From a candidate division FCPU426 bacterium (GTDB taxonomy: Bacteria; Oederibacteriota; PGYV01; Palsa-1178), in the NCBI GenBank assembly GCA_963840035.1, contig CAWIXE010000002.1, positions 1,440,001-1,504,000 of the forward strand: a stretch of 64,000 bases of DNA. Reading direction: 5' to 3'. Of the stretch, positions 1 to 64,000 are shown in pieces. The stretch's first letter is position 1; each line of letters begins with the position of its first letter. The notes under the pieces were generated by a model. That model was given only the letters and a program-made list of their open reading frames with translations, searched no databases and was not told where the DNA came from. A program made the translations under genes and the position numbers.

Positions 1-291
1 GCCATATAATTCAAAACTCAGCCGCGCCATAGCTTTCATAAAATCATCCGGCAGCAGTTCGGTCTCATCCATGCCTTCAACAAAAACATCCACGCCTGCG
101 CTGTCACAAGCCTCAAGCAGCTCGTCGAATATTTCCGCGTTTGTCGGTTTTTCGTCATCAAAAAACAGTATTGTATTTTTCACCATCAAGCCTGTTTTTC
201 TTAATTCACATTCCCTAACAACAGCCAGGAAATCAACTTTACCGCTTATAACCGCCTGCGCGTCGATTTTAACAACAGCCGTCTTTTTCAT
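1..291 (-). CDS. hypothetical protein, 5' part (runs off window start)
   Basis: Read by hand, absent from the ORF track. ATG at 291 after an AGGGG RBS; open frame MKKTAVVKIDAQAVISGKVDFLAVVRECELRK...LSFELYG to the window edge. Confidence 0.65.
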   Translation of the reverse strand, partial: MKKTAVVKIDAQAVISGKVDFLAVVRECELRKTGLMVKNTILFFDDEKPTNAEIFDELLEACDSAGVDVFVEGMDETELLPDDFMKAMARLSFELYG

Positions 292-683
292 TGTAATTCC
301 CCCTTTACATCAATCAGGGAAGATCAAAACGGCACCGGATATATTTCTGTTCCCTCATATAAAATATAGCAGCGGAGACATGGTTTGTCAATTTTTTCGG
401 TTTTTTTCGCTGCGGCCGCGCCCGTTTCTTTGTCATAAAAATATGGTTCAAATCAGTTTAAAAAAATTAACCAGCATTTTTTTGAAAATTTTTAAAAAAA
501 AACATTTCAGATATCCGGACTATGCCGACCGCAATCCCGCAATAGTCGGGAAGCGGATATGCGCTTGTTTTTGTATCACCCGCCGGCGCTTTCTTTGCTT
601 TATTTTTACGCATATTTTTGGTATATTAAACATACAGCTTTTTTGTAACTTCCCGGCTGACGAGGTGATACCTGGAACTCTAT

Positions 684-2603
684 TTGAAATATTCGAACCT
701 GTGCGAAATACCCGCAAGAAACTTCAGTTTATTCCCCGGCAGAATATCGCATAAATACAGGAAAAATTCAGGTTTCGAGACCAAAACATGGTCTGATTTT
801 TACCATGACATAGAAAAACTCTCCGCCGGATTTGAAGCGTTCGGCATAAGGAAAGACACGCACGCCGCATTTTTCGCCGATAACCGCTATGAATGGACCA
901 TGACAGATTACGCTTTAATGTCCTTGGGCGCCATTTCAGTCCCCCGCGGTTCAGATACCGCGCCTAAAGAACAAAAATTCATTTACATTCATTCAGATTC
1001 CCGTTTCCTGATCATGGAAAATTCAGCCCATCTTAAAGACTTTCTGGCTGAGGTTTCACCGGAAGAACTGAAACTCATAGAAAAGATCTTCCTCATGGAC
1101 GAGGAATCCTCCCCTCTGCCGGCTGATTTTATCATGGCTGCCGACAGGATAGTTTATTATAGGGAACTCATGGCAAAAGGCATGGAAATACTATCCTCAA
1201 ATCCCGGCTGGTATGAAAAAAAGCTTAAAGCCCCTGTATTCGACGACCTTGTGTCAATAATATACACCTCCGGCACTTCAGGCAACCCTAAAGGAGTCAT
1301 GCTCACGCACGGTAATTTTCTGCATAATGTCCGGGCTATAACCCCGCTTCTCTGGATTAATATTGAAAACAGCGAAAAGACCGTCTCAATCCTTCCTCCA
1401 TGGCACGTATACGAACGCTCCTACGAATACTGTATTGGTGCCGGAGCAGTAATGATATTCTACTCTTCCATACCTACCCTGGCAGAAGACCTTGTCAATG
1501 TAAAACCCGAACTTGTGGCTTCAGTCCCAAGAGTATGGGAATCCATATACGAGAAACTTGTATCAAAAATGGAAAAGGAATCCCCTGCCAAAAAAGCGGT
1601 ATTTTATTACTGCCTGCGTATCGCCAGGAAACATTATTCCGCCGAAAATTATATAAAGGGACATTTCCTTGAATTTAAAAAACATACCGCGGCTTATAAA
1701 TTCTTCGCCAAAGCGGCTAATGTGGTAATATTCGCATTTTTTCACCCGGCTTATATTATTGCCATGAAGGTATTTGAACCGCTGCGCGGGCTTGTCGGGG
1801 GAAAACTGCGCGCTTCATTTTCAGGCGGCGGCTCCCTTCCTCCAAAAATAGACACGCTTTTTAACTCCATAGGCATCAAACTCGTCAACGCTTTTGGCAT
1901 GACAGAGACTTCTCCCGGCGCCGTAACCAGGCGCCTTGACAGGAACACCATCGGTTCGATAGGCGTCCCCTTAGACGAAATGCAGGCTAAAATAGTCAAA
2001 GAAAACGGCTGGCCCGCAAACTTTGGCGAAAAGGGCATTCTCTATGTGAAAGGGCCAAGCGTTATGAGGGGTTATTATAAAAATCCAGAAGCCACTAAGG
2101 CATGCCTGTCTGATGACGGCTGGCTTAATACAGGAGACCTTGCGGTGCAGAGTTTTAACGGCGATTACATGATGACCGGAAGGGCAAAGTCGACTATTGT
2201 ACTATTAGGCGGCGAGAATGCCGAACCTGAACCAATTGAGGAAAAATTAAAGGAATCGAACTTAATCGACCATGCCGTAGTCGTAGGGCAGGATAAAAAG
2301 GGATTATCAGCCGTCATACAGATAAACGAGGAACGTTTAAAACACATGGCTGAAAAACTAAAAATATCGTGGGATGATATCGTATTAAAGGGCAGCGACG
2401 TAATAAAGCACAACAAAATACTGGCAGTATTAAACGCCGAGGTCAGGAAGCTTATAAACAGGAGGACCGGATTTAAACCTTCGGAAAAGATCACCAAGAT
2501 AGTACTGGTGAAAAAGAAATTCTCTATCGGCGATGAGCTTACCCAGACGCTTAAGATAAAACGCAATCACGTTGAAAAAAAATACAAAGACCACCTGAAA
2601 TAA
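684..2603 (+). CDS. long-chain fatty-acid--CoA ligase (AMP-binding family)
   Basis: IIYTSGTSGNPKG P-loop, FGMTET, WLNTGDL and TGRAK motifs. Start uncertain (TTG 684 or CTG 672). Confidence 0.92.
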   Translation: MKYSNLCEIPARNFSLFPGRISHKYRKNSGFETKTWSDFYHDIEKLSAGFEAFGIRKDTHAAFFADNRYEWTMTDYALMSLGAISVPRGSDTAPKEQKFIYIHSDSRFLIMENSAHLKDFLAEVSPEELKLIEKIFLMDEESSPLPADFIMAADRIVYYRELMAKGMEILSSNPGWYEKKLKAPVFDDLVSIIYTSGTSGNPKGVMLTHGNFLHNVRAITPLLWINIENSEKTVSILPPWHVYERSYEYCIGAGAVMIFYSSIPTLAEDLVNVKPELVASVPRVWESIYEKLVSKMEKESPAKKAVFYYCLRIARKHYSAENYIKGHFLEFKKHTAAYKFFAKAANVVIFAFFHPAYIIAMKVFEPLRGLVGGKLRASFSGGGSLPPKIDTLFNSIGIKLVNAFGMTETSPGAVTRRLDRNTIGSIGVPLDEMQAKIVKENGWPANFGEKGILYVKGPSVMRGYYKNPEATKACLSDDGWLNTGDLAVQSFNGDYMMTGRAKSTIVLLGGENAEPEPIEEKLKESNLIDHAVVVGQDKKGLSAVIQINEERLKHMAEKLKISWDDIVLKGSDVIKHNKILAVLNAEVRKLINRRTGFKPSEKITKIVLVKKKFSIGDELTQTLKIKRNHVEKKYKDHLK

Positions 2604-2609
2604 TAAGTA

Positions 2610-2870
2610 TCAGCAGTAAACCCTTGATTTTTCCGGTATGCCCGAAGACGGCCTTTTGAACCATATCAGCCCTTTTTGGGTGTGATAAATATCATAATCA
2701 AATCCCTGTTCATTTTCCCTGACAAACTTGCTGTTCACCCTTAAGCCGTTTGAGTTTAAATAGGCGAGCTGGTATTTTATAAAGTCGCTTTTCTTCTGTA
2801 TCCCAGAAAAATATATGGCGCTTTCCATGCTAATTCCCAGTCCTATAAACTTAATTTTTAATGCCCCCAC
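2610..2870 (-). CDS. hypothetical protein (86 aa)
   Basis: GTG start with GGAGG RBS; fills the gap convergent with the ligase gene. Confidence 0.55.
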   Translation of the reverse strand: MGALKIKFIGLGISMESAIYFSGIQKKSDFIKYQLAYLNSNGLRVNSKFVRENEQGFDYDIYHTQKGLIWFKRPSSGIPEKSRVYC

Positions 2871-3000
2871 AAATAAACCCTCCGTTCCTGGTAATATACC
2901 AATGAATTATGGCAATTTTACAGGAATCAGGGGATTTTGTCAATATCACATTGTGAAATTCTAGTTTTGCTGTAGGGCATTCGGTATATTAACTATTCCA

Positions 3001-3230
3001 TGACATTGTCGGAAAAGCCGCAGTTTTTGTATGTCATTGCGAGGAGGCGTTGTTAGCATTTTGCCGACGAAGTCCTTCGACTTCGCTCAGGACCATGAGC
3101 CTGCCGAATGGCAATCTTGCTTTTTTTAAGGGTGAAACGCGATTGCTTCGTCGCCGTAAAACAAAAACGGCTCCTCTCAATGACAACAAAAAATGACAGA
3201 ACAAAAAAACAGGGTTTTCCGACAGTATCA
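3001..3230. mobile_element. MITE-like shell containing a GTCATTGCGAGG-type palindromic element with a further 39-bp insert
   Basis: Imperfect terminal inverted repeats TGACATTGTCGGAAAAGCC / TGATACTGTCGGAAAACCC; core palindrome 3033-3184; insert 3073-3111 absent from the other copies. Confidence 0.7.
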
Positions 3231-6002
3231 CTATGAGAATAATTCCACAATTTCATCCTGATTTATTAAACGGAATGCCGATTGTATATTATCAATGTCC
3301 TGTTGCTTCATTTTCAGGGCGCAGCTGTCTATTATGGACTGCGCTTTTTCTTTTGTTTCCTTCTCCATTCCGGTAAACCTGGAAACACATGACGCGCACC
3401 TGACAGCTTCCGTCAGTTTTCCCTGCCTGAAATATATCTCGGCGATACGCGTCAGGTTCTCTGCAGCTTTAAAATCAGCTTTTGCCTTCATAGAAAGCCT
3501 GAATGCGGTAACCGCATTATCAAAAGCCTCCTGCAGTTTGTTGTCATGCAGGGCAATGATACCAAGGTTAGTATACGAATACAGCTCCCCGAGCAGGTCC
3601 CCGATCTCCAGTCGTATCTTAAGCCCTGAGACGCAAAGCCTGCGTGCCTCATCGTAATTACGCGCTTTTATTTCAAGCTCGCAGAGCATATTGTAGCCCC
3701 ACGAAACGCCTTTTTTATCCATTACATGCTTGTATATCCTTATGCCGGTTTCAAAATGATTTTTGGCTGTGTCCATTTTTTCCTGCGCCATTTCTATCTG
3801 CGCCATGGTGTAATTTGACCAGGCAAACCCCGCCATGTTCTGGGCGTGTTCATATACTTTCATGCTTTCAGATACATGACCATAAGCCCGGTCATATTCC
3901 TTCATCGAATACAGCACGCTGGCCAGCACCATCCCGGAAAAAGCCGCGCTGTCAGTGTCATTTAAACCGGTATATATTTCATGGCTTTCCGTACAGGCCT
4001 TCATGGCTTTATCATATTTATTAACCCCTTCATAAAGCAACCCCAGATGGTTGAGCCCATGCGCGGCATCCTTTACCTTTCCGCATTTTTTTAAACCGTC
4101 TATCCCGGCTAAAAGCTGCTTTTCAGAATTATCAAACGCGCCTATGTGCCTGTATAGCGCCCCCGCGTAGGACTTAAGCAGGCTTGACAGCGCAAAGGCA
4201 TCCGTCCGGCCGCCCTCAAAGGGCTCTATTTTCTTTACTGTAGTCATAAAAACATCAGCGCCTTCCACGAACCTGTTCCTTAACTCATAAAAATTAAAAA
4301 CCGGCTCAGCCGCCTCATACAGCGAATCAAATCCGCCATGCTTTTGAACCGCGTCCCAGGCGCTTATAATGTTTTCAATATCATTGCTTACCGCTTCCAT
4401 ATTTTCCCGCTGCCTGGGGCCGGTTAACTGTCCCTTCATTGATCTTATATATCCGGTAAAATATGCCGTATGCTCCCTTTTTACCGATTCAACATCAGCG
4501 GCATCGGAAGAAAATTTTTCAAACGCGTACTGCCTTATAAGTTCATGTATTACAAAACGCGAAGGCGCCGAAACTTTTATAAAGGATTTATCGGAAAGCG
4601 ACATGAGTTCGGATAACGACGCGCCTGTTACCTTTACAGCCGCCTGCCTGCCGAACCCGCCGGTAAAAAGCGTCAGCCTGCGCATTATCCTTCGTTCGCT
4701 TTCGCTTAAGAGCCCGTAAGAATACTCAAAAAGCGAGCGCATGCTCGAGTGTTTTGCCCCGGCCTTGGAGTCTTTTAATATATCAGCGCCCGCCTGCATT
4801 TCCTTTACGAGTTCAGATACGCTTAAGACCTTCAGCCACGGCGCGGCCAGTTCCATGGCCAGCGGCAGCCCGTCAACCACCCTGCAAAATTCAACCGCCG
4901 CTTTCTTTTCATCGTCGTCAAACTCCCTTCCTCCGGAATACCTCGAGGCATGCTCCCAGAATAATTTTACAGCCGGGCCATCCGCTGAATAGTCAAGGCC
5001 CCGCAGTTCAAGCACTGTTTCGCCGGGCATACCCAGTATTGCCCTTGACGTGGCAAGCACAGCCGTCCTCGGGCAGTTGAGTATTATCTGGGAAATAAAA
5101 TCACGGCCTTCCAGGAGGTGCTCAAAATTATCCAGCACAAGGAGCATTTTTCTGTCCTTAAAATAATCAACCAGCTGTTTTACAGGTGACTCATCCTCGT
5201 AAAAAGTATAATTAAGCACGTTGGCAACAGCAAACGGTATCTTATCCGGGGTATCCAGCGGCGCCAACTCGATATACGCGATACCGTCGAGATATGTTTC
5301 TGAGAGCCCCCTTACGGCTTCGGCCGCAAGCCTGCTTTTGCCCATGCCGCCCTGCGCCACAAGCGTCATGCATTTGGCGCCGGCAGTTGAGAAAAAGGAG
5401 TATATGCGCGCCGCCTCCGCGTCCCTTCCGGTAAACGGGGTGGAATATGACGGCATGTTAAAAAACAGCTGTGTGGATGACTTTAATGGGGGGAATTTCA
5501 GCCACTTCACGGAATTATTGACCACTCCAAAAACTTTCTGGGGGGCTTCCACGCCTTTGAGCGTAAAGAAACCCATGTCCGTCACTTCGGTTCCTTCAGG
5601 TATAACGCACCCGTCTATGGCCTCAGGAGTCGCCAGTATCTGCCCTCCCCAGCCGAGCGAAAGGACCCTTGCTGTTTTATTTATTTCAGGCCCAAAATAA
5701 TCGTCGCCGCGCTCCTCCGCCTCACCGGCATGGATTCCAATCCTTACGCGCAGTTCCCCTATTCCGTCCCATTTCTCAGAACCAATCATTTTTTCAATCT
5801 CAATGGCCGCTTTTACTCCATTTTGTGTATTAAAGGAGGCAAACACACCGTCCCCTGTATGCTTTATTATCCTGCCTCCGTTATCCTTTATCACTTTTCC
5901 AAGGATGTCATCATGCCTTTTTAATACTTTAGGCATTGCCGCGGAATACTTTTCCCATTTTTTTGTTGAGTCTTCTATGTCCGTAAATAGAAATACCGGC
6001 AT
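3231..6002 (-). CDS. class III adenylate cyclase + STAND (NB-ARC-like) ATPase + TPR protein
   Basis: FTDIEDST, KHTGDG, RIGIHAG, DYFGPEINKTAR; Walker A AQGGMGKS, Walker B LLVLDNFEH, GLPLA; C-terminal TPR-like repeats. Confidence 0.9.
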   Translation of the reverse strand: MPVFLFTDIEDSTKKWEKYSAAMPKVLKRHDDILGKVIKDNGGRIIKHTGDGVFASFNTQNGVKAAIEIEKMIGSEKWDGIGELRVRIGIHAGEAEERGDDYFGPEINKTARVLSLGWGGQILATPEAIDGCVIPEGTEVTDMGFFTLKGVEAPQKVFGVVNNSVKWLKFPPLKSSTQLFFNMPSYSTPFTGRDAEAARIYSFFSTAGAKCMTLVAQGGMGKSRLAAEAVRGLSETYLDGIAYIELAPLDTPDKIPFAVANVLNYTFYEDESPVKQLVDYFKDRKMLLVLDNFEHLLEGRDFISQIILNCPRTAVLATSRAILGMPGETVLELRGLDYSADGPAVKLFWEHASRYSGGREFDDDEKKAAVEFCRVVDGLPLAMELAAPWLKVLSVSELVKEMQAGADILKDSKAGAKHSSMRSLFEYSYGLLSESERRIMRRLTLFTGGFGRQAAVKVTGASLSELMSLSDKSFIKVSAPSRFVIHELIRQYAFEKFSSDAADVESVKREHTAYFTGYIRSMKGQLTGPRQRENMEAVSNDIENIISAWDAVQKHGGFDSLYEAAEPVFNFYELRNRFVEGADVFMTTVKKIEPFEGGRTDAFALSSLLKSYAGALYRHIGAFDNSEKQLLAGIDGLKKCGKVKDAAHGLNHLGLLYEGVNKYDKAMKACTESHEIYTGLNDTDSAAFSGMVLASVLYSMKEYDRAYGHVSESMKVYEHAQNMAGFAWSNYTMAQIEMAQEKMDTAKNHFETGIRIYKHVMDKKGVSWGYNMLCELEIKARNYDEARRLCVSGLKIRLEIGDLLGELYSYTNLGIIALHDNKLQEAFDNAVTAFRLSMKAKADFKAAENLTRIAEIYFRQGKLTEAVRCASCVSRFTGMEKETKEKAQSIIDSCALKMKQQDIDNIQSAFRLINQDEIVELFS

Positions 6003-6146
6003 TTATCCTCCACAATATAACTTAATTGATGCCATTATAACCTAAATAGGGGGCTATATCAACACACATGCAATAATCGTTATTGTATGTAATAGTGTAT
6101 AAATTCATATTTAACCGCATATACTGGCTTATTATACTTATTAAAT

Positions 6147-6180
6147 TCTCACCCCAGCCCCTCTCCCAAATGGGAGAGGG
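6147..6180. repeat. CCCTCTCCC...GGGAGAGGG palindromic REP-like element
   Basis: ctcaccccagcccctctcccaaatgggagaggg; related inverted copy at 37861-37897. Confidence 0.6.
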
Positions 6181-6343
6181 ATAAAGGAACAAATCAATTT
6201 ACACACAACTAAATACCGTATCGCAATAATCACATGCAATAATCATAACAAACACGGGAAACAACGGCAAATTTATCATGGTTTTATTTCGACCAAAATG
6301 TTATTATTAGTCATAGGGCAAAATCAAATTAAATGGAGGAATA

Positions 6344-7303
6344 ATGAAAAAAACTTCTATTCTGTCTTTAATACTTATCCCGCTGTTTTCCGCCGCGGTA
6401 TACGGCATAGAAATTAACGCGGGAGGAGGCCTTTTACTTGTCAGTAATTATTATAATTACGGCATAACTTTAACCCTGGGTTCCCAATCTTATACGCTCA
6501 AGGAGTTTGAGGCCCTGATGAAAAACGCCGGTTATAGTTCTGAGATTGAAGAAACAGGAGCCGCCCCGGCGATTAACATCATGGCCGCTTCAAAATACAA
6601 TGAGCTTTTCTACTATTATGTGCGGCTTATGTTTGTCCCCAATGTAATGTACAAAGCTGTCTACACCATACCTGGAGGCACATTTAACCAGAATATCGAT
6701 ATGCCTCTCGTATATTTTGGAGGCGGGTTAGGCGCGCAGATATCCCCGATGCAGAAGCTTCATCTCATGGCGCAGGTTGACATAGGCTATACCCTCATGA
6801 ACGCGTCAATTACCCAGGAAATAAAGGACACTACAGGCGCCGTATTAAATACAGATTCCACTAAAAAGAACGGAAGCACTGTCGGATATTTCGTTGGAGC
6901 TGCTGCCAAGTATTACTTTTCAGGGATGTTTTACGGCCTGGCAGATATCAACTATAACAGCCTTGGCTCAAGCGTTTTTATAGGCGTTGGCGTCGGCGTG
7001 GACTTCAGCCCGCCCGAAGCCTCCGGCTCCCCTTCTGAGACTGCCGGAGATGCCGGAACTTCAGCGGCAGGGCTGGAATCAGAAGGCGACGCGCTTTACA
7101 GGGCGAAGAATTTCAAAGGGGCATTCGCCAAATACAAACAGGCCATGGCCCTGGAAAAAAAGGCCGCTTTGTATGTCAAGGCCGGCAACTGCTATTACGC
7201 CCTTGGATATAAGGCGCAAGCCCTGAATTTTTACAATTATTCCCTTAAACTCGAAGATAACCCCGGAGTAAGGGCGTTCATACAGAAAATATCCGTAAAA
7301 TAA
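6344..7303 (+). CDS. outer-membrane beta-barrel protein with C-terminal TPR domain
   Basis: Signal peptide; alternating beta-strand pattern ending GVGVGVDF; linker; TPR motifs (GDALYRAKNFKGA..Y, AGNCYYALG...AL.FY). Confidence 0.7.
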   Translation: MKKTSILSLILIPLFSAAVYGIEINAGGGLLLVSNYYNYGITLTLGSQSYTLKEFEALMKNAGYSSEIEETGAAPAINIMAASKYNELFYYYVRLMFVPNVMYKAVYTIPGGTFNQNIDMPLVYFGGGLGAQISPMQKLHLMAQVDIGYTLMNASITQEIKDTTGAVLNTDSTKKNGSTVGYFVGAAAKYYFSGMFYGLADINYNSLGSSVFIGVGVGVDFSPPEASGSPSETAGDAGTSAAGLESEGDALYRAKNFKGAFAKYKQAMALEKKAALYVKAGNCYYALGYKAQALNFYNYSLKLEDNPGVRAFIQKISVK

Positions 7304-7347
7304 CTTCAGCGCGCAGACTGTCATTACATGACAACCGGAGGCATTAA

Positions 7348-7815
7348 GTGATAATCATTATTATTTCTTTCTCCATTTCCATACTTTATATAATAATGCT
7401 GATTTTTAAAAAATCCCACGACAGAACAGGCCCGGATAAGGGCCAAATATTGGATACTGTTAATGTCGTGAGGATTTTTTATCTTACGGCGCTCTGCGTT
7501 GTGCCGGGGCTCTGTTTTATGGCCACGGTTTTAAACAGGAACCGCCTCTTCATGGTAGCCGAATCAGCCGTACCCATAGTGTCGTTGGCTTTATTCATGA
7601 TGGGTATATCAACGCTCGGGCAAAGATCCCTGGCAAAACGCTTTAAAATGCATGTGGCATTTGAATTACGGGAAATCATAATAATGACAGTCATTCCCGC
7701 TTTGTTATATTTGAGTTTTATTCCGGCAACCGACGTAACGCTTTACTACGCTTCCCCGGGCTTGTATGCCGGTTTTCTCGCGGCTTACATAATAAAAAAG
7801 AGAAAAAAAACCTAA
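7348..7815 (+). CDS. hypothetical integral membrane protein
   Basis: GGAGG RBS, GTG start, about 5 hydrophobic segments. Confidence 0.65.
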   Translation: MIIIIISFSISILYIIMLIFKKSHDRTGPDKGQILDTVNVVRIFYLTALCVVPGLCFMATVLNRNRLFMVAESAVPIVSLALFMMGISTLGQRSLAKRFKMHVAFELREIIIMTVIPALLYLSFIPATDVTLYYASPGLYAGFLAAYIIKKRKKT

Positions 7816-8969
7816 CGGCCCTGCTGCCCCTGGGCCGTATTCTTTTTATAAATGTAAAAATGGTGTAAAACCCCGTTTTTATCCTCTGCCTGCCCAGGGA
7901 CCTGCGAATAAAGGGTCTTGTAGAACTTCTGGTTGTTGAATTCCTGGTGGAAAGGTATACCCACTATGATCTCATCCGGAGCTGATTTCGCGTACGCCAT
8001 CAGCCTTGCCGTAGTCGTTATCGTATTCCCGTATACATTCAGGGATTTCATGCCCGCGATGTCGACCTGTGCCAGCAGGTCCTTGCCGTTATTCACCGCC
8101 AGCCTTATTTTCCATTCCGGCACTTTCTTGCGCCTGTTATCGGCGTTTACCACGGCGAGCCGGTCAAGAAATTTGGTGGCAAAAGTAAAGTTAATGTCCT
8201 CTTCATTTCGGTTGCCCAGGAAGCATATATAAGCCCCGTCGCCAAGAAGTATCAGCAGGTAATCGGTATAATTGACCAGCAGCTGGTTAAGTATGGAGTT
8301 TAACTGCGGAATCCAAAAATCCCTCTGCGTCTCAAGGTCGGCCGTGGTGGAGGAACGTATGTCAAGCCCGACGCAAGAGTTATAGTGCGGCTTGCCGGTT
8401 TCAAGGTCTTTTGAGAAATTTGCCGGTATGAAAATGTTATTCGACCTTACCTTCGCCTGCTGTTCCTCATCCGTTAAAACCCTCATACGGTATTTAAATC
8501 CTTCATAGTATTCCGCGTCTTCCTTAAAGACAAAACTGTTATATTTATAAAAAGCAGCCTGCGCGTCGGTCCCCGCCTGGTTTAACCACTTGGAAAGCGC
8601 GGTCCTGTCGGCCTTTCCGGTCGCCACAAAAAAGACCGTATCGCCTTCCCTTAACTCCTCGCCGGTGCCGTAGGGTATAAGCCTGTATTCACTGGACCTT
8701 TTTATGAAAGTACCGGCGAAAGAATTGGGTTTTTGTATCGAAGTGCCCACCTTGCTTATGGATTCGGGCGACCAACCGTCAAATATGCGCCAGCCATTTT
8801 TATCCCATTTTATATGAGCCTGGATGCGGCTTATTGTGTTTTTTTCATCAGTGCAGAATTTAATATCGAGGGCTTCAAAATCGCGGCCTATAACATATGT
8901 CTTGTTTTTATCGGAAAGTATAAGGGTTTCTTCCTTGCCACAGACCCCGCAATTAAAACTTAATTTCAT
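7812..8969 (-). CDS. FHA-like domain + class III nucleotidyl cyclase domain protein
   Basis: N-terminal CxxC; FHA motifs VIGR, ISR, AGTF, LREGDTV; cyclase motifs GLDIRSST, LGDG, IRLAVNNG, NVYGNTITTTARLM. Confidence 0.75.
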   Translation of the reverse strand: MKLSFNCGVCGKEETLILSDKNKTYVIGRDFEALDIKFCTDEKNTISRIQAHIKWDKNGWRIFDGWSPESISKVGTSIQKPNSFAGTFIKRSSEYRLIPYGTGEELREGDTVFFVATGKADRTALSKWLNQAGTDAQAAFYKYNSFVFKEDAEYYEGFKYRMRVLTDEEQQAKVRSNNIFIPANFSKDLETGKPHYNSCVGLDIRSSTTADLETQRDFWIPQLNSILNQLLVNYTDYLLILLGDGAYICFLGNRNEEDINFTFATKFLDRLAVVNADNRRKKVPEWKIRLAVNNGKDLLAQVDIAGMKSLNVYGNTITTTARLMAYAKSAPDEIIVGIPFHQEFNNQKFYKTLYSQVPGQAEDKNGVLHHFYIYKKNTAQGQQGR

Positions 8970-9074
8970 GCTTATTTTCCTCCGCGCCGTTTCAATTCAT
9001 CTTTATAAATTATATCATAATACACCTCCTTTTACTATAAATAACCGTTTAATCAGACAAAACAGGCGCTAAAC

Positions 9075-9275
9075 TCAATAAGATATGTGGCTTAACGGAT
9101 TGTTTTTGTCGCGCCTGTCTCCCCTGATCCTTCTATCCCCTGTACGTCCTTCATCGAGGGCGGATTCCGCGTTCTTTTCATCAATACTTTTCGCGGCGCT
9201 GTTTAAATAACCCAGCCATCTGCGGTCTCCTTCCCTGCGGTCTTTACCTGTCCTTCTGTCATTGTAAGCGGACAT
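9075..9275 (-). CDS. small protein with tandem DRR motifs (66 aa)
   Basis: AGGCGGTG RBS, ATG at 9275; DRRTGKDRREGDRR...GDRRIRGDRR. Confidence 0.7.
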   Translation of the reverse strand: MSAYNDRRTGKDRREGDRRWLGYLNSAAKSIDEKNAESALDEGRTGDRRIRGDRRDKNNPLSHISY

Positions 9276-9303
9276 ATAATTCACCGCCTTTCATATAAAC
9301 TTC

Positions 9304-9468
9304 TTAATGATGCCCTGACATGCGTTTTTCTTCTATTCTTTTCAAATGCTCATGTTCCCTGATGTACGATTGCGGCTTTAAACCCACCCTCCTGCGCTGC
9401 ATCCTCAAAACCATTTCCAAATCCCTGCTGTTTTTTAAGTGAACTTCATTTTCGTTTTCCCGCCTCAT
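9304..9468 (-). CDS. small basic hypothetical protein (54 aa)
   Basis: Read by hand: AAGGAGGCGGTG RBS; MRRENENEVHLKNSRDLEMVLRMQRRRVGLKPQSYIREHEHLKRIEEKRMSGHH. Confidence 0.6.
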   Translation of the reverse strand: MRRENENEVHLKNSRDLEMVLRMQRRRVGLKPQSYIREHEHLKRIEEKRMSGHH

Positions 9469-9622
9469 TTTCACCGCCTCCTTATTCTGTTCTCAGTATA
9501 AGCATACACAAGGGAAAACGGTTTAGTCAATGTGACAAAGAACTTATAAAAAGGTAAAGGGTACAAGGTGCAAGGTACAGATGTTACCTGTACCCTGAAC
9601 CCTGTACCCAATTCCCCTTACG

Positions 9623-11469
9623 CTATGATGTTTTTTCAGCTTTTGGCAGCGTAAAATAGAACGAGCTGCCTTTTCCTTCTTTTCCTTCTGATTCCACCCA
9701 TATCCTGCCGCCGTATTTTTCAACGATTCTTGAGCATATGGCAAGGCCAAGACCGCTTCCTTCGTACTGGTCTTTTGGATGCAGCTGCTCGAACAGCTCA
9801 AATATCTTTTTTCTGTACTTATCCTCCACCCCGATGCCGTTGTCCTTTACCACGCAAGTTTTCTCCCCGCCTTTATCCACGCAATAAACCTCAATGGCCG
9901 GAGGCAGTACACTTTTATATTTTATGGAATTAATGAGCAGGTTTTGAAATAAAAGGGTAAAATCCTCAAAATTCCAGCACACCTGGCAATCATCAGGTAT
10001 CAGTATCTTAAGGCTTACTTTCTGTTCATCAATCCTGTCTTTCAGGTTAGACGCGGCGAGCAAGGCTGCGTCCTTGAGCTTAAACGGCTTTTGTTCGCAG
10101 TCTTTTTTGCTTATAAAAGTGTAGTTTTTTATGGCATCAAGAAGGGCGAACATTCTTTCAGCGCCCTGTATGATATACTCCACCTGGGCGCTGTCAGCGT
10201 CTGTAATGCCCCGTTTATTCATGTCGCGCTGGATTAGCTGCGCGTTTATCCTTATTTGCCTTAATGGCTCCTTAAGGTCATGCGACGCCGCGAAAGAAAA
10301 ATATTTAAGCTCTTCATTCGCCTTCAGCAGGTCGGACATATGGACCTGCAGCTTTTTTCAGCCATTTTTCTTGTCCTGACATTGATATAAAGCAGAAGAA
10401 TGATAAGGGTCTGCACAAGCAACAGCATTACGGATATTACGATGACTTTGTAATGGAGCCGGAAGAACGATTCATCTTCGTTAACTATTTTAACTAATGG
10501 CGGGACATTTTTTCTGGGTATGCCAAAACGCTTAAGTATTTTATTGTCAACCCAGGACTTATTGCTTAGTTCTTTAATTTTCGGGATGCCCGTTATTCCA
10601 TCTTTTTTTACGATTTCAATGGCTGTATCTGCAGCATACTGGCCGTGTTCATACCCGTCGCGTAAAACTCCGCCGATTGCCCCGTACCCGAGTTCATCTG
10701 TTTTTGTCACATATACCGGGGACTTAGAATACTGGCACGTGGCTGAAAGGACATGCGTGTTATTCATGGATTTTCCGGCCTTATCGATCATAAACCCCCG
10801 ATACAAAAAAATCTGCCCGGGAGGAACTTTTTTTACAGCGCTAAAATATTCGTCAAAAGTCAGCCCTAACCCCGCATCCATAAAAATAAATTTAAGTTTT
10901 CCCGCGTAATCGGGCTCAATTTTTTTCAGCTCCTCGTAGCTCAAGCTGTTATTAAAAGTACCGTCTGTGGCTATGTATAATTCCTTAGCGTCAGGCTGAA
11001 GCCTCATAGCGAAATCAATTGTGCCTCTGAGTTCAACCTTTTCATATGCCCCCACCATATTCGGTATCTTATTTAGTTCGTCGTATGTAAAATCAGAAAC
11101 CCCGCAAAAAACAATCGGAATCCCTGAAAAAAGCCGGCCCCTTTCGGCAATTACAAGTTTCAGGGCCGGGTCATCAAGCGCTATGACCGCGCTGAAATTC
11201 AAGCCTTTAAACTTTTTCCCGATTAACGTCTCAAAATCCTTCCTGAACGCCTTCCCCGTCCTTTTGTCATCCATGTATTCCAGGTAAATTTCAGCCTGCG
11301 GGTTGTATTTTTCAAAAACATCATTCACAGCCTTGGTTTCAAGGTCAGACCAGGGGTATCCAAAATGATATGAATTTATTATAAGGAAGTTCTGCTGTTC
11401 TACGGCGGAGAGTTTAAAAGACAAAAGGGCAAGAATCAAACAACAAATTAATAACTTTATTGTTTTCAT
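9623..11469 (-). pseudogene. membrane sensor histidine kinase split by a 1-nt frameshift in an A6 run (ORFs 10324-11469 and 9623-10339)
   Basis: The 5' ORF has a signal peptide, periplasmic binding-protein-like domain and TM helix. The 3' ORF has an H-box (ASHDLKEPLR), N box, DNGIG and GSGLGL. One extra A restores RKMAEKKLQVHMSDLLKANEELKYFS. Confidence 0.8.
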
Positions 11470-11507
11470 CCTGCCCCCTTTTATGCGTATATTTTAACCT
11501 TTACTTT

Positions 11508-11945
11508 TTAAAAAGGTGATTCCTCGTCTTTTTTGGAATAATCAGTCGTATCCTCAATATTTACCGTCTTTTGTGCCGGAGCCGCGCCGTCTTTCCTCGG
11601 CCCTATGTTCCTGGTTCCCTTGCAATCCGGGTATTTTACGCAGCTTAAGAAATCGCCGTTAGGCCCGGACTTGATTTTCATGTCAGAGCCGCACTTCGGG
11701 CATACTTCCTTGTAATCTTTTGTCTGCTTGCATTCCGGATATTTGGAGCAGGAATAAAACCTGCCCTTCTTTCCGTTTTTCAGGACCATCATTGACCCGC
11801 ATGCCGGGCATTTTTCCTGTTCGCCTTCGTAATTCGCGGTGCCTTTGCATTTTGGAAATGTCGAACATCCGTAGAATTTCCCCTTATAACCTTCCCTTAA
11901 AACCATATCAGCCCCGCATGTCGGGCATTTCGGCGCGTCTGCCAT
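11508..11945 (-). CDS. stand-alone topoisomerase-type C4 zinc-ribbon repeat protein (3 repeats) with acidic tail
   Basis: Three CPxCGxxM...GxFxxCxx(F/Y)PxCK repeats; AGGAGG RBS before ATG 11945; ends DEESPF. Confidence 0.88.
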   Translation of the reverse strand: MADAPKCPTCGADMVLREGYKGKFYGCSTFPKCKGTANYEGEQEKCPACGSMMVLKNGKKGRFYSCSKYPECKQTKDYKEVCPKCGSDMKIKSGPNGDFLSCVKYPDCKGTRNIGPRKDGAAPAQKTVNIEDTTDYSKKDEESPF

Positions 11946-12015
11946 GTAATGTTCCTCCTTGAAATTGTATTTTAACCAGTATAACAAATACACAAAAAAA
12001 TGAAAGGCTTAAAGT

Positions 12016-12053
12016 AAAAAAAGCGGGCCCCTGCTTTTACAGGGGCCCGCTTT
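12016..12053. terminator. intrinsic terminator
   Basis: aaaaaaagcgggcccctg...caggggcccgcttt hairpin with T-tract on the minus strand. Confidence 0.8.
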
Positions 12054-12075
12054 GAAACATTTATTTTATCGGGGA

Positions 12076-13005
12076 TTAGTTGTTGTGCTTGTTGCCGGTC
12101 CTCTGCCCGTTATTATCCTTTTCCTTGTCCTTGCCATGCCCTTTTTTTGCATTTTCACGCGCGCTGTTATCATCCTTGAACAGGTCCCGGCCTTTTTCCT
12201 TATTATTTGTATAGTTCTCATCACCTGTCGTATCCATCTGCGCTTTTTTACCCTGTTGCCCATAATTTCCATCTTTTCCCTGACGGTAATTTTCCACATT
12301 CTTACCCTGACGGCCGTCATTACCGTCTCTGCCATTGCGTTCCTCATAGCCCCATCTGCCGTTATTGTATTTATTATTATCCCTCGACCACTCTTTTGAC
12401 CTGTTCCTGTACCATGACCTGTCATGGCCGTAGTTTTTGCGGAATTTTACCTTAACATCATCATGTATGTTTATGAACGTTTTTCCGCCTTCACGCAGTT
12501 TTATGACCTCTTCCGGGGCATAGTTGTAATACTCAGATGTGAACTTAAGGTTGACGCAATTTACCACGTCATCATCTGAAAGCACTATTTTCTTCCAGCG
12601 TTTTTTAGGCGCGCTGTAGAACTTGTATACGTTTCCATATGCCCTGCCGGTTACCTGTCCATTTACAGGAACATAAAAAACATCCGGGCTGAGCTTGTAA
12701 AACGACGCTATCTGCCACCAGCTCCTGCCTCCGAGCCTCATCTTCACTATTATTTCCGGCGCTACGTTGGCTGACTTTGCCAGAAACAGCACAACCGGCA
12801 GGTGTTCATCAGGTATCCCGCTTTTTACTATGGTTACAACTTCCTTTTCCGGTATCTGATTGTAATCGCTTACATCCATATAAAACCCGTTTGCGCCGGT
12901 GCTTGACGCTGAAAAGCCGAAATTAAACGCCGCGTTTGCCTGTACAGCCGGAAATAAAACAATTATCGATAATACCAAAGCCGTTAAAACCGCATTTTTC
13001 TTCAT
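12076..13005 (-). CDS. secreted hypothetical protein with low-complexity G/N/K/D-rich C-terminus
   Basis: Signal peptide (ANA|A), AAGGAGG RBS, globular N-terminal part with internal helical repeat. Confidence 0.75.
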   Translation of the reverse strand: MKKNAVLTALVLSIIVLFPAVQANAAFNFGFSASSTGANGFYMDVSDYNQIPEKEVVTIVKSGIPDEHLPVVLFLAKSANVAPEIIVKMRLGGRSWWQIASFYKLSPDVFYVPVNGQVTGRAYGNVYKFYSAPKKRWKKIVLSDDDVVNCVNLKFTSEYYNYAPEEVIKLREGGKTFINIHDDVKVKFRKNYGHDRSWYRNRSKEWSRDNNKYNNGRWGYEERNGRDGNDGRQGKNVENYRQGKDGNYGQQGKKAQMDTTGDENYTNNKEKGRDLFKDDNSARENAKKGHGKDKEKDNNGQRTGNKHNN

Positions 13006-13120
13006 GTGTTCCTCCTTTTCAAATTTTACTTACGAATATTAGACGAATGACGTCATATTAAAGTTTACAGCAATATCATCCTGGGCCGTTGATTCATATT
13101 GGTGTAAGGACAGGATTCCC

Positions 13121-14146
13121 CTACTTCTTATTAAAAACCGTACCCCATTTTTCATCCCTTTCGGAATAAAATTCAAAACCCAGGTTAAGATTGATTGACC
13201 CGAGGGAATCAGACAGAATTATGTATTCGGCAGATGCGGTAACAGCCGCAAAATCCCACGCAAAATACTTCGCGCCGAGTTCAGCGCATACCCCCGGTAT
13301 ATACGAATTATTCTTCATTGATGATTTAGCTATCATGCCTTTGAGGCCGATAAACGGCCTTACCTGTGTTTCAAAAGGTTCATATACCGCGCCTAAGGCA
13401 AACTGCCCGAAATCCGAGACAAAAACCCCGCCGTTAAAAAGCCGGTAAACCCCGCCTTCAGCGGTAAACCCGAATCCATTTTCCAGCAGTGCCAATCCGC
13501 CCACCCTGCCTGCCACATGAGTAAGGTTTGACTCTCCCTTTACGCTTAAAGAACCTGTTGGGCTGCCTATTCCGCTGACAAGTGTAAATCCGATCATTTT
13601 CTTCCTGTCATTCTTTTCCTGTACCGGTGCCGGAGCCTGCGTCGGGACAGCCGTAGGCTGGGGCAAAACATCCGGAACAACAGTTGCCGTAGGCTGTGAT
13701 GAACTCAGGATTATTTTCTCGCCTTCAAATTCTATTTCCACACGCCTGTTTTTGGCGTATCCTGTTTCCGTTTTATCCGTATCAATTGGCTTTTCAGGGC
13801 CGAATCCGGAAGTCTGTATGTTTGCCGAGGGGATTGAAATTGTCCGTAAAAAGTAATTTTTTACGGCATCCGCCCTTTTTGCAGAAAGATCCTTATTGTA
13901 CGCCGCGGACCCGCGCGAATCTGTAAAGCCGCTTATTTTTATAATTATCTTTGGGTTAATAGAGTATTTTTCAAGGAGTTTTTTTCCGACAATGTCCAGC
14001 GCCCCGTATGATTCGGGTTTTATCACGGCTTTTCCAGTGTCAAAATTAACCTCAGCCGATTCCGCGATTATGAAGGCCGGGATAAAAGTGAAAACACACA
14101 TCACAAAAACAACTCTGAGGCATTTTAAAATCAATGAGATTTTCAT
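13121..14146 (-). CDS. OmpA-family peptidoglycan-binding domain + PT linker + C-terminal beta-barrel-like domain
   Basis: VNFDTGKA, GFTDSRGS..YN..LS..RA..V, GFG..KP, KNRRVEI; PTATVVP/PTAVPT linker; amphipathic strands ending LNLGFEF. Confidence 0.85.
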   Translation of the reverse strand: MKISLILKCLRVVFVMCVFTFIPAFIIAESAEVNFDTGKAVIKPESYGALDIVGKKLLEKYSINPKIIIKISGFTDSRGSAAYNKDLSAKRADAVKNYFLRTISIPSANIQTSGFGPEKPIDTDKTETGYAKNRRVEIEFEGEKIILSSSQPTATVVPDVLPQPTAVPTQAPAPVQEKNDRKKMIGFTLVSGIGSPTGSLSVKGESNLTHVAGRVGGLALLENGFGFTAEGGVYRLFNGGVFVSDFGQFALGAVYEPFETQVRPFIGLKGMIAKSSMKNNSYIPGVCAELGAKYFAWDFAAVTASAEYIILSDSLGSINLNLGFEFYSERDEKWGTVFNKK

Positions 14147-14210
14147 GGATTGATTATATCACATAACCCTCAACTTTTCCCGGAGTTTTACTTCACGCGC
14201 CGGATAATGA

Positions 14211-14241
14211 CAAAGGCCGCGGCTTGACACCGCGGCCTTTG
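14211..14241. terminator. intrinsic terminator
   Basis: caaaggccgcgg-cttgaca-ccgcggcctttg hairpin downstream of the esterase gene. Confidence 0.7.
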
Positions 14242-14285
14242 TGCGCCTTAAATTGAAAATCTAAAATTCAAAATTTAGAATTAAT

Positions 14286-16214
14286 CTACCATCCGAGGCC
14301 GCCCGCAATATTCGCATCCATCCATGTTTTAAGCGCGTTTGCGACCTTAGTATGCGCTGAAACTATCGGGTGCGTATTGTCGCCTGCGTAATCCGACGCG
14401 GGCAGCGGGAAATCGCTGTTAATGGGCGGGTTGTTGAAATTAACATATTTTATCTTGGGGTCACCCTTGGCTGCGACTACATTTGAAATGTATGTCCCCG
14501 CCAGCGCCGGCACCCACGTGGAATAAACCTGGGGAATTGGCTGGGTGCATAAAATATACGCATTTGGATAGTACCCTCTAAGCGTTGTAAGAAAAGCCGA
14601 ATACGTGCTCTCAAAAGCTGTCTGGTCAGGTACCGACGGGCTTAAGGTCGGGTCAAAATCATTGGTCCCGAGCGCTATGACTACAACATCAGCCTGCCAT
14701 GTGGCGAAATTCCATTGCGGCGAGCTGCCTGTCGGAGCGGCTTCCCATTTAACCAATGAGTAAACATCAGGCATGGTTATGAAAGGAGAACATGGCTTGC
14801 AGTTCCTGTATATGCCGATTCCGCCCCTTGATATAGTGCGGTAATCAGCGTTATACATGCGTGCAAGCTGCGGCCCGAAAGCCTGATCCCCGTTCTGCAT
14901 GCAGCCGCCCCACATGCAATCCGGCGTGGGAACAGCCAGGTTGTATTCATTGGACGAACCGCATGTTATTGAATCGCCTATGAACTCCATCTTCCTTGTA
15001 GGCGGCGTATATACCGGCGCTGTCATGGTCTTGCCTGTATCAAGTCCAAAACCCTTGAAACCTATGGAACCTCCGGCCGCGTCTGTCCTGCGCACTATCA
15101 TGATTGTGTGGTTAGTATCCGCAAGGCCCTTGATTACGTAAACTGTCTGGGTCGGGACCGGCGTAAGCGGGTCTGACTGGTCGCTCACCCTGAATTTGAT
15201 AAAACTGGAATGATCCGCTATGTTGCCGTCTATGGCATAAGCCAGCCACTGGTCCCATGCGGTAAAATTAAGCGCTATGGAGGTCCCGTTAAATCCTGCG
15301 ACCATGTAAGTGGTACCCCATCCGTTGCTTGGCTGCGACGGAGTTGTCAGGTCCCATCTTCCGTAATACTGCACATTTGAACCCATTGCGGCGGGACTGA
15401 TAGGCGTGCTTATGGTTGTCTGCGTCATTGTGATTGTAGGCGAAACGCTGTGCGTCGGCGTAATAGTTTCAGTAGGCCCGCCCGGCGTCCTTGAAACCGT
15501 GAATGTCGGGGAGACTGTCCATGTCTTAGTGTAAGTCGGCGTCACTGTCGGCGCCAAAGATATTACTTCCAGTGAATCCATATATACATAACCTGTATAC
15601 GTTGTGGCAGGTATGAAACACAACGCGATTTTAGTGACATTAGTAATATCCGGGGTCCCGTTGGTGTAATCGGGATTTGCTGACTCATATAAAAGTTCAT
15701 TCCAGCTTCCGGTGTTATAACTTTTCCACAATCCCCGCTGGTACGCGGAACCCGCTCCGCTCTGAATAAATATGAACGCGACACCCGCCGGAAAGTCAGC
15801 CGGTATCCACACCCTCAATTTAAGGTTCTTTCCTGTAAGATTTGTAATAAGCGGCGTAGTGTTTTCCACGCCGTTGTTTGCGCCGGCAGTAAATGACCCG
15901 GATATTTGAAGGGAATGAGTTCCAAGGTATGCCATGGCTGTAGAATTAGCCGTGGCTGAAGTTCCGCCAAACTTTCCATTCCAACCCATTATAGTACCGT
16001 CTTCAAATGGATATAAGGTCAGGTCAGCAGGTGCTGAGGTGAAAGTTGGCGTGGCTGTATTAGTCGGTGAATAAGTAATAGTCCCTATTGCCTGTGTAAG
16101 AGTAGCGGTCGGAAAATCACCAGGAGCAAGCATGACATCCTTTTTTTTCGCGCATGAAAGCGCAAATACAAAGAGCATAATAACCATTAATGCTGAAACA
16201 ATGATTTTTTTCAT
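14286..16214 (-). CDS. lipoprotein: CBM-like domain + Thr/Pro linker + SGNH esterase (CE2 acetylxylan esterase-like)
   Basis: Lipobox ALSC; YYGRWD CE2-type N-domain; FIGDSITCG, GGIG, LGTND and THP SGNH blocks. Confidence 0.82.
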   Translation of the reverse strand: MKKIIVSALMVIMLFVFALSCAKKKDVMLAPGDFPTATLTQAIGTITYSPTNTATPTFTSAPADLTLYPFEDGTIMGWNGKFGGTSATANSTAMAYLGTHSLQISGSFTAGANNGVENTTPLITNLTGKNLKLRVWIPADFPAGVAFIFIQSGAGSAYQRGLWKSYNTGSWNELLYESANPDYTNGTPDITNVTKIALCFIPATTYTGYVYMDSLEVISLAPTVTPTYTKTWTVSPTFTVSRTPGGPTETITPTHSVSPTITMTQTTISTPISPAAMGSNVQYYGRWDLTTPSQPSNGWGTTYMVAGFNGTSIALNFTAWDQWLAYAIDGNIADHSSFIKFRVSDQSDPLTPVPTQTVYVIKGLADTNHTIMIVRRTDAAGGSIGFKGFGLDTGKTMTAPVYTPPTRKMEFIGDSITCGSSNEYNLAVPTPDCMWGGCMQNGDQAFGPQLARMYNADYRTISRGGIGIYRNCKPCSPFITMPDVYSLVKWEAAPTGSSPQWNFATWQADVVVIALGTNDFDPTLSPSVPDQTAFESTYSAFLTTLRGYYPNAYILCTQPIPQVYSTWVPALAGTYISNVVAAKGDPKIKYVNFNNPPINSDFPLPASDYAGDNTHPIVSAHTKVANALKTWMDANIAGGLGW

Positions 16215-16233
16215 ATATACCTCCCGTTTTAAG

Positions 16234-16283
16234 AAAGCGCTTTAGTAATAACTTATTATGCCATTACCATAAGATTTAGTCAA
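16234..16283 (-). promoter_or_regulatory. sigma70 promoter (TTGACT-17-CATAAT) with downstream palindrome AAAGCGCTTT (LacI-type operator candidate)
   Basis: -35 at 16278-16283, -10 at 16255-16260, palindrome at 16234-16243. Confidence 0.6.
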
Positions 16284-16341
16284 GATTTTTGACGTGAAAA
16301 CAGGCTTATTTTGATGAAACGATTAATCAAAGTCCCTTGTT

Positions 16342-17430
16342 CTATTCGGCGGGAGGTATGCCCTGGTCCTGACGGATGCACTCCACCGCCTTCACCGGAA
16401 CTTCCAGCATCCTGGCCCTGGTTGTTATAAGTTTGTCGTATGAAACGCGTGTTTTTTCAATATTATCGCCAAGCTCCGCGAATTGAGACTTATATTCTTC
16501 CCACTGTTTGGCAAACTTGCCCAGCTGTGAGAGTATCTCCCTGGAGGCCTTATCCATCCTGAAGTTGTCCGCAGCCTGCCTTATAACAGATACAAAGGCA
16601 TACAGGGTAAAAGGCGAGCAGACAACCACCTTCATCTTAAGGGCATCATCCATAAAGACCGCGTCATGCTCATTAATAAAACTAAAAACCTGCTCATTGG
16701 AAATGAACATTACCGCGTAATCAAGCGTGCCGTTATCCGGGTCTATGTAATCCTTCTTGCCTGTCTCCTTGAGCCTGCCTCTTGCGTCCTGCAGGAACTT
16801 TTTTATGTGGATCTCCTTCTCAGCCGGCGACTTCGCCTCTATGCAGGCTTTATAATTTGAAAGCGGGAATTTACAGTCCATATTGACCTTAAGCCCGTTG
16901 GGAAGGTTAAAGGTGTAATCCGGCCTTCCTGCTTCCGTGGATTCCTGCTGAGAGTAATTAATGCCCTCGCGGAGCCCCGCCAGGTCCAGAATGTCCTTTG
17001 CCATCCTCTGGCCCCACTCGCCCCTCTTTTGCCCGGAACCAAGCATCTCATTGAGTTTGTTTGTTGAAGCGCTCAGGTCCTTTATGACCTGCGCCGCGTT
17101 ATCAAGCCTGCCCGACACGCCTTCCATCTTTTCACCGCTTTTTCCCGCAAAATCCTTAACCGTCGCCTCAACTTTCAGCAATTCCCTGTTTATCTCATCC
17201 AGCCGCTGGTCAATTAACTGTTTTTTCTTGTCGAGTTCGCTTTCTATAAGTTCTTTCTTTTTATCAAGGTCCTGCCCGCCGAGCTCTTTTTGCTGCTTTA
17301 AAACATCCATGGCGACGCCGGCAAAAGTGGTTTTCATATCCTCTTTGTTGACCGCTTCAGATTTTTTAGTCAGGATCATCACCTGCAATGCCAGTATGGC
17401 AAGGGCCAGCGCTATTATCGCGTACATCAT
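16342..17430 (-). CDS. rmuC: DNA recombination protein RmuC
   Basis: N-terminal TM, coiled coil, RGEWGQ, RPD, DCKFP, DYAVMF, VCSP motifs. Confidence 0.9.
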   Translation of the reverse strand: MMYAIIALALAILALQVMILTKKSEAVNKEDMKTTFAGVAMDVLKQQKELGGQDLDKKKELIESELDKKKQLIDQRLDEINRELLKVEATVKDFAGKSGEKMEGVSGRLDNAAQVIKDLSASTNKLNEMLGSGQKRGEWGQRMAKDILDLAGLREGINYSQQESTEAGRPDYTFNLPNGLKVNMDCKFPLSNYKACIEAKSPAEKEIHIKKFLQDARGRLKETGKKDYIDPDNGTLDYAVMFISNEQVFSFINEHDAVFMDDALKMKVVVCSPFTLYAFVSVIRQAADNFRMDKASREILSQLGKFAKQWEEYKSQFAELGDNIEKTRVSYDKLITTRARMLEVPVKAVECIRQDQGIPPAE

Positions 17431-17563
17431 ATTAAACCTCCGTTATGTTTTTTATAATTATATCATGATACCGTCTTTTTTCTATGCTATAATTATTTAT
17501 AAGGCAACATACAAAAAAGGCTAAAACGGCTCTGCCGTTCGTCTAATACTTTAGGAGGTATTC

Positions 17564-18259
17564 ATGAAAATAAAAATTCTATTATTAACGCTGGCCGCAC
17601 TGGTCCTTACATCCTGCGTGCGTTCATACCGCATTTCCATCGACTCCATAAACGACCGGTCAGCGCAGCCGGGCAAGACTTTCATCGTGGTCCCGGGAAA
17701 CAAAGACACTTCAGCCGGCGACCTTCAGTTTAAAGAATTCGCATATTACCTTGTAAAGGCGCTGGATCCGCAGGGATACAGGCTTTCCGAGGATCAAAAG
17801 ACCGCGGATATTGAGATTTACCTTTCATACGGCGTCGGTGACCCTGAAAAGCACACGTATTCCTATTATGAGCCTGTCTGGGGCCAGACCGGAATGCAGA
17901 TTTACACGCGCACCGATAACGTAACAAACTCGGACAGCACCACTTCTCAGTATTCATCTACATATGTTGAACCGCAGTACGGGGTTACCGGCTATACAAC
18001 GCAGACCGGCGAAGTAACTCTATATAAGAAATACGCAATTATCGACGCGTACGATATTAAAAACGGGAGTAAAGGCACGAAGTTAAAGCAGGTGTGGAAA
18101 ACCTCGGTATCTTCATCGGGCCAGACAAAGGACCTGCGAAAAACATTTCCCTTCCTGATGGCCGGCGCCGCGCAGTACGCGGGAAGCAATACCGGCGAGG
18201 AAATAAATGTTGTTATAGGGGAAGATTCTGAAACGGTAAAGGCAATTAAAGGGAAATAA
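17564..18259 (+). CDS. lipoprotein (DUF4136-like)
   Basis: Lipobox LTSC; DLQFKEF...L...GY, ADIEI.LSYG, IDAYD...QVW pattern. Confidence 0.65.
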   Translation: MKIKILLLTLAALVLTSCVRSYRISIDSINDRSAQPGKTFIVVPGNKDTSAGDLQFKEFAYYLVKALDPQGYRLSEDQKTADIEIYLSYGVGDPEKHTYSYYEPVWGQTGMQIYTRTDNVTNSDSTTSQYSSTYVEPQYGVTGYTTQTGEVTLYKKYAIIDAYDIKNGSKGTKLKQVWKTSVSSSGQTKDLRKTFPFLMAGAAQYAGSNTGEEINVVIGEDSETVKAIKGK

Positions 18260-18385
18260 TAATTACTAATGACTAATTACTAAGTTACAAATTTTCGTCT
18301 ATTGCTGCGGGCTTTGCCCTTGCAATATTATAATAAAAAGCGATCACGCACTTTATTTGTAATTAGTCATTAGTAATTAGTAATT
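18259..18385. repeat. inverted pair of heptamer tandem arrays (TAATTAC/TAATGAC)
   Basis: aattactaatgactaattacta ... taattagtcattagtaattagtaa; same family at 34455-34484 and 63884-63910. Confidence 0.7.
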
Positions 18386-18398
18386 TGATTTATTAAAG

Positions 18399-18695
18399 TC
18401 ACTCTTTAGTGTGAGATCTTTTCTGATAAATATAAATCCCGGTTCCGTCAGGCGTGTGCGGCGCTTCTCCGTCATAGCCCATCATAAGCAGTTTGTCTAT
18501 GATCCTCCCGCCTTCCGTCGTATCCACGCAGTAATTAAACATCCACATATCCGTCTTGCGGTCAACGTTATGGACTTTAAACAACTGCTTTTCAGGGTCT
18601 TTTGAAATGCCTATATACCAGTTCCCTTTAGCCCCGCCTTTTGAAGCGGTATATTTTACGATATGCTCAATCATTTCTCTTTCATCTTTAGCCAT
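18399..18695 (-). CDS. hypothetical protein (98 aa) with GIY-YIG-like motifs in permuted order
   Basis: GGGGAG RBS; WYIG..DPEKQL...H near the N-terminus, GIYIY near the C-terminus. Confidence 0.7.
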   Translation of the reverse strand: MAKDEREMIEHIVKYTASKGGAKGNWYIGISKDPEKQLFKVHNVDRKTDMWMFNYCVDTTEGGRIIDKLLMMGYDGEAPHTPDGTGIYIYQKRSHTKE

Positions 18696-18758
18696 GTAAC
18701 TCTCCCCCGCGCAACCTGAAGGTTGCGGCTACCAGCGTCAATCTAGAATCCAGAATTG

Positions 18759-19463
18759 TTATTTGACTTTTATCTGCTTTAAAGAGCTCTGCGGTATGGA
18801 CCAGGCCATTGACAGCGCGAGGATAAGCCAGAGTATGTCATAGCCTTCAAAAGAATACTGTATTGTTGTAAAAAATCCGGTTGCCACCGTTCCAGAAAAC
18901 CAGTTCATCCCGGCGGTGTATTCCGGGCCGAATTTCTGCGCCAGCAGCTTAATGTATTCATTCGTGAATATATAGTATTTGCCGATTACTATGCCTATTA
19001 CACTTGTTACGCACGCGATAATCTGAAGCGGGAGCCCCTTTTTATTGCCCGAGAGCAGCACCGCGCCGTACGCGCATATAAAACCTATGCCCAGCGCCAC
19101 AATGCCGTAAACCTTATTTGTGGCCACCGCGAGCCATCCCCAAACCAGGCCGCCAATTATGGCCGCAACCAGCGACCCTATAAGGGCCGGTATTATTGCG
19201 GACGAAGCCATTTTTTCCTGGTCTTTTATTTTATCAACCTCAACTTTTGCGTTATCATAGTATGTCGAAGCCTCAAGCGGAGGCATCCCCATGTCAGTAA
19301 GTTTTTTGACTGTAAAATCCTTTGCTTTCCCGTCGGCTATGTCTTTTGCGACAATTAAAAAGAGCCTGTCGAGCGCCGCCTGTTCTTCCGCAGCCTGGTT
19401 TGACGGCGCGGGCGTGCCTGCCTGCTGTGCGTTGTTCTGGTTCAAAGGGTCTCCTGTAGACAT
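18759..19463 (-). CDS. hypothetical membrane protein
   Basis: GGAGG RBS; soluble N-terminus then about 4 Gly/Ala-rich TM helices. Confidence 0.75.
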   Translation of the reverse strand: MSTGDPLNQNNAQQAGTPAPSNQAAEEQAALDRLFLIVAKDIADGKAKDFTVKKLTDMGMPPLEASTYYDNAKVEVDKIKDQEKMASSAIIPALIGSLVAAIIGGLVWGWLAVATNKVYGIVALGIGFICAYGAVLLSGNKKGLPLQIIACVTSVIGIVIGKYYIFTNEYIKLLAQKFGPEYTAGMNWFSGTVATGFFTTIQYSFEGYDILWLILALSMAWSIPQSSLKQIKVK

Positions 19464-19495
19464 CTAATCCTCCCTGTTTTCCGCATTACGCGGTT

Positions 19496-20353
19496 TTATT
19501 TATTTAAAAACGTCAATACTCCCCCAAAAGTTTCCTGCATAATCTTCATAAATCCCTGCTTATAGGTTGTCTTTACTTTTTTGCCTTCCTTATATGATGT
19601 TACCTTGTCAAGTTTTCCCTTAATATCATAGAATAGAATATCGCCTTCAGGGTTCCCTTTGACGTACTGCCCTTCCTGGGCCAGTATCCCGGCGTCATCC
19701 GTCATCTTATAATAGCCATCAAGTTTTCCATCCTTATATTTGCCTTCCAGGTTTACCTTGCCATTGGGGTGATATGAGACATATGGGCCGTTCTCAACCC
19801 CGTTTTTATAAACAAAATCCTCAAACACATTGCCTTTTTCATAATAAAAAGTCTTTGCCCTGCCTTCAAGCAGGCCGTTTATATAAGTCCCCTGAAACTT
19901 CATCATGCCGTTGGAATAATACTGGATGAAAGGGCCTGCAGTTTTCTTCTTAACTACAGAGCCTTCTTCCCGCAGCGGGCCCCCGTCATAATACAGTTTA
20001 TAACTGTAAGTCCGCTCTCCGTCAATATAATTGAAAACCGACTCTATTTTTCCTGATTTTTTGTAATTCCAGGTATACTTCCCGGGCGCGACCTCATTAT
20101 TGCTGAACTTATACGACGCGTTTACAGTGACGCCATCCGCGTTGACAAGGTCCATTTTTACGTTACCGGCAATCTTTTCCCCTTCTTTTACAAGCTTTCC
20201 GTCCTTGTCATTATACCAGCGGGCTATTTCCTTCCCGCCCCTGTAAAAGAACCGGGTCCCGTCCTTTGTCTCGTCAGCCATGCTGGTTACCCCGGCAAAA
20301 GAAATGACCGAGAAAACAAAAAATAGAAATGTTAACAATAATGTCTTTTTCAT
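19496..20353 (-). CDS. secreted MORN-variant repeat protein (YwqK-like)
   Basis: Signal peptide; repeated Y(Y/H)xNG....EG.Y.NG..EG units. Confidence 0.8.
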   Translation of the reverse strand: MKKTLLLTFLFFVFSVISFAGVTSMADETKDGTRFFYRGGKEIARWYNDKDGKLVKEGEKIAGNVKMDLVNADGVTVNASYKFSNNEVAPGKYTWNYKKSGKIESVFNYIDGERTYSYKLYYDGGPLREEGSVVKKKTAGPFIQYYSNGMMKFQGTYINGLLEGRAKTFYYEKGNVFEDFVYKNGVENGPYVSYHPNGKVNLEGKYKDGKLDGYYKMTDDAGILAQEGQYVKGNPEGDILFYDIKGKLDKVTSYKEGKKVKTTYKQGFMKIMQETFGGVLTFLNK

Positions 20354-20446
20354 TTTAATCTCCCTGATTATTGGTGTCCCACATGGAATATTATACTAAA
20401 AACGGGGCTTTATTGGCAAGGTTTTTCATTTAATCGTCAGTGTATA

Positions 20447-20749
20447 TTACCTGTTCCTCACAAAACGTCTTATTCTGTCGAGATACTCAACTATTTCCTC
20501 ATGATGTTCCGCTTCAGGCCAGTTGTTATGCTCGCGGTAAAATTTCGCGAGTTTAATGTTGATTCTTATGTCAAAAGGCCTGGCCTTCTGCCTTTTTATA
20601 AGATTTTTTTCCTCTTCAGCCGCATCAATAACGGTTATTCCGGGTTTATGTGTGCGTTTAACGGCTTTTACGGGATTTATAAAAACAGGCTCTTTTTTAC
20701 TTTTTTTCCCCGGATTTGCCGGGCCCTGGCCTATTATGACTATCGGCAT
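20447..20749 (-). CDS. small hypothetical protein with a single TPR-like helical hairpin
   Basis: ATG 20749 after AGGGGTGG RBS; RPFDIRINIKLAKFY...AE..E.VEYL.RI motif shared with the upstream gene. Confidence 0.65.
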   Translation of the reverse strand: MPIVIIGQGPANPGKKSKKEPVFINPVKAVKRTHKPGITVIDAAEEEKNLIKRQKARPFDIRINIKLAKFYREHNNWPEAEHHEEIVEYLDRIRRFVRNR

Positions 20750-20750
20750 A

Positions 20751-21020
20751 TTAACCACCCCTTTTCGTAAGTCGTTTGATCCTGGACAACATTTCAACCG
20801 CTTCCTGCTCTTCCTCAGCTTTTTCAAAGTAATTAACTGACAGGTAAAGCCTGGCTAATTTTTCATGTACGGTAATATCATATGGCCTTTCTTTTTCCGC
20901 CCTTAATAATGGTTTGATTTTTTCCCTGAATTCCATGAGGTTATATATAAACTCCTGAAGTTTTATGATTTTTTCACTGCCTGTTTCTCCTGCTTTTAGC
21001 GAGTGGTACGTTGCGAACAT
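20751..21020 (-). CDS. small hypothetical protein, paralog of the downstream gene
   Basis: GAGGAGGCGGTG RBS; RPYDITVHEKLARLY...AE..E.VEML.RI. Confidence 0.7.
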   Translation of the reverse strand: MFATYHSLKAGETGSEKIIKLQEFIYNLMEFREKIKPLLRAEKERPYDITVHEKLARLYLSVNYFEKAEEEQEAVEMLSRIKRLTKRGG

Positions 21021-21150
21021 ATTCACCGCCTCCTCTGCTCTTTCTTAATATAAATATAGCATCAGAACCGAATGAATGCGGTGTGGTCTGTCACAGAGGT
21101 TTAGTGAGGAGGGTCACATATCTTTAAAATGTCAATTAATGAGTGTTTAT

Positions 21151-21340
21151 ACTGTTAAGGTGTAATATTCACAATCTGTAACTATGAGGATCTGTTTTGG
21201 TTTATGGAAAGGTTGGTAGCCGCAGCCTTCAGGCTGCGAAAGGGAGCAATCACCGCCTTACGCAACCTAAAGGTTGCGGCTACCAATACACGAACGTCTC
21301 CCGGCAATGAAAGCTAAAGGATGTAGGTCTTGTTAATAGT
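21151..21340. mobile_element. MITE-like shell carrying a GTAG-type REP doublet (21216-21283)
   Basis: Ends ACTGTTAAG / TGTTAATAGT. The internal gtagccgcagccttcaggctgcg...cgcaacctaaaggttgcggctac also occurs at 26209-26268, with a half copy at 18710-18732. Confidence 0.55.
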
Positions 21341-21345
21341 CCAGA

Positions 21346-22338
21346 TTATTTAAGGAACATCTTCCCAAAATAATAGGCCAGGGCCGATATAATAGCCGCG
21401 GCCGGTATTGTCATTATCCACGCCCATACTATATTGCCTGCCATACCCCAGTTAACCGCGCTTTTTCTTTTAAGCGCTCCCACGCCCATTATGGCGCCTG
21501 TGATGGTATGTGTGGTGGAAACCGGGACGCCCATTGAAGACGCGATAAAAAGGCTGATTGCCGCGCTGGTTTCAGCGGCAAAACCGTCAATAGGCTTTAA
21601 TTTTGCCACCTTCTGGCCCATCGTCTTTACAATCCTCCACCCGCCAAGCATGGTGCCAAGCCCGATGGTAACGTAGCACATTATAGCCACCCACGATGGC
21701 ACGGTAAATGTTTTGCCCAACAGCCCGGCGCTGAAAAGAAGTGAAGCGATTATCCCCGCTGTTTTCTGCGCGTCATTACCGCCGTGTCCCATGGAATAAA
21801 ACGCCGCCGACACAAGCTGCCCTTTTCTGAATATATGATCCACGCTCATTGGCGAGGCTTTCCTGAAAGACCAGTATACGATTAGTCCAAGAATCTGCCC
21901 TATGATATACCCGGCCACCGGTGATATGACGATGAACATCGCGGTCTTTGTAATTCCGGACCACATCAGCGCTGAAGGCCCTGTCTTTACAAGCGCCGCG
22001 CCTATCATACCGCCAATCAAAGCGTGGGATGAACTCGAAGGAAGCCCGTAATACCACGTTATTATATTCCATATGCATGCTCCCATAAGAGTGGCAAACA
22101 CCACTGTCTGGTCAATGATATTTATATCAATAATGCCTTTTCCCATGGTTTTCGCGACATGATATCCAAAAAAGAAAAACGCAAGTATGTTAAAGAAAGC
22201 CGCCCATGCGACCGCTTTTCCCGGCGACAACACCCTGGTGGATACAACTGTAGCAATTGAATTTGCCGAGTCATGAAAGCCGTTTAAAAAATCAAACGCG
22301 AGGGCAAGGATTATCAGGAAGATGATTGTTATTGTCAT
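21346..22338 (-). CDS. pit: inorganic phosphate transporter (PiT family), copy 2
   Basis: NGFHDSAN and GHGGNDAQK signatures; PSSSSH and PVSTTH. Confidence 0.95.
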   Translation of the reverse strand: MTITIIFLIILALAFDFLNGFHDSANSIATVVSTRVLSPGKAVAWAAFFNILAFFFFGYHVAKTMGKGIIDINIIDQTVVFATLMGACIWNIITWYYGLPSSSSHALIGGMIGAALVKTGPSALMWSGITKTAMFIVISPVAGYIIGQILGLIVYWSFRKASPMSVDHIFRKGQLVSAAFYSMGHGGNDAQKTAGIIASLLFSAGLLGKTFTVPSWVAIMCYVTIGLGTMLGGWRIVKTMGQKVAKLKPIDGFAAETSAAISLFIASSMGVPVSTTHTITGAIMGVGALKRKSAVNWGMAGNIVWAWIMTIPAAAIISALAYYFGKMFLK

Positions 22339-22385
22339 TAATATGCTCCTTTTTTATTTTTTACATACAGAGCATACAATGATAC

Positions 22386-22424
22386 GGTTATTTTTATGTT
22401 AGATGTTTGTTAAAAACGTGTTAA
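22386..22424 (-). promoter_or_regulatory. Pho-box-like array: four hexamers at 11-bp period (TTAACA, TTAACA, CTAACA, ATAACC)
   Basis: Plus-strand starts 22386, 22397, 22408, 22419; -10-like TATGCT at 22371-22376; directly upstream of pit copy 2. Confidence 0.75.
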
Positions 22425-22435
22425 GAAATGAAGGC

Positions 22436-23428
22436 TTAGGAGAGGAAGAATTTGCCCAGATAATACGCGCCCGCGGACATTAAGGCTGCCGTAGGTATGG
22501 TAATTACCCATCCCCACACTATGCTGCTTACAACACCCCAGCGCACCGCAGACATCCTTTTTATGGAACCTACGCCCATTATAGCCCCTGTTATTGTATG
22601 CGTAGTCGAAACGGGGATACCAAACGCCGATGCCATAAAAAGGCTTCCCGCCGCTGTTGTTTCAGCACAAAACCCATCCACCGGTTTTAACCTGGCCATT
22701 TTCTGGCCCATTGTCTTTACAATCCTCCACCCGCCAAACACGATACCGAGCGATATGGCCCCATAGCACATCAAAGCCACCCATGTAGGTATGATAAATT
22801 CCTTGCCCAGCAGCCCCGCGCTAAAAAGCAGCGACGCAATGATTCCCGCTGTTTTCTGGGCATCATTGCCTCCGTGGCCCATTGAAAAAAGGGCTGAAGA
22901 CAGAAGCTGCCCTCCCCTGAAAAATTTATCCACCTTAGCCGGAGTACTTCGCCGGAAAATCGAATATACAAGCCACGCCACAAATCTTCCAAGAAAAAAT
23001 CCGAGAACAGGCGATATTACAATAAATGCCACGACTTTGATTATTCCCGGGGCAAGCAGCGATCCAGGCCCTGATTTGACTAATGCCGCGCCTATCAACC
23101 CTCCGATTAAAGCGTGTGAAGAGGATGACGGAAGCCCGTAATACCAGGTTATGATGTTCCAGGCGCACGCCCCGACAAGGGCGCCAAAAATGACGGATTG
23201 ATCTATGATACCAAGGTCAACTATTCCTTTTCCCATGGTTTTCGCGACGTGTGAGCCAAAAACAAAAAAAGCCAAAAACTCAAATGACGCCGCCCAAACT
23301 ACCGCCTGTGTGGGCGAAAGGACGCGCGTAGATACGACGGTTGCAATGGCATTTGCCGAATCATGAAAACCATTCAAAAAATCAAATACAAGCGCAAGTA
23401 CTATAAGAAATATTATTGATACAGTCAT
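22436..23428 (-). CDS. pit: inorganic phosphate transporter (PiT family), copy 1
   Basis: Same signatures; close paralog of 21346-22338. Confidence 0.95.
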   Translation of the reverse strand: MTVSIIFLIVLALVFDFLNGFHDSANAIATVVSTRVLSPTQAVVWAASFEFLAFFVFGSHVAKTMGKGIVDLGIIDQSVIFGALVGACAWNIITWYYGLPSSSSHALIGGLIGAALVKSGPGSLLAPGIIKVVAFIVISPVLGFFLGRFVAWLVYSIFRRSTPAKVDKFFRGGQLLSSALFSMGHGGNDAQKTAGIIASLLFSAGLLGKEFIIPTWVALMCYGAISLGIVFGGWRIVKTMGQKMARLKPVDGFCAETTAAGSLFMASAFGIPVSTTHTITGAIMGVGSIKRMSAVRWGVVSSIVWGWVITIPTAALMSAGAYYLGKFFLS

Positions 23429-23505
23429 TTTAACTCCCGTGTATTTTATAATATATTGGTTTCAAGGCTTAAGCCGGCACCTGGAAACATGCTGCGCGCG
23501 CTCTG

Positions 23506-24132
23506 TTATCCCTGCTTTACCAGTATCGTTTCAACCACATGGCCGACTACCTTGCAAATATCAAGGACAGTCTCGGCGTGCTGGTATATTTCCTTCCATT
23601 TAATAAACTCAATCGGGTCTTTTTCATTGTCCACAAGTTCGCCTAAAGCCGAATCCCTGAGCCTGTCTCCCTGGCTTTCATAGGCGCTGACAGCCTTACA
23701 CGCTTCAAGCACCGTTTGTATATTCTTGGTATTACGCAATCCGCGGACAGCTATCGCAAGGGAAAATATGGACTTTTCAATTATATCCGCAAACTCCACA
23801 AGGTTCTTGTTTGGCTTCGTGATCCTGTAAACTTTCATCCTGCTTATTATGGTATTTAACATATCATTTACATCGTCGAGTTTCTTTGCCAGGGCATGAA
23901 TATCTTCCCTGTCAAAAGGGGTTATGAAGGTCTTATTAAGGTGGTCTATGATAGCGTACGCCATCTTGTCGCCGTCGTGTTCGATGTCCCTCATGAGTTC
24001 TCGGAACTCAGGCGTCACTTCGCCGTGATGCACTATTTTTTTAAACAACACCGACGCCGCTTCGACATATGTCATTTCCTTGTCAAAAAAATCAAAAAAG
24101 TTGAATTCTTTCGGGAACAGTTTGCTGAGCAT
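23506..24132 (-). CDS. DUF47 phosphate transport regulator (Pit accessory, PhoU-like)
   Basis: IEHDGD, TFITPFDREDI..L...LDD, KWKEIY...E...D motifs; adjacent to pit. Confidence 0.92.
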   Translation of the reverse strand: MLSKLFPKEFNFFDFFDKEMTYVEAASVLFKKIVHHGEVTPEFRELMRDIEHDGDKMAYAIIDHLNKTFITPFDREDIHALAKKLDDVNDMLNTIISRMKVYRITKPNKNLVEFADIIEKSIFSLAIAVRGLRNTKNIQTVLEACKAVSAYESQGDRLRDSALGELVDNEKDPIEFIKWKEIYQHAETVLDICKVVGHVVETILVKQG

Positions 24133-24296
24133 TGTATTACCTCCGGTAAATTATTGTCAACTGGCAGAATATATCACAGCAATCCATCTCCGTCAAGCCA
24201 CCGGCCCAATAATTAACCATTTCTTAACAATCGATATTTTTGGATTTATTGGCATTATAAAGTACTTTTTAGCGGCACTTGATGAATTCAATTTGT

Positions 24297-24470
24297 CCTG
24301 TTAAGAAGATGCGTTTACAGTTTGTCATTGCGAGGAGCCGTTGTTGGCTTATGGCGACGAAGCAATCTCGTTTTCTCCTTCTGGAACAGCGAGATTGCTT
24401 CGTCGGCAAAAAACAAAAACGCCTCCTCGCAATGACAAGCCTAAGACCGTATACAGAACGTGTTAACAGC
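24297..24470. mobile_element. MITE-like element with GTCATTGCGAGG...CTCGCAATGAC palindromic core (24324-24436)
   Basis: Near full-length homology, including flanks, to 47732-47909; ends CTGTTAAG / TGTTAACAG. Confidence 0.75.
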
Positions 24471-24561
24471 ACAGTCGACCGACAATTTTAATCCCATAAT
24501 AATCCTTGAAAAACAGGGCTTATTTCCATATAATAATAACATCAAATTCGAAAGGAAAAAA

Positions 24562-25512
24562 ATGGAAAAACTAAAGGTAAGTTTCGTATTAAAACTTGTT
24601 GTGACCGGGCTGATATTATCCGCTGTGACAGCCGCCCTGGTCATGAAAATAATCTTCGCTGTCAGCACTATCAACATGCCTGATTTTACCGGCACAGACC
24701 TTGAAAAGGCCAGAATAACATGCGCCAGGATGCATATTGACCTGAAAGTTGACGACGAAGTTTTTTCAAGTTTTTACCCCGCGGGCTCCATTATGCAGCA
24801 GGATGTAAAAAAAGGCACGCAGATCAAAAAAGGCCGCACTTTCTATGTTATAGTCAGCAAAGGCTCAAAGATTCTTTCCATCCCGGATATCACAAACCTT
24901 CAGAAATCAAAAGCCCTTGTGGAGCTTAAAAACAGCGGCCTTAATGAAGGATATGAAACTGTCATCACCTCGAATGTATTTAAGGAAGACACTTTAATAG
25001 CCCAGTCCCCGGCGCCGGGACAGGAAGTGCCTGCCGGCTTAAGCATTAACTTCCTGCGCTCCTCCGGGAAAAGGGAGCAAAATTTCTTGATGCCCGACTT
25101 TTCCGGCAGGGATGCTTTCACCTCCTTTAACAGCATGCGCAAAGCCGGCCTTTTGATAGAAAAACTTGATGTTGAGGAAAACGAGACGCTTGCTTCCGGC
25201 ACAATCATTGGCCAGCAACCGGCCCCCGGCTCGATGGTAAATAAAAAAACGCCGATCACCATAAAAGCCGGCGTATCAGCCACTGACGCCAAACTTAAAA
25301 AACGCACCATAAAAATATCATTTACAAACCCCGCGCAGGTGCCTCAGCTCGTGCGTATCAATGTAATGAGCTTAAACGGCAGTGAAACCGTATTCAACGA
25401 GGTAGCCGAACCGGGCGGGGTTGTGGACGTTAATGCGGCCATCAGGGGCGGAGCTATTGTGCAGATATTTAACGGCACTGAACTCGTAAAAGAAACGGAG
25501 TACGCCGACTAA
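24562..25512 (+). CDS. PASTA-domain membrane protein (3 PASTA repeats, no kinase domain)
   Basis: N-terminal TM; MPDFTG, IPDITN, MPDFSG repeats with Q.P.PG; ATG 24562 after AAGGA. Confidence 0.85.
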   Translation: MEKLKVSFVLKLVVTGLILSAVTAALVMKIIFAVSTINMPDFTGTDLEKARITCARMHIDLKVDDEVFSSFYPAGSIMQQDVKKGTQIKKGRTFYVIVSKGSKILSIPDITNLQKSKALVELKNSGLNEGYETVITSNVFKEDTLIAQSPAPGQEVPAGLSINFLRSSGKREQNFLMPDFSGRDAFTSFNSMRKAGLLIEKLDVEENETLASGTIIGQQPAPGSMVNKKTPITIKAGVSATDAKLKKRTIKISFTNPAQVPQLVRINVMSLNGSETVFNEVAEPGGVVDVNAAIRGGAIVQIFNGTELVKETEYAD

Positions 25513-26175
25513 ATGAGAAAAGTGATGCTTTCCCCTTCCATTCTTGATACAAACATAGTTGAAATTAAAACCACCATGGGAATATTAAACAGGGCCAAAG
25601 CTGAGTATGTCCATTTTGACATTATGGACGGGAACTTTGTCCCGGCGCTTACTTACGGCGCAAAGATCATGAAGCCCCTCCGGTCGCTTACCTCCATCAA
25701 GTTTGACACGCACCTTATGATAAACAACCCTGAAAAGTACGCTGACGGTTTTATTGAAGCCGGCGCCGACCTTATCATGGCCCATCAGGAAGCGGTTAAG
25801 GATATAGATTCTTTTATAAAACAGATTAAAAGCCAGGGCAGGCTCGTCGGGCTGTCAATTAAACCCAATACCCCGGCTGATACTCTCTTTAAGTTCATGG
25901 ACAGGATCGATATGGTGCTTGTAATGAGCGTTGAACCCGGATTCGGCGGCCAGAAATTCATGCCTGCGTCCCTGGAAAAAGTAAAAACCTACAGAAAAAT
26001 AATAGATGACAATAAATACAACTGCCTGATAGAAATTGACGGCGGCATAAATGTTGAAAACGCCCCGCTTGCCGCTGCTGCGGGAGCTGATGTGCTTGTC
26101 GCAGGCAGCGCGGTTTTCGGCGCCAAAGACCCGGAACAGGCCATTTACGCGTTAAGGACAGCGGCAAATAAGTAA
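25513..26175 (+). CDS. rpe: ribulose-phosphate 3-epimerase
   Basis: SPSIL, HFDIMDGNFVP, DTHLMI, MSVEPGFGGQKF, IDGGIN, VAGSAVF. Confidence 0.97.
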   Translation: MRKVMLSPSILDTNIVEIKTTMGILNRAKAEYVHFDIMDGNFVPALTYGAKIMKPLRSLTSIKFDTHLMINNPEKYADGFIEAGADLIMAHQEAVKDIDSFIKQIKSQGRLVGLSIKPNTPADTLFKFMDRIDMVLVMSVEPGFGGQKFMPASLEKVKTYRKIIDDNKYNCLIEIDGGINVENAPLAAAAGADVLVAGSAVFGAKDPEQAIYALRTAANK

Positions 26176-26208
26176 AACCATTCGTTTAAAAAATCAAATA
26201 TCAACTTT

Positions 26209-26268
26209 GTAGCCGCAGCCTTCAGGCTGCGACACGCTGGCCTTTCGCAACCTGAAGGTTGCGGCTAC
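26209..26268. repeat. GTAG-type REP doublet
   Basis: gtagccgcagccttcaggctgcg...cgcaacctgaaggttgcggctac. Confidence 0.8.
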
Positions 26269-26292
26269 CAGAACCAACATTAAAGGAGCCAC

Positions 26293-27648
26293 ATGTTCGA
26301 AGCAATATCCAGCAAGTTCGACGAGGTTATACGCAAGTTAAAAGGCACTGCCATCATAAACGAGAAAAACATTGAAGACGCCTTAAAAGACATCCGTATG
26401 TCCCTTCTTGAAGCTGATGTAAATTATAAGGTCGTAAAATCCTTCATTGAAAATGTAAAACAAAAAGCCATTGGCGAGTCAGTGCTTAAAGCTGTCTCCC
26501 CGGGCCAGCAGTTCGTTAAAATAGTCCACGAAGAGCTTATCTCCTTCCTTGGCGACCAGGATTCAGCCTTAAACACGTCCAAAAGGCCTGTTATTATCAT
26601 GCTGGCAGGCCTCCAGGGCTCAGGCAAGACCACAACAGCGGCTAAGCTGGCATATTACCTGAAGCATGAAAAGAACATGGATAAAGTCCTCTTAATAGGC
26701 GCTGACACGTACAGGCCGGCGGCAAAGGAACAGCTGGAAAAACTCAGTAAGCAGGTTGGTGTTTCCTTTTATACGGAGCCGCATAATGACGCGGTAAAAA
26801 TAGCCGTAAACGGTTATAAAGAACTTGAAATGAAGGTTTATGACGCCATCATTGTGGACACCGCAGGCAGGCTCCACATAGACGAAGCCATGATAGAAGA
26901 ACTGAAGGTCACAAAATCAAAAATTCCCTTCACCGAGATACTCCTGGTGGCCGACGCCATGCTTGGCCAGGAATCTGTTAACGTGGCAAAAAGCTTCAAT
27001 GAAGCTCTCGGCATTACCGGGCTTATACTTACAAAAATAGACGGCGATGCCAGGGGCGGCGCCGCGCTTTCAATGAAGCACACCGCCAATGTTCCAATTA
27101 AATTCCTCGGAACTGGCGAAAAAATTGAAAAACTTGAGCCTTTCCACCCCGACAGGCTCGCCTCCAGAATCCTGGGCATGGGAGATATTGTTTCCCTCGT
27201 GGAAAAAGTCCAGAAGTCCTTTTCAGCTGACGAAGCGAAAAAAGCTGAGGAGAGAATGCGCAAAGCCACATTCACCCTTGAGGACTTCCTCGAGCAGATG
27301 AAAATGATGAAAAATATGGGCCCCCTTGATGAAATGCTTAAAATGATACCGGGCGCCTCCAAGATGAACCTGCAGAACGTAAAAGTTGACGAAAACGAAA
27401 TGAAGCGCACCGAGGCCATGATACTGTCCATGACACGCAGGGAGCGCCTTAAACCCGAGATTATAGATATGAAACGCAGGGTAAGGATAGCAAGGGGCAG
27501 CGGCACCACCCCGGAAAAGGTAAACAAGCTTTTGAAACAGTTCGCCCAGGCGAGGAAAATGATGAAATCAATGTCCCGCCGCAGACACGGAGGAAACGGC
27601 TTCCCCGGCATGGGAGGAATGGGCGGCATGAAGTTCCCCGGTATGTAA
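26293..27648 (+). CDS. ffh: signal recognition particle protein
   Basis: LLEADV, GLQGSGKTT, DTAGRL, TKIDGDARGGAALS, Met-rich M domain. Confidence 0.98.
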   Translation: MFEAISSKFDEVIRKLKGTAIINEKNIEDALKDIRMSLLEADVNYKVVKSFIENVKQKAIGESVLKAVSPGQQFVKIVHEELISFLGDQDSALNTSKRPVIIMLAGLQGSGKTTTAAKLAYYLKHEKNMDKVLLIGADTYRPAAKEQLEKLSKQVGVSFYTEPHNDAVKIAVNGYKELEMKVYDAIIVDTAGRLHIDEAMIEELKVTKSKIPFTEILLVADAMLGQESVNVAKSFNEALGITGLILTKIDGDARGGAALSMKHTANVPIKFLGTGEKIEKLEPFHPDRLASRILGMGDIVSLVEKVQKSFSADEAKKAEERMRKATFTLEDFLEQMKMMKNMGPLDEMLKMIPGASKMNLQNVKVDENEMKRTEAMILSMTRRERLKPEIIDMKRRVRIARGSGTTPEKVNKLLKQFAQARKMMKSMSRRRHGGNGFPGMGGMGGMKFPGM

Positions 27649-27660
27649 CCGGACATAAAT

Positions 27661-27691
27661 AAAAAAAGCGGGCTTATCGCCCGCTTTTTTT
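27661..27691. terminator. bidirectional intrinsic terminator
   Basis: aaaaaaagcgggc-ttatc-gcccgcttttttt between convergent genes. Confidence 0.85.
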
Positions 27692-27706
27692 ATTTAATAA
27701 GTTAAT

Positions 27707-28498
27707 TTATTCTGTTTTTTCTCCGGCGCCGGTATCTTCTTTCTCTTCCCCGCCCACTGCCCAGTCATAATTCAGCGTCAGCGAAAACATCACATCATTT
27801 TTGTAGTTGTCACTGAGTTTTAACTGCCCGAAAAGCGCCGGTGTCAGTGTATAATCGCCGATGCTGTAATTGCCGTATATATTAAGGCTGGCAACAGTGA
27901 ACCTTGCCCCTTCTTCTAACGGTTCGTGCGTATCCTCATCGAACCTTGTTGGCTCATTGAAATTTAGCCCAGCGGTAAATGCCGCTCCGGCCGCCACAGA
28001 ACCTCCCGCCATCTCCCCGAATTCCATTTCGTGAGATAGCCCCATTTCCATATAATTATAAGTACCCGGCTTAATGGAGTGGCTCCATGAAATATACGGG
28101 TTTGATATGACATCCCCTGTAAGCGTCAGGCTGATTTCGTCATCTTCAGACACTATGAACGGGTATCCGTATGGCCCCACATAATATGAGGCTAAACCTG
28201 CCCTTAAAGATAGGATTTCAACCCACGGGATTTTATGTTCGTATGTGAGGTAATAATCAAACTCGTCGACTGCTTCGTTGTTAACATCCGAATCTGCGGA
28301 AGCCCACAAAATGGCGGAAATCCCCTCAAAAGAGATACTCATACCCGGCTGTATGCAGGCGTTGTGGTTTAACAGCTGGCCCCTCCACAGGTATTTGCTT
28401 ACACCGGCCGCGTAGATGCTTCCTTCCAGGCCTTCCGCGTAAGAAACGCATGCAAAGAGCATTACAAACGCAACTACAGATAACAGAATTTTTCTCAT
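27707..28498 (-). CDS. outer-membrane beta-barrel (TorF/TIGR02001-like putative porin)
   Basis: Signal peptide; SKYLWRG...IQPG, E.DY motifs. Confidence 0.7.
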   Translation of the reverse strand: MRKILLSVVAFVMLFACVSYAEGLEGSIYAAGVSKYLWRGQLLNHNACIQPGMSISFEGISAILWASADSDVNNEAVDEFDYYLTYEHKIPWVEILSLRAGLASYYVGPYGYPFIVSEDDEISLTLTGDVISNPYISWSHSIKPGTYNYMEMGLSHEMEFGEMAGGSVAAGAAFTAGLNFNEPTRFDEDTHEPLEEGARFTVASLNIYGNYSIGDYTLTPALFGQLKLSDNYKNDVMFSLTLNYDWAVGGEEKEDTGAGEKTE

Positions 28499-28545
28499 TA
28501 TTCCCTCCCTTGTTTATTTAACTAATAATATCATATACTATTTCC

Positions 28546-29064
28546 TCAGTCAACCCGGCGGGTTTCCTTAACCCCGGCTTTTTTCATGAATAAACCTGCC
28601 GTATATACGACAGCCATAAACCCAAAAGAAACGAGGCAATAAAGCCTTAACGCAGCCGGCGAAATATGGCCGTAAAACGGGTTTGTATCATACGGGTATA
28701 ACGGCATTATGTCGGTATATAAAAAAGAATCAAGGACAACATGCAGCAGCGCGCCGGATAAAGCCCCGGCAATGATTTGAGTAATACCATTTTCCTGCCC
28801 GAGTTTAAATATGCGCATGACTGAATTAACCGGTTTTTTTATCGGCAGATAAAAAATGGAAAAAAGAAGGGCCACTATTATTGCCCCCACTAAAGTGTGG
28901 GAAAAACCGTGTTCAGGGTAATGCCTGATATGAAAAGTTATCACCGTAAGCGGCTCTAGATCCATAAAAACATTTACAAGCATAAACGCAGGCAGGCTTA
29001 CCCAGCGCCTGAAAACAACTCCCAGAAAACCTGTAGGCCCGAAATGGTATGGTGTAAAAGGCAT
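28546..29064 (-). CDS. membrane metal-binding hydrolase-like protein (DUF4184/YdjM-like)
   Basis: MPFTPYH, D.EP, HGFSHT, HVVLDSF...D..PLYP. Confidence 0.75.
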   Translation of the reverse strand: MPFTPYHFGPTGFLGVVFRRWVSLPAFMLVNVFMDLEPLTVITFHIRHYPEHGFSHTLVGAIIVALLFSIFYLPIKKPVNSVMRIFKLGQENGITQIIAGALSGALLHVVLDSFLYTDIMPLYPYDTNPFYGHISPAALRLYCLVSFGFMAVVYTAGLFMKKAGVKETRRVD

Positions 29065-29076
29065 CCAGCCTCCCCT

Positions 29077-29859
29077 TTATTTTATGATTTCCTTATATGG
29101 CGAATCAGGTATGGATGAAAGCAGGAGTTTTGTATAATCGCTTTTGGGGGCGCCATAAACCGCTTCCACAACACCCTGCTCTTCTATCCTTCCCCTGCGA
29201 AGTATTATAACCCTGTGAGCGAGACTTTTTACTATCCTTAAATCATGTGTTATAAAGAGCATGGTTATGCCCTGCTTGTCATTGAGCTCCATCAGCAGCG
29301 AGAGAATCTGCGCCTGTACTGATACATCAAGCGAAGAAACAGGCTCGTCGGCAATTAAAACCTCCGGTTTCATGGACAGCGCCCTTGCCAGGACCACGCG
29401 CTGCCTCTGCCCGCCTGATATCTCATGCGGGTATTTATCTCCGATATCGTCTTTAAGACCTGTCATTTCCAGGTACCCGCGCGACGCTGCCTTGAGTTCT
29501 TCCCCTTTTAAGCCAAAATGAAAAGCAATAGGCTCCTTGATTGCCTCAGCAACCTTCATCCGGGGGTTAAGCGACCCGAATGTATCCTGAAACACATATT
29601 GGACTTTCCTTCGTTCCCCGGGTACATCATATTTCGTTTTTTCACCGTTTATTAGTATTTCCCCCGAGTCGCGCGTTTCAAGCCCTGCCACGCAGCGGGC
29701 TATGGTAGTCTTGCCGGAACCGGACTCCCCGACAAGCGCGAGTATTTCCCCTTTTGATACGGAAAAAGTCACCCCGTCAACCGCGGTTACTGTTTCCTTT
29801 TCCCCGGAAAACATCGCCTCTGCTATGAATGTCTTTTTTAGATCTTTGACCTCAATCAT
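29077..29859 (-). CDS. oligopeptide/dipeptide ABC ATPase (OppF-like)
   Basis: GESGSGKTT, YPHEISGGQRQR, ADEPVSSLDVSVQAQ; ATG 29859. Confidence 0.92.
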   Translation of the reverse strand: MIEVKDLKKTFIAEAMFSGEKETVTAVDGVTFSVSKGEILALVGESGSGKTTIARCVAGLETRDSGEILINGEKTKYDVPGERRKVQYVFQDTFGSLNPRMKVAEAIKEPIAFHFGLKGEELKAASRGYLEMTGLKDDIGDKYPHEISGGQRQRVVLARALSMKPEVLIADEPVSSLDVSVQAQILSLLMELNDKQGITMLFITHDLRIVKSLAHRVIILRRGRIEEQGVVEAVYGAPKSDYTKLLLSSIPDSPYKEIIK

Positions 29860-29916
29860 TTTTCCTCTTTTGTTTGTATTAAATGTCATTTCTTATTTCA
29901 CTACCCAAACGGTGTT

Positions 29917-29979
29917 GTAGGGGCGATTCACGAATCGCCCGCCCTGGCCCTTGTTGGGCAATTCATGAATTGCCCCTAC
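29917..29979. repeat. GTAG-type REP doublet
   Basis: gtaggggcgattcacgaatcgccc...gggcaattcatgaattgcccctac; inverted copy at 51443-51504. Confidence 0.8.
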
Positions 29980-29999
29980 AAAAACAACTTAGATTGCAT

Positions 30000-30950
30000 T
30001 TAATACGGGTAAAAGCACCGTACACCGTTTTCAAGCATCGGCCTGTTTTTAGAGCATTTCTCCTGCGCTTTTGAACATCTGCCGTAAAACGAACACTGCT
30101 CCCTTAATTCCCTCAGGTCCGGAACCGCTCCCGGTATTACCTTAAATTTCCGTTTTTTGTCCCTTATGCCCGGTATTATCTCAAATAACGCCCTGGTATA
30201 CGGGTGCTTTGCCTGTGCCTCATTTGCTATGGCGCCATCCTCTGCTATCTCACCGGCGTACATCACAACCACCCTGGAGCAAAGCTCCACCGCCAGGTGC
30301 AGGTCATGAGTGATGAGTATCAGTGTCAGTCCTTTTTTCTCTTTAAGTCTTTTAAGCAGCGCTATTATCTGCGCCTGGACAGTGACATCCAGCGCGGTTG
30401 TAGGCTCATCAGCCACCAAAATTTTCGGCGAACATGAGAGCGCTATGGCTATCATGACCCTCTGCTGCTGCCCTCCCGAGAGCTGGTGCGGGTAAGAATG
30501 ATATACGCGCCTTATTTCGGTTATACCGGCGTCTTCAAGCAGTTTCATGGCTGTTTCTTCAAGTATTTTTTTATCCCTTATTTTCCTGTGGTTCATAATT
30601 GTCTCTTCCAGCTGTTCTTTAACGGTAAAAAGAGGGTTAAGCGACGCTGCCGGATCCTGGAATATCATTCCGATTTCCGCGCCCCGCAGCGCCTCAAGTT
30701 CCGCGGCAGTACTGCCCGTAACCTGCCTGCCGTTAATTTCTATACTGCCGGAAAGCGATGCGTTCTTCGCCAGTAAAAGCATAAGGGATGACGCCAGCGT
30801 TGATTTCCCGCACCCTGATTCCCCGACTATCGCCACTGATTCCCCCGCATTTATGGATATGGAAACATCACGGAGGGCATGTATGAAGCCGCCTTTTACC
30901 CGGTAATCAACTTTGACATCTTTCAGTTTCAGCATGGCAGCGTCAGCCAT
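30000..30950 (-). CDS. oligopeptide/dipeptide ABC ATPase (OppD-like)
   Basis: GESGCGKS, YPHQLSGG, DEPTTALDVTVQAQ, HPYT, C-terminal Cys cluster. Confidence 0.93.
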   Translation of the reverse strand: MADAAMLKLKDVKVDYRVKGGFIHALRDVSISINAGESVAIVGESGCGKSTLASSLMLLLAKNASLSGSIEINGRQVTGSTAAELEALRGAEIGMIFQDPAASLNPLFTVKEQLEETIMNHRKIRDKKILEETAMKLLEDAGITEIRRVYHSYPHQLSGGQQQRVMIAIALSCSPKILVADEPTTALDVTVQAQIIALLKRLKEKKGLTLILITHDLHLAVELCSRVVVMYAGEIAEDGAIANEAQAKHPYTRALFEIIPGIRDKKRKFKVIPGAVPDLRELREQCSFYGRCSKAQEKCSKNRPMLENGVRCFYPY

Positions 30951-31759
30951 TATTCTTCCTTCTTCAGGCGCGGGTTGAAAAAATCACGCAGCCCTTCGCC
31001 GAGTATGTTATAAGAAAATACAGCTATAAAAATCGCCATGCCCGGATAGATTACCAGCCACCACGCGGTTTCTATGTAATCCTTGCCTGATGTAAGGATA
31101 TTCCCCCAGCTTGGCATGGGCGGCTGGACACCAAGCCCCAGGAATGAAAGGCCTGACTCCGTAAGTATCGCCCCTGATATCCCGAATGTCATGTAAACAA
31201 ATACGGGGCCAAGCGTATTTGGAAGTATGTGCTTAAGTATGATATCCCTTTTTGACAGCCCGATAAGCCTCGCCGCATCCACATATGCCAGCTTCTTTAT
31301 GGCCATGACCTCAGCCCTGATTATCCTTGCTATGTCCGTCCATGAAGTAAGTCCTATTATTATCATGATATTTATAAGTGAGGGCCCGAGAAAAACAATC
31401 AGCATTAATATTAGAAAAAGCGTGGGAATAGTCAGCATTATATCAACAAAACGCATTATCACGTTGTCAATCCAGCCTCCAAAGTACCCCGCAAGGGACC
31501 CCAACAAAACGCCTATAATGGTTGAAATAAGCACCGCTATTATCCCGACAGTTATGGATACCCTGGCGCCGTAAACCATACGCGTAAAAAGGTCCCTGCC
31601 AAGCTCATCCGTCCCGAAAATGTGATTTGCAGACGGTGGCTGAAGCCTGGAGGCTATATCCTGGTTTTTAAAGTCATATGTGGTAAGAACAGGCGCGAAA
31701 ATAGCGATAATAAAAAGCATTACCGCGGCTATGGCTCCTGTCCAGATCATTTTGTTCAT
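30950..31759 (-). CDS. oligopeptide ABC permease (OppC-like)
   Basis: HIFGTDELGRD, HILPN, LSFLGLGVQPP..SWG. Confidence 0.93.
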   Translation of the reverse strand: MNKMIWTGAIAAVMLFIIAIFAPVLTTYDFKNQDIASRLQPPSANHIFGTDELGRDLFTRMVYGARVSITVGIIAVLISTIIGVLLGSLAGYFGGWIDNVIMRFVDIMLTIPTLFLILMLIVFLGPSLINIMIIIGLTSWTDIARIIRAEVMAIKKLAYVDAARLIGLSKRDIILKHILPNTLGPVFVYMTFGISGAILTESGLSFLGLGVQPPMPSWGNILTSGKDYIETAWWLVIYPGMAIFIAVFSYNILGEGLRDFFNPRLKKEE

Positions 31760-31796
31760 ATTTCCTCCGTGAACTCAAAAATCAAAAATTGTTTTT

Positions 31797-31875
31797 GTAG
31801 AGACGCAGCTTGCTGCGTCTCAGATCTTAGCGGTTAACACCGGCAAAGGCGAGACACAGCAAGCTGTGTCTCTAC
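31797..31875. repeat. GTAG-type REP doublet
   Basis: gtagagacgcagcttgctgcgtctc...gagacacagcaagctgtgtctctac. Confidence 0.8.
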
Positions 31876-31963
31876 AAGATCTAAAACTCTCTGTATTTTT
31901 ATAATAAAACGTGCAAAAGCACACCATAATTGTTAATTCTTAATTGTAAATTGTTAATTGCCC

Positions 31964-32935
31964 TTATTTGTACCGTATCCTCGGATCCACAAACGCGTAA
32001 CTAATGTCAGCAACAAGATTCCCCAGAAGCGTTAAAAAGGCAGCTATCGTCACGTCCCCCATAATAACCGGATAATCAAAACTCATTGCAGCTTCATAAG
32101 CCAGCCTTCCCATGCCGGGCCATGCGAAGATGGTCTCAAATATGAAACTTCCTCCGATAAGTCCGGGAAGCGACAACCCTAAAAGCGTAATGACCGGCAG
32201 TAACGAGTTCTTTAGGGCACTTTTGTATATAATCGTTTTTTCAGGCATGCCTTTCGCGTATGCTGCTGTTATGTATTGCTGCGACAGCGACTCGATCATG
32301 CTTGATTTTACATACCTTGAGATATACGCCAGCCCGCCAAACGCGGTGATAAACAGCGGAAGCACCATGTGCCAGGCTATGTCCGCGGCCTGCTCAAACG
32401 GGTTCATCATGTCAAAATTCATTGAAGTCATTCCTGATACCGGCAGTATCTGCCATTTGACGGCAAATGTCATCATGAGGATCAGGGCAAGCCAGAACCC
32501 CGGCACAGAGTAACCTATGAAGGTTATAGTGGTCATTACCCTGTCATAGGCTGAATTGCGCTTTAAGGCGGAGGTAACGCCGATTACTATTCCGAATATG
32601 AAAATAAGGACGAGGGCGGATATGTTAAGCAGCAGGGTCGCGGGAAGGCGCTCCGCGACTTTTTCCAGAACAGGCCTGTTGTCTATAAATGATTCCCCGA
32701 AATCAAGTCGCACAAAACGCCATAGCCATCTTAAGTACTGCTCGTGCAGCGGCTTGTCAAGGCCGTACAGAACCTTTAATTTTTCCATGGAGTCCGGGTT
32801 CACCTTCATGTTCATTTCCATATTAGCGCGGACAAACCCGCCGGGGGTAAGATGAATAATGGCAAAAGTAATTATGGTGATGCCCAGAAGCACCGGTATT
32901 ATAAGCAACAGCCTTTTAAGGATGTACTTTTTCAC
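31964..32935 (-). CDS. oligopeptide ABC permease (OppB-like)
   Basis: YILKRL, GLDKP, DFGES, RLPAT, FAWPGMG, DPRIRY. Confidence 0.93.
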   Translation of the reverse strand: MKKYILKRLLLIIPVLLGITIITFAIIHLTPGGFVRANMEMNMKVNPDSMEKLKVLYGLDKPLHEQYLRWLWRFVRLDFGESFIDNRPVLEKVAERLPATLLLNISALVLIFIFGIVIGVTSALKRNSAYDRVMTTITFIGYSVPGFWLALILMMTFAVKWQILPVSGMTSMNFDMMNPFEQAADIAWHMVLPLFITAFGGLAYISRYVKSSMIESLSQQYITAAYAKGMPEKTIIYKSALKNSLLPVITLLGLSLPGLIGGSFIFETIFAWPGMGRLAYEAAMSFDYPVIMGDVTIAAFLTLLGNLVADISYAFVDPRIRYK

Positions 32936-32980
32936 TTGTTATTCCTTTGCGTTAGTTAATTTTTTTCGTGATATCCGGCT

Positions 32981-33093
32981 GTCATTGCGAGGAGGCGTCC
33001 CTGTAGTTTGCCGACGAAGCAATCTCGTTTTAATCCTGACAAACAGCAAGATTGCTTCGTCGCCGCAAAACAAAAACGGCTCCTCGCAATGAC
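32981..33093. repeat. GTCATTGCGAGG-type palindromic element (no shell)
   Basis: Same core as 3033-3184, 24324-24436 and 47761-47873. Confidence 0.8.
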
Positions 33094-33123
33094 ACACAAA
33101 TCCCAATCTTTCATTACAAAAAT

Positions 33124-33157
33124 AAAAAGCCCTCTCCCGAAAAGGAGAGGGCTTTTT
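33124..33157. terminator. intrinsic terminator of the sugar ABC operon
   Basis: aaaaagccctctcc-cgaaaa-ggagagggcttttt. Confidence 0.75.
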
Positions 33158-33184
33158 GCATATATTGTCTAAACCTTAATGTGA

Positions 33185-34420
33185 TTAACCTTTTAACCCT
33201 GTTGTCGCTACGCCTTCTATGAAGAACCTCTGTCCAAAGAAGAACGCGAGCAGTATGGGCAGCAGCACTATCGTGGAAGCCGCCATCATCAGATCATACG
33301 CCGTGCCGTACATGGTGGTAAATGTCTGCAGCCCCAGCGCGAGCGTGTAGTTTGAGGTGCTGTTTAAGTATATAAGCGGATTTAAGAAGTCATTCCAGTT
33401 ATATACGAACCCGAATATCGCAATCGATGCCATAGCCGGCTTAACCAGCGGGAGCAGGATCATCCAGAATATCTGGAAGTAGTTGCAGCCGTCAATCTTC
33501 GCGGCGTCATCGAGTTCGGTCGGTATGGTCATGAAAAACTGTCTCATTAAAAATATGTTAAACGCTCCGCCGCCGAAGAAACAAGGGACGATAAGCGGCG
33601 CGAAGGTGTCAATCCAACCCAGGTACTTGAAAAGCACAAAGGTGGGTATCATGGTAACCTGCGCCGGGATCATCATGGTGGATATCATCAGCAAAAAGTA
33701 CTGGTCCCTGCCCGGAAACTTGAACCTGGCAAAACCGTATGCCACAAAAGAACAGCTTAAAAGCACGCCGAATATGGCGGAGGCCGTGATTATAACCGTA
33801 TTCATAAGATACTTTGTAAATGTCTCGTCAAGCGCTTTGGGAGCCCATGCTTTGGGGTAGTTGGACCACTGCGGATTTACATCCGCCAGCTTCTGCCCGA
33901 TTTTTGCCTCATCCCCGTCTTTTACGACGATCTTGGTATCCTGTGAAACAGTGTATTCTTTTATTACCACGCCTTTTGTGTCTGTTATCCTGATAAGCTT
34001 TGAAAGGTCCATATTCTCAATAATCTTAACTTTGCCGCTGCCCGGAAGGGTCGCGATGATATCGCCTTTTTTAACCTTATCTTTATTTTTTACCCTCAAT
34101 GTGGCGTATGGCGGGATTACCTGGCTAAATGAACCCAGCTGTATCCTTTTGGTGCCGTCATCGTCTTTTTCTATCTTTATTTTCCCGTCAAACTTTGCCG
34201 CTATCTGCGGTTCATAAGTCAGGTATACCTTTGAATACGGAAGCCACTTTGGCGGCATCGTAAATATCTGGTCCGGCGCCTTAAGCGACGTGGAAATCAT
34301 CCAGACAAGCGGAATCACAAACACAAGCGCGCCTGCCCAGGCTATAATATACAGCATCCAGCTTACCAAATGCGACTGCAGCTTCTGGCTTGCCCAAAAT
34401 CCCAAATCTTTTTTAGCCAT
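33185..34420 (-). CDS. carbohydrate ABC permease (MalG-like) with ~120-aa extracytoplasmic insertion
   Basis: TSLK, AYGFARFKFPGR, ELDDAAKIDG (EAA loop), WNDFL.PL; insert between PPKWLP and PQWSNY. Confidence 0.92.
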   Translation of the reverse strand: MAKKDLGFWASQKLQSHLVSWMLYIIAWAGALVFVIPLVWMISTSLKAPDQIFTMPPKWLPYSKVYLTYEPQIAAKFDGKIKIEKDDDGTKRIQLGSFSQVIPPYATLRVKNKDKVKKGDIIATLPGSGKVKIIENMDLSKLIRITDTKGVVIKEYTVSQDTKIVVKDGDEAKIGQKLADVNPQWSNYPKAWAPKALDETFTKYLMNTVIITASAIFGVLLSCSFVAYGFARFKFPGRDQYFLLMISTMMIPAQVTMIPTFVLFKYLGWIDTFAPLIVPCFFGGGAFNIFLMRQFFMTIPTELDDAAKIDGCNYFQIFWMILLPLVKPAMASIAIFGFVYNWNDFLNPLIYLNSTSNYTLALGLQTFTTMYGTAYDLMMAASTIVLLPILLAFFFGQRFFIEGVATTGLKG

Positions 34421-34483
34421 ATTAAAAACCTCCGGATTAATTATTATATTTTTTATTGGTCATTAGTAATTGGTAATTAGTAA

Positions 34484-35404
34484 TTATTTCTTAAGTTCTC
34501 CCTCGTAGTGAACCCATCCGCCCGCCACTTTAAACTGCAGGAGTGTGAATACCAGGATGATTATGAAAAGCATCCATGCGATAGCCGAGGCATATCCCAT
34601 GTTGTGGAATTTGAAAGCCTGCTGGTATATGTAAAGCACCATAACCAGGGTTGAATCCGAAGGTCCTCCCTGTCCGCCGGTCATAACGTAAACCTGCGTG
34701 AATATCTGGAAGGACCAGACTATCGACATAATAAGATTGAAGAATATGACCGGGGTTAACATCGGTATGGTCACGTGCCAGAACTTCTGCATCATACCCG
34801 CGCCGTCTATCTCGGCAGCCTCGTAAAGCTGCCTTGGTATACCCTGAAGCCCGGCTAAGTAAACTATCATGTTTCCGCCGACTCCCCAGAGGCTCATAAT
34901 CACAAGAGCGGGTTTTGCCCACACTTCATCGGCCATCCACTTCGGTCCTGCAATTCCAAGCATTGAAAGCCCGTAGTTAATAAGTCCGAAGTCCGGATTT
35001 AAAAGCCACATCCAGATAATCGCTGAAGCAACACCGGCCGTAACTGACGGCAGGTAGTATATGGTGCGCAAAAGACTCACAGTCTTCCACTTCTGGTTCA
35101 TAAGCATGGCCACCAGTACGGAACCCACGATAGCGAGCGGTACTGAGAAGACCGTGTAATAGAATGTGTTAAAAAGGCTGGCCAAGAACCTGGTATCGCC
35201 GAACATGTGTATAAAATTGCCGAAAGCGACAAACTTCGGCGGTGTAATAAGGTCCCAGTCGCAGAACGCGAGTATAAGCGACGCGATAATCGGGCCTCCC
35301 GTAAAGAATATCATTCCAAGAATCCACGGCATTAAGAACACATAGCCGAAAACCGATTCCTGGGTGGACATTTTCATCCTGCTTTTTTTAATTTGGTTTT
35401 CCAT
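34484..35404 (-). CDS. carbohydrate ABC permease (MalF/UgpA-like)
   Basis: LAGLQGIP..LYEAAEIDGA, MGYASA. Confidence 0.93.
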   Translation of the reverse strand: MENQIKKSRMKMSTQESVFGYVFLMPWILGMIFFTGGPIIASLILAFCDWDLITPPKFVAFGNFIHMFGDTRFLASLFNTFYYTVFSVPLAIVGSVLVAMLMNQKWKTVSLLRTIYYLPSVTAGVASAIIWMWLLNPDFGLINYGLSMLGIAGPKWMADEVWAKPALVIMSLWGVGGNMIVYLAGLQGIPRQLYEAAEIDGAGMMQKFWHVTIPMLTPVIFFNLIMSIVWSFQIFTQVYVMTGGQGGPSDSTLVMVLYIYQQAFKFHNMGYASAIAWMLFIIILVFTLLQFKVAGGWVHYEGELKK

Positions 35405-35574
35405 CACGTTCCTCCGGATTTTTTTGTTTACCCGCCGGCCTTTAACCTGCTTTTAGCGGGCCCGTGTTTCTGTGTTTATTTGTAGGGGGCGCGTCTTGCG
35501 CGCCCTTGCGTATGATTCCGTTTGTTCAGGGCGGCCGCGTTAAAGGCGCGGCCGCCCTGTATGTGGGTCAATGG

Positions 35575-36879
35575 TTACTTTGCTTCTCCGCTGAAAAAGT
35601 TCTCGTTAATTTCAGGGGCAAGTTTCTTCATAACATCTTTCGCCTTGTCCTTGCCGTTCCATACCCTGTCTAAAGCCGGCGCTATCATGGAAACGTTGAT
35701 CTCTTCCCATTCCGGCATAAGCGGCATGAACTTCACGTACTTTACCGCTGTCAAAAGCAGGTCTTTGTGTTTCGGGGCTTTTCCGTCCAGGAACGCCTTT
35801 GATTCGGCGATCTTCTTCATGGCCGGCTGCGCGAGCCCTGTTTCCGCGAGCATTTTCTGTCCTTCTGCTCCGGCTAAATATGTAACAAGCTTCCATGCCG
35901 CTTCTTTCTGTTTTGATTTGTTCACAACTGCGTATCCTGAACCGCCGGTTAAGTATGCTTTTTCTCCGGTCTTGCTTACCGGGAACGTGACAACATCCCA
36001 GTCAAAATTCTTTATCTGCGCCCTGAAAAGCGGCGTCTTCCAGATGCCCGAGAAGAACATCGCGACCCTCTCGGATACGAACATATCAGCGGTACCCATG
36101 CCGCCCATGGCGGTCATCTGCGAGGGTGACGGTGTCACTCCCCACTTATTGATAAGATCTGACCTGAACTGGATGGCTTCGTATACGGCCTTTTTATCCA
36201 TGATGCATTTCTTCGGGTTCTTTACGTTGTCGACCATACCGCCGCCGTTGGAGAATACAAACTGCTCCCAGATGGGCCAGTCATCCACGTAGCCGTACTG
36301 TGTCGTCATTTTATTAGCGTCTTTTAAGGTAAGTCTTTTTGCGGTCTTTAAAAAATCATCCCATGTCCAGCTGTCTTTCGGGTATTTTAAGCCGGCATTA
36401 TCAAACATTTTCTTGTTGTAATAAATGGTGCAGATAGGCGCTATGTCGCGCGGAAGCACATAAAGCTTCCCGTCAACTGTAAACCTGTCCACTATCTTTT
36501 CATAGAAATCAGAGATTTTAAACGAGGTTTCTTTTTCGAGATATGGCGTTAAATCTTCGAGCACGCCTTTCTGGGCGAATTCCTTAAAGTTGTTTACTTC
36601 GATAAACAGGACGTCAGGCGCGCTTCCGCCCGCAAACTGCGTGAGGACTTTTTCCATGTAAGGCGGGCCGGACGGCGCTCTTTCAGCCTTTACCTTAAAG
36701 CCGGTCTCTTTTTCGAACTTGCCTACCATTGTTTTGATGATTTCAATCTCGCTGGGGTCTCCCCAGTACATAAACCTGAGTTCTTTGCCTCCGAGGATCG
36801 ATGCTGCGTTACATCCGGTGAGAATTACCAGTGCCAAAGTCACGAAAACTGCCAATAAAATTAGAAAACCCTTTCTCAT
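35575..36879 (-). CDS. carbohydrate ABC substrate-binding lipoprotein
   Basis: Lipobox LTGC; APDV, DGKLYVLP, YYNKKMF..AGL.YP...WTWDDF. Confidence 0.93.
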   Translation of the reverse strand: MRKGFLILLAVFVTLALVILTGCNAASILGGKELRFMYWGDPSEIEIIKTMVGKFEKETGFKVKAERAPSGPPYMEKVLTQFAGGSAPDVLFIEVNNFKEFAQKGVLEDLTPYLEKETSFKISDFYEKIVDRFTVDGKLYVLPRDIAPICTIYYNKKMFDNAGLKYPKDSWTWDDFLKTAKRLTLKDANKMTTQYGYVDDWPIWEQFVFSNGGGMVDNVKNPKKCIMDKKAVYEAIQFRSDLINKWGVTPSPSQMTAMGGMGTADMFVSERVAMFFSGIWKTPLFRAQIKNFDWDVVTFPVSKTGEKAYLTGGSGYAVVNKSKQKEAAWKLVTYLAGAEGQKMLAETGLAQPAMKKIAESKAFLDGKAPKHKDLLLTAVKYVKFMPLMPEWEEINVSMIAPALDRVWNGKDKAKDVMKKLAPEINENFFSGEAK

Positions 36880-37130
36880 GCTTCCCTCCTCAAAATAATT
36901 TCAAAAAATTAGGAACATTGTTCTATTATTTTACCTTTTTGGCATGAAAAGTCAAGGGGGTTTTAGAAAGAAAAGGCATTTTCAATTTTATATTTTCAAT
37001 TTTGAATTAAATGCCTTAAAACACAAACAATTTACGACATTTCAATCCATATAAGAAACGGGCGCATATAATGCGCCCGCTACAAAAGCCTTTGTTTTCA
37101 ATCGAAAATTGAAAATTTCAAATTGAAAAT

Positions 37131-37823
37131 TTATTTTCCGTTCGTATCCGACTTTACCCTTCCGTCCTCAAGCACCACGGTCCTTTTTGCCTCTTCCATG
37201 ACCCTGGGGTCGTGGGTTGAGAATACAAAAGTAACACCGTGTTCCTCATTTAAATGCTTCATTATCTCCATTATATTGCGGCCGTTCTCCTTATCAAGGT
37301 TTGCGGTAGGCTCGTCCGCGAGTATCAGCTTTGGGTTTGTAATAAGCGCCCTTGCCACGGCGATCCTCTGCCTCTGGCCTCCGGAGAGTTCGTCGGGCTT
37401 GTGTTTTACAAATTCCCTTAATCCCACATCGTCAATAATCTCATCCACCATTTTTTTGCGCTCCGCGGCCGGCCTGTTCTGTATTACAAGCGGAAACTCT
37501 ATATTTTCGTAAACGTTCAGCACGGGTATCAGATTGAATGTCTGGAAGATAAACCCTATGTTATCGCGCCTGAGCACTGTTGCCTGGCTGTCATTGAGTT
37601 TCGAAACGTCATATTTGTCGAAAAGGCGCACCTCTCCCGATGTCGGCGCGTCCAGGCAGCCCACGAGGTTTAAAAGTGTCGTCTTGCCCGAGCCCGAAGG
37701 CCCGATAATGCACATGAAATCTTTTTCCTTAATCTCAAGGTCTACCCCCTGAAGGGCGTGAACCTTTGTCTTGCCCAGGGTGTATTCCTTTTTTACGTTT
37801 TCAATTTTTACGACGTTTGCCAT
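37131..37823 (-). CDS. ABC ATPase (LolD/MacB-type)
   Basis: GPSGSGKTT, IGFIFQTFNL, LSGGQRQR, ADEPTANLD, STHD. Confidence 0.93.
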   Translation of the reverse strand: MANVVKIENVKKEYTLGKTKVHALQGVDLEIKEKDFMCIIGPSGSGKTTLLNLVGCLDAPTSGEVRLFDKYDVSKLNDSQATVLRRDNIGFIFQTFNLIPVLNVYENIEFPLVIQNRPAAERKKMVDEIIDDVGLREFVKHKPDELSGGQRQRIAVARALITNPKLILADEPTANLDKENGRNIMEIMKHLNEEHGVTFVFSTHDPRVMEEAKRTVVLEDGRVKSDTNGK

Positions 37824-37902
37824 GATAATACCTCCTATATTAAAGTTCCATCTTCCATTTCCCTCTCCCTCTTAGGGAGGGGGTCAGTGGTGAGGGTGCA
37901 GT

Positions 37903-39000
37903 CTAAAAGTACGCGTTAATCCTTAGCTCTACCGTGTTATAAATATTAAAGGAATACGTCCCTTCATTTATGCCAACGCGCGTTAAATTTTCAAGCAGCG
38001 CGAGCTGTATGTCGTAATTCTGGTTCTCGACATAACTTACGGATGGAAATATTAAAGTCGTCCCGTCATCCAGGCCATGCAATCCTGTTATGCCGAACCC
38101 GAACTTCTGGTCTAAAACATAATTGACAGTATATGCCAGGTAATCCACCTTTGAAAGTCCGTGCGCGAAACCCAGCGTCCTTATCTGCGTCTCAAATGTG
38201 TCATTGCCTGACCCGTTATTATTTCTGTAGAATTCAATTACGGCGGAAAGCTCGTCAGAAATCATTTTGGACAACCCTATGGAATAGCTGTCGCTGTAAT
38301 CCCTGTCCCCGAAAACGTAATGAGTGCCCGCCTCTACCTGTTTCATGTCGTATTCGGCGTTAACTACGGCAAAACCGGCGTCCCATGATATGGCCGCGCC
38401 AAATGATTGCGCTCCGGGCTTATAAATGTAATTGGCATAAACATCGCATGTGCCTATCATTTTATATAGCTGAACCGCGCCGTCAAAACTTCCGTATATT
38501 CCGCCATATCCGAAAGCTCCTGTAGGAAGGATTATCAATGATGACGTAACAATATCGCTCGAATACTCGGCGCGCAGGGCAAAAACGCCTTCCAGGTCTT
38601 CCGTTGTCCTGAAGAGGTTTTTAGCCGGCTGCAGATTATCTGACGGATTCCAAAAATAACCTGTCCCCCACTTTATCCTCTGTTTTCCCGCGTAAACCAC
38701 AAACGGCCCGTTCGCGATAGTAACGTACGCGCTGTCAATATTGTAATCAAGCGACGTGGTATCCGGATAAAGATAAAACCTTCCGTCAAAATTCAGCGTG
38801 ACCTGTTCCATTGCCTGCTTTGCCTTAAGCCGTATCTTCTCATAGGAATTAACAGCCTTAAGCGTGCCGGGGTGAAAATACGGCAGACTTTTGATAAAGT
38901 TCGCGTAACTGACATCAGTGACCGAATCCACGTTTATGTCCATGGCGTAAGTTATTGTTGCAGACATTAAAATTGTCGCGATCAATAAAAACTTCTTCAT
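37903..39000 (-). CDS. putative outer-membrane beta-barrel protein
   Basis: Signal peptide from ATG 39000; GKQRIKWG.G.FWNPSD motif; C-terminal aromatic residue (INAYF). Confidence 0.75.
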   Translation of the reverse strand: MKKFLLIATILMSATITYAMDINVDSVTDVSYANFIKSLPYFHPGTLKAVNSYEKIRLKAKQAMEQVTLNFDGRFYLYPDTTSLDYNIDSAYVTIANGPFVVYAGKQRIKWGTGYFWNPSDNLQPAKNLFRTTEDLEGVFALRAEYSSDIVTSSLIILPTGAFGYGGIYGSFDGAVQLYKMIGTCDVYANYIYKPGAQSFGAAISWDAGFAVVNAEYDMKQVEAGTHYVFGDRDYSDSYSIGLSKMISDELSAVIEFYRNNNGSGNDTFETQIRTLGFAHGLSKVDYLAYTVNYVLDQKFGFGITGLHGLDDGTTLIFPSVSYVENQNYDIQLALLENLTRVGINEGTYSFNIYNTVELRINAYF

Positions 39001-39140
39001 TTTTTGCCTCGCTATCCGAATTAATATCCTGCTTTCGAACCGCCACACACTTTCGCTGAAGCTTCAGCGTGCAAGCACGGGGCGGCCCCTACAGGGTTGT
39101 ATTTAATTCAAAATCCAAAATCCGGAATTCAGAATCCGCC

Positions 39141-39881
39141 TTACCTTCCCATCTGCGTCGGGTCAAACGTATGGTCAGGAAGGCTTTCCAGCGCATCCAT
39201 ACTTTTAAGCTCAACTTCGGTATATGACCCGGCTTCCAGAAGGTCTTCCATCTTCATTACCGTCGGCCTTGTCAATCCGCCAAGCGGCGCTATCTTTGAC
39301 ATTATCATTTTCTTTATGGCTTTTCCCGATAAACCGTAATATGTCATTTCCGTTGGTATCTTTGTCGTATCGTCAAGCCACATGGTAATCCTCGCGTACG
39401 CGACATCCTTCTTTTTCGCCTTCAAATCTATGAGTATCAGTGTGCCTTTCTGATCGGTAATTGAGGCTGAATAATTGTCTTCCCAGCCTGATTCTGCCAG
39501 GTCCTCATTGGAGAAGGTCGAACCCATAAAACTCTGCTTTGCAGTCAGCCTGATGGGCCTTGAAATGTCAGGCATGTACATCCACAGGTTGTCACCGCTC
39601 ATGAGGATCTTCTTGCCTTTGTCCCTTGCAGGATACGTTATTTTCATAAGCGACTTGTCAGTACCTTTGGACAAAATTTCAAAGGTATTTGACAGCGGCT
39701 TTCTGCCCGCCCTGATAGTAGTCATGGTCATGGTGGACTTATATACTTCAGGATACAGGCTCTTATCCACGGTCTTAAGCAGCCCTTCGGCGTATTCCTT
39801 GGTATACTTGGCGTCAAGTGCGAACAAAGAAACTCCGGTTGCTATTATCAAAGCCATAACTAATAACGCTGTCTTTTTCAT
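39141..39881 (-). CDS. LolA-like 'outer membrane lipoprotein-sorting' protein
   Basis: Signal peptide; PARDKG..IL, LWMYMP, SFMGSTFSNEDL. Confidence 0.85.
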   Translation of the reverse strand: MKKTALLVMALIIATGVSLFALDAKYTKEYAEGLLKTVDKSLYPEVYKSTMTMTTIRAGRKPLSNTFEILSKGTDKSLMKITYPARDKGKKILMSGDNLWMYMPDISRPIRLTAKQSFMGSTFSNEDLAESGWEDNYSASITDQKGTLILIDLKAKKKDVAYARITMWLDDTTKIPTEMTYYGLSGKAIKKMIMSKIAPLGGLTRPTVMKMEDLLEAGSYTEVELKSMDALESLPDHTFDPTQMGR

Positions 39882-39991
39882 AATTCACACTCCTTTGCGT
39901 ATTGAGCCCAAAGCTCAAGTTGTTTTAAATCCTTATCCCTGCCTTGCCCGTTTTTCCCTGGGCTATGGGCTTTGGGCTATTATTCCCTTTC

Positions 39992-41239
39992 CTACCTTAC
40001 ACCCCTCTGTAACGACTTCACTATGTTCATCTCGGAAGCCAGCTTCGCCGGGAAGTACGCTCCGCACAGACCTGCGGCAAGACATATCAGTGCTGATATC
40101 ACCCAGTCAGAAAATGTATTTACCGACTTTAAAACCTCAGACATCGGCAGGTTGTTCGTGGATGCCGACTTCATCATGTCCAGGATTAATCCGTGGACAT
40201 TTAAATAATAAACCAGCGGGCCGGATAATATCCATCCCAGTAATACGCCGAATACAGCCAGGAGCATGCCTTCCACAAGGTACATCCACATGATGGATCT
40301 CTTGTCAAAACCCATGGCGCGCAGCGTCCCTATTTCCGCTGTCCGTTCAAGTACTGACATGGTCATGGTATTGACAACTATAAAGAATGAGAGGAATAGG
40401 AATATCATCACAAACACCGAGAAACTTCCCATCTTCGCCTTTGCCAGCTCAAAAAGGTCGGCGTTCTCCTCTTTCCAGTCCATAACAACGAGCGCCGGGA
40501 ACCGCTTTTCAACAATAGCTTTTATATATTTTTTTGCCTGGTCTGTGTTGGAGGTCTTATCAAGCCTTATTATTATTTCCGTGGCTTTATTATCCATGTC
40601 CAGCAGCCTTGCCGCGAATTTATACGGTATATATACATTCAATTTCTCCATTGCTTCAAAACCCACCGAATATATTCCCGATACATTTACATCGTCAAGG
40701 TTGTTCATGTTCCCTACGGTCTGGGAGAACAGCAGCGCGGATGAGCCTTCCTTGAGTTCAAGCATTTCCGCAAGTTTTCCGCCTATCATAACGGAAGCGC
40801 CGTTTTGAGGAAGGCCGCTTCCTTTTATGCTGTTATACGCAGTAAGTATCTTTTTTTCTTTTTCCATGTCTATCCCGTGGATCAGGACACCGTATTTTTT
40901 CTTTGAGTTTGAAATAATTCCGTCATGTATCAGCCTCGGGGACGCAGCTACAAGGTGCGGGGTGTCTTTTATGGCCGCGATTACAGCCTCCGGATTATCT
41001 ATGGACATATCCAGCGGCAGTGTTGTTTTCAGCGCCGGATACTGCTTATTGTATATTTTTATATGGCCGGTCCTTAAGTCTATCAGCCTCTCGTAAAGCG
41101 CGTCAAACTGCCCCTTTACCATGCCGAACCCTAAAAGCATCATGAATACTGAGACTGCAAATGAAAGCATGTTAAGCGTGGACCTGCGCTTGTTCTTTAC
41201 AACATTGCGTAAAGCTATGCCGAATATTTGGGTGTTCAT
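39992..41239 (-). CDS. ABC permease, LolC/E-FtsX/MacB family (type B, copy 2)
   Basis: ALRNV..NKRRS, GHIKIY, ERTAEIGTLRAMG; 4-TM topology. Confidence 0.9.
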   Translation of the reverse strand: MNTQIFGIALRNVVKNKRRSTLNMLSFAVSVFMMLLGFGMVKGQFDALYERLIDLRTGHIKIYNKQYPALKTTLPLDMSIDNPEAVIAAIKDTPHLVAASPRLIHDGIISNSKKKYGVLIHGIDMEKEKKILTAYNSIKGSGLPQNGASVMIGGKLAEMLELKEGSSALLFSQTVGNMNNLDDVNVSGIYSVGFEAMEKLNVYIPYKFAARLLDMDNKATEIIIRLDKTSNTDQAKKYIKAIVEKRFPALVVMDWKEENADLFELAKAKMGSFSVFVMIFLFLSFFIVVNTMTMSVLERTAEIGTLRAMGFDKRSIMWMYLVEGMLLAVFGVLLGWILSGPLVYYLNVHGLILDMMKSASTNNLPMSEVLKSVNTFSDWVISALICLAAGLCGAYFPAKLASEMNIVKSLQRGVR

Positions 41240-42474
41240 TCTGTCACCCTCATTACATCGGCAGGTTTCTTGCCGATGGCTAAGAGCGCCGGATATGATG
41301 AAGCCACGACAGATATCAAAATGCCGGTGAGTACGACTACTGCCACAGAAGCAGGCAGGAATACCGTGCCCATGGTCGCGTCAATGGAACCCATGGCTGT
41401 GCCCTGCATGGTCCTGAACATCCTTTCGTAATTGAACGGGTGCGCCTGATAGTACAGGACAAGCATTGTACCCGGTATTATTGCCATCACAGTGCCGATA
41501 ACCCCGAGTATGAATGATTCCGTTGTTATCATAAGGAACATCTGCCGTTTCCCGAGCCCCATGGCCCTCATGGTTCCGAATTCCGGAAGCCTGTTCATGA
41601 TGTTCATAAGAAATGAATTGATGATGCCCACGGAAGCCCCGAAGATTATGATAAAAGACATTATGAATACCGATACCCCAAGCACCTGCAAATAAGAGAC
41701 CAGGAACAGCTGCTCTTTTTGCCACGGCACAGCAGCCGCGTTCTCGGGAAGCACCTTTTCAAGTGTTGCAGCCATTTCCTGCGCCGCCATGGGATCGTCA
41801 ATATTTACCATTATCTTGGTTGCTGCGCCGCTTATGGACAGCAGCTTCTGCGCCAGCGGCAGTCCGCATACAAGCCCGCGTTCGTCAAGCTGCGCCGAGA
41901 AGGTCTTATAAATACCGGCTATAGTGCCTTCCACAGCGCTGATAGAGCCGTACTGGTCAACGGACAGAAGTACCAGTTTGTCTCCGGGTTTTAACCCGAG
42001 TATTTCAGCCCCGCGCTTTCCTATTATAATGTCAGTGCCTTTCTTTATAAATGACCCGCTTATAATGGACGCCGCCAGCCTCTGATAATTCTCAGAAGCC
42101 TTTTCAGGGTCTATGGCGTGGATATAACATTCAAGGTTCTTTTTTTCCGTATTTGCGATAGCCCCGAAGTTTATCTCAGGCCTTACAGACTTTACGCCGG
42201 GAACGCTTTTAAGCGCCTTTAAAAATTGCGGGTCAAGCTTTACGTTGTATTCATTCATGGTAAAATCCATCTCTTTATAGAAAGTCTTATCATAAATATT
42301 GATATGCCCGGAGTCGTTTAAGTAGTCTCCGGTAAGTTTTGCCTTAAACCCGTCCGTAAAAGCCACGCCGAACTGCATTATGAATACGCAGATAAATATG
42401 ACAAGAAGTATGGTAAGACTGGTCCTCCTGTTCTTTATGATGTTACCTATAGCAAGCTTAAGGAACATAAACAT
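41236..42474 (-). CDS. ABC permease, LolC/E-FtsX/MacB family (type A, copy 2)
   Basis: LAIGNI.KN.R, DQYGSI.AVEG, RLPEFGTMRAMG. Confidence 0.9.
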   Translation of the reverse strand: MFMFLKLAIGNIIKNRRTSLTILLVIFICVFIMQFGVAFTDGFKAKLTGDYLNDSGHINIYDKTFYKEMDFTMNEYNVKLDPQFLKALKSVPGVKSVRPEINFGAIANTEKKNLECYIHAIDPEKASENYQRLAASIISGSFIKKGTDIIIGKRGAEILGLKPGDKLVLLSVDQYGSISAVEGTIAGIYKTFSAQLDERGLVCGLPLAQKLLSISGAATKIMVNIDDPMAAQEMAATLEKVLPENAAAVPWQKEQLFLVSYLQVLGVSVFIMSFIIIFGASVGIINSFLMNIMNRLPEFGTMRAMGLGKRQMFLMITTESFILGVIGTVMAIIPGTMLVLYYQAHPFNYERMFRTMQGTAMGSIDATMGTVFLPASVAVVVLTGILISVVASSYPALLAIGKKPADVMRVTE

Positions 42475-42577
42475 ATTTTTCTCCTGTACAGGGTTTTACA
42501 ATCATCTTCCCTTATACATGTATTATACTCTACAAACCGCTAAATCCGCAATCTACTATCCGCAATCCGCAATTTCC

Positions 42578-43822
42578 CTACCTTACCCCCCTCTTAAGGG
42601 CCTCAACTATATTCGTCTCAGCCGCCTTGTTAGACGGGTATACCGCGCCTATCGCACCCGCTATCATGCAAACAGTTCCGGCTATCAGCCAGTCGGAAAA
42701 ATGATTCATTGCTTTCATCACAGGCTCAAAAGGGACGTTTAAATCCCCGACCCCCATTTCTTTTATGCTGATTCCATGAACATTCAGGTAGTATACCAGC
42801 GGCAGCACAAGCAACCCGCCAAGAATAACCCCGAGCCCGGATAGCGTCATGCCTTCAATAAAGAAGATCGCGCGGACCTGCCCTTTCGACAGCCCGATGG
42901 CCCTCATCGTGCCAATTTCCGCGGTCCTTTCAAAAACGCTTATTGTCAGTGTGTTTATTATAATAAAGACCGCGAGAAAAAGCAGTATTCCAAATATTAT
43001 GCCATAGCTTATAAAGTCCATTTTAGCGGCGGCAATCAGCGAAGGCTGCTCTTCCATCCAGTCGCGCACTACAAGCCCGGGAAATTCCTTATCAACAACG
43101 TTCCTGATATATTTTTTTGCCTCCGCGACATTATCCCTGCTGTCGAGCCTGACTATTATCTCCGTGGCTTCCCCTCCCATGTCGAGGAAATCCGAAACAA
43201 AACCATAATCGGCATATACAACCATTTTCTCCATGAAAGGAAATCCAGCGGAATAAAAACCGGTTGCCGTGGAATCCACGAGGTTGTTTGCTTTTTGCTT
43301 TGTCTGCCCGTATACAAGCAGCGGATCCCCCTCTTTAATTTTCAGCAATTCAGCAAGCCTTTTGCCGACGAGCAGCCCTGACGAACCCTTTTGCGGCGGA
43401 TTACCCGTCACTTTATTGAATACGGATGATATCTTTTTCCCTTTTTCAAAATTAACCCCGTTTAGCACAACCCCTGTTTTGCGTTTTGTATTGCTTAAGA
43501 TGCAGTCCTTTGTTATCCTCGCGTCAGCCGCCACAAAATGAGGTGCCTTGCTTATGGCCGCGATAACCGCTCCGGGGTCCTTTATTGTCAGGTCCAGCGG
43601 CATCCTTCTTTTTTCCCCCACATAAGCGCTGTTATATATCTTAAAATGGCCGCTTGAGAGGTCTATGGACTTTTCAAACATGAGGTTATACTGCCCGGTT
43701 ATCATGCCCAGCAGCGCCACCAGGGCAAACATATTAGCTGCAAAAGTAAGGGCGTTCAAAAGCGAGCGCCTTTTCTGCTTAAAAACATTGTTTAATGCTA
43801 TCTTTATTATTTTTCTGATCAT
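42578..43822 (-). CDS. ABC permease, LolC/E-FtsX/MacB family (type B, copy 1)
   Basis: ALNNV.KQKRRS, GHFKIY, ERTAEIGTMRAIG. Confidence 0.9.
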   Translation of the reverse strand: MIRKIIKIALNNVFKQKRRSLLNALTFAANMFALVALLGMITGQYNLMFEKSIDLSSGHFKIYNSAYVGEKRRMPLDLTIKDPGAVIAAISKAPHFVAADARITKDCILSNTKRKTGVVLNGVNFEKGKKISSVFNKVTGNPPQKGSSGLLVGKRLAELLKIKEGDPLLVYGQTKQKANNLVDSTATGFYSAGFPFMEKMVVYADYGFVSDFLDMGGEATEIIVRLDSRDNVAEAKKYIRNVVDKEFPGLVVRDWMEEQPSLIAAAKMDFISYGIIFGILLFLAVFIIINTLTISVFERTAEIGTMRAIGLSKGQVRAIFFIEGMTLSGLGVILGGLLVLPLVYYLNVHGISIKEMGVGDLNVPFEPVMKAMNHFSDWLIAGTVCMIAGAIGAVYPSNKAAETNIVEALKRGVR

Positions 43823-45051
43823 TCCAGCACCCTCAAAATGTCGACAGGCTTCTTACTGACAGCTGTTATGGCCGGATACAGCGAAGCCAGGACCGATATA
43901 AGTATTCCGGTAACAGCCGTTACAATTACGCCCCCCGGTGTCAGGGCAGTCCCAATGAGCGAATCAAGCCCTTTAAAAGAGCTCATCATATCCCCCATTG
44001 CCTCATAATTAATCGGGTTTATCTGGAAATAATATACTAGCGCTATTGCCGGGATTAACCCGGCTATGGTCCCTATGACGCCCTCCAGGAAAGATTCCGC
44101 CATTATCATCATGAACAACTGACTCTTCCCGAGCCCCATCGCCCGGAGCACTCCGAACTCAGGCAGCCTGCTCATAACATTCATCAGAAATGAGTTTATT
44201 ATTCCGAGCCCGGCGACGAATACTATTATGCTTGCCATGATATACACGGCAATGTCCATGCTCTCTATCATGTATTTGATCATGGGCTGTTCCTTATTCC
44301 ACGGCACGCAGATCACACCCTCCTGCAGCGCCTTTTGCATATCTGCCGAGGCATGTTCAGCGCTAAAAGGATCCTTTATATTTATCATTATTTCAGTTAC
44401 CCTGCCTTCCATGGCAAGCAATTTTTGCGCCAGCGGCAGCGCGCAGATGACAAGTCCTTCCTCCTCGGGCGGATTATAATTCCTGAAAAATCCGCTCACC
44501 CTTCCTTCAACGGCGTTTATGGAGCCATACTGGTCCATCGTTAAAAGGATCAGGCTGTCCCCGATTTTCAATTTAAGCAGGGCCGCCATCTTTATGCCGA
44601 TTACCAAATCGCCGGGTTTTTTTATAAAGTTTCCCTGTACAACCGTTTTTTTAAGCTTTTCATACTGCCCTCCGGCAGCCTCAGGGTCAAGCGCGCGCAC
44701 AAGCGTTTCCTGGTTTGAGTATTCGCTGTTAGCCATGGCCCCGAAATTTATCTCCGGCCTTACCGAAACAACGCCCGGCATTGAAAGGATTTTTTCCTCA
44801 GACTTTTTATTCCATTCCACGTTTTCTTCGACCGGCGCGAAATCAAGATTGTTATAATAGCCCGCATTGTATATCTTGACATGTCCAATCGCGCTTAAAG
44901 CCTCGTTAATTATCTTTAATTTAAACCCGTCCATGTATCCGTAAGTAAACTCCATGGCGAACACGCTTATAAACACGGCAATAAGTATGGTCAGGGTATT
45001 CCTGCCGTTCTTGAAAATATTGCCAAGCGCAAGCCTTAAAAAGAAAAACAT
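43819..45051 (-). CDS. ABC permease, LolC/E-FtsX/MacB family (type A, copy 1)
   Basis: LALGNI.KN.R, DQYGSINAVEG, RLPEFGVLRAMG. Confidence 0.9.
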   Translation of the reverse strand: MFFFLRLALGNIFKNGRNTLTILIAVFISVFAMEFTYGYMDGFKLKIINEALSAIGHVKIYNAGYYNNLDFAPVEENVEWNKKSEEKILSMPGVVSVRPEINFGAMANSEYSNQETLVRALDPEAAGGQYEKLKKTVVQGNFIKKPGDLVIGIKMAALLKLKIGDSLILLTMDQYGSINAVEGRVSGFFRNYNPPEEEGLVICALPLAQKLLAMEGRVTEIMINIKDPFSAEHASADMQKALQEGVICVPWNKEQPMIKYMIESMDIAVYIMASIIVFVAGLGIINSFLMNVMSRLPEFGVLRAMGLGKSQLFMMIMAESFLEGVIGTIAGLIPAIALVYYFQINPINYEAMGDMMSSFKGLDSLIGTALTPGGVIVTAVTGILISVLASLYPAITAVSKKPVDILRVLE

Positions 45052-45066
45052 GTTTTCACCTGTTTC

Positions 45067-45690
45067 CTATTTATAAATCCCGTATTTTAAAGCCTTATAA
45101 ACAATCTCCATCTTCCGTTTGTAAAACCCTATCATCTTTGCCGGGGTCATGGTGTCATCCGCCTTCATTGCCATTTCATTATCCAGCGCCGAGTCTATAA
45201 GCAGAAGGAGCTCGCCTATCTCTTCCTGCTTAAACCTCAGGTTTGATGTATCAAGCCCGTGAAAGAACATTGCCATAACCGGTTTAATTTTATTCTCAAG
45301 CGCGGCCCTGGTCTTTAGCTGCATTCCGCCGCCGGCCCTTGAGAGCTTCATAAAGAGCTTAAAAAGCCGCGGCTCCTCTTTTTCCCATTCACACGCTTCC
45401 ATCTGCATGGCCACAAACCTGTCGAGTATGTCCGGCGGCAGGTCGTGCATTTTACTGCTCATACGCGTGATAAAATGGTCAAAAGCATGCTCGACTATAT
45501 GCCGGAACATGTGTTCTTTATTTCCAAAATATTTAAATATGCTGCCTTTTGCTATGCCCGCCTTTTTCGCGATGCGGTTAGTGGACGCCATATCATACCC
45601 AACCTCGGCAAACTCATCTATGCAGGCATGGATAATGCGCTCCTGTTTTTCCCTGCTTAACTTCTCAAAAATGCCTTCAGTCTTTTTCAT
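45067..45690 (-). CDS. TetR/AcrR-family transcriptional regulator
   Basis: EFAEVGY..ASTNRIAKKAGIAKGSIFKYF.NKE HTH. Confidence 0.93.
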   Translation of the reverse strand: MKKTEGIFEKLSREKQERIIHACIDEFAEVGYDMASTNRIAKKAGIAKGSIFKYFGNKEHMFRHIVEHAFDHFITRMSSKMHDLPPDILDRFVAMQMEACEWEKEEPRLFKLFMKLSRAGGGMQLKTRAALENKIKPVMAMFFHGLDTSNLRFKQEEIGELLLLIDSALDNEMAMKADDTMTPAKMIGFYKRKMEIVYKALKYGIYK

Positions 45691-45754
45691 ATTTTTCCTT
45701 TTGCACTGTTTTTAATATTTTCTTTGGGATTTGTGATTTGGGCTTTGTGATTAA

Positions 45755-46534
45755 TTATTTATCCTGGTCCGCGTAGCGCCACCAGGCTATTGTCGCGGCA
45801 ATTCCCGCCGCTCCTGTTATTAAGACTATTACCCAGCTTATCAGTCCCGGCTGAAGACCGGCGCCCTTTATCGCATATTGCATCGGAACCGACCACGGAT
45901 AGTACTCTCCGTATCCTATCACCTCGGTAAAATTGATGAACACAGCCGAGAGTATTACAAAGCCCACTGCCGCAAGATACCCCCTCGTAGCGCTTGCGAT
46001 AAAGGCTACCGTTGCATTCAGATATATCACGCCCAGCGTGGCGATAAACAGTTTTAGAAATGTATTTATTGCCGCTGCTTTGTCCCATAAAGGAAGCCCG
46101 ACAATAAACCCGCCCGCAATTGAAAAAATATAAACCAGGATAAAAATTGCGAAACACCAGACGGCAGCAACCGTCATTTTTGAAACCACGATAACCGCCC
46201 TCGGGATTGGAATGGCCAAAAGGTCCTTAACCGTCCTGTCAAGATATTCCCTGCCGAAGACCCAGCTGATTATAAATCCAAAAAGCACTATTTCAATACC
46301 GCATACAGCCTGCGTAAGGAACACAAAATACGAAGGCCAATCGGCAACGCCCATCAGTTTTGCCTTTGCCCCGACCAGCCCGAGCTTGCGCGAGAGTTCC
46401 GGATTTTTCAGGACAAACATCATAAATGACAGCATTGCCGGGATGAATGCCGACAGCACACAAGTAACCGGCAGCACGACGGAACTTACGGCTTTTTTAA
46501 ATTCAGCTTTTATTGATGCCGATATTCCGGTCAT
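45755..46534 (-). CDS. ABC-2 type permease (bacitracin/lantibiotic-resistance-like)
   Basis: Start reassigned to ATG 46534 (ATGA overlap with the ATPase stop); AEFKK, FGREY..RTVK.LL..P, 6 TM. Confidence 0.85.
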   Translation of the reverse strand: MTGISASIKAEFKKAVSSVVLPVTCVLSAFIPAMLSFMMFVLKNPELSRKLGLVGAKAKLMGVADWPSYFVFLTQAVCGIEIVLFGFIISWVFGREYLDRTVKDLLAIPIPRAVIVVSKMTVAAVWCFAIFILVYIFSIAGGFIVGLPLWDKAAAINTFLKLFIATLGVIYLNATVAFIASATRGYLAAVGFVILSAVFINFTEVIGYGEYYPWSVPMQYAIKGAGLQPGLISWVIVLITGAAGIAATIAWWRYADQDK

Positions 46535-47451
46535 CGCGCGCCACCATCCTCCCCGATAATACGCAGGAAGTATTCTTCCAGCCCTTCTTCCTCTATCTTC
46601 AGCATATAAGGCGGTATGCCCGATTTCACAAGCAGCTCCGCCACTTTTTCGGGATTCGACATAGCCTTCGCATCCGGAATAAAGATTGTGCATTCCCCGG
46701 AGATTTCAACCGGGTATCCCTTTGCCGAGAGAGCGCGCGCTGCCTTTTCCCTGTCTTTTACGCCTATTACAAGTTCTTTCTTTCTCAGCCTGTCAAGGCT
46801 CTCAAAATCAGCCTCCTGTATGAGCGCGCCTTTATGTATAATGCCAATGCGTGTTGCCAGCCTTGCCACTTCGCTTAATATATGGCTGGAAATGAATATA
46901 GTAACCCCTGATTCCGCGAGGGACTTTAGAAGCTCCCTTATTTCAACAATGCCTGCAGGGTCAAGCCCGTTAGCGGGCTCGTCAAGAATCAGTATCTCAG
47001 GCGAGTGAATTATTGCTTTTGCGATGCCGAGGCGCTGGGAATTTCCCAGGGAAAGGTTCTTTGCCTTCCTGTCCGCGTATTCATGGAGTTTCATCTTATC
47101 AATGGCGGCTTGAGCGGCTCCCGGCCCTTTTATGCCCCGAAGTGAGGAAAACATCTCAAGGTTTTCCCTGACTGTAAGTTCAGGATAGGCGTATGGCATC
47201 TCAACCAAATGCCCCACCTGCTTCCATATATCGTACTGCCCCGCGTCAACTTTTCTTCCATTTATATAAGCCGACCCTGATGTCGGCTTTATCATCCCGA
47301 GGAGCATACGTATGGTAGTCGTTTTCCCGGCGCCGTTTAACCCGAGGAACCCGTATATTTCCCCTTTTTTAACATTTAAGGAAACATTATTAACGGCTAA
47401 AACTTCCCTGTATTGTTTTGATATGTTTTCCGTGCTTATAACAAAATCCAT
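46531..47451 (-). CDS. ABC ATPase (BcrA-like)
   Basis: GLNGAGKTT, LSLGNSQRLGIA, DEPANGLDPAG, SSHIL. Confidence 0.93.
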   Translation of the reverse strand: MDFVISTENISKQYREVLAVNNVSLNVKKGEIYGFLGLNGAGKTTTIRMLLGMIKPTSGSAYINGRKVDAGQYDIWKQVGHLVEMPYAYPELTVRENLEMFSSLRGIKGPGAAQAAIDKMKLHEYADRKAKNLSLGNSQRLGIAKAIIHSPEILILDEPANGLDPAGIVEIRELLKSLAESGVTIFISSHILSEVARLATRIGIIHKGALIQEADFESLDRLRKKELVIGVKDREKAARALSAKGYPVEISGECTIFIPDAKAMSNPEKVAELLVKSGIPPYMLKIEEEGLEEYFLRIIGEDGGAR

Positions 47452-47532
47452 AAATACTCCTTTGTCTCAGCCCATCCGGATCGTGACTTTAATTGAAAAT
47501 TGTAAATAGAAAATTGAAAATTCGCCTTAATA

Positions 47533-47607
47533 TGACCACTCGGTCACTTTTAAATATATACACCCTCAAATGCCTCTTGTCAAGAAAAAAATGACCGCAT
47601 GGTCATT
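47533..47607 (-). promoter_or_regulatory. promoter flanked by two TGACC-N4-GGTCA palindromes (TetR operator candidates)
   Basis: TGACCACTCGGTCA at 47533-47546; AATGACCGCATGGTCATT at 47590-47607; TTGACA at 47578-47583; AT-rich -10 at about 47553-47560. Confidence 0.75.
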
Positions 47608-47731
47608 ATTAATACTAAGTCAAAAGTCAAAACTCAAAAGTCTAAAGCAGATCAAGTACTAAAACTACCCCTTGAAATCTCAAGTAAATAATTGTAAACT
47701 CAATTGTCTTAAGTAGCCGTAAGGTTCACTT

Positions 47732-47909
47732 GTACTATTAAGAAGATGTGTTTATAGCTTGTCATTGCGAGGAGCCGCTGTTGGTTTATGGCGACGAAGC
47801 AATCTCGTTTTCTCCTTATGGAACAGCGAGATTGCTTCGTCGGCAAGTAATAAAAACGCCTCCTCGCAATGACAAACCTAAAACTGTAAACAGAACATGT
47901 TAACAGTAC
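47732..47909. mobile_element. MITE-like element with palindromic core (47761-47873), inside inverted heptamer arrays
   Basis: Ends GTACTATTAA / TTAACAGTAC; homologous to 24297-24470. Confidence 0.75.
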
Positions 47910-47960
47910 CGTCTAATTTTAGTTTTTGAATTTTGACTTTTAACTTTATATGAGGTTTAT

Positions 47961-48896
47961 ATGACCCCGGATCAGATAAAAAGAGCTAAAACAGTCGCTT
48001 TTGGCATAAGAAAACGTGTGCTGGAGCATACCATCAATAATAACGGCGGTTACTTAAGCCAGGCCTGCTCTTCCGCCGATGTCCTTGCCGCGCTCTATTC
48101 CGGCTTGATGAAACTTGGCATGCCGTCAAAGCCTCTTGTCCCGAAACCTTTTCCCGGTGTCCCCGGGCCATATAATAAGGAATATTTCACCGGCGGCGAA
48201 TTTAACGGCCCTCATACCCCGGAATATGACCGCTTCATCCTCTCCCCTGCCCAGTACGCGCTTGTATTATACGCGTGCCTCATAGAGACAGGACGCATGG
48301 AGGAATCCGGGTTAAAACAGTTCAACAAGGACGGGTCCTCAGTGGAAATGATTGGCGCCGAGCATTCCCCCGGCATGGAAGTCACCAACGGTTCCCTCGG
48401 CCAGGCAATCAGCCAGGCAGCAGGCATTGCTTTAGCCAAGAAAATGAAAAAGGAAACCGGCCGCGTCTGGGTATTCAAATCAGACGGTGAATTCCAGATT
48501 GGCCAGACATGGGAAGCCATACAGTTCATGGTTTACCACAAACTTGATAACATGACCGTTTATGTCGATGTTAACGGCTACCAGTGTGACGGGAAAATGG
48601 ACGCTGTTATGTCCATCGAGCCGCTGGATAAACGGCTTGAAGCTTTTGGCTGCGTTGTATCGCGGATCAACGGACATGACATTGGCGCAATTGAAGCCGC
48701 CGCATCCGTACCCCATGTAGGCAGGCCGCTGGTGGTGATTTGCGATACCAGCGTAAGTGAAGGCTTGCCTGTCATAAATATCAGCGCCCCGAAGTTCCAC
48801 TATATACGCATGAAAAACGACGAAGAAAAACGCCTCTACAACGAAGCGCTCAATAACATGAAAGGACCCTCCGCCGGCAAAGCGGAAGGCATATAG
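47961..48896 (+). CDS. transketolase-like ThDP enzyme, N-terminal subunit (divergent active site)
   Basis: DRFILS, PGME..NGSLGQ, SDGEFQIG..WEA...DVNGYQCDG ThDP motif, NGHD. Confidence 0.9.
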   Translation: MTPDQIKRAKTVAFGIRKRVLEHTINNNGGYLSQACSSADVLAALYSGLMKLGMPSKPLVPKPFPGVPGPYNKEYFTGGEFNGPHTPEYDRFILSPAQYALVLYACLIETGRMEESGLKQFNKDGSSVEMIGAEHSPGMEVTNGSLGQAISQAAGIALAKKMKKETGRVWVFKSDGEFQIGQTWEAIQFMVYHKLDNMTVYVDVNGYQCDGKMDAVMSIEPLDKRLEAFGCVVSRINGHDIGAIEAAASVPHVGRPLVVICDTSVSEGLPVINISAPKFHYIRMKNDEEKRLYNEALNNMKGPSAGKAEGI

Positions 48897-48904
48897 GGGG
48901 CGTC

Positions 48905-49912
48905 ATGGAAATAGTATCAAGGCCGCACGGGCGCAACCTCATAGAATGGGCAAAGGACAAGCCTAAAGTTATAGTTCTTTCCGCCGACTTAACCGGCTCA
49001 TGCGAGGTTGATACTTTCAGGGACACCTATCCTTCACGCTTTATATCCGCAGGCATTGCCGAGCAGAATATGCTCTCTGTAGCTGCCGGAATGTCGCGCG
49101 AAGGCTTCATTCCATTTGTCCATACATTCGCCGTCTTCATATACCGCAGGGCATTTGACCAGGTAGCCATGTCAGTGGCATATTCAAACCTGCCGGTTAA
49201 AATGTTCGGTTTCCTTCCCGGAGTAATGACCCCGGGCGGAGCGACCCACCAGGCTTTCGAAGACATAGCAATCATGCGTTCCCTTCCCAATATGACTGTT
49301 ATTGATACGGCAGACGCCACAGAAATAGAGACAATGCTCGACCCGGTGCTGGCGGTTAACGGGCCGGTGTATATTCGGATCCTGCGCGGCGATGTGCCGA
49401 GGCTTTTCGATAAAAAAGAGCCATTTAAGCTCTCGGTTAACAGGACGCTTAATACGGGCAGCGATATAACCATAGTGTCATGCGGCATCTGTACTGAAGA
49501 GGCCATAAGGGCTGTCGCGGCACTGCGCTCAAAGGGCATTTCCGCGGGCCACATACATATCTCGACCTTAAAGCCGTTTAACGCCGCTGATATCCTTGAA
49601 GCTGTTTCCGCTTCAAAATACGGCGTAATAAGCGTGGAAAACCATACGACCATTGGCGGCCTTGGCTCCATAATATCCGAGGCCATGGCCGAGGCCGGGC
49701 TGGCAAAGAAAATAGAAAAACTCGGCCTGCAGGACAGGTTCGCTCACGGCGCCTCCAAGCGCTACCTCATGAAAGAGTACGGCTTTGACGCCCCTTCAAT
49801 AGTTGCGGCATATGAGAAGCTGTCGGGTTCCATGACCGGGATATCGGATGAAGAACTTAAGGCAGTCGAAATTAAGCCCGTGCATTCCGCCATGAAAGCG
49901 GAAGACCTTTAA
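48905..49912 (+). CDS. transketolase-like ThDP enzyme, pyrimidine-binding/C-terminal subunit
   Basis: LSADL..S, GIAEQNM, RAFDQ, GGATHQ..ED, GPVYIR, LKPF, ENH...GGLGS. Confidence 0.92.
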   Translation: MEIVSRPHGRNLIEWAKDKPKVIVLSADLTGSCEVDTFRDTYPSRFISAGIAEQNMLSVAAGMSREGFIPFVHTFAVFIYRRAFDQVAMSVAYSNLPVKMFGFLPGVMTPGGATHQAFEDIAIMRSLPNMTVIDTADATEIETMLDPVLAVNGPVYIRILRGDVPRLFDKKEPFKLSVNRTLNTGSDITIVSCGICTEEAIRAVAALRSKGISAGHIHISTLKPFNAADILEAVSASKYGVISVENHTTIGGLGSIISEAMAEAGLAKKIEKLGLQDRFAHGASKRYLMKEYGFDAPSIVAAYEKLSGSMTGISDEELKAVEIKPVHSAMKAEDL

Positions 49913-49928
49913 TCAATTTTTATATAAT

Positions 49929-50010
49929 GTAGAGAGCCGGCTTGCTGGCTCTCTAACGTGGACCTGTTCTAAAAGCCAAATGTTTTAGAGGGGGCAAGCC
50001 CCCTCTCTAC
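49929..50010. repeat. GTAG-type REP doublet
   Basis: gtagagagccggcttgctggctctc...gagggggcaagccccctctctac; related half copy at 51391-51415. Confidence 0.7.
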
Positions 50011-50034
50011 GAAAACAATAAAGAGCGGTGATCA

Positions 50035-51147
50035 ATGTCTCAGAACAAAAGATTTTCAGTAATCTACACCTTCACAGGCACTGAAAAAGAAGCCCTTGAA
50101 AAGGCTAAATCTATTTGCGTGGAACAGACAATCGAGTTCCCCCTGGAACTTGTTAGGGACAAATATATCCGTGAAAACATAGTGGGTCAGATCAAATCCT
50201 TCAAAAAATCCGGCAAAAAATTCTCAGCCGAGATCTCATACCTTGACGCCACAGCCGGCCGTGAATTCACCCAGTTCTTAAACGTTGTTTTCGGCAACAC
50301 CTCGATTAAACCCGGCATTAAAGTTGAAAAACTGATGCCCTCAAAGGAAATTCTCGCCATTGTAAAAGGCCCGCGCTTCGGCATAGGCGGCATAAGAAAA
50401 CTCACCGGTGTTTACGGCCGGCCCCTTCTATGCTCCGCTTTGAAGCCTATGGGATTGTCAGTAAAAGCGCTGGCTGAAATGGCGTATAAGTTCGCTCTAG
50501 GCGGCATTGATATTATCAAAGACGACCACGGCCTCGCGAACCAGCCTTTCTCCCCTTTTGAAAAAAGGATAGAAACTGTCTGCAAAGCCGTAGATAAAGC
50601 CAACAAGGAAACAGGTTATAAAACCCTGTACGCCCCGAATATTACAGCTGACCGAAATGATACAATTAAACGCGCGAAGTTCGCTAAAGCCGCAGGCGCA
50701 AAGAGCCTCATAATATCGCCCGGACTCGCGGGACTGGAAAACATGAGGCTAATAGCGGAAGACAGTTCCATAGGGCTTCCCGTCTTCTACCATCCCGCTT
50801 TTCACGGTTCATATGTTGTAAACCCCGATTCAGGCATATCCCACTATGCCTTCTTCGGCCAGTTAATGAGAATGGCCGGCGCAGACGCGGTTATCTTTCC
50901 CAACTACGGCGGCAGGTTCTCTTTTTCGCAGGATGAGTGCGCATCCATAGCGGACGGATGCCGCGGCAAATTCGGCAGCCTTAAGCCCATCCTCCCCGGA
51001 CCAGGCGGCGGCATGACCATGGACAGAATACCGGCAATAAAAAAGTTTTACGGAAATGACGTGGTATTTTTAATGGGCGGCGGGCTTTTTGCGGCAGGAA
51101 CAGATTTAGTGGATAATTGCAGGAAGTTTAAAAAATTAGTTGAATAA
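50035..51147 (+). CDS. rlp: RuBisCO-like protein (form IV, KDDH type; putative 5-methylthioribulose-1-phosphate isomerase)
   Basis: EQTIEFP, FGNTS, GPRFG..GIR, CSALKP.GL, IKDDHGLANQ, GADAVIFPN.GGRF, PGGG, GGG; 370 aa. Confidence 0.9.
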   Translation: MSQNKRFSVIYTFTGTEKEALEKAKSICVEQTIEFPLELVRDKYIRENIVGQIKSFKKSGKKFSAEISYLDATAGREFTQFLNVVFGNTSIKPGIKVEKLMPSKEILAIVKGPRFGIGGIRKLTGVYGRPLLCSALKPMGLSVKALAEMAYKFALGGIDIIKDDHGLANQPFSPFEKRIETVCKAVDKANKETGYKTLYAPNITADRNDTIKRAKFAKAAGAKSLIISPGLAGLENMRLIAEDSSIGLPVFYHPAFHGSYVVNPDSGISHYAFFGQLMRMAGADAVIFPNYGGRFSFSQDECASIADGCRGKFGSLKPILPGPGGGMTMDRIPAIKKFYGNDVVFLMGGGLFAAGTDLVDNCRKFKKLVE

Positions 51148-51162
51148 GTATCTAAGCGCATT

Positions 51163-51199
51163 ACCTGAGACGCCCCACCTGAGACGCCCCACCTGAGAC
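51163..51199. repeat. 14-bp tandem repeat ACCTGAGACGCCCC x2.6
   Basis: Read directly, between convergent genes. Confidence 0.8.
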
Positions 51200-51207
51200 T
51201 ACTTCCC

Positions 51208-51375
51208 CTATTCCTTCGGCAGCCTTAACCCCAGCTTCTTCAGCCTTATATAATAATTAAAATTATCTTCCCCTGGTTTCCTTGGCGGGACTTCAATCGT
51301 TTTTGTGACGGTCTTTATTGTACTTGTAGACCTCTTTGTCATCGAATAACTTTTATTCTTTCCCATTGCATCCAT
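51208..51375 (-). CDS. small basic hypothetical protein
   Basis: Open frame continuing the orientation of the amidohydrolase operon; start uncertain (51375 or 51366). Confidence 0.4.
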   Translation of the reverse strand: MDAMGKNKSYSMTKRSTSTIKTVTKTIEVPPRKPGEDNFNYYIRLKKLGLRLPKE

Positions 51376-51442
51376 CGCCCTTTCCGCCCGGAGAGGCAGC
51401 AAGCCGCCTCTCTACAGGGTCTTTTCTGACGGCCATGCTTTT

Positions 51443-51504
51443 GTAGGGGCAATTCACGAATTGCCCAACCCGGTGAAGGCGGGCGATTCATGAATCGCCC
51501 CTAC
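51443..51504. repeat. GTAG-type REP doublet
   Basis: Inverted copy of 29917-29979. Confidence 0.8.
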
Positions 51505-51525
51505 AATACCAACAACGACAACTAA

Positions 51526-52332
51526 TTATAACCCCAGCAGTTTTTCCGCGTTCTTATGATATATCAATTCTTTTACGTTACCCTGAATAATGCCATCAAG
51601 CTTCTTCTCGATATTTGCCGCGGTTTCCCAGGGAAAATCAGTTCCAAAAAGTATCTTTTCAGGGCCATGAGCCATAATCATCCTTTTTATGGTAATGTCT
51701 TTCATCTCCACGCAATATGCCGTATCAAGGTAGATGTTCTTTCCGATTAAGTACTTAGTCACATCATCCCACATCTTATAACCGCCCATGTGCGCCATTA
51801 TAAGTGTCAGGCCTTCGATTGTCGCTACCTGCGCAAGGCGCTTTGGAGTGGCGTGTATTTCCGGGAACGCGAGGTCCGCGCCGGCGTGGAACAATATGAA
51901 TAGGTTGTGTTTTCTGCAGGCCTCATATATTTCCCAGTGCTCGGGATCGTCAGGATAAAACGCCTGATACTCAGGGTGGAGTTTTATCCCCTTTATCCCT
52001 TTGGACGCTATAAACGCCAGTTCCTCATCCACGTTTCCAATTTCATAAAAATCAGGGTGCATGGCGCCCAGGCATATTACCGAACCGTCGCCCGTTTCAT
52101 TCTGAGCTATCATTTTCCTGTTGATGGATATTACCTGTTCTTTTTTTGTGGCGGGCGGCGCGTTAACCGATACTGCCACACCGTCCCTTTTCATATATTC
52201 TTTTACAGCCGCAATCGTGCCGTCGCCGTATGATGTGACCGGTTCCATCGAGAGCGACTTTAAGTGCTCCAGTGTTTTCGGGGCAATGCTGTCGGGAAAA
52301 TAGTGCGTGTGAAAATCAATAATTTTTGTCAT
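51526..52332 (-). CDS. amidohydrolase_2 family metallo-hydrolase
   Basis: IDFHTH, GIKLHP..Q, FHAG, AHMGG, ILFGTDFPW. Confidence 0.9.
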   Translation of the reverse strand: MTKIIDFHTHYFPDSIAPKTLEHLKSLSMEPVTSYGDGTIAAVKEYMKRDGVAVSVNAPPATKKEQVISINRKMIAQNETGDGSVICLGAMHPDFYEIGNVDEELAFIASKGIKGIKLHPEYQAFYPDDPEHWEIYEACRKHNLFILFHAGADLAFPEIHATPKRLAQVATIEGLTLIMAHMGGYKMWDDVTKYLIGKNIYLDTAYCVEMKDITIKRMIMAHGPEKILFGTDFPWETAANIEKKLDGIIQGNVKELIYHKNAEKLLGL

Positions 52333-52670
52333 TACTTTACTTCATTCTTATAGTGGATTACTCTTACTTTTTCAAGCGTTACCATTCCGCCTTTATGCAT
52401 CTTTTCTATGACCGGTATGAGATTATTCAGCTTATCCTCCGTATCGACAATTTCAACAATTAACGGCAGGTCTCCGGACATCTCCAGTACCTTTGCGGTA
52501 TGTATCCGCGATGTCTTGCCAAAACCCATTATGCCCCTGATTACAGTTGCCCCGGCCATATTAAGTTCCCTTGCCTTGAGCACTATGGCTTCATAAGCCG
52601 GTTTCCCCTCAAACTTTTCGCTCTCCCCAATGAATATCCTCAGCAGTGCCGATTCCCTCGGTAATTCCAT
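52332..52670 (-). CDS. DUF190 protein (PII-like fold, CrcB-associated)
   Basis: LLRIFIGE, AGATVIRGIMGFG, LPLIVEIVD. Confidence 0.93.
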   Translation of the reverse strand: MELPRESALLRIFIGESEKFEGKPAYEAIVLKARELNMAGATVIRGIMGFGKTSRIHTAKVLEMSGDLPLIVEIVDTEDKLNNLIPVIEKMHKGGMVTLEKVRVIHYKNEVK

Positions 52671-53071
52671 TACATGCCTCCCCTTAATAGTTTTGTAAGG
52701 TACTTTGCGGTAATCATCCCCGCGAACACCAGAAGTATCGAACCAATATTATTAACCAATATGTTCATCAACGCGGCATTGCTTTCACCGTTATTTAATA
52801 GATTGACGCTTTCAAGGGCATACGCGGAAAAGGTCGTGAATCCACCCATAAAACCGACAAGCAGAAAGATCCTTGTTTCAGGTTTCATGGTTGTTTCAGT
52901 GGATATTCCCCAGACAAATCCGGCCAAAAATGAACCGGCAAGATTAACCGCAAGGGTGCCGTAAGGAAAAATCGATTTAACCTGAAGCAGCTGGTTGACA
53001 TAGGTGGAAAGGCCGAAACGCGACGCTGAGCCTATCGCCCCTCCGATAAGAACAAGAATAAAATTTAACAA
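52670..53071 (-). CDS. crcB: fluoride channel Fluc/CrcB
   Basis: GGAIGSASRF, FPYGTLAVN, GFMGGFTTFS; TTG 53071 after AAGGAG. Confidence 0.95.
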   Translation of the reverse strand: MLNFILVLIGGAIGSASRFGLSTYVNQLLQVKSIFPYGTLAVNLAGSFLAGFVWGISTETTMKPETRIFLLVGFMGGFTTFSAYALESVNLLNNGESNAALMNILVNNIGSILLVFAGMITAKYLTKLLRGGM

Positions 53072-53084
53072 ATACGGCTCCTTT

Positions 53085-53954
53085 TTACCTGCGGACTGAC
53101 CCGAGTTTTGATTCATTATAAATACGTTTATTTTGTTCCACCTTATTCATGGTATAAAGGTGTATCCCTGAAACACCATGGTCTATGAGGTGGTTTATCT
53201 GGCCTACAGTGTATTTAACAGTTTCATCGCATACAGGGTTGTCTATACTGCAGGTCGAAGTCGCTAACCTGAACCTTTCGGGTATCTCCACCCCGCACAT
53301 GCCTGCCATGCGCTCAAGGTTCAATAACTTTGTAGCTGTCATGATACCGGGTATTAACGGTGCATTTATCCCTGCATGTAAAACCCTATCCCTGAAGCTG
53401 AAAAAGTGGTCATTATCAAGGAACAACTGCGTCGTCATGAAATCCGCCCCGGCATCCACTTTTTCCTTCAGGTGCATTAAATCGTCCGCTGCCGATCCTG
53501 CCTGCGGGTGTTTTTCAGGGTAACACGCGACGCCCACGGAGAAATCAAGCCCGCTTTTTTTAATAAAACTTACCAGGTCAGCGGCATATTTAAAATCCTT
53601 CAGCGGGTCTTTAACATCCGGCGGCAAATCGCCCCTTAAAGCCATAATATTATCAACGCCTTTTGATTTAAGCTCATGAAGTATGGACATGATCGAGTCT
53701 TTTGTGGCGCCTATGCACGTTAAGTGCGCCAGGGCAGGCACTTTAAAATGATTATTTATCTTATCGGCTATTTCCACGGTCCTTCCCCTTGTGGATCCGC
53801 CCGCGCCGAATGTAACGCTGATATAATCAGGGTTTAACTCTTTTAACTGCTCTATAGTATTAAATATGACATTGATATCGGTATCCGGTTTTGGCGGGAA
53901 TACCTCCATGGAAAAGACGAACTTTTTTGCCTTAAGTATTTCCTTGATTTTCAC
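53085..53954 (-). CDS. metF: 5,10-methylenetetrahydrofolate reductase
   Basis: SMEVFPPK, SVTFGAGG, AHLTC, ALRGD, YPEKH, TQLF, HLYTMN. Confidence 0.95.
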   Translation of the reverse strand: MKIKEILKAKKFVFSMEVFPPKPDTDINVIFNTIEQLKELNPDYISVTFGAGGSTRGRTVEIADKINNHFKVPALAHLTCIGATKDSIMSILHELKSKGVDNIMALRGDLPPDVKDPLKDFKYAADLVSFIKKSGLDFSVGVACYPEKHPQAGSAADDLMHLKEKVDAGADFMTTQLFLDNDHFFSFRDRVLHAGINAPLIPGIMTATKLLNLERMAGMCGVEIPERFRLATSTCSIDNPVCDETVKYTVGQINHLIDHGVSGIHLYTMNKVEQNKRIYNESKLGSVRR

Positions 53955-54054
53955 TCTTCATCTCCTGAAATATTGTTTCCATATTATTATATAAAGAACG
54001 GCATTTGACAAGGATAAACAGCAAGTTATGATTGCATCAGGGCGCCATCCGGGC

Positions 54055-54087
54055 AAAAAAATGGGCGGGCATTACGCCCGCCCATTA
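54055..54087. terminator. intrinsic terminator
   Basis: aaaaaaatgggcgggc-attac-gcccgcccatt. Confidence 0.8.
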
Positions 54088-54102
54088 ACACACTATATTA
54101 TC

Positions 54103-55191
54103 TTAGTTCCAGGTTATGTCGTCGATATACCAGTCGCCCGTTCCCGCAGCGTCTGTAGGTACCGCAGAATTCTTATAAATCTGAATAAAAATCCTCTCCG
54201 CGTTTGCAACAGTAACTCCTGTCCATGTAGCTGTGACCCATCCGCCTGAAGCATTGGCTGTGGTAAGCGAAGTATACCCGCCTGAAGAATCAGCCCATAC
54301 AGAATCCTGGATATGTATGCCGACTTTGTATACGTCAGTATCGCCCGTATACGCCAAAACATCTGCCGGTGGCTTTATTTTGCAGGAAATTGTCGATGTG
54401 CTGAAACTAACGTGCTGTTTCAGGTCGCGCTGTATGTTTATCTGGTTATTTACAACGTTAAAAGTTGCCGCCACCTTCATGCAGCCTGTCGTGCTTCCTT
54501 CAGCTGTATTATCCCAGGAAAGTGCCGTAACAGCTCCCCCTCCATACTGCCAGTTGGCTGTCTGGTTAGTCGCAAAATTATAGGCGCCTTCCACAAAAGC
54601 CGGGCCTACCTCTATTAAATCCACGAACATATCTGACGAAGCCGTGCCTGACCAACCGCCGTCAACATACATATTCAGCCCCATTTTGGTGACTGTTGTA
54701 GGGTCTGTAATCTGAGACGCGTTCTGATGAATTTCTATCCACTGACCCGGATAGAAATTGTAATCCCATCCTTCTGCGTAAGAAGATGTATTGCTGATGG
54801 TGAACACTTTTGCCCCGCCGTAATTCGATCCGTTTGCAGGCCACGATGACGGTACATAAATCCTGGCGTAAATGGTCTTTCCCGTCATATCTTTTACTGT
54901 GTGTGTCAGGCTTACAAGGGCTGACCTTCCGGTGCTTGCGATCGTGGAATCAAACGAGGCCGCTACGTCCATGGAGTGTGTTCCGGAATACGCATGCGCT
55001 GTAGAAACCGTGAAACCGGTCGACTGATTTTCGGGTGTTCCCCATCCTTCCAGGCTTGACTCAAAATCAAAAGTCCCCCATGCCGGCGGTGTCGGTCCGG
55101 GCCCGGGATCTGTCGTTGTGCTTTTCTTGGCGCAGGAAATTACAAAAACCAGTGCTATTACAACTGCAATTACAACAACAATTTTCTTCAT
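54103..55191 (-). CDS. surface lipoprotein with two CBM-like beta-sandwich domains
   Basis: Lipobox VISC-AKK, PGPGPTP linker, FDFE...GW...AYSGTHSM modules, ends WYIDDITW. Confidence 0.75.
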   Translation of the reverse strand: MKKIVVVIAVVIALVFVISCAKKSTTTDPGPGPTPPAWGTFDFESSLEGWGTPENQSTGFTVSTAHAYSGTHSMDVAASFDSTIASTGRSALVSLTHTVKDMTGKTIYARIYVPSSWPANGSNYGGAKVFTISNTSSYAEGWDYNFYPGQWIEIHQNASQITDPTTVTKMGLNMYVDGGWSGTASSDMFVDLIEVGPAFVEGAYNFATNQTANWQYGGGAVTALSWDNTAEGSTTGCMKVAATFNVVNNQINIQRDLKQHVSFSTSTISCKIKPPADVLAYTGDTDVYKVGIHIQDSVWADSSGGYTSLTTANASGGWVTATWTGVTVANAERIFIQIYKNSAVPTDAAGTGDWYIDDITWN

Positions 55192-55356
55192 CTTTTACCT
55201 CCCTGATAATTTTGTTTCCCTTATATAACATTTAAATTATAAACGTAAACATTTGTAAAATCAAGATATTTAAATAGCCCGCTTCTGAATTGTACCGTTT
55301 TTCATCAATTCAAACTGTTTGACCGTTAAAACCTGAAAGGTATAAATATGCGTGTT

Positions 55357-56187
55357 CTAAAAATATTTTTTGACCAGTTCTTTCACCCTCTTTACGCAAA
55401 CCGGGAAGAACTCCTTTTCATTCTGTGCCTTAACATTCTTGTCTTCTGTCTTTAAAAAATCCTGTCCCTCATACTCTATGGCGATGAACCCTGCGTACTT
55501 AGCCTCCGCCAGTATCTTAACGGTCTTATCCAGGTCAAAATCCGATGTTTTCTTTCCGTCTTTTGAAATGGTGTGAATCTTTAAGTGGATGTATTTCGCG
55601 TACTTCACAGTCTCTTTTATTGCCTTTAATATGTCCTTATCGTGGTAATTCCCGGTATCAAGGTTAAGCTTAAAAAACTCCGAATTTACATCATTTAAAA
55701 ACTTAACTGTCGAGGCGGAATCCGGAAGGAATCCCCCCCCGTTATGCGGTTCAAGCACCAGCGTTATGCCCTTAGTCGCGGCGTATTCTGCTGACTTTTT
55801 CATGGACGCCACAGCCTTGCCCCAGAGCGCTTCCCTTTTACCCTGCGGCGGCCATCCCGCGAATACCCTGACAACAGGCGCGCCGAGTATCTCCGCCGCG
55901 TCAACTGACTTTTTTACGTAATCCTCGTTGGACGCCTGCGCCTTATCATCCTCGTTGCCGAAATTATTCCCCGGCGACAGGCATGTTATGGTCAGGTTCC
56001 TGTCAGTCGCGTATTTCTTTACCTTCCTTAAGTGCGCGGGCTCAAGCGAAAGCAGGTGTTCGTTGATGAATTCAATACCGCCAAGCCCCGCTTCCGCGTA
56101 TACGTCCATAAGTTTGAACTCGTCCGCCAGTTTCAGGTCATATGAGTGGTGCTGGGACCAGGTAATTGCAGATAATTTAAATGCCAT
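55357..56187 (-). CDS. sugar phosphate isomerase/epimerase (AP_endonuc_2, xylose-isomerase-like TIM barrel)
   Basis: GIEF, LEPH, LDTGN, IHLK, AIEYEG metal ligands. Confidence 0.9.
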   Translation of the reverse strand: MAFKLSAITWSQHHSYDLKLADEFKLMDVYAEAGLGGIEFINEHLLSLEPAHLRKVKKYATDRNLTITCLSPGNNFGNEDDKAQASNEDYVKKSVDAAEILGAPVVRVFAGWPPQGKREALWGKAVASMKKSAEYAATKGITLVLEPHNGGGFLPDSASTVKFLNDVNSEFFKLNLDTGNYHDKDILKAIKETVKYAKYIHLKIHTISKDGKKTSDFDLDKTVKILAEAKYAGFIAIEYEGQDFLKTEDKNVKAQNEKEFFPVCVKRVKELVKKYF

Positions 56188-56199
56188 GTCACACTCTCC

Positions 56200-57231
56200 T
56201 TATACTGTCAATTTAACAGGTTTGCCGGTCTTGGCTGCCTGTCTTGTAGCTATTATTACAGCCGCGGATTTCATGCCTTCCGTCCCGTCAATGATGCATT
56301 TTTTTCCGTTCAATACGCAATCCACAAAATGCGGCACCGGTCCCGCGAGCCTGCTTTTTTCCGGCACAGTGTAATCCACCTCTTTAACAGTGCTGTACGG
56401 ATTTTTCGGGTCTACGGTCCAAACGCGCACCCTCTTCGGGTCATAGTTGGACTGGTTCACTATCGCCTTGCCCTTTGTGCCGTATAACTGCACTACAACC
56501 TCATAAGGGCTGTTAGTCCATGATGCTTCATATACTCCGAGGGTGCCGTCAGTGAATTTCACTGCCGCCTCTATGTTATCCTCAAGCTTGAATTTTTTCT
56601 TTACCAGATTCGCCATAAAGCTTGTTACGCTGTGAACTTCCTTGCCCGTTATGAACCTGATAACGTCCAGTATGTGTATGCCCACATCCGTGGCGCACCC
56701 GCCGCCGGATTTCTTTTCGTCAAAATACCACGGGGAGTCATCGGACCAGAATTCCGGCCCTGAATGCCCGAGCTTGCCGCGCACCGAGACTATGTCCCCT
56801 ATGATGCCGCTGTCAACCACGTCCTTTAGCACCTCATGCGCGGGGTCAAACCTGTGCGTCTGTTCGACCATGAGCACTACCTTATTTGCCTTGGCGGTCT
56901 TTATCATAAGCTTCATTTCTTTCACTGAAAGCCCCATGGGTTTTTCCACAAGTACATGCTTTTTGTTCTTTGCGGCGAATATCGTGACCGGCGCATGCAG
57001 GTAATTAGGAAGACATACCGAAACCGCGTCAATCCCCGCTTCCGCTATCATTTTTTTGTAGTCTGTGTAAACATTCGGGACATTGAACATTTTAGCAAGC
57101 TTCTCAGCTTTCCTTTTATTTAGGTCACAAATTGCCACAACTTCCGACCCTGAAGCGTCCTTATACCCCGGCAGATGCAGCCTCTCCGCTATTTTCCCAG
57201 CGCCGATAATGCCAATCTTTAACTTTCCCAT
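56200..57231 (-). CDS. Gfo/Idh/MocA-family NAD(P)-dependent oxidoreductase
   Basis: GIIGAGKIA, PNYLH, HVLVEKP, SGGG...DVGIH..D; ATG 57231 after AGGAGG. Confidence 0.93.
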   Translation of the reverse strand: MGKLKIGIIGAGKIAERLHLPGYKDASGSEVVAICDLNKRKAEKLAKMFNVPNVYTDYKKMIAEAGIDAVSVCLPNYLHAPVTIFAAKNKKHVLVEKPMGLSVKEMKLMIKTAKANKVVLMVEQTHRFDPAHEVLKDVVDSGIIGDIVSVRGKLGHSGPEFWSDDSPWYFDEKKSGGGCATDVGIHILDVIRFITGKEVHSVTSFMANLVKKKFKLEDNIEAAVKFTDGTLGVYEASWTNSPYEVVVQLYGTKGKAIVNQSNYDPKRVRVWTVDPKNPYSTVKEVDYTVPEKSRLAGPVPHFVDCVLNGKKCIIDGTEGMKSAAVIIATRQAAKTGKPVKLTV

Positions 57232-57278
57232 AAAGCCTCCTGTTATATAGTTGTATAAAACGCTTTCGTGATTAATTA

Positions 57279-57311
57279 AAAAAACCGGGAGAAGCATTCA
57301 CTCTCCCGGTT
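57279..57311. terminator. intrinsic terminator
   Basis: aaaaaaccgggaga...tctcccggtt after the 57326-59284 gene. Confidence 0.65.
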
Positions 57312-57325
57312 AAATATTTAACCTA

Positions 57326-59284
57326 TTACCAAGTTATATCGTCAAAGTACCAGTTACCGGTTCCATCAGCGTCAGTGGGCACCGCAGAACCCTTATAAAC
57401 CTGATAATAAATCTTAAATATACTGGTTGTAGCAGCGGGAACTGTGTACGAAGTTGATATCCATCCGTCAGTTGTTCCATCCGCTGTATCATTGGCCCTC
57501 GTTAGTGCTACATAACCTCCCGAAACCTCTGCATAAGTTGTATTATTTTGAACATGTATCCCTAACATATATACATCCGTACTGCCTGTATAATTATCGA
57601 GTACAGCGTCCGGCGCTTTTATCCTTATCGTAACCACCTTGCCGCTAAAATCCGTAGCGGGAATTTCACGGACTATATTCATAACTGAATTCACCGGACT
57701 AAATACCCCGTTAACCCTCATTGAACCTTTTGGGGTTCCGTAACCCACGGTCGAATCCCACGATAAAGATGTCGCCGCGTTTTGTCCATAGAAGTTTGCT
57801 GTCTGCGCTGTGTCAAAGTGGTACTGCCCTTCTACGAACGGCGCTCCGAACTGGATTGTATCAAAATATATGGCTCCGGCAAAAGCATCATTCCACATAT
57901 TGATCCCTATTTCCTTGACATCCGCCGGATCAGTCGCGGTCGATCCGTCAAACCGCAGTTCTGTCCAGGTGCCTGCCGCAAAATAAATTTCAGGCCCCTC
58001 AACAGTAGTCCAGGTGCCGCCGCTTTTCACATATATCTTTCCGCCTTTATAACCCGGGTAGGTTAATGGCACCCAGACCCTTACATATATCCATTTGCCA
58101 GTAATGTCACGCGCTCCGGCAATACCAACTGATGCGCCGCCGGTGGCAGTATAGTTCATGTCCGCTTTAAGCGAATATGAGCCTGTAAACGCGTGGTCAG
58201 TAGATGCTGAAAGTCCCACAGTATATCCGGAAATTACCGACCATCCTTCAACTGTCGCGCTTTCAAAATCATACAGGTTCGGGTCCGGAGAATTTGTTAT
58301 TGTAACATCATCTATCTGTATAGGTCCGGAATAAGCGACCGCGCTGTTATTCCTGCTTATCATAACTCCGACTTCGGTAATACCCGCGGCATTTACCGTC
58401 CCGGCTTTGTCCACATCAAATGAAAACAACTGCCAGCCTGAAGCTGTAATATTGATCCACTGTGCGTTCCATCCGGGTGTTTTTGCCACAACCTGGATTC
58501 CATAACCCTGATTTGCGATTGCCACAGGGATATTAACCCATACATTTAAAGTCTTGCCTGTAAGGTTTATAGGGAATGCTGCAAGGTTGTAATAAACAAG
58601 TCCCTGTGCAGTTAATGACCCGGTGAAATCAAATGTCCCGTATATTGAACCAGAACCGGTATGCGCGTTTGCCGCATTACCGTCCCACGTTACCGCCGTG
58701 CAAGCAAGATCAGTCACTGTGTCATTTACCCAGCCCATAGAGTCAGATTCAAAATGCCAGTCCGGCCCGGTCGCGCTCATAGGTGTGTTCGTAGTGGTAG
58801 CTGTGGCAGTCGCCGTTGATGACGCAGTCTCTGTGTTTGACGAAGTTGCCGTGGGTGACTCTGAATTAGTTGCCGTGAATGTCGGAGACACTGAGAACGT
58901 AGGCGTGATGGTAGGCGTGTCAGTATCAGTGGATCCCGGAGGAACTTCAGTATTGGTTTCTGTCGCTGTTTTAGTAACAGTAAATGAAGGTGTCGGCGAG
59001 ACAGTCATAGTTGACGATGGCGTTGCTGTTTGCGTGGCGCTTGAAGTGACCGTCCTCGTGGAAGAAGGTGTGACAGTCCTTGAAGGCGTCGAAGTCCTTG
59101 TCCTTGTATTAGTCCCTGTTGATAGCATTGTGCTTGTTTTGGTGAATGTGGGGGTTACAGTGCGTGTGGACGTCGCGTTAATAGGCGCAAGCGGGTTTCT
59201 TTTTTTGCTGCAGGACGCTGAAAAAATTCCTCCCACAACTAATAATACGCATAATGAAGCAACTACAACTGTCCTGATTTTCAT
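57326..59284 (-). CDS. surface lipoprotein: long Thr/Ser/Pro stalk + three CBM-like domains
   Basis: Lipobox SASC-SKK; ~130-aa T/S/P stalk; repeated (H/D)FES...GW modules; last two domains paralogous to 54103-55191. Confidence 0.8.
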   Translation of the reverse strand: MKIRTVVVASLCVLLVVGGIFSASCSKKRNPLAPINATSTRTVTPTFTKTSTMLSTGTNTRTRTSTPSRTVTPSSTRTVTSSATQTATPSSTMTVSPTPSFTVTKTATETNTEVPPGSTDTDTPTITPTFSVSPTFTATNSESPTATSSNTETASSTATATATTTNTPMSATGPDWHFESDSMGWVNDTVTDLACTAVTWDGNAANAHTGSGSIYGTFDFTGSLTAQGLVYYNLAAFPINLTGKTLNVWVNIPVAIANQGYGIQVVAKTPGWNAQWINITASGWQLFSFDVDKAGTVNAAGITEVGVMISRNNSAVAYSGPIQIDDVTITNSPDPNLYDFESATVEGWSVISGYTVGLSASTDHAFTGSYSLKADMNYTATGGASVGIAGARDITGKWIYVRVWVPLTYPGYKGGKIYVKSGGTWTTVEGPEIYFAAGTWTELRFDGSTATDPADVKEIGINMWNDAFAGAIYFDTIQFGAPFVEGQYHFDTAQTANFYGQNAATSLSWDSTVGYGTPKGSMRVNGVFSPVNSVMNIVREIPATDFSGKVVTIRIKAPDAVLDNYTGSTDVYMLGIHVQNNTTYAEVSGGYVALTRANDTADGTTDGWISTSYTVPAATTSIFKIYYQVYKGSAVPTDADGTGNWYFDDITW

Positions 59285-59320
59285 AAACCCTCCTCAGAAT
59301 AAATATGACTGAACAAAACG

Positions 59321-59349
59321 ATTATACTTACGAAAACGCTTTTTGTCAA
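59321..59349 (-). promoter_or_regulatory. consensus sigma70 promoter TTGACA-17-TATAAT with AAAACGCTTT in the spacer
   Basis: -35 at 59344-59349, -10 at 59321-59326, motif at 59333-59342. Confidence 0.75.
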
Positions 59350-59409
59350 ATAGTTTTTATTGCCTCTAAAGTATATGCTAATCCAAAATCTAGAATCCAG
59401 AATCCGTTA

Positions 59410-60321
59410 TTATCTGTATTTAAAGCTTGTCTGTATCCTTAAAGTATTATCTAGCCTCTCAAAAGCATAAGAAGCGTCTAAATTCATGGAAAATTCCTTT
59501 TTCTGTCCGAACTGGAAGTGGCCTATGCCAAAACCGAGCATGTATTCCCTGTTTGATTCCATTGTCAATGCCTGCGAAAAACCGCAGCGCAGGTCTACAA
59601 TCCCAAACATCAATTTTTCAACGCCAACTTTGACCACGTCCAGGTCTGAAAGCGTTGCTGAAAGAGTCAAGTCCTTAACCCCGTATTTTATGCCTATGTC
59701 CGTTGTAAGCGCTGCGCCTTCCAGCGTGGTCGCGTTATCCGTGGTCCACCAAATGGCGGAGATCGCGTCACGCACCATCATACCAAGCTGTAATTCCGGC
59801 GTAACTGCCCAGAGCGCCCCAAAATCCACGCCTAATCCGCCCGCATGACCGGTTACCTTATCAGTACCTCCGCCGATGTTCGTGCCGTATCCGGCAAACT
59901 GCAGTTTAAAGTTAAATCCAAGGCATATTCCCTTTACAACCTGCTGCAGCCAGTCAAGTTTTGTAGCGGCGGCTATGCCAACGGTAGTTTCATTGTAAAG
60001 GCTGTCGCCGTCAACGATAACGCCGACGCCCGCTGCTATCATTTCATTAATCGGTATCCCGAGAGCCGCGTAATTATAAGGAATGATGTTTTTATACTTT
60101 GTATACATGAAGCTGAATTCCTTATACTCGGCGTTTATAAGCCCCGCCGGATTATAAAATACAGCCGACGCGTCATCTGCCACAGCCGTAAAAGCCCCGC
60201 CCATTCCGGTCGCCCTTGCCGTGCCTATGCTTATGAAGGAACCCGGGGTTGCCGGTATTGCACCCGCGCAAAACTGCGCCAGGCTTATTATTAAAAGTGC
60301 CGCTGCCAGTATTCTTTTCAT
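59410..60321 (-). CDS. PorV/PorQ-like (FadL-superfamily) outer-membrane beta-barrel
   Basis: Signal peptide then ARATGMGGAFTAVADDASAVFYNPAGL. Confidence 0.8.
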   Translation of the reverse strand: MKRILAAALLIISLAQFCAGAIPATPGSFISIGTARATGMGGAFTAVADDASAVFYNPAGLINAEYKEFSFMYTKYKNIIPYNYAALGIPINEMIAAGVGVIVDGDSLYNETTVGIAAATKLDWLQQVVKGICLGFNFKLQFAGYGTNIGGGTDKVTGHAGGLGVDFGALWAVTPELQLGMMVRDAISAIWWTTDNATTLEGAALTTDIGIKYGVKDLTLSATLSDLDVVKVGVEKLMFGIVDLRCGFSQALTMESNREYMLGFGIGHFQFGQKKEFSMNLDASYAFERLDNTLRIQTSFKYR

Positions 60322-60330
60322 GTTTTCCTC

Positions 60331-60729
60331 CTATTTCGCCAGCACTATGCTGAATAAATTCTGTTTTTTTCCTTTAAAATCTTCCACTTCAATCTTTAGT
60401 ATATACCTTCCGTTTTGGCAAAGTTTGCCTTTGCTGTCGCGTCCGTCCCAGGCATCATTATTTAACGATACCGCCGACCTTAACAATCCTCCGACAAGCG
60501 TCCTGATTTCCTTGCCGGCAAGGTTATATATGACTAACGTGGCCTTGATATTAGACGCTCCGGATTCAGTGTCAATCGTGTAGCTTATGTTCGTAACGCC
60601 CGCGCCTTTATGCGGTGAAAAAGGATTTGGCGAGATATCTACCGAACCAATGGCAAGCTTGCCGGCGCCGGCAAACACAGCAGAAAAGCAGGCCGCCATC
60701 ATGACTGAAATCATTAATATTTTTTTCAT
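60331..60729 (-). CDS. secreted stand-alone FlgD-Ig / T9SS CTD-like domain protein
   Basis: Signal peptide; PNPFSP, IYNLAGKEIRTL, WDGRD..G....NG.YIL. Confidence 0.8.
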   Translation of the reverse strand: MKKILMISVMMAACFSAVFAGAGKLAIGSVDISPNPFSPHKGAGVTNISYTIDTESGASNIKATLVIYNLAGKEIRTLVGGLLRSAVSLNNDAWDGRDSKGKLCQNGRYILKIEVEDFKGKKQNLFSIVLAK

Positions 60730-60744
60730 TTTTCCTCCAGTGAA

Positions 60745-62232
60745 TTAAAAAGTATATGTAATCGCGGTCTTAGCGATCGGCATCGGTACGGCAAGGACTT
60801 CTATCTCATATTTTATGTTGTCGCCCACCGGTATAACGCAGCCGGCTGAAAGCGTGGGTATGGCCGTCCATGAAATGGTTTTGTTGCCGTCTTTGGTCTT
60901 GCTCCAGATCCTGGCGTATATTGCGCCGCCACCTATCTGGAAATAGCTGAAATTCAGGCCGAGTCTTACATCGTCCATCATCTGAACGTGGTATTCACCG
61001 GACTTGTCAGGGTCAACAATATAATTGCCAAAACCGTCATTTTTCAGGGCGCTGTATTTTAAGGACAGGTCGTCAATGTAGCGGGTATAGTTCAGATTCA
61101 TTACCATTCCCGCCTTAAAAGCAAATGTTAATCTGAAAAACGACGGGAGCTTCATTTTAAGGGTGCCTTTTTGTTCAGCAGTACGTAACTCTGTTACTAT
61201 GTTTGAAACATCCATATTATAAGGTATCTGAGCAAGAAGCGCGTGATATGTCGCGTTAACATCGCCGGAAAATGTTATTTCCGGGGCCACGGAAAAATCC
61301 GCGCCAAGTTCAATAGTATCCTTAAGGAAATGATAGCTTGTTCCGAACCTTAAGCCCCATGCGTCACCAGACAGATTAACGGACCCGTACTGGGTCATGC
61401 TGTTATATGTAGCTGAGTTAAAATCAACCGTTGTACTGTTCTGATGGTTTGTCAGCGAGCCTTCCAGCCTGGCATCGGCCAACCCGCTTATGGAAGATTC
61501 ATAATGCTCAAGCACAGCGCCCACACCCCACTCGGGCGTGAATTTTCTTCCAATACCGACGGATGTAACAATATTTTTCATTTCAAGGCTTGCGGCTGTG
61601 TCCGCAGTTATAGTGACCGACATATTCACGTCAAAAGGCGGCGTTGTAAGCGGGTCAGAAATACCCACCAGCGTCCGAAGCCCATTTTGAAGGACGCTTA
61701 AATCCAGGGAAAGTTTGTTTTCCCTGGCAAAAGCAATCGATGCCTGGTTCTTCGCGAACGGCACCATTATCTCAAATCCCGTAAACCCGATCTGTTGTTC
61801 AAAATTTGCAGAAGCGTTACTCAATGTAAATTCAACCCCCGGCGCCACGTTAAAATCGCCCATTGAATCTGTCACGTTGGTTTTAAATCCGTCTTTTATC
61901 AGCGAAGCCACGCTCTTAGGCATAAACTTCTCAATTATACCGCTGGAAAAAATCGGAACCGGTATGTACCCTATGGAAGCTACTGCCGCGTTTTGAAATG
62001 AAAGACAGGCCGGGTTATATGATGTAAAACTCTGGTTGAAATCAAGGGTTGACTGGGCGCCGCCCATCCTTAGAGCATCGCCTCTGGAACCATAGAGCCA
62101 ATCCGTATTAAAGCCCATGTATACCTTAAAATCACCGCCGGTAAAGCTATTGATGGAAAACTTAGTGTCGGCAAAAAGGCTGCCGGCCATAAATGACAGG
62201 AAAATAAGAGAAATAATTGTTATTTTTTTCAT
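60745..62232 (-). CDS. large outer-membrane beta-barrel with PorV/FadL-like N-terminal motif
   Basis: Signal peptide; ALRMGGA...YNPACL; amphipathic strands; ends ITYTF. Confidence 0.65.
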   Translation of the reverse strand: MKKITIISLIFLSFMAGSLFADTKFSINSFTGGDFKVYMGFNTDWLYGSRGDALRMGGAQSTLDFNQSFTSYNPACLSFQNAAVASIGYIPVPIFSSGIIEKFMPKSVASLIKDGFKTNVTDSMGDFNVAPGVEFTLSNASANFEQQIGFTGFEIMVPFAKNQASIAFARENKLSLDLSVLQNGLRTLVGISDPLTTPPFDVNMSVTITADTAASLEMKNIVTSVGIGRKFTPEWGVGAVLEHYESSISGLADARLEGSLTNHQNSTTVDFNSATYNSMTQYGSVNLSGDAWGLRFGTSYHFLKDTIELGADFSVAPEITFSGDVNATYHALLAQIPYNMDVSNIVTELRTAEQKGTLKMKLPSFFRLTFAFKAGMVMNLNYTRYIDDLSLKYSALKNDGFGNYIVDPDKSGEYHVQMMDDVRLGLNFSYFQIGGGAIYARIWSKTKDGNKTISWTAIPTLSAGCVIPVGDNIKYEIEVLAVPMPIAKTAITYTF

Positions 62233-62373
62233 AAATCCTCCGTTTATAAGGTTTTTCCCTTGTTTATATATAATGAAATTATACCTTATTATATAGGGTT
62301 GTCAATATGGATTTAAAAACACCATTGACTATTGTCAATTGGCGATTGAATATTAAGGCCATAAATAGAAAAA

Positions 62374-62432
62374 GGATTGTGAATTCCACTGATAGTCCGC
62401 ACATGCAATGCAAGACCCGGAATCCACAACCC
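62374..62432 (-). other. long RNA hairpin followed by U-tract (terminator or small-RNA 3' end)
   Basis: GGGTTGTGGATTCC pairs with GGAATTCACAATCC using two G-U pairs available only on the minus strand, then TTTTTCTATTT. Confidence 0.55.
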
Positions 62433-62515
62433 GTATACCTCACCCCTATATCCATTCTTTAAATGCACTATTTGCCCTTAATTGTAAATTGAAAATAGAA
62501 AATTAAAAATCCGCC

Positions 62516-62875
62516 CTACTTATCCCCTTCCATAAAATCCAGTAATTCTGCCGTAATCAGTTTCTTATATATCTTCCCATACTCCTGTTTATGTATCCAT
62601 ACAGCCTCATCTATCGCGTGCCTTACATCGTCGTTATCATGCTCTATGATTTCCAGCTCATTATCCGCCCCTAATTTGTGTATTTTTAGCACATTTAGCT
62701 CCTCCAGGCGCAGGCATGTCTCTTTAAGCTTTGCCGCAGGAATCTTTAGCAGCTCGGATAAACGCGTGGCGTTTATCCTTTTCTGGTTATGATGCTTGTT
62801 ATAACATATTATACCCAATGCTTCCCTGGTGGATAATAGCTCCTTTAAGTCGGACTGGCTTTTGGAATCATCCAT
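62516..62875 (-). CDS. hypothetical protein, possible winged-helix domain
   Basis: GGCGGTG RBS; INATRLSELLKIP...LKETCLRLEELNVL resembles a wHTH. Confidence 0.65.
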   Translation of the reverse strand: MDDSKSQSDLKELLSTREALGIICYNKHHNQKRINATRLSELLKIPAAKLKETCLRLEELNVLKIHKLGADNELEIIEHDNDDVRHAIDEAVWIHKQEYGKIYKKLITAELLDFMEGDK

Positions 62876-63058
62876 AATAACACCGCCCTATTTGTATTTA
62901 CATATAGATTATACCTTAGCAACACGGTTATGTCAAGTTTTTTGTCAGTAATTAACTTTCTAACAAAAATACTAAAACTTACAAATCGTATTACTTCTTG
63001 TTAATACTTTTTTGGATTCTAATCCATACCCTCAATATGGATTGATGTGTTTTTCCCC

Positions 63059-63652
63059 TTATACCTTTGAAATCTCATTCCATAGTTCTATGGTTGACCT
63101 GTGAATTTTTAATCCGCTTTTTAAAAGGTAAATCATTTTTTCTTTTACAACATTTTTAACCAGCATATCCAGGCTTGTTTTCCTGACTTTTAAAAGTTTC
63201 CTGAGCCTTATTGAAGACATATACTTCCTGTTATATTCGGTATAATCCGCGACATATATTATTTTTTCAAGTCCGCTCATTTTAACGCTTCCGGCTGTAT
63301 GCTTTTTAATCGCCCGGAGTATTTCAGTGTCCTTAATCCCGAATATCAGTTTCGCCCCGTACGGTGCCGTAAAACTGTGCCATAATTCCTTTACCTGTTT
63401 TGAAACATCATCCATTTTTATGTCAAATTCTTTTATATATTTTTCAGCCTGCGGCCTGGTAAAATCCTTCGTGCAATCATGCACAAATCCGGCTATCGCG
63501 GCTTTTTCCGGGCTGTATCCGTATTTCTGCGCCAGATACGCCGCTGTTTTTGCCACGCCCACCGAATGCACATACCTTTTCCTGCTGATAAGCGCCCTTA
63601 ATTTTTTATCCATCGCCTTATTTATATAAGGCGTTATGTCCACATGCTTCAT
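63059..63652 (-). CDS. yqeK: HD-domain Ap4A hydrolase YqeK
   Basis: RYVHSVGVA, HDCTK, LWH, HTAG, IYVADYTE.NR; ATG 63652 overlaps the upstream stop. Confidence 0.88.
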   Translation of the reverse strand: MKHVDITPYINKAMDKKLRALISRKRYVHSVGVAKTAAYLAQKYGYSPEKAAIAGFVHDCTKDFTRPQAEKYIKEFDIKMDDVSKQVKELWHSFTAPYGAKLIFGIKDTEILRAIKKHTAGSVKMSGLEKIIYVADYTEYNRKYMSSIRLRKLLKVRKTSLDMLVKNVVKEKMIYLLKSGLKIHRSTIELWNEISKV

Positions 63653-63825
63653 TTTGCGGTTCTTAATATCCAGTACACGAGGAACATAAGCGGGATTAAT
63701 ATCAGTGTCGCCCTGAAGATAAGCCTTTTTGCGCGCTCCGAAAGCCCGAGCGCCCATATCCTGTGTTCATGTTCCGCGATGTCAAGTTTCTTCACAACTT
63801 TTTTAGCCTTTTTTGCCTTAGCCAT
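63649..63825 (-). CDS. small basic membrane protein (58 aa)
   Basis: GGAGGTG RBS; Lys-rich N-terminus, C-terminal TM helix; ATGA coupling to yqeK. Confidence 0.65.
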   Translation of the reverse strand: MAKAKKAKKVVKKLDIAEHEHRIWALGLSERAKRLIFRATLILIPLMFLVYWILRTAK

Positions 63826-63922
63826 CCGACACCTCCGTTTTATTCGCGCATCCGCAACAGTCAATGTATTTTACACATTTATCAGTAATTAGTCATTAGT
63901 AATTAGTAACTGTTTTTAAGAA

Positions 63923-64000
63923 CTACTCCTGAAGCGTGGTAAAGAGCACGCCTCTCATGACCTGTTTTTGGAATATGGCAAAGAGCACAATCGTGGGTAT
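63923..64000 (-). CDS. 3' end of a carbohydrate ABC permease (MalG-like), continues beyond the window
   Basis: IPTIVLFAIFQKQVMRGVLFTTLQE*, a typical MalG-type C-terminus. Confidence 0.7.
   Translation of the reverse strand: MPTIVLFAIFQKQVMRGVLFTTLQE

Follow-up and report, generated by a model that had tools for sequence, protein, structure and literature searches.

A split transketolase-like enzyme partnered with a KDDH-type RuBisCO-like protein: a candidate thiamine-dependent step in oxygen-free MTA salvage

What does a split transketolase with an altered active site do beside a RuBisCO-like protein (RLP)? The question is raised by three genes, here called TK-N, TK-C and RLP (Table 1), in a stretch of 64,000 nucleotides (the window) on contig CAWIXE010000002.1 of a candidate division FCPU426 bacterium (assembly GCA_963840035.1). 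An earlier note, made from the sequence alone, had described the genes as co-oriented, which the ORF coordinates and domain matches bear out (the intergenic gaps are 8 nt between TK-N and TK-C and 122 nt between TK-C and RLP), and had proposed that they salvage MTA or 5′-deoxyadenosine. The relevant described pathway is the MTA-isoprenoid shunt of Rhodospirillum rubrum and Rhodopseudomonas palustris, comprising MtnP, MtnA, the DeepYkr RLP, a cupin that acts as MTXu-5P methylsulfurylase, and O-acetylhomoserine sulfhydrylase (PMC4958253, PMC5893883, PMC4334135). The comparisons reported here support the view that the transketolase-like enzyme (TK) acts in MTA/5′-deoxyadenosine salvage on a donor that would have no C1 hydroxyl. 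As far as they reach, they brought up none of the three observations that the note had named as refuting it.

Table 1. Positions in the window of the three genes, their diagnostic motifs and a neighbouring gene
Feature	Position	Strand	Description
TK-N	47961-48896	+	311 aa, diphosphate-binding subunit, Transketolase_N domain
TK-C	48905-49912	+	335 aa, pyrimidine-binding and C-terminal subunit, Transket_pyr and Transketolase_C domains
RLP	50035-51147	+	370 aa, RuBisCO_large; form IV, KDDH type, likely MTRu-1P 1,3-isomerase
Pro/Gly-rich insert of TK-N	48123..48203	+	27 residues, aa 55-81
Loop VEMIGAEHSPG of TK-N	48342..48374	+	clade signature, stands at the His100 loop
PGGATHQ motif of TK-C	49232..49252	+	Gly at the Asp469 position
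KDDH motif of RLP	50518..50529	+	in 87/87 aligned TK-type RLPs
metF	53085-53954	-	neighbour outside the operon; converges on it from the minus strand together with crcB, DUF190 and amidohydrolase genes

The RLP carries the IKDDHG, CSALKP and GADAVIFPNYGGRF motifs that had been read from it, and its best match in the PDB is 3qfw (E 4.8e-80; second best 5.9e-44), which contains IKDDHG and FPNYGGRF and comes from R. palustris. 3QFW is itself termed an RLP (PMC13454268). A quick tree (midpoint root) places TK-partnered, cupin-partnered and unpartnered RLPs in one clade of 77 rows (SH-aLRT 98), set apart from seven KDDE RLPs by a branch of 0.95; together with the PDB match, this grouping agrees with the assignment to the KDDH, cupin-partnered type. 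An affiliation with apionate decarboxylases or enolases, which the earlier note had recognized as damaging to its reading, is not seen, the scores lying under the cut-offs of the NCBIfam models for MtnW/YkrW enolases (176.5 bits, cut-off 513.6, and 220.8 bits, cut-off 409) and for OiaX apionate decarboxylase (83.2 bits, cut-off 700). By its family, the protein likely isomerises 5-methylthioribulose 1-phosphate (MTRu-1P) to 1-methylthioxylulose 5-phosphate (MTXu-5P).

The TK was compared with PDB 6yak (the split α2β2 transketolase of Carboxydothermus hydrogenoformans), with human transketolase and with the genome's own canonical transketolases. In a Foldseek search with TK-N the nearest solved structures were transketolases (6yak, TM-score 0.75, 29% identity), and the ESM Atlas returned generic transketolase clusters only. 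The subunits nonetheless score far below the NCBIfam transketolase cut-offs, TK-C reaches 162.8 bits against the DXS model (cut-off 465.95), and neither subunit matched XFP or Xsc in Pfam, NCBIfam or PDB searches. The ThDP motif (SDGE...N205) and GIAEQ are retained, as the earlier note had stated, with the ThDP/Mg residues D175/N205 and the activating Glu E53. TK-C keeps E53 (Glu411), H115 (His473), S32 and R161, and H280 of TK-N, whose retention the note had not described, is the His261 equivalent and is kept in 245/248 rows; equivalents of Glu411, His261, His473, Ser385 and Arg520 are thus shared with canonical enzymes such as E. coli TktA. Against this background stand the substitutions. 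GGY31 for SGH and PGGATHQ for EDGPTHQ were both seen against all three comparators, the His26 position being Tyr in 248/248 rows and the Asp469 position Gly (G112 of TK-C) in 111/112; the His461 position, on which the note is silent, is Leu104 of TK-C in 111/112. Asp469 and His461 are acceptor-side residues of transketolase. The replacement of SKGH by SPAQ98 holds for this protein but is not a signature of the clade, since 105 of the 248 aligned rows have His at position 98 and the other 143 have Gln, so that loss of His66 does not define it. As to VEMI131G for LQGHP, a non-His hydrophobic residue does occupy the His100 position, but two alignments differ by one residue in its placement (I131 in the phmmer alignment to human transketolase, M130 by MAFFT; non-His in both); the position is Ile in 248/248 rows or, in the alternative register, Met/Leu/Gln. 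His100 is Phe in DXS, and the H100L substitution increases pyruvate use (PMC7661550). A hydrophobic residue at this position would fit the donor lacking a C1 hydroxyl that had been proposed.

Within the clade, E129, I131, E134 and H135 of TK-N are invariant, and two cysteines are conserved, C209 (245/248, at the Ile189 position) and C36 (243/248). The Pro-rich insert, put at about 30 residues by the earlier note, spans 27 (55-81) in the alignment with the genome's canonical transketolases, which lack it, and is conserved across the clade; TK-C bears a conserved C-terminal tail. The acid His of phosphoketolase sits at the His100 position; it is absent here, and the candidate replacement loop is the low-pLDDT region of the AlphaFold model of TK-N (pLDDT 88 overall, below 50 for signature loop residues 130-137). 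With DXS the enzyme has in common a TK-like fold and a non-His residue at the His100 position, and it differs in the score of TK-C below the DXS cut-off, in the presence of a separate dxs in the genome and in the Gly at the Asp469 position.

The pairing described from this one locus recurs across many groups of bacteria. Among 99 genomes of the phylum, an RLP of at least 49% identity is present in 28/28 that bear the TK, and in a 29th RLP genome a TK-C adjoins the RLP at a contig end. Among 251 sampled Nitrospirota genomes, 46 of the 47 with the TK have the RLP (44, plus one truncated and one frameshifted), and the TK-C of the remaining genome (G531), in which no RLP match was found, is itself frameshifted. 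The RLP lies downstream in 93 of the 105 TK loci with room for it (near-duplicates included), and in the genomes of L009, L060, L061 and L062 it is located elsewhere, away from the TK. The distribution of the TK is patchy, since only 1/201 sampled Anaerolineae genomes has it. Of 58 long RLP matches, 16 are RLP–TK-N–TK-C fusions with the clade motifs (from diatoms where named) and 28 are RLP–cupin fusions. In the quick tree the cupin-partnered RLPs of L182 and L183 are sister to the TK-partnered RLP of L013 (SH-aLRT 96), and the diatom TK fusions have the cupin fusions as their sister group (SH-aLRT 99), which suggests that cupin-partnered RLPs are nested within TK-partnered ones at least twice. 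No cupin matched in any TK locus examined, and the absence of one from the present operon, as reported earlier, was confirmed; when the RLP-fused cupins were used as queries, the best the genome offered was a weak match (E 6e-8) to a cupin that lies away from the operon and is joined to a phosphatase-like domain. Given the nesting in the tree, MTXu-5P, on which the cupin acts, is likely the substrate of the TK as well, and the thiamine enzyme likely replaces the sulfur-releasing cupin.

The genome, which is 98% complete, likely holds the route to MTRu-1P on which the earlier note had made its proposal depend, judging by a phosphorylase gene that adjoins mtnA (C2:419723-421762). MtnA scores over its cut-off, and the phosphorylase over that of PNP I (302.6, cut-off 293.35) but not that of MTAP (81.9, cut-off 274.85). 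Also present are speE, metY/cysK/metX, pta-ackA, dxs, dxr, two canonical transketolases and 36 ORFs of >200 aa with CxxxCxxC, many of them radical-SAM-like; searches of the genome found no MtnK, no nitrogenase-like protein and no Aldolase_II-family (MtnB) gene. Class II aldolase (PF00596) was found in 0/24 genomes of the window's order, this one included, and in 63 of the 75 remaining genomes of the phylum. At other loci mtnA adjoins the TK genes (8 loci), with MtnK over cut-off in L132 and L156, and a nucleoside importer with a phosphorylase (L162) or speE (L044) is found; mtnA on its own carries little weight as evidence, as nearly every genome of the phylum has it (93/99). Operons of the importer-mtnK-mtnA kind could serve 5-deoxyribose instead. 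Apulose-4-P and sulfofructose transketolases are split enzymes too, and no recurrent apiose or sulfosugar genes were found among the TK-flanking families.

A link to sulfur assimilation is seen in some lineages. Immediately upstream of the TK, on the same strand, L057 has metW-metY-metX-cysK; L153 has metY-like and cysK-like genes upstream, and second TK copies in G092 and G094 adjoin a metY/cysK sulfur island. Across the phylum (n=99) metY occurs in 27/28 TK genomes vs 33/71 others, and in family f22 in 8/9 vs 1/22, a contrast between kindred genomes that may reflect few events. In Nitrospirota just 3/47 TK-bearing genomes have metY, and the connection to sulfur therefore does not hold throughout. 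The presence of AckA does not follow that of the TK in f22 (3/9 TK genomes vs 8/22 others) and pta/ackA are absent from every TK locus fetched, for which reasons acetyl phosphate is not favoured as a product. Glutathione was considered as a selector between cupin and TK and was discarded, GshB being found in 0/99 genomes, cupin-bearing ones included.

Our preferred reading, to which we assign a probability of about one half, is that RLP makes MTXu-5P and that TK cleaves it to GAP, eliminates methanethiol and leaves an acetyl unit. MTA would be converted through MTR-1P to MTRu-1P by the phosphorylase, presumed to act on MTA, and MtnA, the genes for both being present; isomerisation by RLP would follow. 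ThDP would add at C2, H280 would take the proton of the C3 hydroxyl and GAP would leave, as the retained transketolase residues suggest. The resulting enamine would bear CH2-S-CH3 where that of transketolase bears CH2OH, which the hydrophobic residue at the His100 position could accommodate. Methanethiolate is then predicted to leave, as in the chemistry of phosphoketolase or sulfoacetaldehyde acetyltransferase, and precedents for ThDP elimination are described in two papers (PMC13327070, PMC13500476). The acetyl group might leave ThDP as acetate, as acetyl phosphate or as acetyl-CoA, and MetY/MetX, whose genes are present, could carry methanethiol to methionine. Overall, the conversion would depend on neither oxygen nor a redox partner nor a thiol cofactor. 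Elimination of methanethiol is ranked above release of a free aldehyde or C2 transfer because the TK alternates with a cupin, because metY clusters with it in some genomes, and because a search of the window's genome turned up no nitrogenase-like methylthio-alkane reductase.

Set against the MTA-isoprenoid shunt, the proposed route would likewise start with a phosphorylase and MtnA, and it has in common an RLP of the cupin-type clade, MetY and independence of oxygen; it differs in having a ThDP enzyme at the cupin's place, a phosphorylase of PNP I rather than MTAP type, and GAP with a C2 unit in place of DXP as predicted products, formed without a thiol reductant. With XFP and Xsc it would share, by analogy, elimination of a β-substituent from a ThDP enamine to give acetyl-ThDP, although there is no sequence-family match and the predicted leaving group is methanethiolate. 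The DHAP shunt (MtnK/MtnP, MtnA and the class II aldolase Ald2/DrdA) resembles it in its upstream genes, its operon style (importer, kinase, isomerase) and the splitting of a 5-substituted pentulose phosphate into C3 and C2, whereas here no class II aldolase was found, RLP and a ThDP enzyme would replace the single enzyme, and the triose is predicted to be GAP.

The main rival, which we consider unlikely, is the lyase of the earlier note: MTXu-5P (and DXP) would be cleaved and the enamine protonated, possibly by the invariant E129, E134 or H135, giving methylthioacetaldehyde or acetaldehyde and GAP, the same kind of product as that of the DHAP-shunt aldolase. A single enzyme would then serve both MTA and 5′-deoxyadenosine, as in the DHAP shunt (PMC13474568), and the lack of class II aldolase throughout the window's order and the Nitrospirota without metY would be accommodated. 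Sulfur, however, would not be recovered, there being no nitrogenase-like reductase to be found in this genome, and the TK's alternate partner is a cupin rather than an aldolase; 7/9 TK genomes of f22 also carry a class II aldolase match (at family level), and the 106 flanking genes that were scanned include a single short-chain dehydrogenase (L008), while neither alcohol nor aldehyde dehydrogenases recur among them. More doubtful again is DXP as the main substrate, made by RLP out of 5-deoxyribulose-1-P that stems from radical-SAM waste or from 5-deoxyribose taken up by the cell, and split by the TK, as a reverse DXS without CO2, into GAP and acetaldehyde or an acetyl unit. The DXS-like hydrophobic residue, the many radical-SAM-like ORFs and the likeness of the importer-kinase-isomerase operons to 5-deoxyribose clusters (PMC6079011) agree with this, but with Dxr and Dxs in the genome DXP would be directly usable and its splitting would oppose Dxs, and the cupin swaps and metY clustering would be left unexplained.

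A true transketolase that passes a methylthio- or deoxy-C2 unit to an aldose acceptor has only a slim chance of being correct: the fold and the retained E53, H115, H280, S32 and R161 would suit it, but the acceptor-side Asp469 and His461 are lost in 111/112 rows and no gene for handling a thio-sugar product recurs among those flanking the TK. To a substrate outside thio-sugar salvage, such as the sugar phosphates of apiose or hamamelose RLPs, or to an ordinary housekeeping role we would give a very slim chance. The activities known for RLPs are diverse (PMC10176493) and 12/105 informative loci have no adjacent RLP; the four genomes with an RLP at another site, the low OiaX and MtnW scores, the neighbouring mtnA, mtnK, speE and metY, and the two canonical transketolases in the genome all speak against it. 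Least probable is that the TK mimics the cupin, with C209, C36 or a small thiol forming a disulfide with the methylthio group while the carbon skeleton is left as DXP. The conserved cysteines and a CMD-family gene after TK-C in 4 loci would accord with such a reaction, but addition of ThDP at C2 would remove the carbonyl it needs, and the complete set of ThDP cleavage residues is retained.

An oxygen-free salvage step by a thiamine enzyme has apparently not been described so far. In the searched literature on the pathway, to which the primary papers of 2008–2012 did not belong, no description of a TK partner of KDDH RLPs was found, and the word 'transketolase' occurs nowhere in the MTA/RLP papers and RuBisCO overviews that were text-searched. 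Many bacteria have mtnA without any described downstream route for MTA or 5′-deoxyadenosine, as the window's order with its 24 genomes exemplifies for aldolase routes, and the RLP–TK set would fill this gap, explain what a large subgroup of RLPs does and correct thousands of transketolase/DXS annotations in metabolic models. If the preferred reading is true, both sulfur and carbon would be recovered from a waste product of S-adenosylmethionine, and elimination of methanethiol would be new ThDP chemistry and a possible route to a volatile sulfur compound, both in diatoms and in bacteria from groundwater, sediment and digesters. More tentatively, and at rather less than even odds, the clade may form a new ThDP class, an MTXu-5P methanethiol-lyase acting like a phosphoketolase on a thioether, that closes an anaerobic methionine salvage without cofactors, in which MTA yields adenine, GAP, an acetyl unit and methanethiol. 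Such an enzyme would have changed places with the cupin several times and be spread over many bacterial phyla, and in diatoms, fused to its RLP, it would be an unrecognized source of methanethiol or route for its recycling.

Elsewhere around the operon, Rfam gave no match within 40000-60000 and a promoter scan stayed near chance level. The earlier note had placed metF about 2 kb downstream and linked it to the pathway; the distance is correct (1.9 kb), but the gene lies on the opposite, converging strand beyond the crcB, DUF190 and amidohydrolase genes, its linkage is mostly confined to one order, and it was dropped as evidence. The metF/crcB/amidohydrolase block occurs in 19 loci and is read mostly as synteny, because 15 of them belong to or match the window's own order.

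The system is real, conserved and widespread, and is read here as an RLP-based salvage of SAM by-products with an uncharacterised ThDP enzyme. The ORF positions and sequence motifs described in the earlier note were all found in the window, where the two subunits of a transketolase-like enzyme (TK-N and TK-C) precede a RuBisCO-like protein (RLP), none of the three reaching an NCBIfam equivalog cut-off. The metF gene placed near the operon does lie 1.9 kb downstream, but on the minus strand, beyond crcB, DUF190 and an amidohydrolase gene, and outside the operon.

Coordinates of features in the window, in its own genome (G000, contigs C1 to C3) and in two fetched loci (L182, L183)
Feature	Position	Strand	Remarks
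TK-N	47961-48896	+	Pfam Transketolase_N
TK-C	48905-49912	+	Pfam Transket_pyr and Transketolase_C
RLP	50035-51147	+	Pfam RuBisCO_large
Divergent ABC/TetR operon	47451 to 45067	-	
Two TGACC-N-GGTCA palindromes	47532-47551, 47587-47610		Upstream of ABC/TetR operon; likely TetR operators
Long imperfect inverted repeats, REP-type-like	47750-47884, 49929-50010, 51436-51511		Spacers preceding, inside and following the TK-RLP operon
14-nt tandem repeat	51163-51190		
Related ABC permease-like genes	39992-45051	-	Two tandem pairs, ~410 aa each
Hydrolase-like gene (X)	L182:5994-6875, L183:4931-5794		Between RLP and cupin, in the run RLP-X-cupin-metY
Phosphorylase adjoining mtnA	G000 C2:419723-421762		PNP I-type by score
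Canonical split transketolase	G000 C1:1008532-1011325		N subunit fused behind ribokinase-like domain
ORFs that look GC-rich, unlike rest of genome	G000 C3:1-8500, C2:1699000-1707000		Possible assembly contamination; frameshifted dxs on C3

The closest solved relative of the window RLP is 3qfw (E 4.8e-80), with which it has IKDDHG and FPNYGGRF in common; next come the MtnW enolases, near 1e-44, and scores against the MtnW and OiaX models fell far below cut-off. In a quick IQ-TREE phylogeny of 84 chosen RLP rows, the window RLP falls in a 77-row clade (SH-aLRT 98) that contains all 14 cupin-partnered RLPs of the tree and is separate from seven KDDE RLPs. Excerpts of two papers give an RLP with a cupin as the MTA-isoprenoid shunt's signature, the RLP there converting MTRu-1P to MTXu-5P (PMC4958253, PMC5893883). 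The window protein is therefore a putative member of DeepYkr, the R. rubrum-type clade, by indirect evidence, the tree having been drawn from RLPs other than the R. rubrum proteins and homology of the cupin partners to Rru_A2000 being presumptive. Seventeen rows of the clade have no visible cupin or TK partner in the fetched stretch, and 14 of them form a single well-supported Nitrospirota group (L166, L168, L170-L181) with KDDQ in place of KDDH/KDDE and no cupin or TK within ~5 kb, possibly representing a further RLP function. Three KDDH RLPs (L066, L072, L074) are close kin of cupin fusions, yet have neither a cupin domain nor a nearby TK.

The RLP and TK genes are tightly linked. When the TK clade was surveyed against KDDH RLPs, as the earlier note had suggested, the two co-occurred in 28/28 TK-bearing genomes of the window's phylum (99 genomes; RLP identity at least 49%) and in 46 of the 47 found among 251 sampled Nitrospirota: 44 have an RLP at at least 51% identity, two more have one truncated or frameshifted beside TK, and no RLP match was found in G531. 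One further phylum genome has TK-C and RLP at a contig end. Among 133 TK loci taken from genomic and metagenomic sequence, an RLP was found in 93, was missing despite room in 12, and 28 were too short; the named loci cover Bacillota, Chloroflexota, Nitrospirota, Myxococcota and Spirochaetota, with TK in only 1/201 sampled genomes of one Chloroflexota class. Single-chain TK-N/TK-C versions are common, and 16 of 58 long RLP relatives are RLP-TK-N-TK-C fusions retaining the clade motifs (named sources: Cyclotella, Thalassiosira and Skeletonema), while 28 are RLP-cupin fusions. Second TK pairs without an RLP (L060 and L061, in G094 and G092) show 55% identity for TK-N, and a carboxymuconolactone decarboxylase (CMD)-family gene lies immediately 3' of TK-C in L092, L097, L113 and L115.

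Transketolase genes beside some RLPs of this clade may already have been noted in this literature, so that the pairing itself can be called new less securely than the enzyme can be called uncharacterised in the papers searched. Passages of the MTA-pathway literature searched (Erb 2012 and other primary papers being outside its scope) yielded no description of an RLP working with a transketolase, nor does one figure among the MTA routes listed in a 2023 preprint legend and in passages of a 2026 review.

The predicted model of TK-N adopts a transketolase fold (6yak, TM-score 0.75). Residues were counted over 248 TK-N and 112 TK-C rows (database hits and fetched loci, near-duplicates kept). The cofactor machinery is retained (D175, N205, E53, H115 (=His473), H280 (=His261), S32 and R161), whilst four substrate contacts are altered across the clade: the His26 position is Tyr in 248/248 rows, His100 corresponds to Ile131 or Met130 depending on alignment register, and His461 and Asp469 become Leu and Gly, each in 111/112. 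For H26, H261, H461, E411 and I189, numbering and roles are as usually given for transketolase. The substrate contacts earlier described as lost are thus altered throughout at His26, His100 and Asp469 but not at His66, which is no signature because 105 rows have His there and 143 have Gln. Arg358 aligns with Ser/Thr, with Arg/Lys one residue further in 101/112 TK-C rows. Newly conserved are E129, E134, H135, C36, C209 and R283, as well as an insert of 27 residues and a tail at the C-terminus. The enzyme is neither a canonical transketolase nor DXS. A donor without a C1 hydroxyl is supported by an excerpt reporting that H100, like H66 and H473, binds the donor, that DXS has Phe in its place, and that pyruvate use rises with H100L (PMC7661550).

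As to gene context, mtnA adjoins TK in eight loci, speE lies immediately upstream at L044, and gene orders include mtnK-mtnA-regulator-TK-TK-RLP-sugar importer (L132), mtnA-mtnK-TK-TK-RLP (L156) and importer-mtnA-TK-TK-RLP-phosphorylase (L162). Along with a phosphorylase beside mtnA, G000 (98% complete) holds speE, metY-cysK-metX-metW, pta-ackA, dxs and dxr, as well as a full TktA and a canonical split TK; no MtnK, class II aldolase or nitrogenase-like protein turned up in it. The phosphorylase has Asp (VTD) at the usual Asn site, which would presumably suit 6-aminopurines (cf. the human Asn243Asp variant), and is a non-MTAP-family candidate for an MTA/5'-deoxyadenosine phosphorylase.

No cupin was matched in any TK locus examined, as had been noted for the window, and the system, which would work as the MTA-isoprenoid shunt does up to MTXu-5P, is consequently not a member of it. 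Nine phylum genomes without TK have RLPs at 36-42% identity, with a cupin fused in six, and in two Nitrospirota that lack a TK match and carry an RLP of the TK type (54-55%), cupin and metY lie beside the RLP. In the quick tree, these two RLPs are sister to a TK-partnered RLP (96), and cupin-fused RLPs to the diatom TK-fused RLPs (99). The simplest reading is that TK and cupin both use the same RLP product; that the TK-like enzyme acts on this product within SAM by-product salvage, as the earlier note held, is given a probability near 0.9.

The fate of the C2 unit is less certain. Cleavage of MTXu-5P by ThDP would yield GAP and an enamine bearing a beta-methylthio group, which might be protonated to an aldehyde, be transferred, or lose thiolate to leave acetyl-ThDP. 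Loss of thiolate is predicted, at about even odds, and has precedents for elimination in phosphoketolase and sulfoacetaldehyde acetyltransferase (excerpts of PMC13500476 and PMC13327070). Release of the aldehyde with GAP as co-product, one of the fates put forward earlier, now ranks below it and is rather unlikely; that aldolases are missing throughout the order of the window genome suits it equally. DXP as the main substrate is more doubtful still, and the remaining rivals are less probable again. Against elimination count the presence of metY in only 3/47 TK-bearing Nitrospirota and the lack of any link between ackA and TK. Elimination is nevertheless preferred because TK alternates with a sulfur-releasing cupin, because G000 has no known means to release sulfur from methylthioacetaldehyde, and because of sulfur-related gene neighbours and metY co-occurrence. 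Indeed, metW-metY-metX-cysK lies directly upstream of TK at L057 and metY/cysK-like genes at L153; the second TK copies of G092 and G094 close a run of genes for sulfur assimilation and siroheme, all on the same strand, and are followed by a RidA-family gene; and metY occurs in 27/28 TK genomes of the window's phylum and, in family f22, in 8/9 TK genomes vs 1/22 others, these genomes being kin rather than independent.
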